A stretch of 64,000 nucleotides of DNA from Zygnema circumcarinatum SAG 698-1b (lineage: Eukaryota > Plantae > Zygnematophyceae), in assembly GCA_037447605.1 (NCBI GenBank), contig CM074821.1:1860001-1924000 (forward strand). Direction: 5' to 3'. Each line of letters starts with the position of its first letter. Position 1 is the stretch's first letter. Both the position numbers and the translations under genes were made by a program. The notes under the pieces are model-generated. The model did not search any database, had not been told where the DNA came from, and saw only the letters and a list, made by a program, of their open reading frames with translations. This document shows positions 1 through 64,000 of this stretch, in pieces.

Positions 1-593
1 GATCTTTTTGTCGTTTGTAATTGACGATAGCTGTACTACCTATAGCGTCTCCTTTTCTATTCCTTTTTGTTTTCTAACTCTATGTCAGTCACTACTTTTG
101 ATTGCCTTGAATATCTTTGTCTGTCAGTGCCATTCTATGGTGCTAATTCAGCACATCTTCATGTTTAATCTTTTGTTGGCCAAGCATATGTTGCGAATGA
201 AGTTAAAGAAGATCCAGAATTTCTGCAGATGAAGTTTTGTAGTGGAATGAAATCGTACTCTCATTAGGCAGCCATGCATGAGAATTCACTGCCTGTCTGC
301 ACGTCGTTGAAGACATTCTCCAAAACCGCTTGATTTGGCACCGATTATGGTTGCAATTACAAATGACAAGTTATTTGCTTCGCAAACACCATACCTTTGG
401 ACCCGCTAGCCTAGTGAAGCCCGACCTGAAACCCTAAATAATGTATTGGATAAGAATATATTCGGCTCAGATATCAGCTGTGTGTACACTTGTTGATTAT
501 AGAAACAGCAGACTTTATATATCTGCTTTTTCGCTAATAAGTGATTTTAAGTTATTGTTGATAACGTTGATAATGCTGATAATGTCGTTGCAG

Positions 594-2820
594 TTTGAAA
601 TTAAGGTTGGAGATACCGTCACTCCAGGCACAAGTGTGGCATCCATAGTCAAGGGAGCTGCTGGGGCAGCGCCTCCTCAGAAAGTTGTGAAGGAGACCGA
701 GCAAAAGCAGAGTGCTGATTCATCCCCTATCCCCCCTCCTCCTCCACCTCCCCCTTCCCCTCCCCCTCCTCCTCCACCAAAAGAAACTGTTTCAACTCTT
801 CCGCCAAAAGGCACAACAGAAGGGCAGTTGCTCCCTAAAGACAGGGAGCGAAGGGTAAGCTATTTTCATACTGGTTCTTGTCGCTTGCCCTTCAATTTGA
901 GGTTTGCGTTTAGTAAAATATTTGTGGTATGTAGGTAAGGTTTGATTTTTTATGAGTATTGCGAGAAGTGAAAAAAAGCTTTGCACTTTTAACTTCATTT
1001 CACGAATCAGTCCTGGCATGAATGTTGACCGTTGCGATCTGATGACGGAGCTTCTGCCAATCTGTTAATGTTTGTAGTCTGACTGCTTGAGATAGCCGGA
1101 GCCTCAATGGTTGCATGCAAAACGTGAAGAAGTTGATAATGCTGACACATGGCTTCGCTTATTTTGTGGGTCAGGTACCGATGACAAGGCTCAGAAAGCG
1201 AGTGGCTAGCCGATTGAAGGACTCGCAGAATACTTTCGCTATGCTTACAACTTTTAATGAAATTGACATGTAAGGCTTCCTCAAAGTTGTCGTATGAACA
1301 TTGGTTCGATTCAATATATAGGCATTATTCAAAATCTGGTCGAAATCATTGGTCTTACGTAGAGGTGTATCCGATGTTTACCAGAAAAATAAATCTCTTG
1401 GGCGATGTCGTAGGCCTTTTATAGCCTTTATGTGAAGTTGTTTCAACACTGGTCAAGAAACACATTGCTCGGACTACGCTGAATTGAATGTATTGAGTTA
1501 TGGCTGCAGGACCAATCTGATGAAATTGCGAAACGACTTCAAGGATGACTTCGTTGAGAAGCATGGCGTCAAACTTGGCTTCATGTCCGCTTTCGTTAAG
1601 GTGCGGAGCTACCCTTTTTTTTTTTTTTCTCTTCTTTCCGCAAGGCTTGAAATATAAGCACCTGAGGGTGACTGGCTGTTACCTTCCCACTTTCACTCCC
1701 TTTGTTTCTCTCTCCCACTCTCCCTCACTCCCCCCCACTCCCTCCCGCCCCTCCCGTCTTTCCTACCTCCATCTCATGCCATTTGAATTGGGGCTGCAGG
1801 CGGCCGTTGCAGCGCTGAAGCAGGAGCCAGCAGTGAATGCTGTCATTGACGGAGATGACATCGTCTACCGTGACTACATAGACATCAGCATTGCTGTTGG
1901 TACACCAAAGGTGCATTCGTACTATTTCCGTGAAGGTTGAGTGGCTTCAAGCTCTTTATTGGAACTACTTATTGTCTTTACGACAGGGTGGTTTATTTAT
2001 TGGTTTTGTCTGAGATGTTTTGATGAACCTGCGAATGCTGTATCTTTTCCATGCAGACTGATAGCTTATGCCATTTTTCCTGCCCCCATGCTTGTTTGTT
2101 TGTATCAGGGACTGGTGGTTCCTGTCATCCGCAATGCTGACCAGATGGACTTCCTTGAGATTGAGAAGACTATCAATGGACTAGGGAAAAAGGCCCGCGA
2201 TGGCACCCTATCTATCGACGATATGGTTGGGGGAACATTTACAATATCAAACGGCGGCGTTTATGGGAGTCTTTTGAGCACTCCAATCATCAATCCTCCG
2301 CAGGTGCGTATCTGCGAATACTGCTCCTTTATGCCTTCTCACTGACCTCTCTTAATTAAGCAGTTTCAGCACCCTGTTCTACCTGTGTTCTATGTGAGTA
2401 ATGTTCTTTACTCCTATCTTAAATATTGTTTATTTCTGTTTCAATAGAATAGCATTTGAGGGTAAGTATGTCTATCGCTCAAGTATCACTCCCCTCTCCT
2501 CTTTCTCTCCTCTCCTCGTTGTTTTTGTTGCGAAATGCTCCCTTCCGGTCTCTCTCTTCTGTCTCTCTCTTTTCCGCCCCCTCTTTCTCTCGCGTCCTCT
2601 CTCACTCTCTTCATCGCTCTTGGTGCAGTCTGCGATCCTCGGTATGCACTCCATTCAGCAGCGGCCTATGGTTGTGGGGAAAGAGATCATGGCTCGCCCC
2701 ATGATGTATGTCGCATTGACTTACGACCACCGCTTGATTGATGGGAGGGAAGCGGTGCTCTTCCTGCGCCGGGTAAAGGACATTGTGGAGGATCCCAGGC
2801 GCCTGCTGCTTGATGTTTGA
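594..2820 (+). CDS. DLST: Dihydrolipoamide succinyltransferase (E2 of 2-oxoglutarate dehydrogenase), 3' exons; 5' exons lie upstream of the window
   Basis: GT-AG exons 594-854, 1175-1269, 1510-1600, 1800-1910, 2109-2303 and 2629-2820. They give [78 protein letters not shown] and the catalytic [18 protein letters not shown]...DPRRLLLDV*. Confidence 0.96.
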
Positions 2821-4976
2821 TGTTGGGTCGCATACATCTTTTCCCTTCCCTCACCTCTGGGAGGTGCTCTCGAAACAGCTTAGTCCACACATGGAAAAGT
2901 TGGTGTTGCAAGAAGTAGAAGAGAAAAGGAAGGAGGCGGCTGCAATCGGGAGCTGTTAAAAGCAACGATAAAATGGGAGAAGTCAGTGAATTGGAAGAAG
3001 AAGAGAGAAAGAAGGAGATGGCTGCAATTAGGACTTGGAACCTTAGAGCTGGAGAGGCTCTACTCGTAGAAGAACCTGGAAAGGAGCCGAGAGATAGAGG
3101 GAGATGGGGAGAGAGAGAGCGAGAGAGAGAGGGGGGGGGGGGGGTGGGCAAGGAGGACAGTAGGCGCTCGGAAGTACCTTCTGAGGGGGGAGAGCGGCCC
3201 ATGAATTTGTGGGAAAGTCTCTGCTGCTATGGCTATACGAGGAAGCCTTAGTTCTGCCAACCCTAACGGACTTGAAGGCTAAGGGGATGGAGGGAGAGCC
3301 TTGAGAGCTCCCTTGAAGGGGGACAATACCAGACTGGGAGGGTACCGACGGAGGCTGCTGCTTCTGGAAGGTAAGGGACGTTTCCGAAGAAGATAAAGAA
3401 ACTACATAGGAATGAAAAGGGAATAGTTAAGGGGGTGTCCTTTTGTGATGAGTAGGTTTAGAGCTGGAGCGCACTGTTCGGAGGGTGGTAGAATGAAATG
3501 GAGTACAACTATGTCTTTCTCGGTATTGGGATCGGTGAAGTTGGCAAAAGAAAAATTCGGAAAATAAAAAAAATAGCATCCAAAAGAAATCATCTGCATG
3601 CTGAACACAGCGCTTTGCTGCTAAACTCGCCTTGGACGAACTTTGTTGCTGGTCTGCTCGCCGTCAAGTCAGAGTAATGTTCAGTCTGCCCGTCACTGAG
3701 CTTGGGTGATTTCAAGCTGCCTGATCACAAATTTCAGTTTGTTTAACTTCAGTCTGTTCCAGTCTGTTCTGACTCGCCACTGTCTTTACTAGGTGTCATA
3801 ATTCTGTAAGTTACCAGTCTGTTGGAAACTGTGGTTATAGGTTTGTTGTTGTCGTCTACGAAGGCATGCTTCCTTTCGTATTTCGAGCCTCAGTTATCGC
3901 TGAAATGGGGGTCGAGAATATTTTGGCCAAGTGGCAAAAGTGCGCACCAGAAAATGTACACGGGGAAAACTTCTGTTTTTTGGAAAATCACTTCCTCAGG
4001 AAAAGAAGAATTCAAATGAGCAAGCGTTTTGCTCACTAAAGGAAAAAGAACGTATCGCTGCCAAAGTACAGCAGCGATATTTTATTGAAAAGTAAGATGC
4101 TTTTTAATGTAATGTTGTTCTGCTTGGCACCGTTTTGTTCTGGAAGTGAAGGGATTTAAGGAAAACCCTCAAAACACCTTTTTGCAACTGTTAAATGATC
4201 CTTTGCATTGGCATCGGTATTGATCGTAAAAGACCAAAAGAATGAACATTATGAGTACAATTTGAAAAAACTCTAACAACAAACACGCACTGTAAGCTCC
4301 TTGATCCCAGTATTGTCAAATTCTGAACCCAGGACACGTTTTACATTTTGTAAAAAAAGAGGTTCCTTTTTTTGAAATAGAGTTACATCACCAGAAGTGG
4401 TTCACACCACGATGATCCAGACTGGGAGATTAACTCGATTAACCGCGATCAAGATGAACTCAAGCTCTTAGACGACACCTTGAATGCTGTTGTATGGAGC
4501 ATAGCCGCCAGCCGGTCAGAAATGGACTCATGCTCTGCTTCATAGAGGAACGATGTGCGGTCGGTCGGTCAATACCCTCGGTACACAGTCGGCGATCAGG
4601 ACCGGCTAGAACCCTAAAACCTTCAATACCCTGAAACACCTAAAAAACACCAAAAACTGAGTGAGCAGAGCAAGATTCCCAAAAGCATAAACTTCTTGGC
4701 CGACTGCAAAGCTTTTTCAGTGGTATGAAAAACCTTTTTTCTACAAGCAGGCGGATATACATTGCCTCTCTCGCTCCCACCTCTCCCTCTCTCTCTCTCT
4801 CTCCTGATCACAGCCGCAACCATATAAACACTGACACTCCCACTAATCACGACAGAGAGAGAGAGCACCGGTCTTCCTCAATTTGCAGAACCGGACCTCT
4901 CAAATGCCCTTATTCACCCCCTCTTCTCATCCTCCCATCCCCTATCTCTCCACCCCCCTCCTCTCCACTCTCTCCC

Positions 4977-6192
4977 TCACCTCACTCTCCCTCTTCCCCT
5001 CTCCCCACCACTCCCTCTCCCGCACGCATCAAACACCGTAATGTTCCGACAGTCCGGCAACGCCAAAGTCAGCACCGTCCTCCGCGTGTGCTTCCGCGCT
5101 TCACAAAAACCCTCGACAATGTCAAGTGTGACTTTACCCCCCGAAGTCACCTCAAAGTGTACGGCCCTCAGCTTGCGCACGTCCCGCCCTAAGGGCGACT
5201 GCCAGGGCCCGTCCCACCACGCATAGGGGAGGAGGGGGGTAAGCGCACACTGCCTCTCCTGCTTGAGGCAGCTAAGATCACCACCAAAGGTGTGCCAAGC
5301 GTGGGCTCGCCCTCCCTGGCGGAGGAGGCCGTGGTCGAGGACTCCCGGGTGGAAACTGCTCAACATTTGATACCCAAAGTTGTTGCCGGCGCTATCTGCA
5401 AGGGANNNNNNNNNNGGGAGGGAGAGGGGGAGGGAGGGAGGGAGAGTGGGAGAGGGGGAGGGAGGGAGGGAGAGTGGGCAGACGTGAGTATCTATATCCT
5501 GCAGATATAGTTGTTTAATGAGACTCGAAGTAGAGGCAGAGAAGGAGAGAGAGAGTGTGTGTGTAAAGCAGAGATTGAGAGAGAGAGAGGAGGGAAGGGG
5601 ATCCTCCTCATCACTTTCCTACCGCTTAACCTTACATTGATTTGCCGTGTTAACTTCCTCTGTTAAGCTTCAATTCCGGCCATGGACAAGAAACTCCGAT
5701 AATTTCTTTAGGGTTTCTTTAGAGAACAGAGTCTGAGGTCGGACGGCGGATTACCGTAAATGTGTTGAAGCTCATGGCCTCCAAGTTGGGGTGCTCTCGG
5801 ACAAAACCCTCAAAGTCAAAGCGTACCACCTGCGGAACACAGGAAAAATATTAGAGCGAAAGGGAAAGGGGAGAGTGGGGAGGGGGGAGGGGGGAGGGAG
5901 GGAGGGAGGGAGGGGCGAGGAAGGAGGGAAAGGGGGGGAGTGGGGGAAAGAGAAAGGGGGAGAGGGTGGGGAGGAGGGAAGTCCCTGTTTGCTTTGTTGG
6001 CAGAGGGCAGCTCACCCGCGCAAATCTGGAGAGTACTTTTTCCAATCGCGGATATATGGAGGGCGTGTCCGCCAATACAGCCACTCGCGGCGATCGTTTT
6101 CGCGCTACAACATCGGGAATTTGACTCCTCTCTATGGCGGTCTGCAGGCAGAGACTCGCAGCAGATATAGCTTTCAAAGGCCTGCAAACAAT

Positions 6193-6224
<32 letters not shown>

Positions 6225-7955
6225 CACAGAGGGGAATAATCTGTTAACAAAATAAAACAGAAAAACCCCAAATACCCTAAAAACCCAAAAACCCCCCAAA
6301 CCCCAGTTCCCAAAACTGCCCATTAATCTGAAACCCCATCAACCCATCAACCCGTGCTTACTTTGCGCTCATCATCCGGAGATGCAGAACGAAATCCGGG
6401 TCTCCTGCGCTGCCCAGCGTCCAATCTATGGCGGACTGTACTATGGGAGCAGGCGATATGAGGGCGAGGGCGAGCTCGCCAAAGGTATTGGGACGAGAAT
6501 TTGGGTCCCAAGGGCGGCCCAAAAGGAGGGAGGCGACCTCGCGCATGCGCTTGTGACGGTTTTTGAGAAACCACTGGAGGGCGACGGAGTCGGCAGCGTC
6601 GGAGAACCTGGGAGGNNNNNNNNNNAGGGGGGAGGGGGGAAGGGAGGAGGGGGGAGGAGGGAAGGGGGGAGAGAGGTCGGAGGAAGAGGGCGACCGGGGA
6701 CCAGGGATAGGGCGAGGCAAAAGACGACGGGTGAATAGAGACCAGGGAACGAGGAGAAGGATGGATAGAGAAGGGAGTGGGAAAACGTGCGAAATAGCCA
6801 TTATTTCGAAAAAAAAACTCTCAATAAAAAAACAAATAACCCAAATAAAGAAAACCAACGCAGCTGCTCACCAGATGATTGGGTAGTCCCACGCCGCCCA
6901 ATCCTCGCACAGAACTTTCGAGTCCTTTACTTCCGCAAAGGAGTCGACCCGCATGCGCAGCGGCCGCGCGTGACGTGACGCGCAGCCATGGCGCACCCAT
7001 AGTCGCTTCACCTCCTGCATGCTCGCGAGCTCGGGCGAGTACCGCAAGTACTCGCCGAAGGGGAAGTTCAGGTGCCGCCGTTGGCTCACGTACGCGGGGT
7101 CAGTGGACCTGAGGGAGGGAGGGAGAGAGGGAGGGAGGNNNNNNNNNNGGAGGGGAGGGAGGGGAGGGAGGGGATTGATCAATGGATGGACGAATGGATG
7201 AAGCCTTATCTCTCGTCCTTTCTGCCACACTCTCCTTTCCCACATTGTCTTTCTCGCTGTATATAAAACCCTTGTTCACACCTATGCGAGATGTCTTGCC
7301 AGCGCTCTTCCTCTCTCTCTCTCTCTCATCCATGCTTATGCTCCCCCTCCCGCTCTCCCTCCCGCCTCTCCCCCACTCTCCTCCTTTTCCCACTCCCCCT
7401 TCCTCCCCCCCCCGCCCCACTCCCCCCTTCTCCCCCTCCCCGTCTCTCCCTCTCTCCCTCTCTTCCCCCTCTCCCATTCTCCCTTCCTTCTCACGCCCCC
7501 TCTCCCCCTCGCACCACCTCCCCCGGCGACTCCTCGTCCCTCCCCCCTTCCTCCCCTCCGCGCCCCCCCCTCTTCCCCTCTCTTCCTATCTCTTCCCCTC
7601 TCCCCCCCCCCTCCGTCCCCGTCTCTCCCTCTCCCCTTTCCTTCCCCCTCTCCCTTTCTCCCTTCTCTCCCTCGCCCTCTCGCAACACCTCCCCCTGCGC
7701 CCCCTTGCCGCCCCTCCTCCCCTCTCCCCTTCTCTTTCTGTCTCTTTCTCTCTCACCCTCTCCGTCTCTCTTTCTCTCTCCCTAATCCCATATATGCGCG
7801 TGTATTGGCTAATGCGAGTGCGTGAAAATGCTCAAGTAGGCCAATGCTTAAAACGCAACAAAGTCGTCGTCGTGGACATGTATAGACGGAACAAATACAA
7901 GTGCGCGAGAGATAGCACGAGCAAGAGCGCGTGTGGGAGAGCTAGAGAGAGAGAG

Positions 7956-7994
<39 letters not shown>

Positions 7995-9901
7995 ACGTAC
8001 GGCACTCTCCCCTGCTCCCCCAGAATGATGCTGCGGTTTAGCATGATGGCGAGGCCGGCCGCCGTCAGAATTTTGTACATGTTGTTGCCGAACCCGTCGT
8101 GTTGGCCCTTGCCCACCACAAAACTTCTCCTGCAGAACTCCTCCTCCGGGAGAGTCCGAAGCTTGGAAACTCCTAATTCACATCCCCCCAACAAAAAAAT
8201 AAATATGGGGGTTTAGGGTGGGGGAGGGGGGNNNNNNNNNNGAGGAAGAGGAAGAGTGGGGGAGAGAGAGAGAGGGCGAAGAGATCGGAAGGAACCAACA
8301 AATGTGAAAAAATGAGGAAGGAAGGAAATTTTAAAGGTGAAGAGAAGTGGCGATGAATACGGAAAGGAGGGATTAAGAAAGAAGGCTTTTCAGAAGCTAC
8401 AAATTTCTACACATCGACGAAAGTTTTACATCTTGTTCTTGTGAATGCCTGCGGAAGGTCGTCTATTTATTGTTCACGAAAAGAAAAAATAAAAAACCCT
8501 CCCAAGTAAACGAAACCCAACAACAACTGCTCATATTTATGATTCTGCGCTTTACTGATTCATCTATCAAAAATAGTTTGACTCCTTACCATGCTCGGCG
8601 ATATACTCCTGAATCAACTCTCTCACTCTCAGACTCGCCACTCTCACATCTCCCACAGCTGCCTCTCCCATCTCCTCCACCGTAGCACACTCCTTAGGAG
8701 GAGTCCACCTCTGTTCCGGCTCCTCCCACAACTCACTACCACTCGAATTTCCCTTCAAAAGACTTCCATTCCTCACAAGACTACTCCCAATAGCCTCTCC
8801 CCCCATCCTCTCTCCGCCTGACCCCCCTCCCCCATCCTCCTCTCCAGCTGATAAACCCTTGTTCTCTAGACTTAAACCCCTCACTGTGATTGAACTCTCT
8901 ACGTTGGTAGAAGATTTATTAGAAGGTCCTTGTAGGTCCTCTGCAGCTGAAATTTTCTCCACATTCTCTGCTTCCGCCATTTCCTCCGCATCGAGTTTTG
9001 CTTCAATTGACTCCTTCTCATTCTGAGCAACTCCCCCCCCGTCTCCCTCTCCCTTATCTCCCTCCTCATTCTCTCTCCCTGCATGCTCCGCTGAGTTCCA
9101 AAAACGTTCAAGGGCTTCACTTTCCGTATAATTATCTACCGCCATCTTCACATCCCTTAAAATGTTCCGAAGCTCTTCGGCTTCTAAGGTATCCCCATCT
9201 TCATCCTGCTGCTCAAAGTCACTTTTTCCAGCAAATCCCATCTCCGATTTCTCTCCATTCACTTCCCCTCTCTCCCGCTGTTGCCCTTGTGAAGAAAGCC
9301 AACTCGTAGATTCTTCCAATTGCTCCTGCTTTGCGCTGTGCTCTTCCCTTCCCCCTCCCTCCCTTTCCTCTCCCGCCCCTCCATCTCCCTCCGTCCACCC
9401 CCGCTCCCTTCCTACTCCCTCCCTTCTCTCTCCCCCCCCACGCTCTCCCTCCCTCCCCTCCCCCTCTCCTCCCTCCCTCTCCGGCTCTGCAGCTCCCTGT
9501 ATTGCTTGATCTCCCACTACCCCTCCTCCCACCTCCCCGCCCTCGTCCCCCTCTTCCCCCTCCTCCCTCCCTCTATGCCCAGCTTTACTCAGACCCTTAC
9601 TCCTCCTTAGTGCCTCCTCCTGGGCTACAAACAGCTGCCTTTGATGCACTCCCTCCCCGAACCTTTTCTTAATGTTCAGAAATTCCTCGGCCGGATCGTT
9701 CGTGTGAAGCCATGGCGACCCATGGGCATGGCCATGGCCCAAGGGAGGGAGCTTCGCGGCTACATGATGGTTTTTCTGTAAGAAGTGAATGAACGCCCAA
9801 CAGACACATACAGCGAGCCACATAGAACAGACAAAGTAACGGTTCCAGGACTTGGCGCCGAGAAGGGCGGCCATGGGGCCGGCTTTCCCCTTCACGACCA
9901 T
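4977..9901 (-). CDS. Conserved plant type-II membrane protein, O-fucosyltransferase-like (GT-B) fold
   Basis: Exons 9901-8590, 8172-8001, 7108-6872, 6607-6362, 6181-6016, 5829-~5755 and 5395-4977. N-terminal TM helix, long acidic stem, then CATVEEMG..SLRVR, GFGNNMYKILTAAGLAIMLNRS, PIIWF, PNTFGEL and TPLLPYAWWDGPWQSP, which I recognise from an uncharacterised land-plant family. One internal exon is probably lost in the N gap at 5406-5415. Confidence 0.75.
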
Positions 9902-10410
9902 CTGCTTTGATGAATTTAGGGTTGATCAAGTCATGGGGGGGTTGGGGCTATGCTTTTGTATGTACACGAGTATTGAGAGTCTGGATGGGATTTGGGTATG
10001 AAGGGAGGAGTGTGAGGGCTACAGAGGTAAAGGAAGGCGAGAGTGAGAGAGAGTGGGAGAGGGAGGGTGGAAGAGCAGCGAGGGGACTCACAATGGCGGG
10101 AAGAGGAGAGAAGAAGAGGAAGGCGCCATGGCGGCTGCTACTCCTCTCTCCTTCCTCTCCCTCTCCCTTTCCCGCTCCCGCTCCCGCTCCCTCTCTCTCA
10201 CCCTCACTCCCTCTCTCACCCTCACTCCCTCTCGTCCCTCCGTCCCCCTCCTGTCCCTCCCCTCTCCCGCTCGTCCCCTGCCGTCCGTACGCTACTTCAC
10301 TGGGCTGTCGGACATGTAAAATATCTGCGCCTTCACATCCATGCATGCATGTGGTCCATGTGCTATATCGTATCGTATCGATAAATTATTCACAATACGA
10401 TACGCGTTTC

Positions 10411-10712
10411 ATGGTCCAACTTTTTCCCGAACTGGTCGAAGCGCGGAGTTGCAAACTGAGGCGGCGAAGTTTGCAACTCGCGAACCGAAGTTTGCTGGAA
10501 AAAACCAGCGGCACCTGCGGGATCCCGATCCTCCGCAAGTGCGAGCCGGTAGGATCGCGAGAGCCATCGAGAGGGCGCCACGTAGACGAGGCTAGCACTT
10601 GCGACCTGCGGTTGAAGTTCAGCAACTGAAAAACTTCGGTTCACGGGTTGCAAACTTTCCGCCTCAGTTTACACCTGCAGGAGCTCCAACCGGTTGACGA
10701 AAGTTGGACCAT
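10411..10712. mobile_element. ~300-bp foldback / MITE-like element
   Basis: Imperfect ~80-bp terminal inverted arms (ATGGTCCAACTTT...AAAGTTGGACCAT; AAACTGAGGCGG/CCGCCTCAGTTT; GAACCGAAGTTT/AAACTTCGGTTC) plus an inner pair CGCAAGTGCGAGCC/GGCTAGCACTTGCG. No clear TSD. Confidence 0.55.
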
Positions 10713-10894
10713 AAAATCTGGTTTGTTCCAGAAAACCCGGAGAGGCTCACAATGCCTATCAGCTTTTCTTTGATAACTTCGACAGCAGCCGATGGGATCG
10801 AACCAAATGGGATGAAGTGCTTGCAGCGGAGCAAAGGCGGCAAGTGCGCGTTATGGGTCGTGTCCACCATAGAAAGTCGACATAAAAGCGCTGT

Positions 10895-11020
10895 TATCGT
10901 ATCGTATCCTATCATATCGTATCGTATCTTATCGTATCGTATCGTATCATATCGTGTCGTATCTGACCATGTCGTATCATATCGCATAATATCGTATCAT
11001 GTCGTGTCGTATCGTAATCG
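10895..11020. repeat. Degenerate (ATCGT)n pentanucleotide repeat
   Basis: Directly visible tatcgtatcgtatcc... array. Confidence 0.9.
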
Positions 11021-11399
11021 CATTGATCCTAGCATCCAGTTTTGGCCAGTACGGTAAGGTGGTCGAATGGATGTGTACGGCTACCCGTACGATCGAGACC
11101 GCTACTATAGATAGTACGGTACGGCTCGCAAGGATGTGCTGTACGCTAGCTTTCCTTCAAAAGAAAAAACAAGAAAACTTGGACAGGCGGGCAGCAGAAA
11201 ACGTTTCATCAGCGCCAGACAATCTGACCGCTCTCTCCGACGATTTCATGTCGGGCAGGAAAGACAATGGATTCATTCAGGTACGGTCAGATAAACAACA
11301 GGCTGCGGATCAAGATCCTCGTGCGTTGCCTTTTTATAGAAATGCCTTTGATCCTTAATTATGTGAAGTGAACTGAAAGTGAAACTAAATGAACACATA

Positions 11400-11670
11400 A
11401 GCTGATTGGGTACACGATATACCCCATTTTCTGCGTTTTGATCTAACGAAACGTACTACCAATCAGGTCGTGCGACTTGGCAACCTTAGACTTGCGGCAT
11501 CTATACTGTATTTTCTATAAATTTATCTTTGACAACCTTATCGGTTACGTTGGTCACATAAATCATTCAAATCGAACGCTGTCGTACGTAGAAAACAACA
11601 CTTGCCAATGACTTTATGGTGACGCGATATTCCTCATTTTCTTGTGTTCGATCTAACGAAAAGCACAACA
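11400..11670 (+). repeat. Degenerate copy (~1.3 units) of the ~205-bp repeat at 31085-31680
   Basis: Shared blocks gatataccccattttctgcg..gatctaacgaaacg..ccaatcagg..cgacttggcaac..agacttgcgg..aatcgaacgctgtcgtac, in the same orientation. Confidence 0.8.
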
Positions 11671-12698
11671 AATCCATAACAACACAACAACGACACAATA
11701 AATAGTTTATTGCGGGTTGGCGTCTTGTTTGTATGTATACGTATAATGGGATGGTGTTGTGATAGCAAGACATGCACAATTTACACCATACATGATTTTT
11801 GTTTGAAAACGAACGACTGTAGCACACTTGAAGTGAAATTCTCTATGTTAATTCCAATCCTAATCTAATTCTATCCTCTAATCGTGTGGCTCTTCTTCCT
11901 TTTTTTGCTTTGCCCCCTGCGAATTCAACTTTTGGACTTTAACGATTGAGGATGGCTCAGGTGGTTCATGGTGTCGCTTAGGCCCCCTTCCCCCTCTCCG
12001 GAAGGGTGGGGTGTCTTGGTTTGGTGGGTTTGATCCTGACGCGACAGGGGACCATGTCCCTCGCCAAGTGTCTGTTGCGATGATTTGTGCGTGTTTTTTG
12101 TCTGCAGTCGCATAGAAAAGATCTGCATCCCTCGCCCCCCCCCCTTTTTCTTGTTGGAATGGAATTGCAACATTGTATTAGTGACCCTTTTACCTATATA
12201 ACGGCGCTGATATGCTCAATTGTTACTTCATGTTGAAAATGTCAATACTAGCCATCCACGTTTTTGAATATGCGTCACAGAATATATTACGACAGTACAC
12301 ATTTTATACTAATATTGTTAGATATCGACTTGACCGTACATATCTTCTTCCGTACACATGCCCTCTATTATTCGTACAGACCTATACACATACAGTATGA
12401 CCCGATCATATTCTCCAATTCCACATTTGCGTCACCAATAATTTCGCGCCAATTTTGTCCAAACGGCAAGATTTTGTACGGTAATTTTGGTTTGATGTAC
12501 AATTCGTGCAGTTCGTGCAATCGGTACTAACCGTTCTAACCGTACTAGCTGTACTAGCCGTCAAGGCCTACGCAAATCACACCGATTCTCCCTGCACGTG
12601 CCGCCGTAAGAGGCGCTCTCTCGTTTCCCCTCTTCTCTTTGTTTCGATACGATTCGTTACTGTTGGAATACGAATACTTATATAGTGACAGCGTCACT

Positions 12699-13528
12699 TT
12701 AACGGTGGTAGACTGTATTCTTGAGGAGTACCTGGCTTACTTTCGGTACTAAGGGCTTACCTCTTGTCTCTCGTTGTCCTGTTCGGATTTCCGCGAGGTC
12801 ACGCCGGTAGTCATCCCGGAAGTCCTCCAACATTTGACTGTTCTTGTCGGCAGTCCGACAAAGGAGGAGCTCCAGCGACTGGATCTGATGTTCGATCCGG
12901 TCCAATCGATCTTCCTGAACCGCAGTTCGGACCACGAGCTCGTTGCGCTCCCCCACGATGTCAGCCAGGTCCTCTAACATTACCGGTCTGTTGCTGTCGT
13001 TATGTTCTGGAGGGTTTTGCTGATCTTTCTCCCATCCGTTATGGTATGATGGAACTTTTCGCTCCGCTGATGTAGCGTGAACAGGTTCCCCGATTGGTGG
13101 GACGTTCTCCCCCGAAGCTTCGCCCATGGCTGTTCTAGCAGGTCACAGTGGTGGGGACGGTAGCGGTGCGGGCTGTGAAGCAGTGTGTTCCCTAGCCTCC
13201 TCTTCCCGTGTGCTAGCCGTGACAGATGCGGAAGGAGCAGAGATTTGGATGAGCACCAATACGGGTGGTGGAGGTGGAAGGGGAAACGTCGGTTCATCCG
13301 ACGGTGCCGGTTCCCCAACACCCCTTGCGCGCGTGGTGACGATGGTGGATGAGATGAACAGCCGTCTGAAGTGCCGGCTCTGAAGCAGTCTGTTCGCTAG
13401 CCTGCTCTGCCCGCGTGCTAGCCGTGACGGATGCGGAAAGAGCAGAGTGTCGAAGACCTGGATCTGATACGAAAACGGTTGGCGGCTGGCGGTGGGTTTA
13501 AATCTGCCGAAAACGAATCGTGCCTTTG
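12699..13528 (-). pseudogene. Decayed ORF: repeated Ser/Ala/Thr peptide followed by a coiled coil
   Basis: ORFs 13143-13550 and 12699-13127 are in the same frame, split by one TGA. A 67-bp direct repeat (13176-13242 / 13381-13447) encodes SA[P/L]SASVTASTR..E.A.E.TAS.PA in two different frames. The C-terminal part is heptad-like (VQEDRLDRIEHQIQSLELLL). The 5' part is interrupted by an LTR. Confidence 0.45.
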
Positions 13529-14009
13529 TGTAGCGAAACGCTACAGTCACCCACGGGAGGTGTACTTAGGGCGCGCTCCGTCCTAGTACTCTCACCTCGG
13601 GCGCGGGCCGAGTGGCCAAGGCGTCGGGGACCACCTAGGACCAGGAAGGGTCCTGGGATCGAACCTTGCGAAGGTTGCAAGGGTTCGATGCGGCGCNNNN
13701 NNNNNNCGGTGAGCGTTCGTACGTTGTACACCTCTGACCCATTCGGGTCAGAGAGGGACACGTGGCAGTCTGCCATTGGACAGCCCTGCTTCCAATCCTC
13801 CATGCTGGTAGGAGGTTCGACGGGGGAAGCGTAAAGGGGCGTGGGTGACTGTGGTCACCCAACCAACGTACCGGCATTCGGTTGCACCACTGACCAGGGC
13901 TGCTCCCCACTCTGAAGCTCGCTCGCTCTTGCTCTCGCCCTCTCGCTGAACTCTGAGTGCTGGTGTGTTATTCCGCGCAGGCTGAAGGAGTTAGATTTCA
14001 GCCGTTACA
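13529..14009 (+). mobile_element. Solo LTR (or collapsed LTR element) with 5-bp TSD
   Basis: Starts TGTAGCG, ends CGTTACA, and is flanked by an exact CTTTG duplication (13524-13528 and 14010-14014). An N gap at 13697-13706 lies inside it. Confidence 0.85.
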
Positions 14010-14528
14010 CTTTGCTTGTCGCTATGTGCGTCTGGCACGTGCAAGTGTGTGTCGCATGAGTGAGACGCGCGTGGCGACAAAACGATTTGGGGCAGTCAGC
14101 GGGCGGCGGGCGGTGGATTTAGTGTGGCGTGGCGGAAAGGAGGGGTCAGATTTGGCTAGAAGGTACGACTGAAAAATATTTGAAATCGCTGTTCTCGAAC
14201 TTTCCGATGTCCTCTTTTTGCAAAAATGGCCTGCCGTACACGACAAAACTGGCCTGTTTCGAATACATAATTTGTTTACCATGGACAACGTCTGACTTGT
14301 TGTTTTACATTGTCACCGACAATGACGACAGATTTTTTTGGTGACGAAACCAAACTTCTAAAACCTCTAACCTCTAGTTAGAAATTCTATCGTCAGAAAC
14401 ATCTGAATTGGGCTGTTACATTGCCACTCTTACAACGGAAACAACAGAAAAAACAACTATAAGTATACATCCAAGCACACATTTCACTAAAACACTTAAC
14501 AGATTTCAGTAGTGACAACTGATAACAT

Positions 14529-15891
14529 TTGGTCTTCATGACGTTAACGTTCGAAATCCGGCAGTGCGGGATTTTTGACTCACGAATCACACGATTACCA
14601 GTGGAAGTGCTGACGAAAATTTTAGAATTATGTATTCGTCACAGTTGTGTTTTTATTCAATCGGCTATTCAGTTATCAATAGTATGCTCACAATTCAAGA
14701 AAGTTGTGGAGGCTTCATCAGTAGCCGTTATTGATAACAACTGTGCAGACCGTATATCAACGTTGGCCAACGATTCAGATGGTGAAGCCAGATTAATTGC
14801 AAGACAATTACGATTCTTTTCAGCTCTTCGTGAACTGACAATCCAGTGTGAATATATTCCATCGCTGATGTTTGATTATTGGACACCAGTTTTTGGAAAG
14901 ACATTGACTATGCTGACGGTATCTTATTCGAATCAAGGATTAAATTGGGGTCATTTCGCTGCACTATCGGAATATCCGTACCTTGAGACAATAGATGTAC
15001 CCATAGAACTCACAGGTGTTGGAAGACAAGTATTAAGGCCCCTAAGAATGGTAACAACGATTGTGGCGTGATGGCGAGGATGTATTGGTGGCCATACCGA
15101 GCTGTTTCCACTCGCACGTTTAATCACTTTCTTCAACTTTTTCCCATACTTCGTTCACTTGTCATCGATAATTTGTTTGATAACAAGATGCTGGGGATCC
15201 AACATTCAACTCTGCGGAACCTTGTTATTTTTGGAAAAATAACTGATTTGCGGATTGAGTGCTCTGAATTGGAACGTCTGCGTGTTGGGGCAGATGGAAA
15301 TATCGGGAAAGCCGTCATTGTATTTCAACATTTGAAATCATTTGAGATCGAGGGTGACATTGATCAACTTGATTTTATCGATCAGCAACCATCCATCGAC
15401 CGTTTAACTGTCTTTCTGGTGGCGAAGAAAACGTTTGTTCCCAACAGCACTTGAATGTAGAACATATACACTACTCGGGTGAATATGCCAATTCTAATTT
15501 TGAGTTTTTAGTGAAAAGCAGGAAAACGTTAGTTGAAGCTTGTTTCAGTTGTCGTTATGCACAAGATCAATTGTCTGTTGTTTTAGGACACGGTGAAAGT
15601 TTTCCGAGAATGTTATTTTGTAAGTTTCAAAATGTGATGAATGCAGAATTTATAGACATAGTGTTGTCACTTTTGGGAGCTTGCCCTCGACTTCATTATG
15701 TTCTCTTTGAATTAGAGGTATCTACTGCAAGAGATTCAGACGGACAATTTATAGACAGAATATGTCGTCTCAAGACAGAAGTTATAAACTTATTCGGTCT
15801 AAGTAATAGGAGAGTTTGTTTGTACGTTGAGAGTGTAGACACAGTTTTTCCTATTCGATGTCTTGATTTATTTACTGGCATCACTACATAA
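14529..15891 (+). pseudogene. Intronless F-box/LRR (RNI/FBD-like) gene with two -1 frameshifts
   Basis: F-box motif ITRLPVEVLTKILELC...LSIVCSQFKKVV, then LxxLxI repeats (LRELTIQC, LTMLTVSY, LRSLVID, LRNLVI, LERLRV, LKSFEI; CPRLHYV). Three overlapping ORFs (14529-15071, 15068-15454, 15451-15891). AT-rich like the Helentron ORF. A-tract at 16016-16058. Confidence 0.7.
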
Positions 15892-17560
15892 TACAAGGTA
15901 TTATCGACATGTCACGTACAATGTAAATTTTTTTTTCTTGTGTTTGCCCGTTTTTGTTGTTGTTAAGTGTGACAAATTCTACTTTCAAAGTAATACGTCC
16001 ATAGCTCTCTTTTCCAAAAAAAAAAAAAAAAAAACAAAAAAAAAAAAAAAAAAAAAAAGTAAAATTTTTGATGTAGGTTCAGATATTTTTCAGGGATTAA
16101 ATATCTTCATTTTAGAATATTTTAAAAATTCCTCTCAAGAATGATCGCTATCTGATTGGAGAATTTGTTCAGTTTAAAAACATACAGACGTTGTTGTTGT
16201 GGTTTGTATGACTATCTGACTTTTATTGTAGTATGTTTGATCTACTTCTAAAAAAAAAAAAAAAGATGTTGATTTCGATAATTTTTTAATTTTCTGTCAC
16301 TGTAAGTTGAGTTACTGTGTCATAGTGATAAAACATAAACCTTATCTCAAACATGCTTCATCGTTTTAACATGTTTATCTGGCAAGTCTAGCAAAATTAC
16401 CACTGTGGACAGAAATTTGTTTAAAAAACAGAAGTACCTTTGCAATCTATTGCTGAAATCTTTTTGTTGCAAATCTGTCTACTTCATAACCTGACTGCAT
16501 GCTGCTTGCGAAAAACCCTAAAAACCCCAAAAATCATAAAAACACTAAAAAAATTTAACCACATTAAAAAACCTTAAAATCCGTACTATATTCATGGCTA
16601 AAACATTATTATTCTTCTTATGCCTTGCCGCCTATGTTTCCTGTTCCAAAATGGTCGCTTGGAGCTGTTGAACTTTGGCTTCCAATAGCTGGTTACGTTC
16701 CTCAAGCTGAATTATCTTCTGCATAAAGAAAAGGGGAACAGTAAACGTTCGTTGTTTAGTATTTCTTTCTCCAATTATTCAAGGAAAGGAAGAAACTACA
16801 AGACATTCCTTTATGCACAACTTACTAGAAGTTTGTAATTTTGATTTGTCGGCGGAATCACAATTTACTTCGAAATTAACGAAGGGCCAAATCCAGTCCA
16901 CGATGTGTAATCTTTTTTTTAAGCTTGTCAGTGAATGCTGCTGCATCCCTCTCAAACCGATTATTCCCTGAAAAAAAAAAAGGGGGTCAGAGGGGGTGAG
17001 GGAGGGTTGAAGAATTGTAGTGACCATAAAAAATCTCATCATATAAAAATAAAATAGCAATTCATAATTTACATTAAAGCGTTTTGGCTCAACCGCGACA
17101 CTTTCGACTGCCTTTGAGGCTCAATCTTCAAAAGGTTTTATCCTGTTGTAAAAAAAAAAAAAAAAACGAAAAAAAAAAAGAAAAAAAGCCAGAGAAGAAA
17201 ATATCACAGCTGCCAGCACATAGGGAAACAGTTGTGTTGGAAATGGATGGACTATGTGTGTCACTTAATGCATAACCGACATTTTGAAGCGACTTATTGA
17301 CGCTTCGTTTCCTTGCCTTGTGCAAACCGAGTCTTTGCATTGTCTGATAACTGTAAAGAAATAAAACATATTGTTTTGAGCGATTTTCTTTCGTCATCAC
17401 CATCGATAATCTAAGCTGTACAAACATTTCTAAGAAATAAAGTCGGTGAAAAAATAGTTGCGCATGTTTGCTCGTAAATTGTCACGGTGTCTAATTCTTG
17501 GACATCTATTGGCTTTGCACTTTCTAGTGTTTTTTGTTCTGTTACTGTAACCGCAAACGA

Positions 17561-20159
17561 TTAGACATCCTTGTGTTGTTCTTTTGTTGACCACTCGTCG
17601 ATATGTGATCCATCATAAGGTTGTTCAGTGTCGTCTTCTCCGTGTGTAATCTGCAATGTCAAAATATCATTGTTATTAGTCACATGTTATGTTCGTCTGT
17701 TTGTTTCCCTAATGTGTTGTAGGTTTAAGTTTGTATTACCTTGTGTTTTTTTTTGTAAACCACATTTATGTCCGCTGGTGTTAAATCTTCGATTTGGTAC
17801 AAAATTTTGGCGTCATCCCTTTTCATCTTTATCTGCATCCTCATCAAACAAATATCGTTTATATTAGCATCTGATAATTAGAATTATTGTTCCTTATTGT
17901 TTATGAAAACATCATCCTTATGTTTTCTTACCTTTGCAGCGAAATTTCCTTCAAGTTTTTGTAATTCTTTTTTCTTGTTGTTGTCCGATAAATCCTCCCA
18001 TGTGCTGGCATTGTGGCCTGTCAAAAATTTGATGGAATGTGGAAAAATTTTTGCTTCCCTTTTTTCCGAATCTGCCAACATCACAACACAAGTATAAAAA
18101 TTTTATTAAAACGAATTTAACATTTATTTTTTCCTTTTTGGAAAATGCAATACAATCACGAAAAAAGGCAAACTTAACAATGTCGATAACAGTATACGTA
18201 CTTGCATCTTTCATTGTGACTGTGACGATCAGAAGTTTCATTGTTGTTGTTGGTCCGTGGATTTTGCATTCAATTGGTCCGTTTGGAACACGAGGGTATG
18301 CTGGCGCATTACAAAACATACCCACGTCTATGACGCGGTTGCAGCGTTCAGCAATATTTGCACGGGCACTCTCGGTGTGCACCATAATTGTCATGGTCAT
18401 TTCAGTATTGTTCTCAATTACGTACTCGTTATCCATAAACCTATTCACATTCCAATAACGTAGTTAAAATGTATCTCACATGATGTAAGATCAATGTGAT
18501 GATGATGATGGTGATGATGTGTGATGTGATGTGTGTGTGTGATGTGGCGATAATCAGTGTGCTTTGCTCTTACCTTGATGTATCGGTTTCGACTCCAGCT
18601 AATGGATGGGTTCGTTTTATTCCGTTTGGTCCATGTATTGCTGTGATTGTGCGATCATCCGTCAAAAAAATAATAGATGTCCTGACAAACAACCAAACAT
18701 ACGAGATAAATTCAGATAAGTTCACAAAAGTACAGGACATATTTTGGAAAATATTTTTTGAAATATTTGATGTTAGTCTGTTGTCTTTTGTTCTTGAAAC
18801 AGACTAAATGATGAAAACACTTACGATGAAGATACTTTGAGCATGTTCCCAGTGAATACACAATTCGTGAGTCGAATGGCAGTTTCACCGACTGTGACGC
18901 CCGTTTTGTGTATAATATCCGTATCATCACCCCACAATGTAACTTTCCGTATTCTTGTATAATCTTCTAATTCAATATCGCAATACCCTTTGAATCCGTT
19001 TTTGGTTTCGGTTTGCTTAATATCTTGTCGACTTTTAAGCACACCTTGGACATCGAATATCATCTGTAACAATGGACAGCCGAACATTAACGTGTTGTTG
19101 TCATGATGTTGATCAATCATTACGTGATTAGGGAAATTCGTGCAAATTAAAAAAAAAACCTAGTCATTACTACAACAAAAATGAACACGCTTACATTGAC
19201 GTTTTCAATGATCACCGACAGATTTTTTGGAGGAGACGGTTGTGTGAATTTTAACATCTGTGCCTCTGATGTTTCGAGCACGTTAATAATCGTCCTTTTC
19301 GTTGGCGACAATTTGTAAGCTGATCCATAGCGCCTGTATCTGCAATATTTCAAAAAAGGATGAGAAACATGTGTAAATTTCGAAATAAATAAAGACTTTT
19401 TTGTCACTCTTGTCTTTAAACCCAAACTCAAAATTAATAAATATATTGGCAAAAGCTTTCAACTCACATATCTTTTGTCGGTTTCACGTATGGATTGCAT
19501 ATCCGAATAATATCCCCTGCTTTGTATCTCAAAAATGTTTCAGTCATTTCGTCGATGTGTGTATCTTTCTCCCAACTTTCAAACATAAACTGTGTGCCAG
19601 CCTCATCGTACACGTCCAAACACGCTACCGCTGACTGTTTAAAAATTTTTGGTAGGGAAATATGTTCGATTTTGAGAATCATATGGAAATCAGCCTTCAT
19701 CGTAGTAGATAATGATGAAAACAGTAATTTCGGTGTCGATATGAACTCCTATTAAGAAACACAAACAGTTTATCAAATCTTTCATAAGATATTAACATAA
19801 TCTGTTATATAATGATAATACAGTGCACATGCCAAATTAAAATGCTTTGTGTATTCTTTTTTTACTCATCAAAGGATGACATCACTTACTTTTTCTGAAA
19901 TCACCTTCCCGCCAGAGCTGCATTCGACGTTTGACCCTGTAGCATTGTCCTGCATGTAAACATTTTGTACAGTTGTGTCAAAAAAGCGAAGGGAATGTAA
20001 AGTTAGGAAAAATATGCTTGTTATATCACAATAATCCAGTTTATCTGATTGTTAATATTTCGTTTCACTTTTTGTAAGTTTGTATCTTACTATTTCACGA
20101 TGAACATATGCAGAAGATGACCCTGCGCGAAGAATGTTACTTTCCACGTTTTGACTCAT
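17561..20159 (-). CDS. RPA70/RPA1-like ssDNA-binding protein (3 OB folds + Zn ribbon), ~487 aa, transposon-borne
   Basis: Ten GT-AG exons with consistent phases: 20159-20091, 19949-19890, 19748-19468, 19339-19195, 19063-18825, 18681-18574, 18440-18202, 18071-17932, 17832-17740, 17650-17561. DBD-B-like FDVQGVL..DIELEDYTRIRKVTLWGD; DBD-C-like C-x8-C-x14-C-x2-H followed by VTMKDA..AKIF..FLTGHNASTW. Confidence 0.75.
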
Positions 20160-20203
20160 ATCTGCGTTGACTTGGACATGAAACGTCAGTTTTTGAAGGT
20201 ACA

Positions 20204-23200
20204 TCACATGACCTGCAAATAAATAGGATTATGATCACTCCAATATGCTTCCATCACTCTTGCAGTAACTTCACAGTCTGAATTTACCCACACATGATCT
20301 AATTGACTACCGTATTCAGTTGTAGACTGCTGAATTATTTGTTTAAGACCTAAAGCCTCCATAGTAAATATATAATTGGTAACATCCATTGATAGCGGCG
20401 TAATTAACAAGTCTTCATTAAAATCACCAATTATCAGTACTTTCTGACCTTTAATATTTTTAAGCATATCCCTGATTTTAGTAGCAACAAACATGAGAGA
20501 AACAGATTTCGGTTTTCGGTATATGATACATATAAAAATAACTGTCTTTCCTTTCGTGATACGCAGTAAATCTAAATGACAAGCAACATTCTTAAACTGT
20601 TGTATAAATCTAATATGGATTTTCGTGTACGACATTATACCATCGTGTTGACTGGTGTCACAGTCAGTATCACCTAAATGCGCACGATTTGAAAAACCGG
20701 CTATTTCAAGACATTTGATGTCGTCTGCAGATGTCAGCCATGCCTCAACGAACAAAAGCAAATCACAATCCACATAAGCTGAATTTTTCAACTCTTCAAT
20801 GTTCTTCTTGATCGATCTGATATTCTGATATGCAATATGGATAGCATTAATATTATCATTTACGTTAATATCAGCAGGACACACGATCATTATACGTTCA
20901 GCTCGTAACCTGATCATTTCGTTTTTGACACTTTGTGAAACCTTTATTTTACTTTCATTTAAATCATATATGGACAAGTTTGACGAAGTTTCAAAACGAC
21001 TCAAAGCAACATAATGCATACCATGTCCAAGATTACCAGATAAATTAACATAACCAGCTGGCAAACTTTTCCCTTGTGCTCTGTGTATCGTAATAGCTGA
21101 ATTTGGAGCAAGGGGAAATTGACACCTGTTCACTGTACATTGGTCATTATTTGCAAAAGTAAAAGAACGCGATTCTCGTGAAATACCAGTCCAATCACGA
21201 CAGATAGGGAAACGATCGTAATACGAAGAGAGATTTCCCCTACGATTTCGGCCAACGTCAGCATTATCAAATAGAACCCAAACTATACATACTTTATCTT
21301 CAGCACGACTAAAATACTTTACCACACCAGTGGCACCGTTAGTTAAGCCGTCAGAAACATCTACATTCATTGTCATCTCAACACGCAAACCAACGCGTAA
21401 TCGTAAAACTGAATGCAATTGCGATGTTTTTCGAGGATCATTATATACATCGTCAGGCAACACAAACCGCCACGAAACATTGTATGTGTTAGTATCGTCA
21501 GCTGTTAATTCTACAGCTTCTGTGGCCATAGATTCATAAACACGACGGTTATGCTCCTCTACTAAAACTCGTATACGATATAGATGTACTAATGTCAGAT
21601 CTGGATCATGATCATTAGTTACCACTCTCTTTTTTAATTCAAGAATATCTGACTGGGTATGATTTCCCTCCCGTAATCTGTTCAGTATTTCTGCAAACAC
21701 CTTCGCATTCTTTTGTCTCATGATTTCTGTAAGTTCAAACATAACAAAATGTTCCTGCCATAAACTGTTCACTAATACGGAATAATCACGCTCCGTGTTA
21801 GCAAAAACATAAGAATCTTTCACTGGTGCTAACTGAAAAAAATCTCCTACACAGAGCATATGCAATCCTCCAAAAGGTTTAGTTTTACAAAAAAGAGATC
21901 TTAACCTGTCATCCACAGCCATAAATAAACGCTGTCCAACCATTGACACTTCATCTATAATGACAAATTTAATACTATTTAATTTTGACCAAAGAGTGTT
22001 TTTTTTATCATCCGTGATAGACATACTACTACTCTGAGTGTACGGTATACTGAGAGCACCATGTATTGTATGTCCACTAATATTAAACGCAGCTGTGCCA
22101 GTTGGAGCTAAACGCAAGACTCGTGGCTCATCAAAATTGGTGTTTCTGTCCTTATTGAACAAACGAACTAGACCTTTGTATAATGTTTGTACTAATCTGG
22201 ACTTTCCAACACCTGCTCCTCCTGTTAAAAAAATTCGTAGTGGTTCATCTGTTTTCTTCACATGATGTAACACATGATAAAAAAACAATTTTTGTTCTCT
22301 GTTTAAAGACCTAGCCATTTTCCTATATTCATCATCCGAAACTAACTTATTACATACCACATACTCACGAAAGTTAGACCCAGTTTGTAATCCAAGTTCT
22401 TTGTTTAAATCAAATTCTTGGTTGACTTCATCAGTAATAATATTTGTCGACGGTATTTCACCGACAATATCATTCTGTATTTCCTCTCTTATTTCTACGA
22501 ATATATTATCCCAATTCACAATCTCTTTCTCAAACAACCGTCGTACTGACTCAATATGGTCATTATGACGATCATATAGCAGATTGACATAAGCAGCGTT
22601 CAGTAAGGACTCTTCATTACGCCAAGGATAAAAGAGCATAACTAAGACACGCCGCACATCATCTTCATCATCAGATTTACCTCTGACATATTTCAGAGTG
22701 TGTTTTTTTTTTCTTAAACGATAATATCGTTGGAACAATGATTTATCTGGCCCATAAGTCTGTTGATTAGTACATATTACACGTACATGATATGAATCTT
22801 CATCATTGTTCCCATCATTTTCACCATCCTCATTTCCGTCAGACTTATTATTAACCTCATCATAAGATGCGGCAAAATCAGCTAAACAGATATTTTCTAG
22901 TGAATCAGGCCTCAACGTATATCTTGTTAGTAAAGCGTTAGGTATATAAACATTTTCATCATCAGGACACAATTTCTTTAATTCTTTGTCAGCTTTTAAC
23001 AACAATAACCTTTCATTGGGCTTGTTAGTATTCACGAACCTAACAGACCGTGAACAACAACGTAATGGCAAACCCAGAACCAAATATACAGCTTCTTGGG
23101 CAGAAACTTCATGCGCACGAAAGAAAACATTTCCAGCCATACTTAACTGCTGCCGTATATCTGAATTTTTTTTCTTAGCTTCTCTACATGCATTATCCAT

Positions 23201-26043
23201 TAGAGAAGACATACCATTTTGCCCTTTACACATATATGACACAATGTATTTTGCCACTGCATACGGTTCTAAGCAAAACTGTATATCCATATTAGCAGAC
23301 CATAATTGCAAAACTTTAGCATTGTAGTTATTAATGCGTATTTCAGATACTGCGCGTCTTAGCATTACCGTAGGACGGTCTAGACTCCATCGTACAGCAG
23401 TCATGTATGCATTTTCATCTAATTTCAATTCTTCCAACAAATCGTCAAAACTTTGTGTACAGTCTAAATCCACACCACGTTTTTCTAAACACACTTTAAT
23501 ATTTATCCAATTTTTTTGATGTCTATCCATTTCATCTTTTGTAATATTTGTTAATGGATTTAAAATACATGTTTCACGCATAGGAGGAATAGGATATCCA
23601 AAACGACAGCTAACCAAGCCGTTCTTTTTGCGACTGCAATATCGTCTAGAGTGTCTATGCACCTGCAGTTTTACAAGATCCATACTTACTTGATCTTTCG
23701 AACACGTTATATATTTATCTACAAACTTTATCATCAGATTAGTATCAAACACTCCATCACGTTTAAACATATCCTCAAAACAGCCAGCATAAAGTAAACA
23801 ATGAGTATGAGGTGAACCTCGCTGCTGAAATTCATCGACACAAAACCAGTCCTGAAGCTCACCAATTATTTCTGGACATTTTTTCAAACAAATATTAAAT
23901 AAAGACTCGACACGGTTCCGATAATAGCGTGCACATGTGATTGGGTCAGAACGAACTAAACGCGCACGATCCTCGTAAGATAAAGCAGCTGCATTATCTT
24001 CAGAAATTTCTTTATCATCAACTACTTTTGACAATATCACATGCAGCTCTTTCCACCGTGAATCAGCCATAGATAGACTCATAAAAAATGTAGGTCTCCC
24101 TAATTGGCGAAGCATTGCAAATACATCACTTATGTTTTGCTCCCAGTATTGAGGACTACCACGCAGTCTTGAGAATTCCCGATACATCACATCATTTTTA
24201 AATAAAAGAGATTTGAATTGTGGATCTAATAAGTTTCCAGCATTAATACCAGTTAACCCTGCTAGTTTTCTCGTTCTCATTTTTGCATAGATGATATTAG
24301 ATATTTGATTAATTTGATATTTTCGAAGCTTGAAAAAAATATTAGATATATTCGTGGCTGCTCTTCTATCAACATTCCGCAATTCCCATTTGCAAACATC
24401 ATGATAATATATTTTTTTTTCATTAAAACGCTTTTTCCCACAGAATATTGTTGGGAAGCTTAATTCTTCACTGTATTCATCATAAAAAAGACCTAATGGT
24501 GTTTGTCCTTCCCCTGGTGCAACATCTAAAGTGTTATCTGGATACAAGTCGGTACTGTCAAGTAAAGAGGCATAATTGTCAATATTTGTCTCATCATCAA
24601 TATGATCCTCATCAGGATCAACGTCACTGGACTGCGAACCATCGGAACTATCTAATCCTTCACCATCAGCGACAGCGTCATTATCGTCAACGTCATCACT
24701 ACCGCCCTGCATAACATCTAAATCGGTTTGACAATGTCTGAGAATTCTCGCATTGACATCACACATAGACACACCCGCTTCCGTCCATAGTCCATTCTCA
24801 CATAACCATGCCAGACTTGTCAAAACGGCCTGCGGACGGATCGTTTCGGACCAAACAGCAGTCTTATATGACAATTTTCTTTTAAAACGTAAACAAATAG
24901 TCTCTAGCTCGTTACGGACACGCGGTAACTTTAATACTGTTGTATTTACCATAGATGGGACATTAACAATACTGCCTTTTAAACCAATTTGACCTATTCG
25001 TTTTACTTTCAAATCACGTATAACCATGAACGGTATCCTAGGGGAAATTAATCGTTCTTCTACAGTATTTAAATCACGTAACACTGATGGCTTATCATGA
25101 AAATAAATGTTTTGACGTGAAAGAAGAGGTATTCTTTTTTGGCTAGCACTTTTGAAACACCTCATACACATCAGAAACATCTATCACATAAATCTTCGAC
25201 ACAGTATTTATGAATATCTTCGGTATACAGTTGAACATCTTTCATATGTCGTTTAAAAAACAATTGACTGCAACAAACACATACAGATGTTGGACCTTCA
25301 CGTATGCTTAAATGGAATTTATGTTTTACTACATAAAATGATGATGGAAAATTCTTCATCATAAAGTCATTGCAAATATCAGTAAGAAAAGTCAAATCCA
25401 TCATAGACACCATTGCAAATATCTCATCACTCCTATAATTTAAACCATAACTACTATCAAAACTCAATTTTTTCATAAAAATGTCACGACAAACTTTCAC
25501 TATTTCAATATTATCAACTTCCTTTATTTTCACATACACAAATCGACCTTGAAGACATATGACAAATAATGACGTCCACTTATCGTCACATTCATATACA
25601 CCTAAATCTTTTACAGTAGAGAAATCACCATCATGAATAGTTAACAAACCGTACTTAAATAACATTTTATCAACACAAACATTAACATCAGTTATCTCAA
25701 AATCTGATACAACAGTCATATAGTCAAAATTTCGTCGCTCTCTTGATGTACATCCAATTTTACACAAACTGTAATCATATGCGTATGCAGCATGACAACA
25801 ACATGAAAAATACCCAAGACATAAATCCCATATTCTGCCAATTGTTAATACTGTCTGCCATTCATTACAGTTTATCCGTTTTATACCAATAAAATTTGGT
25901 TTCTCGAGTTCGCAATTCCTATAGTCCATAAAAGAAATACCATCACTTTCGGCACGGCAACCAACATGCAACGAAACACACACACATCGATAAGGACCAT
26001 CGCGTCGTCGTCGCTTTAACCTTCGTAAACTATGTTCTGACAT
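20204..26043 (-). CDS. Helentron RepHel-EN transposase (Zn finger/DUF6570, HUH Rep, PIF1 helicase, APE-like endonuclease); one frameshift near 25175
   Basis: GPTSVCVCC...CMRC..LNTVEERLISPRIPFM..GSIVNVP. Rep motifs PTFFMSLS, EFQQRGSPHTHCLL (HUH) and YIVSYMCK (Y2). PIF1 motifs GGAGVGKS, APTGTAA, IIDEVSMV, GDFFQL, IMRQ, TIHRAQGKS and YVALSR. C-terminal EEP motifs YQNIRS, FVEAW, IIGDFN, LDHVWV and WSDHNPI. Confidence 0.95.
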
Positions 26044-27487
26044 ATTTTATATTTATGTCATCATCTATTTCAAACGATAAGACAATACAATGATTGGTTG
26101 TATCAGCCATCGTTCATTGGCAATCAACATAAAAATACAGCGAGGTTAGACATGTACCGTGATGAAGTGATAGGAATTGACGTAGCTTCACAGAACAGAA
26201 ACCAACGACGTCCAAGCAGAAATAAACGCACATGAACAACGAACAAAACTAGTTGTCAAGTCACGTCAAATAGAGCAGTCGTAACAATAGATACTGCAAC
26301 AGCTACCTTATACCCTCTAACGACACAGTACGTCAAAACTCATCTTAATTTAACTAACAAAACAACCGTTTCGGAAGTTGTCAACCGAACCACATCTAAT
26401 CTTGCCGGTCCAAAATTAGACAAGAAATTACGGTTGTCAAACACATAACGGTACAAACATCCCGTTTCGGGAATGGTCAATCGACAATCGCAATTCTGCG
26501 ATTACGAAAGTCGTACAAAAAGGACCAGTCCAAATACAGCCGTTTTGTCCAATTACGGTGACGACGACGATTGACCTACCGATTACCATCAGGTTATAGA
26601 TCATTTGACCGTCAGGTCACTTTCGTCATTTTCTCGGCGGCCTCCGTACAGCCAATCGCCAGTCAAATCGCCGCGCCGCGCCGCGCGTCGCATCTGCGCG
26701 TCATATGCGCGTGTCGCATGAACGACGTCGCCGGTGTCGCATGCGTGCGTCACGAATTTTGCACCGTCCGATCAGCCTTTATCGCTTAATGATGACGTCA
26801 GCCATCCCTCGCTGCGAGACACCGCGTAGTCGTGACGCCGCGTGGAGCCGCACGCCACGCGTGCCGTTTCGGGCATTGTCAATCGACAATCACAATCCCG
26901 CGATTACGAAAAACGTAAAAAAAAGAGAGCCGAAATAGAGCCAAATAGAGCGGTTTCGTGCCTGTACGGTGACGTCGACGACGTTTCGATGACGAAACGT
27001 TTACGGAACAACCGCAATATCATCTTCCCCTGTTCTTCACGTCCTCCCGACATCCATTTTCTTACACTCGCCTGTTTAGCTGAAGAGTTGCTGGTGGTGC
27101 TTGCTGCCCTATTGTTCCGAATTCTACCGTAACCAACACTTATGTCGCTGCGAATTCTCTGCCTTTCTGCTGCTGCAGCTCTTGCTGCATTTCTTCCTAC
27201 CAGAGAAATGCGAAAAACCGAAAAATAATGATTGGTGGAGGAGGAGGAGGAAGGAGGAAGGAGGGAGAAGGAACAGGAAGTGTGGTGAAAGGATGAGGAG
27301 GGCCCTTTGGATGGCGCCCACTTGGAAGGGAGGAGGCCTTTGAAGGGGGAGGGGGCAGCGCCATGGAACGGGAGAGGGGAGCGGCAACGGAGGAGGAGGG
27401 GGAGGGGGAGGAGGAGGAAGAGGGACGAGTGACGGGTGCTGAGGTTTTCTTTGCGTCCACGTCCTCGGAGAGGTGAGNNNNNNNNNN

Positions 27488-29467
27488 TCACTATTTCAAT
27501 ATTATCAACTTCCTTTATTTTCACATACACAAATCGACCTTGAAGACATATGACAAATAATGACGTCCACTTATCGTCACATTCATATACACCTAAATCT
27601 TTTACAGTAGAGAAATCACCATCATGAATAGTTAACAAACCGTACTTAAATAACATTTTATCAACACAAACATTAACATCAGTTATCTCAAAATCTGATA
27701 CAACAGTCATATAGTCAAAATTTCGTCGCTCTCTTGATGTACATCCAATTTTACACAAACTGTAATCATATGCGTATGCAGCATGACAACAACATGAAAA
27801 ATACCCAAGACATAAATCCCATATTCTGCCAATTGTTAATACTGTCTGCCATTCATTACAGTTTATCCGTTTTATACCAATAAAATTTGGTTTCTCGAGT
27901 TCGCAATTCCTATAGTCCATAAAAGAAATACCATCACTTTCGGCACGGCAACCAACATGCAACGAAACACACACACATCGATAAGGACCATCGCGTCGTC
28001 GTCGCTTTAACCTTCGTAAACTATGTTCTGACATATTTTATATTTATGTCATCATCTATTTCAAACGATAAGACAATACAATGATTGGTTGTATCAGCCA
28101 TCGTTCATTGGCAATCAACATAAAAATACAGCGAGGTTAGACATGTACCGTGATGAAGTGATAGGAATTGACGTAGCTTCACAGAACAGAAACCAACGAC
28201 GTCCAAGCAGAAATAAACGCACATGAACAACGAACAAAACTAGTTGTCAAGTCACGTCAAATAGAGCAGTCGTAACAATAGATACTGCAACAGCTACCTT
28301 ATACCCTCTAACGACACAGTACGTCAAAACTCATCTTAATTTAACTAACAAAACAACCGTTTCGGAAGTTGTCAACCGAACCACATCTAATCTTGCCGGT
28401 CCAAAATTAGACAAGAAATTACGGTTGTCAAACACATAACGGTACAAACATCCCGTTTCGGGAATGGTCAATCGACAATCGCAATTCTGCGATTACGAAA
28501 GTCGTACAAAAAGGACCAGTCCAAATACAGCCGTTTTGTCCAATTACGGTGACGACGACGATTGACCTACCGATTACCATCAGGTTATAGATCATTTGAC
28601 CGTCAGGTCACTTTCGTCATTTTCTCGGCGGCCTCCGTACAGCCAATCGCCAGTCAAATCGCCGCGCCGCGCCGCGCGTCGCATCTGCGCGTCATATGCG
28701 CGTGTCGCATGAACGACGTCGCCGGTGTCGCATGCGTGCGTCACGAATTTTGCACCGTCCGATCAGCCTTTATCGCTTAATGATGACGTCAGCCATCCCT
28801 CGCTGCGAGACACCGCGTAGTCGTGACGCCGCGTGGAGCCGCACGCCACGCGTGCCGTTTCGGGCATTGTCAATCGACAATCACAATCCCGCGATTACGA
28901 AAAACGTAAAAAAAAGAGAGCCGAAATAGAGCCAAATAGAGCGGTTTCGTGCCTGTACGGTGACGTCGACGACGTTTCGATGACGAAACGTTTACGGAAC
29001 AACCGCAATATCATCTTCCCCTGTTCTTCACGTCCTCCCGACATCCATTTTCTTACACTCGCCTGTTTAGCTGAAGAGTTGCTGGTGGTGCTTGCTGCCC
29101 TATTGTTCCGAATTCTACCGTAACCAACACTTATGTCGCTGCGAATTCTCTGCCTTTCTGCTGCTGCAGCTCTTGCTGCATTTCTTCCTACCAGAGAAAT
29201 GCGAAAAACCGAAAAATAATGATTGGTGGAGGAGGAGGAGGAAGGAGGAAGGAGGGAGAAGGAACAGGAAGTGTGGTGAAAGGATGAGGAGGGCCCTTTG
29301 GATGGCGCCCACTTGGAAGGGAGGAGGCCTTTGAAGGGGGAGGGGGCAGCGCCATGGAACGGGAGAGGGGAGCGGCAACGGAGGAGGAGGGGGAGGGGGA
29401 GGAGGAGGAAGAGGGACGAGTGACGGGTGCTGAGGTTTTCTTTGCGTCCACGTCCTCGGAGAGGTGA
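27488..29467. other. Exact ~2-kb duplicate of 25498-27477 next to an N gap (probable assembly artefact)
   Basis: Apparently identical sequence resumes immediately after the gap at 27478-27487. Confidence 0.8.
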
Positions 29468-29804
29468 GGTTGAGGGCGAAGGGGAGGTTTTTGCGTTGAA
29501 TTTGGTGTTGAAGGAGGGAGGGGGTTGGCATGTGTGAGTGAGGGAAGGCAGTGTAACCAACACTTATGTCGTTGCGAATTCTCTACCTTTCTGCTGCTGC
29601 AGCTCTTGCTGCATTTCTTCCTACCAAAGAAATGCGAAAAACCGAAAAATAATGATTGGTGGAGGAGGAGGAGGAAGGAGGAAGGAGGGAGAAGGAACAT
29701 GGAGTGTGGTGAAAGGGAGAATGGTGGAAGGGCGAAGGAAGAAAAAGGAGAGGGTGTTGAGGAAGGAGGAGGAGGAAGGAGGGTGTTGGAGGCTACTAAC
29801 TGAC

Positions 29805-30730
<926 letters not shown>

Positions 30731-30753
30731 ACAAACAAAAAAAAAAAAAAACG

Positions 30754-30874
30754 TCTCAATATTACAACATAAGGCCAAATGTTGTAATATTTAGATTGTT
30801 TTTTTTTTAAACCACACACAAACTGCGAAAACAGAATGTGGCCACATTCTGTCGTAGCAGTTTGTGTGTGGTTT
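30754..30874. other. Two adjacent long hairpins, both with GGCC at the apex
   Basis: AATATTACAACAT(30758-70)/ATGTTGTAATATT(30779-91); AAACCACACACAAACTGC(30809-26)/GCAGTTTGTGTGTGGTTT(30857-74), enclosing the perfect palindrome ACAGAATGTGGCCACATTCTGT (30831-52). Confidence 0.9.
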
Positions 30875-31084
30875 TTTTTTGGTTTTTTTCCCATTTTAGG
30901 GCTACGTGGCAACACCTGATTGGATAACAAACATCCAAAAACACACTACAGAACCAACGTGGCAATTTCTGACTGGATAAGAAGTATAACTAATTCCGTT
31001 CGTGCTAACCAATAGGAATGCACCACGTGGCCACTTTAAACAATACGTCCCGTAAACCATCATAACCACAAACTGTCGTACATA

Positions 31085-31680
31085 GAAAACGACACGTGGC
31101 AATCACAGAATCGGTACGAGATATACCACATTTTCTACGCATTAAATCCGACGAAACACACAACCAATCATGACGCGCGACGTGGCAACGTCAGACTCGC
31201 GGAAACTATACCCCATTTTCATTAAATTCATCATTCACAACCTAACCGAATCCGTACACCACATAAAACATCAAAATCGAACGCCGTCGCACGAAGTATC
31301 GACACGTGGCAATGACAGAATGGGAACGCAATATACCCCATTTTCTGCGCATTCGATCCAACGAAACGCACAGCCAATCAGGACGCGCGACGTGGCAACG
31401 TCAGACTCGCGGAAATTATACCCCAATTTCATTAAATTCATCGTTCACAACCTAACCGAATCCGTACGCCACATAAAACACGCCGTCGTAAGTACAAAGT
31501 GACACGTGGCAATGACAGAATAAGTACGCGATCTACCCCATTTTCGGCGCATTCGATCCAACGAAAAGCACAACCAGTAAGGACGCGCAACGTGGCAAAG
31601 TCAGACTCGCGGCAACTATACCCCATTTTCATTAAATTAATCTTTGACAACATAATCGAACCCGTCGTACGGATCAAAAC
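31085..31680 (+). repeat. Three tandem 200-210-bp units, each with two ACGTGGC (G-box/ABRE-like) motifs
   Basis: Units begin gacacgtggcaat at 31091, 31301 and 31501. Confidence 0.9.
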
Positions 31681-32049
31681 GACCGCAAAGCTTTTGCCTA
31701 CGGCAACGCAAAAATAACAGGGGGATCCAGATCTACGTGCGTTGGTTGCCTCGTGGTCCGACGAAATAGGGTAAATTACCCGTTCTATGAGGAAGTGGCA
31801 CTACGAATCAGTGGACGCCACGTGGACGTTTTGAAGCTGTAACAGGCCGCATCAGCCGTACTGGCGGCTGGCGGCCATCTTTGTCGTTTTTATTACCGTA
31901 GAGCCATCCGAGGCGTAGGCCGGTGATTCACGCGTGACCCGGCGCGGCTTTTTGGCGGTACCGTATGGTGTTCGCGGAAGTTGCAGGTTCTCAGTGTGAC
32001 GTCACAATGAGCAGACTACGGTATCAGCACACGCCTGGTTAGGGAGTGT

Positions 32050-32125
32050 TGTTCGTGGTCTCATGCCCAAGTTCATGGTATCATGCCCATGTTCATAGTC
32101 TCATGCCCATGTTTATGGTTCGATG
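32050..32125 (+). repeat. Short ~20-bp tandem repeat (gttcatggtctcatgccca)
   Basis: Three to four imperfect units are visible. Confidence 0.7.
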
Positions 32126-33061
32126 CCTCTGCTCATGTGGTTCAATTTGTTTGCATGTGCCTCGTTGTAAGCCATCTCGCAACCGAATGTCGATACTGTA
32201 TCTGTTCCCCTTTTTTTTTTTTTTTTTTTTTTTTTGTTTTACTGGTACTTTAACAGGTGTCGAAAAAAAGTCACTACGGTATACTGCAACATTGCTCACA
32301 ACATGCAAAACAAATGAGGCATGACAACTGACAACAACCCATACCGTACTCCTAGAACGACGCACGTGTCACGTGTTACTGTTGCTCTGTTTACTTAACT
32401 ACTGCAACAGCGAACCTTATTTGTACCTCGAAGTTGTTCCAAATGTACGGCTTTGTACATGATGTCAGTACCGTACAACTATCCTTCCAGAAAATGACGT
32501 GAGCTAAACGAAGGCTTCCGCAAATTGAACAAATTTCTGACCGGCCGAATTTCCGTACGCAGCGCTTTGAAGAATGGTCCGCTACCGACACGATTTGCCG
32601 CCCGGATCGCATTTGTCGCATTGGCATGATTGCTACCGGTTTGGTACCGGAGTGACGTGACGGCATCCCATTGGTGGATTCAGAAATATCAGGACAATAT
32701 TGAGATACGATACGATACACACTATGCTTTTATTATACGATACGTTACGGTATATCTAATTATTCGATACGATACGCTATGCATCGTCCATGTACATACA
32801 GCGGCAGAGTGCAGAGGCGGTTTGTCGATTCCCCCTCCCTCACTCCCTCCCCTACTCCCTCCCCTCCTCCCTCCCCTCTCCCACTCCCTGTCTCCCTCTC
32901 CCTCTCTCCCTCTCCCTCTCTCCTTCCCCCTCTCCCGCTCTCTCCCTCTACCTCTCCCTCTCTCCCTCTCCATCCAGCAGGAGAGAAATCCATGGCGTAC
33001 TCTATCCCTGTCTAGAGAAGGCCCTCCGCAGCTCCTCCTGCTCCGCCCTCTCCGAGCAGCC

Positions 33062-42238
<9,177 letters not shown>

Positions 42239-42924
42239 AGGTAGGCGCTCTCTCTCTCTCTCTCTCTCCCTCTCTCCACCCCCTCCACCTGCCCCCCCTC
42301 CCCACCTTCCCCCTCTCGCTTGTCTCTCTCGCTCCCTTTCTCCTCTCTCTTGCCCCCCTCTCCCCCTCGCCCTCGCCCTCCCTCTCCCTTCTCTCACAAT
42401 TCATTTTAGACCGACCTTACTGAAATTCATCGTCTTTTTCAGGAGTCTCTCCGAGCATTTAATTCAAGGTAGCGCCCAGATAGGACGTCTCACAAGGCCC
42501 GGCGAGAGGGAGGGAGGGAGGGAGAGGCCGTGAGAGAGAGAGAGGACGAGTGCGCTGCCTCGGGGAGCCCCTCCAAGGACGAACAGTCAATTATCATTAC
42601 TTCATGGCTTCTTACGAGCTATTTTATGAGTCTCCATAGAGTGGGTTATTATTCTCCTTCACTTGTGCAGGCACCAAGACATAAAGAGAGTGAGAGGGAG
42701 AGGGAGAGAGAGAGAGATAGAGAGAGAGGGAAAGAGATTCCTCAGCTGTATAGGCCAGGTTATATAAATAGGCAGCTGTAGTGAAGGGGGAGGTGCTCAA
42801 AGCGGTTTCTTAAGAATGGCCCCTTGAACTCTATATGTTATGTTAGCGGCATGGCTCCGCCTAGTTCAGTAATGCATTGTGAAGCCCATCCCATGGCAGG
42901 GAGAACTCTGCTCTCCCACCACTC

Positions 42925-43133
42925 TCACTCTCCCACTCCCACTCCCACTCCCACTACCACTCCCACTCCCACTTCCCACTTCCACTCCCACTCCCACTCC
43001 CACTCCCACTCCCACTCCCACTCCCACTCCCACTTCCACTTCCACTTCCACTTCCACTCCCACTCCCACTCCCACTCCCACTCCCACTCCCACTCCCACT
43101 CCCACTCCCACTCCCACTCCCACTCCCACTCCC
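42925..43133. repeat. (CCACTC)n hexamer repeat
   Basis: Directly visible. Confidence 0.95.
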
Positions 43134-44260
43134 TTCGACTTCCATGACCACTCCCACTCACCACGTCTGTGGTCGTTACGGTTCAGAATTTCGGGGTTTG
43201 AAACTGTGAAGCCCTCATTGTTTGATGTATTGAAATTTAAAGTAATAAAACTGTTGCAATTGTGGAAGGTGCTATTGGTTGGAGCGTTTGGGGCTCAACG
43301 TCATAGGCTCCTATGGAAATAAGTCGATGGCCATCCTGACTTCGTAGATTTTAAGAGCTTTTTTTTAAAATTTATTCGTGGGGCCCTTCTCCGGTCTCAA
43401 CTATAGTTGACCATCTACCAATGGTGATACGCGTTGTGTACAAAATTGAAAACGTGGTAAATCGCCGTCGGGGAAATATTTGACTGTCTTCGAATAAGTG
43501 GCGAGGCCGACTACGTTGTTTTAATGGTTATTGGGTAAATAACCATTGGAAGATGGTCGACAGACTTGTGTATGTGCCGAATCGCCCATGGCTGACTATG
43601 GTTCACAAAAGAAAGCGGAACTTACCGAAATTGGAGAGCGTGACTGATTCCACGACTGAAGTTCAATGGGATAAACACGACAGTTTCATATAGTTCACCA
43701 ACGTCGCGATAAAGTTGAAGACCCTACTTGAGGATTTCGGCCTTAAACTTAGTCAAACAAATTCCATGTTCATGCCCAATTTACATGTCTTCATCTGGAT
43801 CACAGCTCAATATCCGCCATCTGAAGCAAAGTTCTCCTTTGGATTCTAAATGTGAATTGACCATGTGGATATGAAATGAAGGGGGGCAAAAGGTTAAACA
43901 ATTTGAACGTTGCTTGATGTTATGATGTATGAGAGAGGAGGAGGAGCAGTAGAAAGCTACATGGAAACATGTCATTAGAAGGTTTATACAAGCTGACTGG
44001 TCGAACTTTCAATAGTTCGCCGTAGTCGGCTAAAGCAAAAGACAAAACCATCGACAACTTCGAGATTACAGAAACCGCAGTTCTTCGCTAGAAAGCTTTA
44101 GAGCGCTGAAACCCATGAAATTAAAGCTCAACACAAAAGAGCGGGTAAACCAAAAAAGGAAGTGGAATCCACATTCGTGGATCTTCATGGTGCAGAAATT
44201 AAAGTAGACAAAAAAACCCACAGTGGCAGAAATTAAGGGACTTCGGCAGAGCTGGGACTT

Positions 44261-47200
44261 CTAAGGAGGGCGCTGCCAACGAAGGAGTGCCTCATAAAGA
44301 AAATGCCTTTGGATGCATGCACGTCGCCTGTACATGACGCTCTTCTGCTTCTTCACAGGGATAGAGGGATTGAAGTGGAGAAAGACGAGGAAGACGGAGA
44401 GGGGAGTGGAAAGGGAAAGCGGAGAGAGGGGGGGACTGGAGGGAAAGAGGGGGGAAGGGAGGCCGAGGGGGGGGGGGGGGNNNNNNNNNNGAGGGAGGGA
44501 GGGGAGGGAAATGCGGTACGGAATGAATTTCCTCCCCATCCTGAAGATTAAACTACAAAAAAGTTGCTTCATTTTGCCGATTAGTGATGGGAGATTAGAG
44601 AGTGAGTTTTTTCTTTCTGTTACCTTTTTGCGCATGAAAATAAGTGTTTGGCGGAGATGAGTGAAGGGAGATAGTCTCCCTTGCACCGCCTTCCACTCTC
44701 TCCGGAGGTGGCTGAGCACTCGGATGCTCGCTCGCAAGTTTTCTGCATGATGCTTCTCCTGCATAGGAGGAAGTGAACGGCGGGAAATAATGAACATGGG
44801 GATAGTCAACGCAGCTTTGAATGAACAAAAGTAACAGAAGAGGGCTTGATGTAAGATCCCTTGCGATTAGCTTCACACACTAGAGGCTTCCTACTAAAGC
44901 CTCAAAAGTATGTTATACATATACTTATGAAGTAGTGAGAGGCTCACCCACTGCTTGTAGCAGTCAGAATTCTGTGATAAGCACCATACAAAATAACCGC
45001 AGGCTTCCTCAGAAAGGGCAGGTGGTTCTGCAGTGCATCCCCAAAAACAGGAAAGTCCAAAATTAAGGTTCCGATCTAATCAGGCTTCCAATACTACATC
45101 GAGCCTTCATCATTACCGTCAGCTCACTTTCATAACGGAGGTTTCTACAAATGCTGCAGGGCACATCTTCCCCTCTCTCTCCGTTTCAACTTTCTTCCCA
45201 CTCGCTCACTCACTCGCTTCCCTCTATTCACCCACACTCCCTTAGTCCTACGACGCTTTGCCTGCACTGCCATTCTGATAAGAGCCCAGGACAAGGAATC
45301 TCTAGAATTCATTAAAAATTGAAGGCTGTAAAGTTTGTCTGCATTTTAATTTTAACCGACCGCTTGTATATTTCGCTCACCTTCTGCGACAGCTGCCAAG
45401 CTGAGGGGAAGCAGCTGGAGAGCAGCTGGTTTCGTGGTTTTGCTTTGGAACGATCCGGCCAAAGCAACCTCCTTCACCAATATATATGCAGACTCAAACC
45501 GTTCCGTGGCCTGCAATCGCAACGAAAAAAAAAAAACCTGCCTACAGTGAGATGAACGGAGGATGGCACCACCTACCTCTCAAGTCGCTCACCCCCTACC
45601 TCACTTCCCACCCTCCCACACCTCATGATCTAGCCTCCCCACCTCTACCTTCCTCCCTCTCCTCCTACCTCTCCCCCCCTCGCCTCCCCTTCCTTCAACG
45701 TGCTAGAAGTATGGCCATACCTCGATCTCGGAACCCTTTCCCTACTCCTGCATCCCTATACATCCTAAAACAGCTGCATCTCTCCTTTCTCTCTCTCCTC
45801 CTTCCTCTCCCTCTACGTCCTATGGATAATCAATCTTTCCTACCCCCTCACTACTTCGTACTAGACATATATCCTCAATCACTCTCCTCCTCCCACTCCT
45901 TTATGTCCTACCTTTGTCCTTTGGGTTTCCGGAGGGAAGGCTGCATGCAGCATCAAGTCCAACGCCTGCGGAGTGATAAGCCTTTCCCCTTTCTTGGAAG
46001 CACCATTCAAAAGAGTTGTCCTCGCCTTTGCAAGATTCTTACAAACCACACTGCAATTAGGCCCGAAAAAAGGAAAAAGAAAACACTCAGGGGTGGTCGA
46101 CATATTTCTTCACAAGACGGCGAATAAAAATGCTCTACATCTGCAAGAAAAAAATTGCCAATTGGGTCCAGAAATTCCCCTCACCTTTCAAAGAAAGTTA
46201 GAACGATATCTCGCGTCAAAGGGGTGCTCTGCTTTCCAACAGCCAATGGGAGGAGGTTCCGCACCCAAAGCCACATTCCTGATATAAGGTCTGCTTGAGC
46301 CACCTGTTCCTCCACCCCTGCCCACACGTTGAACTACGTACGCATACGCCTCTCTCTCCCTATCTTCTCTCTCTCCCTCTCACTCCCGATACCCTTCTCC
46401 CCTTCTCCCCCTCTCCTCCTTCCCCCCCCCTCCTCCCGTTTCCATATTTCTCTCCCTCTTTGTCTCTCTCCCTGTGTAAAAAAAATCACTCTCCCTGTCT
46501 CTTCCCATCCACCCAATTCTCTCCCCCACTCCCACATCAACAACACAACTCATTACCACCTCCAAGGGGACACTTTCTCAATTTAAGTAACCCTCCTTCC
46601 TTCCCTCATTTCCTTCCTCCCTCGCGCCCTCCCTCCCAGAAAGCCCATGCCAGCGACAATATCTCTTCCTATTGAAAATTGAAAGCTCAGCAAAGCTTGA
46701 ACATATCCTGCAAGCAATTCAAGTACGGAATTCTGCAAGGACGGCATTTTTACCTGACCGTACAGCCATGCTAGGCCCTGCAGCTTGTCCAGGCCGTTGA
46801 AATCATTTCCTCTCCGAATATTTTCCGCCTGCTGAAGCATAATTTCCGGCCTCTTCCGGACCAAAATAGACAAAACCACAAGGAGCCCCACCTGTCCCAA
46901 AAAATTCGTCCAGAAACAGATTAGGAAAAAGGAGAACACCACGACCCCAATGTGTGAAGTAAGATCATATCGTGATATTCTTATGGAGGTACTTAACTAT
47001 CGAAAAAGCTATCCAGAAGCGATGAAACAAAAGAGCTGTTTACTCTGCTGGCATTTAATCGATTAAGATCATTCAATCGATGATTATATCTACAAAAAGA
47101 ACCTAAAGATTGTCATTCTCTGTAATTGTAATTCTTGTAATTCTATCTCTCGCCCTCCCTCTTTCTCTCCCGCTCTCTCTCGCTCTCTCTCTCTCTCGAA

Positions 47201-48921
47201 GATTCAGCACACCTTAGCCTTGGTCGGCGCAAGGGGAGCAGGAACGCCTTTTTTCGGCACTATGCCTGCGCTGGAAAAGTCTTCCAAAACGCTCTTTAAA
47301 AGGAGTAAGGAAAATTTTCCCAATTCTTCGCTCGGTTTCTGAACGAGCCAGTCTGCGGTAGTGCTTATGAGAGTCTCCGGAATGTCACAGAGAGGGATCT
47401 GCCAAAAACAACAGACATCAAAAATTAAAAGAAACGCCAGAACCTCGCAAAAGAGACAATAATGAAAAGGGCCACGAAAAGGTAAGAGAGAAGAGAGGGG
47501 AGCGAACTGAAAGAGTTAAGGGGGGAGAGAGAAAGAGAGAATAGGAGGGGGAGAGAGAGAGATGAGAGGAGAGAGAGATATGAGAGATATGTGCGAAGAG
47601 AGAGAGAATATGAGAGGGGGAGGGATAGAACGAGAGACAGCGATGCGAGATATGTGCAAAGAGAGTGAGAGAGATGAGAGAAGAGAGTGGACGAGGGAGA
47701 GCGAGATACAATGGACGCTATGTGATTACGAACTTATGCCTTCATGGGAATAATTCTCTCCTGAAACTGTGACAACTAGCTTGCATGAGAACTCATTCAT
47801 CCATATCGAGTGCGCAAATTTAAAATTCAAATTAATACAAAGAAAAGTAAACTGAATACCTCGACCGCCCTTGCAAAAGAGTGATCCTTCAGAATTTTTG
47901 GCAGACTGAACTGCGATGTGGTGACGGCGCTGAAATTTCGCGCGAAAAAATCCGCACATCGCATAAGCTGCACCTCGGGCAGATGGGTAAAGGATTCCTG
48001 CCCCGCCCAAAAAAAAAAAAAAAAAAAAAAAAAACAGAAAGCTCAGATGTATTTTTGCACATTGCATGATGAGGAACGCTACTGAAAATAGACAACAGAA
48101 CCGATTTTCAAATGTTCAAACATGTTACTGCAAATTGTATGAGACACATGGTTGAGGGCAATTCCAATTCTTGCTTCCTGACAAGTACAAGGAATCCATG
48201 CTTGCAGAAAGAAAAGAAAGGAAAAAAAAATGAAGATTTGATCAAATTCGAAACCCTTTTCCAGATTCATTTCAATCACTGCAACTGGCTTAGCAATTGC
48301 TGCCGTCATCGTAACATCACCATTGCTGACATCATTCCTGAGACGACCACAGCAGTTCGCAGTAGGGCTCAAATTGAAATTACTACCCACCGAAATTTGA
48401 GCCAAAAAAGCCGACAGGTCCGCGAGATCCACCGCCTGCGCAGCGTCTGCAACAGAGACTTTGGCTTTCTTCGCACGCTTGCTCTTCGCCTTCTTCCCCT
48501 CTCCCTCCTCCTTCTCCCCTCCCTCTCCCTCTCTCTCTCCCTCTCCCTCTCCCTCCCCCTCTCCCTCTCCTTCTTCCTCCCCATCTTCTTCCATGGCCGC
48601 CTTCCTTGCAGCCAGGCGCGCCCTCCTCTCCTCCGACGCCTCATCCAAAGCAGCAAATACAGAGAGATCTACCTCCCCCCCCCTCTCCCTTTCCCTCCCC
48701 CCCGCCTTCCCGCCATGGCTGCCGTTTCCGTTAGCAGCCATGGCTGTCGCCTCCTTGCTCCCTCTCTTGGAGTCCTTCGCGTCCATTCTGCGTTGGCGCC
48801 GTACGTTCGTGACCTGCTGCCAACCATGGCTGCCATGGCTGCTGCCGCGATTAGGGTTAGGGTTAGGCTTGCTGCCATTGCTCTGGATTATAGTTGCAGC
48901 TTCGTCGGATGAAGCATCCAT
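44261..48921 (-). CDS. TMEM214: TMEM214 / DUF2359 family protein; 3' end uncertain because of the gap at 44481
   Basis: SHGWQQVTNVRRQRR N-terminus, KVSVADAAQAVDLADLSAFLAQIS|ESFTHLPEVQLMRCADFFARNF, IPLCDIPE, VGLLVVLSILVRKRPE..DKLQGLAWLYGQ|VAQADLISGMWLWVRNLLP, GERLITPQAL, ATERFESAY..KEVALAG and WCLSQNSDCYKQW, across at least 9 GT-AG exons. Confidence 0.85.
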
Positions 48922-49409
48922 GGCGGCCGCGCGGGCGTAGGACAGTGGGGCAAGGAGCGTGGAAGGGAGAGAGGGAGGTAGAGGGTGAGGGGGAAAGAGA
49001 GTTGGAGAGAGAGGAGAGGGAGAAGAAGCGGTTTGACTTCGTTGAAATATGCCAACCGCCAACTGTCTTTGAAGCGGGGCCGTTTCTATGCCCAGCTCCA
49101 TGTGGAAAATTACTCGCAGTTACTGTTATAGTTCGGTTCACAGTTTTTACTCACCATGGAACCGTGGAAGTTGATGGCTGGTCCATGCCCGAGGGAGTTT
49201 TAGCTCGCCGAAGTCAACGCCAGTTCCGTGCCGTATCGTATCGCGCTGTATCGAGGGTGTCCTGAGCTGATTCGGTGCGATATTCCGTATCGATATCTTC
49301 AGTGCTCGATTACGCATCGCATGTTTCAATGGAACTGTCAAGCCGAACAATGTTCTAGGAAAAGGAAAGGAAGTGGCCTTCATGGATGTTCTAGTTGTTG
49401 CAAACCATC

Positions 49410-50345
49410 GGTTGACCTTCGCGGCTGCCATCAGGCTGCGGTGTTGCCGCTCCTAGCTGTTTTCTTTCGTGCTTAGGTCCTTTGCGACCAGTTCCTCGTG
49501 GTTCCCCATGATGCTGATTTTGTCCATGTACATTTGATGGCCTCGCCATCGTGAGATGAATGCCACTTCCTTTTCTCTGTTTCTAGCACACTTTGCTTTT
49601 GTTGAACACAAACGACAACAATGGCATGGAACCGACTGGCTGCTCGCGATGCGGCCCTTCGCAAGGAGCGCGCATATGCCCACGTCACGCGGCCGACGAG
49701 TTTGTTCCTATGGCTATTGAGATTTTTGGTTGCCTCGGTACCCGGCTGGATGCCTTCCTTCTTTCGCCAGTGCAAAACCCTCCTCGGAAAAAGGAAGCCC
49801 TCCTCCGGCGATCCTTGCTACTTGTTATCGATAGCGCAATGCCGTCGCCCTTGAGCGTTACTGTACTGTACCTCGCTTCTGCGCTCCTTCGGTTGCTGTC
49901 GGTGACCGTGTCGGTGGACGTCCGCAGTTCCGCCGCTCCCTCCTCGTGACCTACGCGGCTGCTTCTAGGGGCTGCGTTGTTGAGCCTAGGCGTAGCTTTC
50001 CGCTCGTAGCTTCTTTCTTTTGTGCTCAGGTCCTTTGCGACCAGTCCCTAGTGGTTGAGAGAGGTGAAACTGCATTGAACTCACAATGGCGAGGCCATCA
50101 AATGTACATGAACAAAAGCAGCAGGTGGAACCACGAGGGACTGGCCGCAAAGGACCTAGGCACAAAAGATAGAAGCTAAGAGCGGAAAACTACGCCTAGG
50201 CGCAACAACGCAGCCCCTAGAAGCAGCCGCGAAGGTCACCGATGTGAGGCACATCGCGAGTAGGGAGCGGCGGAAGTCCGACACGGTTCGCCTCGTGGTT
50301 CCACATACTGTAATGCTTTTGTTCATGTACCTTTGATGGCCAATG
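49410..50345. mobile_element. Cluster of 3'-end fragments of an RLE-encoding (CRE/NeSL/R2-type) non-LTR retrotransposon, in both orientations
   Basis: 49620-49850 (+) encodes the frameshifted LAARDAALRKERAYAH / EFVPMAIEIFGCLGTRLDAFL / LSIAQCRR, an RLE C-terminal pattern. The downstream sequence recurs at 49410-49580 (+), 49905-50057 (+), 50058-50290 (-) and 50291-50345 (+). Confidence 0.65.
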
Positions 50346-50454
50346 GCCTATTACCATGGGCCACGTGTACATCCTTGTCCACGTGGCAAGTAGCCATTGG
50401 TAGTGCCCGAGCATAGAGTGGCACACGGCGAAGGGAGGGAGGGAGGGGGCAGCC

Positions 50455-52663
50455 ATGGCGGCCAAGAAGCAACAGGCCGTGCTCTCGCGCTTCTTCTCCC
50501 GCCAGCCCCCTGCGCGCGTTGCATCTCCTGCTTCTCCCGCCCCTCCCTCTCCCTTTCCATCTGCCTCTCAGTCTCCCTCTCCCTCTCCCGCGCCTCCTCG
50601 CACGGCCGCTAGGAGCTCTGCTGCAGCCGGCCAGTTGGCCTCCGCACTGCGGCAGCCGCTAGCTATCGCGGGAGGCAAACCGTTTCAGGATTTAGGGTTG
50701 AAGGGCTCCAAGCGGCGAGCGGTTGAGGAAGGTGAAGGAGACGAGGAGGAGGGCGTGGAAGGGGAGGGAGAGGGCTCGTTACGAGCTGTGAAGAGCTTTC
50801 GGAACAAGAAGCGGCCTCGAAAGGACTTCCATGGCGGCAAAGAAGGCCAGGAAGAAGCTGCAGAAGAGTTGTCTGAGCCTTTGGTTGAGGCAAAGCGCCA
50901 AGTGGCGGCACCTCCGGCCTTGGAGCTGCCTTCTGACCCTCATCGCCATGCTCAGTTCGTTGAGCGGCTGCTCGCTCGCGGGGAAGAAACTGGCCGAGAG
51001 CGTGACACGTGGCAGAACGGGAGGTGGGAGGGTTCGGTGAAGGAGAAGGAGAAGCTCACTCCTTTGGAGCAGCAGGTAGTGGAGCTGAAGGCCAAGCATC
51101 CGGACGTTCTGCTCATGGTGGAGGTGGGCTACAGGTATCGTTTTTTTGGAAATGATGCTGAAACCGCAGTGCGCGTATTGGGTATTTATGCTCACTATGA
51201 TCACAGCTTCCTCACCGCCAGCATTCCCACTTTCCGCCTGCACGTGCATGTGAGGAGGCTGGTGGAGGAGGGATTGAAGGTGGGAGTTGTAAGGCAGACG
51301 GAAACAGCGGCGATCAAGGCACATGGGACGAACAAGGGGGGTCCGTTTACTCGACACCTGTCGGCACTTTATACGCGGGCGACGCTGGAAGCTGCAGAAG
51401 ATTTAGGAGGAGTAGCTCAAGATGACAGCGAAGGGAAGGGCCGTCTAAGCAGCTATATCATGTGCATTGTAGAAGAATGTCAGGAGGAGAAGGTTTCGGG
51501 GGAAGGAGGCATGAAGTGTAGAGGTCTGGATGCTAGAAGTGCGAACAAACAGAGTTGGGATGCAGAGTTTGGTATTGTGGCTGTGGAAACCGCGACGGGT
51601 GATGTTGTGTACGACCAATTTAGAGATACAGTGATGCGGACGGAACTTGAGTCTCGACTTTTGACGATCTCGCCCGCAGAGCTTTTGCTCGCAACGCCTC
51701 TCTCATCCGGCACGGAGAAGGTGAGGCATTTTAGAACGAAGTGAAAAGAAACGAGTGATTTTGACTTCAACCGCATCTCACACCCCGATAAATTATTGAA
51801 GGAATTGCATGAATATTCGCCGTAGACAAGCCAAGTCAGAGGATGATTAAGAAAGTCAAGAACAGCAGACCGTGAAATATCATCAGAAAGGAAAGATCAC
51901 GATAAATAGAGTTTTGTGAGGCTTATGGTTTCCAAGTCTTGAAGGTTTTCATGTTGTAGGATGACCAACTCCCGTGCTTTTTAAATTCTTAGGGTCGGCT
52001 CCCTTTTTTTACCGCAATTGAAAGCGCTGTGGTGCAAGGCAGAAAAGGAAAAATTTGGGACAAACTGATGACTATGAATGTGTTTCTAATCATAGTGGGA
52101 TTTTTGCTGTTTGAGCAAAAAAAAAAAAAAACCAATCGATCGATTCAGCCTAAGTTTTACTTGGCTTCTGCACAGCTGCTAGCAGGACTCGCCAGAGGTA
52201 CTTCAGAGATCCGTACAGAGAGGGTGCCGAGGAAATGCTTTAAAGATGGAGGGGCTCTTACGGAGGTTGCAATGTTCTATTCGAGAAGGGAGAAGGAAGA
52301 GCATAACGGGGAGGTAGAGGAGGAGGGGGCAGGGAAGGAGGGAGCGGAAGCGGCCGTAGATGCAGGACTTCAGGTGAATGCGCATCCAGAACCTTTCAAG
52401 GCCCTTTCGTCCTTACTTGCTTCGGATAATTTGTTAATCATGTTTGTAAATTAGAGCCTTTTTCAGGAGCTGGATTCACCATTCGTTTGACCCGACTTTC
52501 TCTTCCATGATATTTGGTTAAGTACGCTCATGCTGCTTTTTGTAGTCTTCTCATCCACTCTTCTACCTACTTCCTCGCTAACTTTCCTAATGCTCCCTCA
52601 ACCCCCTCCTTTGTCTATGTCCATCGTCCTCCCCCCCCTCGCTCTCGCCCTTCCTCCCTCCCC

Positions 52664-52696
<33 letters not shown>

Positions 52697-55600
52697 NNNN
52701 NNNNNNGAATGCCGTTGCAGAGATTCGCGAGTCCCTTGGAAGCAAATCTTCCTCGGGACATATGGAGGGAAGTTTCCCAGGAAGTGGGAGGGGGGGGGGA
52801 GTGGTAGGAGCTGCAAGTAGAGGCTCCTCTCTCTCTCTCTCCTCGAAGGGAGAAGGAGGACACCTCGCAGCAGCCCTTGCTTCTCTCGCAAAAATGGTAG
52901 ATGTGGAGAGAGGCATCACAAGAATGTTCCACAGAACAGCAACTCCGGCAGAGGTGAGTACTTATTGCTTTTGGGGGATTGACAAACTGGGTTCTCCTTT
53001 TTCTTAGCTCTCTCTCGTCTCTCTTCCCTTCCCCTCCCTTCCCGTCCCCCTCTCGGAAGATTTTGCTAGTGGTTATAACCAGCATTTTCAACTTCCAAGT
53101 GATACAGCCAGTGGGACCTCTATTCCCTGTTCCAAATATTGTCCATACTATTTCCTTTTTTACCTCTCCTACCCCCTCCCCACCAAATCCCCGTCTACTC
53201 CTCTCACTGTCCCTCTCACTGTCTCCTTCTTTTGTGCAGTTTGTGGCTTCTACAGGCTCTATGTGCAGTTTCGCGGCAGTTGGCTCCCCTTAGTATGGGC
53301 GATGAGGAACAGGATGACCCTTCCTCTTTGAAGGCAGACGAGGGGGAACAAAGAGGAGGGGTTCGATCTCCACTACTCAGACAGCTCCTTTCTGCATCTT
53401 CTGCTCCCTCTGTAATGGAGAAAGCCAATAGGATGCTGACATCTGTCAATGCTGAAGCTGCGGCTTCGGGAGATAAGATCAACTTGCTGGTGACAACTGA
53501 TGGCAGGTTTCCGGAGGTCAGTTTATGGGTCAGTTTATGGGTCAGTTTAAGTATGTTATTGTGAAATCCGTTTTGTTAGTTGTATGTTTCTTCTTAGCTG
53601 TTTCTAAACTATGGGTTTTGATGCTGGCAGGTGGCGCAATGTCGAGCTGCAATCCGATTGGCAGAGAAGAGACTGACTGATCTCCTGCCGGATATTCGTC
53701 GCCTGCTTAAGAATCCGTCCCTGCAGTACTTTTCGGTCGGGGGAACAAACTATCTTATTGAGGTAAAGGAAAAAGGACAAAAAAATTGTCATTAAGAGAA
53801 ATTCTGAGCATTCAGGCTTTGTACTCATTGCGTTTTTTGATGGGGGGTGCATAGAACAGCTCCCTGTTGCGCAAAGAGTTCCTTCCGATTGGATCAAGGT
53901 AAACAGCACCAAAAGAACACACCGATATTATCCCCCGGAAGTGACTGCCGCATACGACAAACTCGCTCTTGCAAAGGAAGAGCTTAGTGCTGCCTGCACG
54001 CGAGCATGGAACGCCTTCATGGCTCAGTTTTCCCAAGACTACATAGAATTCCGTCGAACTGTTGAAGCTTTGGCTGCTCTCGACTGCCTGCATTCCTTAG
54101 CTCTCGTTTCTCGCAGTCAGGTGAGAATATGCGGAGGTAGGAATCCATGGCGTTTTTAAAAGGTTAAATGCAAGGTGGGTTGGTTTGCGAGGTAGAGGGG
54201 CTANNNNNNNNNNGAATGCCGTTGCAGAGATTCGCGAGTCCCTTGGAAGCAAATCTTCCTCGGGACATATGGAGGGAAGTTTCCCAGGAAGTGGGAGGGG
54301 GGGGGGAGTGGTAGGAGCTGCAAGTAGAGGCTCCTCTCTCTCTCTCTCCTCGAAGGGAGAAGGAGGACACCTCGCAGCAGCCCTTGCTTCTCTCGCAAAA
54401 ATGGTAGATGTGGAGAGAGGCATCACAAGAATGTTCCACAGAACAGCAACTCCGGCAGAGGTGAGTACTTATTGCTTTTGGGGGATTGACAAACTGGGTT
54501 CTCCTTTTTCTTAGCTCTCTCTCGTCTCTCTTCCCTTCCCCTCCCTTCCCGTCCCCCTCTCGGAAGATTTTGCTAGTGGTTATAACCAGCATTTTCAACT
54601 TCCAAGTGATACAGCCAGTGGGACCTCTATTCCCTGTTCCAAATATTGTCCATACTATTTCCTTTTTTACCTCTCCTACCCCCTCCCCACCAAATCCCCG
54701 TCTACTCCTCTCACTGTCCCTCTCACTGTCTCCTTCTTTTGTGCAGTTTGTGGCAGTTCTACAGGCTCTATGTGCAGTTTCGCGGCAGTTGGCTCCCCTT
54801 AGTATGGGCGATGAGGAACAGGATGACCCTTCCTCTTTGAAGGCAGACGAGGGGGAACAAAGAGGAGGGGTTCGATCTCCACTACTCAGACAGCTCCTTT
54901 CTGCATCTTCTGCTCCCTCTGTAATGGAGAAAGCCAATAGGATGCTGACATCTGTCAATGCTGAAGCTGCGGCTTCGGGAGATAAGATCAACTTGCTGGT
55001 GACAACTGATGGCAGGTTTCCGGAGGTCAGTTTATGGGTCAGTTTATGGGTCAGTTTAAGTATGTTATTGTGAAATCCGTTTTGTTAGTTGTATGTTTCT
55101 TCTTAGCTGTTTCTAAACTATGGGTTTTGATGCTGGCAGGTGGCGCAATGTCGAGCTGCAATCCGATTGGCAGAGAAGAGACTGACTGATCTCCTGCCGG
55201 ATATTCGTCGCCTGCTTAAGAATCCGTCCCTGCAGTACTTTTCGGTCGGGGGAACAAACTATCTTATTGAGGTAAAGGAAAAAGGACAAAAAAATTGTCA
55301 TTAAGAGAAATTCTGAGCATTCAGGCTTTGTACTCATTGCGTTTTTTGATGGGGGGTGCATAGAACAGCTCCCTGTTGCGCAAAGAGTTCCTTCCGATTG
55401 GATCAAGGTAAACAGCACCAAAAGAACACACCGATATTATCCCCCGGAAGTGACTGCCGCATACGACAAACTCGCTCTTGCAAAGGAAGAGCTTAGTGCT
55501 GCCTGCACGCGAGCATGGAACGCCTTCATGGCTCAGTTTTCCCAAGACTACATAGAATTCCGTCGAACTGTTGAAGCTTTGGCTGCTCTCGACTGCCTGC

Positions 55601-58600
55601 ATTCCTTAGCTCTCGTTTCTCGCAGTCAGGTGAGAATATGCGGAGGTAGGAATCCATGGCGTTTTTAAAAGGTTAAATGCAAGGTGGGTTGGTTTGCGAG
55701 GTAGAGGGGCTACGCTTTGGCTATCTCTTGGAGTAGTTTTTTTTTTTTGGCAATGACATGGGAAGGGGTTCAGGGCTATGTGCGTCCCGAGTTTGTTGAG
55801 GAGGAGGAGGAGGTTCAACTGATGATTGAGGATGGGCGGCATCCGGTGAGTGCTACTTAGATGATAGATAGATGCTACTTTAGGGTTCAGAATCCGACAT
55901 TCTGTGGTATTAGAGATGTCAGTAGTGCATGGGTTGGGGGGGGCGGGGGGGGGTGTTCATTTTGCTATGCGGCTTCCGAATAGGTTTGTTGTCATATCTT
56001 TCACCTAACAATGCACTTTGGCTAAGCTGAAAGAGAGCAGAGAGAGAGAGCGAGACGGGAAGGGGGAAGGGAGTGAGGGAGGGAAAGTGGACAGTAGAAG
56101 TGAAAATTGGGGGCAGCCCGGTGCAGGTGGTAGAGGCGACTCTGCAGGAGGAGTTTGTGCCCAACTCGACGGCTTTGAGGGGCAGCGGGGAGAGGTGCCA
56201 AGTCATCACTGGGCCAAACATGGGAGGGAAGAGCTGCTACATTCGCCAGGTTGCGCTTATTGCCATTATGGCACAGGTGCTCGCACTCTCTGTCTCCCCT
56301 CTCCCTCTCCCTCTCCCTCTCCCNNNNNNNNNNGCTGCGGCTTCGGGAGATAAGATCAACTTGCTGGTGACAACTGATGGCAGGTTTCCGGAGGTCAGTT
56401 TATGGGTCAGTTTATGGGTCAGTTTAAGTATGTTATTGTGAAATCCGTTTTGTTAGTTGTATGTTTCTTCTTAGCTGTTTCTAAACTATGGGTTTTGATG
56501 CTGGCAGGTGGCGCAATGTCGAGCTGCAATCCGATTGGCAGAGAAGAGACTGACTGATCTCCTGCCGGATATTCGTCGCCTGCTTAAGAATCCGTCCCTG
56601 CAGTACTTTTCGGTCGGGGGAACAAACTATCTTATTGAGGTAAAGGAAAAAGGACAAAAAAATTGTCATTAAGAGAAATTCTGAGCATTCAGGCTTTGTA
56701 CTCATTGCGTTTTTTGATGGGGGGTGCATAGAACAGCTCCCTGTTGCGCAAAGAGTTCCTTCCGATTGGATCAAGGTAAACAGCACCAAAAGAACACACC
56801 GATATTATCCCCCGGAAGTGACTGCCGCATACGACAAACTCGCTCTTGCAAAGGAAGAGCTTAGTGCTGCCTGCACGCGAGCATGGAACGCCTTCATGGC
56901 TCAGTTTTCCCAAGACTACATAGAATTCCGTCGAACTGTTGAAGCTTTGGCTGCTCTCGACTGCCTGCATTCCTTAGCTCTCGTTTCTCGCAGTCAGGTG
57001 AGAATATGCGGAGGTAGGAATCCATGGCGTTTTTAAAAGGTTAAATGCAAGGTGGGTTGGTTTGCGAGGTAGAGGGGCTACGCTTTGGCTATCTCTTGGA
57101 GTAGTTTTTTTTTTTTGGCAATGACATGGGAAGGGGTTCAGGGCTATGTGCGTCCCGAGTTTGTTGAGGAGGAGGAGGAGGTTCAACTGATGATTGAGGA
57201 TGGGCGGCATCCGGTGAGTGCTACTTAGATGATAGATAGATGCTACTTTAGGGTTCAGAATCCGACATTCTGTGGTATTAGAGATGTCAGTAGTGCATGG
57301 GTTGGGGGGGGCGGGGGGGGGTGTTCATTTTGCTATGCGGCTTCCGAATAGGTTTGTTGTCATATCTTTCACCTAACAATGCACTTTGGCTAAGCTGAAA
57401 GAGAGCAGAGAGAGAGAGCGAGACGGGAAGGGGGAAGGGAGTGAGGGAGGGAAAGTGGACAGTAGAAGTGAAAATTGGGGGCAGCCCGGTGCAGGTGGTA
57501 GAGGCGACTCTGCAGGAGGAGTTTGTGCCCAACTCGACGGCTTTGAGGGGCAGCGGGGAGAGGTGCCAAGTCATCACTGGGCCAAACATGGGAGGGAAGA
57601 GCTGCTACATTCGCCAGGTTGCGCTTGTGCCATTTATAGCTGCGGAACAAAACCTCTGTCTCCCTGCTCCCTCTCCCCTCTCCACTCTCCTCACTCTCCC
57701 ACTCTCCCTCTCCCTCTCCCTCTCCCTCTCCCTCTCCCTCTCCCTCTCCTCTCCTCTCCCTCTCCCTCTCCTCTCCTCTCCTCTCCCTCTCCCTCTCCCT
57801 CTCCCTCTCCCTCTCCCTCTCCTCTCCTCTCTCCCTCTCCTCCTCTCCTCGCCCTCTCCCTCGCCCTCTCCTCTCCCTCCTCCCTCTCCCTCTCCCTCTC
57901 CCTCTCCCTCTCCCTCTCCTCTCTCTCCTCTCCTCCTCTCCTCTCTCTCTCCCTCTCCCTCTCCTCTCCTCTCCTCTCCTCTCCCTCTCCTCTTCTCCTC
58001 TCCCTCCTCTCCCTCTCCTCTCCTCTCCTCTCCCTCTCCCTCTCTCCCTCTCCACTCTCCTCTCCTCTCCTCTCCTCTCCCTCTCCCTCTCCCTCTCACT
58101 CTCTCCCTCTCCCTCTCCCTCTCCCTCTCCCTCTCCCTCTCCCTCTCCCTCTCCTCCCTCTCCCTCTCCCTCCCCTCTCCCTCCTCCCTCTCCCTCTCCT
58201 CTCCCTCCTCCTCTCCCTCTCCCTCTCCCTCCTCCCTCTCCCTCTCCCTCCCTCCCGCTCCTCTCCCTCTCCCTCTCCCTCTCCTCCACTTTCCTCCTCC
58301 TCTCCCTCTCCCTCTTTCTTTCTCTCGCTCTCTCTCTCTCTCATACACACACACACACACCCACACACACCCATCCACCAGTACACATCTACTGGGGTGC
58401 AGGTGGGGTCGTTTGTCCCTGCTACCTCCGCTCGTTTGCATGTTTTTGACTGCGTGCACACGCGTATGGGAGCGTCCGACTCTCTCCAAAGAGGGAGAAG
58501 CACCTTTCTGGAGGAGCTCAGTGAAGCCTCCGACATTCTTCAGAATGCGACGGAGAGGTCACTCGTTATAGTGGACGAGTTGGGGCGGGGGACAAGCACA

Positions 58601-59835
58601 CACGATGGAACTGCCCTTGCCTACGCAGCTCTGCAGGTGAACTCACAGATGGGTGAAGCTCTTCAGAATGATGTTTTTCAAGAGGATGTTTTAAAGGAAG
58701 AAAATCAATGAAAAGAATGACTCGATATACTTAATTGCTTGGCAAAACGGAATTGTAAGAGAAGGTCTTGTTCTCCTGTTGAGCTGTGATGTGAATCTTA
58801 TCGCAATTTTTACGATAGAACCCTACTTGTACACTAGTTTTTGCAGAGTGTCTGCAAAAATGCTTACGCGATCTTTGTATTGGAGAGACTCTGAACATTA
58901 GCAAGTGGGGTTTTTTGACCTTCTTTGATTTTTTTATAAGCCTTCTGAAACGCATTCAGTTTCTTGTTTTTGGCATGGGCCGCACAGCATCTTCTTACGG
59001 AGACACGTTGCCTCACTCTCTTCGTCACCCATTATCCGAAAATTGCAGAATTGAAGAACGAACATCCTAATGAGCTAGGAGCATACTATGTGTCGTACAT
59101 TATGGAAGACACACCTCCACCCTCTCTAACACAGAAATCGCTTCCTCCTGAACGGGCAGAGGAAGCGACGAGGGAGATAGAGGGAGGGGATGAAGTGAAG
59201 CTCGATGTTGCGGTTATGGAGGAAGCTCCCTTTAGTAGTACTGATGGGAGAGGGAGAGATGGAGAGGGGGAGCGAGAAGATGCCATAATGAATATGGCAG
59301 AAGATGCGAGAAAGAGGATCACTTTTCTGTACAAGTTGGTGCCAGGTGTCGCAAGCCGAAGCTTTGGACTCCACGTGGCACATATGGCGCAGGTAGGAAG
59401 TTCCCCCCTTAATATGGTAGGTAGTACATGTGGAGTTAAACATGACTTAACATGTGGAGTTAAACATGACTTAACATGTGGAGTTGAACATGACATTGAA
59501 TTAACGTTGCTGTGAACGCCCATCTCTTCTTTTTCTATTTCCCTTTTTGTGGTCTGGAGGTGAAAGGGAGGGCCATGGGGGACATCTCAAAGAGTGCCGT
59601 ATCAATGTCAGTAGAGAATATGGATGATCCTTAGGATGGATTAGACATGAGAAAGTGAACGCCTTTTTTTTAGTTTTCTGATTTTATATGCTGTTGGTTT
59701 TTGCAGATCCCAGAGAGCGTGGTGATGAGGGCTGGCGTAATGGCGGCAAAGCTTGAACTGGAAGTCAGTCTGAGGAGCAAAGGAGGCAGGGCCGAAGGGG
59801 GCAAGGAGTGGGACGTGACAGCTGCAACGACATGA
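50455..59835 (+). CDS. MSH3: DNA mismatch repair protein MSH3 (assembly has gaps and repeated exon blocks)
   Basis: PIP box QQAVLSRFF; [36 protein letters not shown]; [11 protein letters not shown]; [18 protein letters not shown]; [19 protein letters not shown]; [12 protein letters not shown]; FVTHYP; SRSFGLHVA. Last exon 59707-59835. Confidence 0.96.
52707..57627. other. Repeated MSH3 exon blocks flanking N gaps (52707-54202 ~ 54214-55711; 54968-56323 ~ 56334-57627), probable assembly artefact
   Basis: Near-identical copies, introns included, each starting right after a 10-N gap. Confidence 0.8.
59426..59495 (+). repeat. 24-bp tandem repeat x3 in an MSH3 intron
   Basis: acatgtggagttaaacatgactta units. 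Confidence 0.85.
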
Positions 59836-61056
59836 CCGAGAGGGAGAGGGCGGGATAGGGCTCACTTCGGGCTGGGGAGGAGGGCATTGTACATATGTCG
59901 GTGAAGTAACTTTCTAAAAAATCGCTTCCATGTTGTGTGTAGTGTTTTCGGAATTTGTTTAGGGAGATGGTATTTTAAGTTTTTTGGCTTTTTTCAACAT
60001 TGGGGTGGCCGGAAAGGGGGGGGGGGGGAGATGCGCGTTCTCCATTGTGACAAAAACCTGTCATCCAAAGCACAGCAGTGCTCCGGCTGGTCTGCCAGGG
60101 AAGCACAGCCATCATCCCAATTCAAGCAGCCGTGTCTATGGCTCCCAATTTACAAAGTTCTTCTAAAACCCTTCAACTTTACAAACCCCAAAAGCCCTAA
60201 AAACAACCACTGGTCTCAACAGAGAGATGGCAATGTCTGCCAACCCGAGGTTTGCCTGTGCCAAGTCTGAGAACAGTGCTTTATTAGAGTGATCCAAGTG
60301 TACAACATGAGGAGCAGAGGAAGAGCCTATAGATTAAGAGCCTTAAAACTGGTAGAGGCCGCACCAGGAAAGCAACCCCTCTTAAGTCAGTGAAGATATG
60401 CAGAGGACCTTACGGCCATCTCCGCGACACATGCTGGAGGGAAACACTAAGGGGGAGATAGAGCAGGAAAGGAGGGCACACCAAGCCTGCAAGTTTGAGT
60501 CGGTCGTATATAGGGAAAACCTCAGGAAATGAGTGCTGCGCAACTTCTCGTCAAGAGATGTCCACGAAGTTTTGAAAGATAGGGTCGCCCTTGTCACTTG
60601 TTTCCACTGGCCCGATGTGGATACAGAGACTAATAGAGAGGGGTAGGCCGGTTCTGCCCAGGAGCTCCAAGAAGCCAACACAAGAAAGGGAACCGCTTGA
60701 AATTGGAAGTTGCTTAGTTTTCTCTCCTCCTCGTGGAACTTGGCAAGGGTTTCACTAGCTTACAAGCTTTGCAAAGGTGGTCAATTTGGACGTCCTGAAC
60801 CCCAGAGACCCACAAAAGGTCCCGGGTCTTTCCAGCGTCCCAAGCTTCGAGGAGTTCAGCTCGAGGTTCAGACCAAGGTTCAAAGCAGCTGAGGGGTTTC
60901 ATTCTAATAATGGAAATAAAAACCCACAGGAGGGGGCCGAGAGACACCCAAGGTTCTCACGAAGCTTAGAAAAGCAGAGCACGAGATAGTGCGCTGTTGA
61001 AGAAGGGGGGAGAGAAGAGAGTCACTCTAACCTCCTCATTCATAACCCGAACCGCG

Positions 61057-62677
61057 CTACCTTTCAATAAGCTCCAACAAAGGAAGCAGATCGGAGAAGG
61101 TCGGCCGACTTTCCGGCTCCAAGTGAAGGCAGGTGTTGGCAACCATGGCCAGGCTGCACACCCCTCTCTTTGAGAAATTCCCACCCAAGAGGGGGTCGAC
61201 TACCTCCAGCATGCTTAAAGCAGGAGGAGAGAGGCGAGGGGCCATTTGGGAGCGCAGAGTCGCACCCTCCTTGCTCACAGGCGGACGCCCAGTGATGAGC
61301 TCAAGGAGGATCACACCAAACGCATACACATCGCTCTTGAAGGTCAGCCATCCTGCAGAGTCAACAGAACACAGGGGACAGACTAAGGGATTCCTGAGTT
61401 GGCATAACATGACATAAGGCAGCTGCTACTGTTATCGAGAAGCCTGTATCCTGAGAGGGATGAAATTTTCAGAGCCCTGTCATCAAGTTGAGTTCACTTT
61501 CCGTATTGCCAAGGAGTTGATAGAGTTGGATATGGATTAAAAAGGTGCACGAACGTGCTTGCAGTATAAGAGGGTATGAACGAGACTTAATAACGAAAGC
61601 GAAGGGAACAGCTAGAGTGGGTCGGAAGGCAAGAGGGTGACATGAGAGAAAGAGAAGGAAACGAGGATGAAGACCTAGAAATCTCCGGAGAAACTGGCAG
61701 AAAGAGAGCGAGAAAAAGGAGAAGGTGGGGGGGGGGGGGGGGGNNNNNNNNNNGGGGGGGGGGGGGGGGGGGGGGGGGGGGTGGCCTCACCCGACTCCAT
61801 ATACGCCGGATCAAGGTATCCCATAGTTCCCAGCACTGCCGTGGAGACGTGGTCATGCTCCCCATCAGGACCGCCCCGTGCGAAAGCAAAGTCCGATACC
61901 TTAGCCTCGTAATTCTGGGCCAACCAGAACAGAAACATATCAGCAAACCCTCCAGACCTTTCATCCGCATAGGACCCCAAAGAACAATTAGTTTACACGC
62001 CCTCCCTGAAGGGGCTCTTCACAGCCCACCTCTGTGAGAAGCACATTGTTGGCCTTTAGGTCGCGATGAATGACGTTGCACTTGTGCATGGCCGCTAGAC
62101 CCCGCGCCACATCTAAAGCAATTGACACTCGAAGGCGCCATGGAAGAGCTTCTCCGTCCTCCATCCCTGAGACAAACCCACAGCCAGGAAAAAAAAAAGG
62201 GGGAGTCGACAGAGGTTCACCATATTCTATGAGAGCAAGTATGTGACTACTACAAGTTCCTACACCTCCCAGCGTCGGTGATTCCATCGTCTTGATGTCA
62301 CCACAGCTCTCACTCCAACGCAGAGAGAGGACTGCACATAATCGAGACTATCGAATGCCCACACCATCTCTGAAAACCAAACCATGAATGCCTAACAGAT
62401 TCCGAAAACGAAGTGAACCCTAAAAAGCTGACAGCCCTAAAATCTGCGAGCCACAAAAAAAACCCTAAAGCTGGAAAACCTCAGAAGTCGCCCAAGTCGC
62501 CGAAATACTATAGACGCAACACAAGCCAAACAAAACCGCTCTACAAATACACTTCAGGAAGTAGCCTATAGAGATACCCTACTTTTCCTTTTTAAAAACC
62601 CCGCTTTACAGAAGAATTCCAAGGTTCTGAACGCCACATTCATCCACCAGTCTGGCCCACGGAACAGCTCCTTGCTG

Positions 62678-62726
<49 letters not shown>

Positions 62727-63723
62727 GCACCTGCGGAGAGCACCTGGCCCAGGGAGCCGCGGGAGCAGAGCTCATAGACAAGCAGCGCCTCCCCCTTCTC
62801 GTGGCAGAAGCCCACAAGGCGCAGCAGGTTGCGGTGCTGCAGGCGGTCCAGCACCAGCAGCTCGTTCTGCACAGGAGGCGCTTTGCGCGCCCCAGCGGCC
62901 CCGCTGCGCGTCAGGAGGGAGGGAGAGAGCATGGCATGCGCAGGCTTTCAGGGGCGACACAACCACTTTTCGGGCTACAAATGAAGGTATGTTTGAATGG
63001 TAGTTGACTGCACTGTGCGGGAGTCGCTGACTGAACTGTTCGCTAATATCGCGGTGAGGAAACTCGAATAAAGCGAATGAGTCTGCCAAACAAGCCGTGC
63101 CAACTATGGAACAGAGAGCATAGAATGCGGTACAGAATATATGCGGCAGCCTGTAGAGCTCTGGAAAGGCCCAAGGTTCTGAATCCAGGCCCTACCACAT
63201 AGCTCTTGTACGCCGCAAAAACGCGCGCAAAAAGGCGCTTGACCGCCACGTCTAAAACGATGACCTGCATGTCCGTCTGCTCTGCGCCATTCCGCCCCTC
63301 CAGAGAACCTCCGTCCCGGGAAGGAGGCTTGGGCCTCAGTGCCAGCTGTCCCTGGTACACGCGTCCAAACGTTCCCTCTCCCAGAAAGCGCTCTGCGCTG
63401 AAGTTGTGAGTGACACGCGCCAGGTCCCTCAGACTGATCCTGCGAGGCCCCGGCAGGCGGGGGCCCTCTCTCTCGTCCCCTGCCTCCCTCGCCTCTCCCT
63501 CCGAGGAGGCCTCTTTTGCAACGCCATGGAGTGGGGAGGAGAGGCCCTCCCCGAGCTCTGCAGAGCGACGTGCAGACTCACTCGATTCCTTCAGATGCTG
63601 CGCTTCCCAGTCGCTTCCTTCCGCTGATTCTTCGGAAATGGCGGAGAGGGAGCGCTGGAGGGTGTCCTTGGCGGCGGAGGAGGGGGAGGGCTCGGCGGCG
63701 GGAGCAGAGACAGCGCATCCCAT
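61057..63723 (-). CDS. Receptor-like cytoplasmic kinase (RLCK-VII/PBL-like), N-terminal MGC acylation motif
   Basis: Exons 63723-63196, 62866-62731, 62166-62030, 61914-61791 and 61352-61057: [93 protein letters not shown] and RPTF. Confidence 0.92.
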
Positions 63724-64000
63724 GAGCTGCGCCGCCTCTGAAACCCTTAACCCTAATCTCTCGCAGTTCCAGCTCTACAGTCTCCTCGCCGCCATCACTG
63801 TGCCTGCAAACCCTCAGCCCCTCCTGGCCATGGTCATGGCGCCAACCCTAAAAACCTACCGGACACCTAACCCTAAAACGTCTACATGACCCATCGCAGT
63901 ACCGTACTAAACTGAAACTAAACTAAACTGTACAGTGCAGTAACTGTAACAGAAACTCCGGACCCATAAATGGAAGAAAACCCTACGATACATCGTACGG

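Follow-up and report, generated by a model that had tools for sequence, protein, structure and literature searches.

Helentrons are separated from Helitrons by a serine in the Rep signature RG(S)PHxH, where Helitrons carry a leucine, and their ends are marked by inverted repeats of 12–16 nt, terminal or subterminal in position, by T or TT flanks and by a short palindrome at the 3′ end (PMC4067079). In the mite Metaseiulus occidentalis, Helentron-Mo-1A, like related Helentrons of other animals (Thomas et al. 2014, PMC4067079), has an AP-type endonuclease fused to the C-terminus of its Rep/helicase protein; an RPA70-like single-strand-binding protein is encoded in an ORF of its own, and the RGSPHxH signature is present (PMC4067079). 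It has been reported that DUF6570 upstream of Rep is a marker of HLE2, that RPA, Ssb-like_OB, OTU and EN are HLE2 accessories, and that HLE2 occurs in land plants (HELIANO, PMC11417382). HelenSM92 of Sphagnum magellanicum is an HLE2 element in a plant lineage that has captured extra genes (PMC11417382). Plant HLE1 Helitrons (the Mothra family, PMC4683698; FBA_3 in HELIANO) form another clade. They have an RPA-like gene downstream of RepHel and have captured ubiquitin-pathway genes, F-box-associated domains among them, but they possess no endonuclease and no DUF6570, and show an RGLPHxH signature and TC...CTRR ends.

The locus described here lies in a window of 64,000 nucleotides, the whole stretch of DNA that was analysed, from Zygnema circumcarinatum SAG 698-1b. 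We consider it likely that the locus is one degenerating, autonomous-type Helentron copy of the endonuclease-bearing HLE2 subgroup, which lies on the minus strand in a genome of the streptophyte lineage and forms a multi-gene unit of at least 12.6 kb. Judged from its domain set, the serine in RGSPHxH and the DUF6570 marker, the Rep-helicase-endonuclease element at 14010–26600 belongs to the Helentron (HLE2) class, so that the Helentron-type element in a plant-lineage genome put forward in the original prediction is upheld. The fused endonuclease, the separate single-strand-binding gene and the Rep signature are shared with Helentron-Mo-1A, whose host is an animal, whereas the present element resides in an alga-lineage genome. 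The features of the locus are as follows.

14010–26600, minus strand: compositionally distinct block, the minimal extent of the element; GC 0.36, CpG o/e 1.04, and a low GC3 in every ORF.
20204–25180, minus strand: Rep-helicase-endonuclease ORF of 1658 aa (4977 nt) with DUF6570, HUH Rep, PIF1 helicase and a C-terminal L1/APE-type endonuclease.
25171–26043, minus strand: ORF of 290 aa, assigned as the N-terminus of the same transposase from homologue alignments across the frame change.
17561–20160, minus strand: ORF pieces in the region of a proposed multi-exon RPA70-like gene, which begins right after the transposase stop on the same strand, with a spacer of 44 nt.
18824–19159, minus strand: exon-like piece, stop to stop, with an RPA-type OB fold (DBD-B-like); REPA_OB_2 at E=5.4e-4, under the cutoff.
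14529–15891, plus strand: F-box/LRR-like ORF in three frames (14529–15071, 15068–15454, 15451–15891), convergent with the RPA-like gene.
26366–26926, no strand assigned: upstream region in which CCGTTTCGG-N5-GTCAA occurs three times, along with a ~110-bp direct repeat, its copies 402 bp apart and flanking a CpG-rich segment.
13707–14009, no strand assigned: very high-copy host repeat that abuts the left edge of the block, with loose ends at 13965–14009.
13697–13706: second assembly gap, within the very high-copy repeat and outside all genes.
27478–29468, no strand assigned: N gap (27478–27487) followed by an exact repeat of 25497–27477; artefactual and to be counted once.
30741–31680, no strand assigned: two adjacent long hairpins (30741–30808 and 30809–30874), then a ~210-bp tandem array, each unit of which contains ACGTGGCAA two times.

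In the 1658-aa ORF, DUF6570 (PF20209; E=4.1e-15, 56.8 bits against a cutoff of 24.3), Helitron_like_N (E=9.5e-24) and PIF1 (PF05970; E=1.8e-29) all exceed their Pfam cutoffs, and Exo_endo_phos falls under its own (20.4 bits against 27.4). A PDB sequence search with the endonuclease domain alone returned nothing useful; the match came from a profile built from the domain and nine homologues, which aligns with the LINE-1 ORF2 endonuclease end to end (E=7e-11). The columns E40, D147, N149, D189 and S209-D210-H211 are invariant in this profile, the present copy included. The anticipated Rep-helicase-endonuclease is thus confirmed, its first domains by Pfam and its endonuclease by the LINE-1 profile and motifs. 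All catalytic motifs of the protein are conserved, namely RGSPHTH, YIVSY, GGAGVGKS, IIDEVS, E, GDFN, DH and SDH. Among them, the HUH Rep SPHTHC and the paired-tyrosine YIVSY line up with invariant columns of 13 homologues, the Rep motif reads QQRGSPHTH and so has the serine of the Helentron type, and GGAGVGKS and IIDEVS are the Walker A and Walker B motifs of the PIF1 helicase.

Homologues align to 25317–25177 in one frame and to 25159–20210 in the next. The transposase gene is accordingly read as 20204–26043 (5840 nt), split in the assembly by a one-base frame change near 25170–25195; the 1658-aa piece retains all the catalytic domains. The description of the element as a self-contained replicon does not fit this copy, in which the N-terminus of the transposase is frameshifted. 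Relatives of the transposase number 891, and the best are Helentron proteins of marine invertebrates at 36–37% identity; no relative above 37% identity was found among 5.8 billion proteins. Among the 120 relatives listed, those with a named organism are nearly all animal, and many carry OTU and EN domains. In the marine-invertebrate transposases the OTU protease is often N-terminal, whereas Pfam detects no domain in the 290-aa N-terminus found here. Four homologues, P0001, P0012 (Oculina patagonica), P0020 (Ptychodera flava) and P0025 (Apostichopus japonicus), are collinear over 100% of the query, with the same domain order and with the catalytic residues kept. The exact transposase sequence has no record in public assemblies, and a metagenome scan for relatives found none.

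The element stands out from its surroundings by composition. The GC content of the 12.6-kb block is 0.36 versus 0.50 in the flanks, and CpG o/e is 0.99–1.07 in all three gene regions versus 0.60–0.68 in the flanks. GC3 ranges from 0.23 to 0.43 in the transposase, the OB-fold gene and the F-box pieces, versus 0.53–0.65 in host ORFs. Unique read contigs start at 13980, near the left edge of the block, and from the F-box region through the spacer and the RPA region to the start of the RepHel region contig depth is even. The transposase, the OB-fold gene and the F-box-like ORF have one foreign composition in common and are likely to have moved together, in a unit of 12.6 kb or more; that the latter two belong to the cargo is a conclusion drawn from composition, depth and short paralogous contigs. 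The original prediction had placed all of these genes in one AT-rich block at 11400–31700. Such a block exists, but it runs only from about 14010 to 26600. Their grouping in one element stands insofar as the OB-fold gene lies directly downstream of the transposase and the F-box-like ORF falls in the same compositional block.

Part of the apparent length of the locus comes from the assembly. The 1981 bases before the N gap (25497–27477) and the 1981 bases after it (27488–29468) are identical at every position, and the same restart pattern is seen at two other gaps, at 54204 and 56324. We therefore read the repeat that follows 27478–27487 as an assembly artefact, an unmerged contig overlap. The same artefact affects a neighbouring MutS-like gene. 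A 376-aa ORF at 26904–28034 spans the N gap; over its first 182 aa it repeats the N-terminal ORF of the transposase, and by this reading it is a chimera. It is the candidate for a coiled-coil ORF remnant that had been announced with no coordinates, and that remnant is not confirmed. The proposed element size of 18–20 kb is likewise not supported: assembly duplication accounts for 1991 bp of it, the composition of the outer segments is different, and the termini were not found.

Searches for terminal or subterminal inverted repeats, for a 3′ palindrome in the expected place and for TT-flanked ends found none, in contrast to the defined subTIRs, 3′ palindrome and T flanks of the mite elements (PMC4067079). 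Between the left and right candidate regions, inverted matches do not rise above the chance level; the longest measures 13 nt and lies beside a T run. A left/right similarity search likewise gave chance-level matches only. It is possible that 26366–26926, with its repeated motif, serves as a promoter or cis region. Scans of 11000–32500 for tRNA genes and Rfam families found none.

The gene that directly follows the transposase on the same strand is diverged and probably spliced, and encodes one or more RPA-type OB folds. The piece at 18824–19159 matches a Sulfolobus SSB at E=0.13. An exhaustive search with it gave three non-spurious significant matches, all RPA-type OB proteins: P0122 (E=2.4e-8), which itself carries REPA_OB_2 (1.8e-12), and P0123 and P0124, which carry Rep_fac-A_C. 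The top match of that search, P0121, was rejected as a spurious sum of weak repeats. The spliced RPA70-like gene proposed for this region therefore stands as regards this one exon, but the other putative exons of 17561–20160 show no detectable homology; the best of them, at 19464–19700, matches the MEIOB_N OB domain at E=0.17. A PDB sequence search with the DBD-A-like exon gave nothing useful. An AlphaFold2 model of the OB exon, from a five-row alignment, reached a pLDDT of 34.9, too poor for a fold search. No RepHel lies within 10 kb at the fish locus from which the best OB relative comes.

Compared with the mite RPA ORF, which is intronless and has clear DBD-A and DBD-B (PMC4067079), the gene found here has one detectable OB fold and appears spliced. 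The original prediction regarded the pairing of RPA with an APE endonuclease as unusual; an RPA ORF had, however, been described in Helentrons in 2014 (PMC4067079), and HELIANO lists both accessories (PMC11417382). According to HELIANO, RPA in HLE2 lies mostly upstream of RepHel and belongs to subgroup a, with EN in subgroup b (PMC11417382), whereas the present element combines EN with an OB gene located downstream. The downstream position resembles that in the plant HLE1 Helitrons.

For the F-box/LRR-like ORF, the Pfam matches are F-box-like (E=0.01, 16 bits against a cutoff of 24.3) and LRR_14 (E=0.062), both under the cutoff, and the putative F-box identity rests on one sub-threshold motif match. 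By eye, an F-box pattern LPxEVLxKIL...VCSQFKKVV can be seen in the ORF, and L..L.I periodicity is visible in the second piece. In an Atlas search, F-box-like clusters were among the nearest, with low feature overlap. A word search with the first piece found no relatives, PDB sequence searches with all three pieces gave nothing useful, and an AlphaFold2 model of the first piece (pLDDT 31.7) was unusable for a fold search. A tblastx comparison of the accessory region with the animal Helentron loci L001 and L002 found no common accessory genes and no OB or F-box neighbours. The captured domain of HelenSM92 is GIY-YIG, not an F-box (PMC11417382). Of the intronless F-box/LRR gene described earlier, a convergent F-box-like ORF is retained, but in place of a single frame there are three pieces in three frames, with sub-cutoff F-box and LRR scores. 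Since read contigs of runs X1, X3 and X6 match 14713–15936 with 0 gaps, this break is not an assembly error. We suggest that the F-box-like gene is orphan captured cargo that has undergone two frame changes in this copy.

Read contigs also point to a related copy. In three runs, paralogous contigs match a portion of the RPA 3′ region, and in X6 a portion of the F-box ORF is matched as well; the apparent identity of ~91% is biased by the 90% likeness threshold used. The depth ratios of these contigs to the present copy are similar for RPA and F-box (1.35–1.40 in X6), and they cease to match within a few hundred bases. Run X17 was considered as an element-free strain and rejected, as exact element fragments are present in it at low depth; it gave no empty site.

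Three other explanations of the locus bear on its extent and on the origin of its parts. It is conceivable, though on balance unlikely, that the element is a larger unit of about 11.7–30.9 kb (~17 kb minus the artefact), bounded by the 210-bp arrays, in which the GC-richer outer segments, simple repeats and hairpins are genuine parts, as in HINE/DINE-1 elements, which have tandem repeats in their interior. Related 210-bp units do occur on both sides in the same orientation, the left one being a degenerate remnant of 1.3 units at 11385–11676, but the two arrays are just 62–76% alike and are out of phase across the insert. These arrays coincide with the outer limits of the original prediction. 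The segments 11700–13500 and 26600–27477 lack CpG depletion (o/e 1.01 and 1.23), as a larger element would have it, and microsatellites and tandem repeats are common in Helentron derivatives (PMC4067079). Conversely, 29469–31090 is host-like (CpG o/e 0.67), inverted termini were not found at the outer limits either, and the repeat at 13707–14009 is ~3000 times deeper than the block (contig depth in X1 of 563,584 versus ~180 for neighbouring unique DNA), which argues for a host repeat that is not element-specific.

A separate, decayed insertion (a retrocopy or an AT-rich element fragment) beside the Helentron 3′ end, the true end then lying at ~17.2–17.5 kb, is an unlikely source of the F-box-like ORF. 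The ORF resembles a pseudogene, lacks introns and is encoded on the opposite strand, and a run of 43 A residues 125 nt past its stop could indicate a separate origin of the segment; further A runs lie at 16251 and 17151. T-rich DNA is the insertion target of Helentrons (PMC4067079), and L001 and L002 lack a similar gene. Nevertheless, the ORF has the GC3 and CpG signature of the transposase, unlike host genes, its paralogous fragment shares the identity and depth ratio of the RPA fragment, and no target-site duplication was found around the segment under a retrocopy model based on the A run. We consider it improbable that the second copy is the product of a segmental duplication that took in a single dead Helentron, in which case the co-occurrence of the genes would be silent on their mobility as a unit. 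Only about two copies are indicated, and neither non-autonomous derivatives nor termini were seen. However, a 4977-nt stop-free ORF is unlikely under neutral decay, if the ~9% divergence of the paralogous pieces applies to it, and the early loss of matching in the paralogous contigs leaves no flank conservation in view.

We return to the reading of one degenerating Helentron copy. By analogy with known Helitron and Helentron transposition, its HUH Rep would nick one strand at the 5′ end of the element, and the PIF1-type helicase would peel the nicked strand away in the 5′ to 3′ direction. The OB-fold protein would coat this single strand, which would then be re-inserted at a T-rich target, probably nicked by the L1-type endonuclease.

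It would be a bold and most probably incorrect reading that a Helentron lineage resident in this streptophyte alga, distant (36%) from sequenced Helentrons, has kept the orphan F-box/LRR-like gene as conserved cargo in two or more diverged copies, with a predicted role as an SCF substrate adaptor. If it were true, the adaptor encoded by the transposon would direct the SCF ubiquitin ligase of the host at, for instance, a factor of silencing or repair, much as certain plant viruses do with F-box suppressors.

The overall picture is unchanged, since both RPA-bearing Helentrons and plant HLE2 elements have already been published. The present results have corrective value: the span of the element was inflated, one ORF is chimeric, and the transposase N-terminus and the F-box-like gene are broken in this copy. 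The composition of the element, with its low GC and no CpG depletion, contrasts with that of the host, and a well-preserved, endonuclease-bearing Helentron from a streptophyte alga may serve the questions of horizontal arrival and of the phylogeny of Helitron-like elements.

The locus is a real Helentron. The Rep-helicase-endonuclease ORF of the original prediction is borne out by Pfam domains, conserved catalytic motifs and a profile match of its C-terminus. The ORFs discussed here are as follows.

ORFs at the locus
20204-25180, minus strand: Rep-helicase-EN ORF of 1658 aa, with DUF6570, Helitron_like_N, PIF1 and a sub-threshold Exo_endo_phos
25171-26043, minus strand: 290-aa ORF, N-terminus of the transposase
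14529-15891, plus strand: F-box/LRR-like ORF, three pieces in three frames
26904-28034, crossing gap 27478-27487: 376-aa ORF in which residues 1-182 duplicate the beginning of the transposase N-terminal ORF, and X's and low-complexity translation follow

In the 1658-aa ORF, DUF6570 (E=4e-15), Helitron_like_N (E=1e-23) and PIF1 (E=2e-29) were detected, with Exo_endo_phos below threshold. Alignment with 13 homologues shows conservation of RGSPHTH (HUH motif) and YIVSY (tyrosine pair), of Walker A and B, and of E, GDFN, DH and SDH in the endonuclease. The C-terminal 219 residues, combined with nine homologues in a profile, hit the LINE-1 ORF2 endonuclease over the full domain (E=7e-11). The serine of RGSPHxH is a published Helentron marker (PMC4067079), and DUF6570 is one for HLE2, the Helentron-type clade (PMC11417382). 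The ORF matches 891 database proteins, the best of them 36–37% identical along the entire length. In the list of 120 matches, the relatives from named organisms are nearly all coral, oyster, hemichordate or sea cucumber, many with OTU and endonuclease domains. Homologues align to 25317-25177 in the frame of the 290-aa ORF and resume from 25159 in the next frame, so the 290-aa ORF is the N-terminal part of this protein and the transposase gene spans 5840 nt with one apparent frame change. At 26366-26926, 320–820 nt upstream of the transposase start, three copies of the motif CCGTTTCGG-N5-GTCAA lie around a CpG-rich segment; the motif is present nowhere else in the window, the artefactual duplicate described below excepted.

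Directly after the transposase stop, and on the same strand, lie several exon-like pieces that had been predicted to form a spliced RPA70-like gene. The OB gene was searched exon by exon, and 18824-19159 is the only piece with detectable homology (REPA_OB_2, E=5.4e-4; Sulfolobus SSB, E=0.13). An exhaustive search of 1.84 billion representatives with this piece returned four matches. Three of these database proteins (P0122, P0123 and P0124) bear REPA_OB_2, Rep_fac-A_C or Ssb-like OB domains, P0122 being 41–44% identical to the OB exon (E=2.4e-8); the fourth, P0121, was dismissed as a spurious repeat match. These results support the prediction that 18824-19159 encodes an RPA-type OB-fold protein. 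The remaining pieces gave no match in the exon-by-exon searches, and none of the RNA runs contains this stretch; an RPA70-like protein with three DNA-binding domains, like the ten-exon model, is putative.

The F-box/LRR gene had been described as intronless, and an F-box-like pattern is indeed visible, but one intact frame is not. Read contigs from three runs of three studies match 14713-15936 with 0 substitutions and 0 indels; therefore, the frame changes lie in the DNA and are not assembly errors. The translation shows an LPxEVLxKIL...VCSQFKKVV pattern and L..L.I periodicity. Support for the family is weak, with profile scores of E=0.01 for F-box-like, E=0.03 for F-box and E=0.062 for LRR_14. 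An Atlas search placed F-box-like clusters among the nearest, with low feature overlap; no PDB matches, and no relatives by word search, were found.

The element was originally drawn at 11400-31700, or ~18–20 kb, a span that is probably too large. The compositionally distinct block covers ~14010-26600; its GC content is 0.36 and its CpG o/e 1.04, compared with 0.50 and 0.60–0.68, respectively, for the flanks. GC3 is low in transposase, OB and F-box pieces alike (0.23–0.43 versus 0.53–0.65 in host ORFs). The undepleted CpG could reflect an element that arrived recently or one that has escaped decay through CpG methylation. On the left, the first position covered by unique contigs is 13980, at the end of a very high-copy repeat; this repeat (13707-14009) reaches a summed contig depth ~3000x that of adjacent unique DNA in three runs, and has no tRNA or Rfam match. 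Gap 13697-13706 also sits in very high-copy repeat, away from all the genes considered here. At the predicted outer limits lie 210-bp repeat units (a remnant at 11385-11676 and a tandem array at 30900-31680), which are only 62–76% alike between the two sides and out of phase. In the 30900-31680 array, ACGTGGCAA occurs twice per ~210-bp unit, with 8 exact copies in the array and 9 in the window versus 0.23 expected by chance. Terminal inverted repeats, a 3' palindrome and TT flanks were looked for around the element, and none could be assigned. Directly before the array, 30741-30874 holds two adjacent long hairpins bordered by A/T runs, one with 30-nt arms (87% complementary) and one with 33-nt arms (91%, no loop). 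Inside the AT-rich block, 16504-16558 is a degenerate plant-type telomeric run (CCCTAAA-like), which contigs with genuine CCCTAAA arrays join as loose ends.

Some 2 kb of the predicted span is an assembly artefact. Past gap 27478-27487, one of 13 N gaps in the window, the sequence restarts at 25497, such that 25497-27477 equals 27488-29468 (1981/1981 bases identical). A tandem duplication was rejected in favor of an unmerged contig overlap because two other gaps show the same restart: 52707-54203 is ~99.9% identical to 54214-55712 across gap 54204-54213, and 54966-56322 is ~98.7% identical to 56334-57690 across gap 56324-56333. We thus read 1991 positions as apparent inflation. A coiled-coil ORF remnant had been named without coordinates; its candidate, 26904-28034, dissolves into this overlap, and other ORFs of the outer segments gave no credible match. 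The two further gaps fall within the MutS/MSH6-like gene region 50455-58711, where duplicated exons or domains are probably artefacts; for a MutS/MSH6-like ORF of the window, the nearest clusters are those of Streptophyta, a host signal. An extended low-complexity tandem region with strong C skew lies at 34064-37634 (GC 0.67, GC skew −0.83), with 79%-alike copies at 57660-58342 in the MutS-like region.

Contig depth stays even from the F-box region through the spacer and the OB gene region into the start of the transposase region. Of the diverged paralogous contigs, one, present in each of the three runs, covers 17714-17841 with 11 differences and skips 138 nt, and another, in run X6, covers 14794-14927 with 12 differences. 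Their depth ratios to this copy in X6 are similar (1.40 and 1.35, respectively); the 90% threshold biases the apparent identity of these contigs. This suggests at least two copies, both including OB and F-box sequence.

The pairing of RPA with an APE endonuclease had been read as joining Helitron and Helentron features, but it is already known, because a 2014 description of Helentrons includes elements with an RPA ORF next to the Rep-helicase-endonuclease (PMC4067079), and HELIANO lists RPA, Ssb-like_OB, OTU and EN as HLE2 accessories (PMC11417382). According to the same study, HLE2 is present in land plants, and HLE1, the Helitron clade, has captured F-box-associated domains (PMC11417382). 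Two animal Helentron loci compared here carry no accessory genes like those of this element. The Zygnema copy is decaying, with the transposase N-terminus frameshifted and the F-box-like ORF broken twice. What is particular to it is its host lineage and its distance from all sequenced relatives, together with an OB gene placed downstream in an EN-bearing element and an orphan F-box-like cargo gene.
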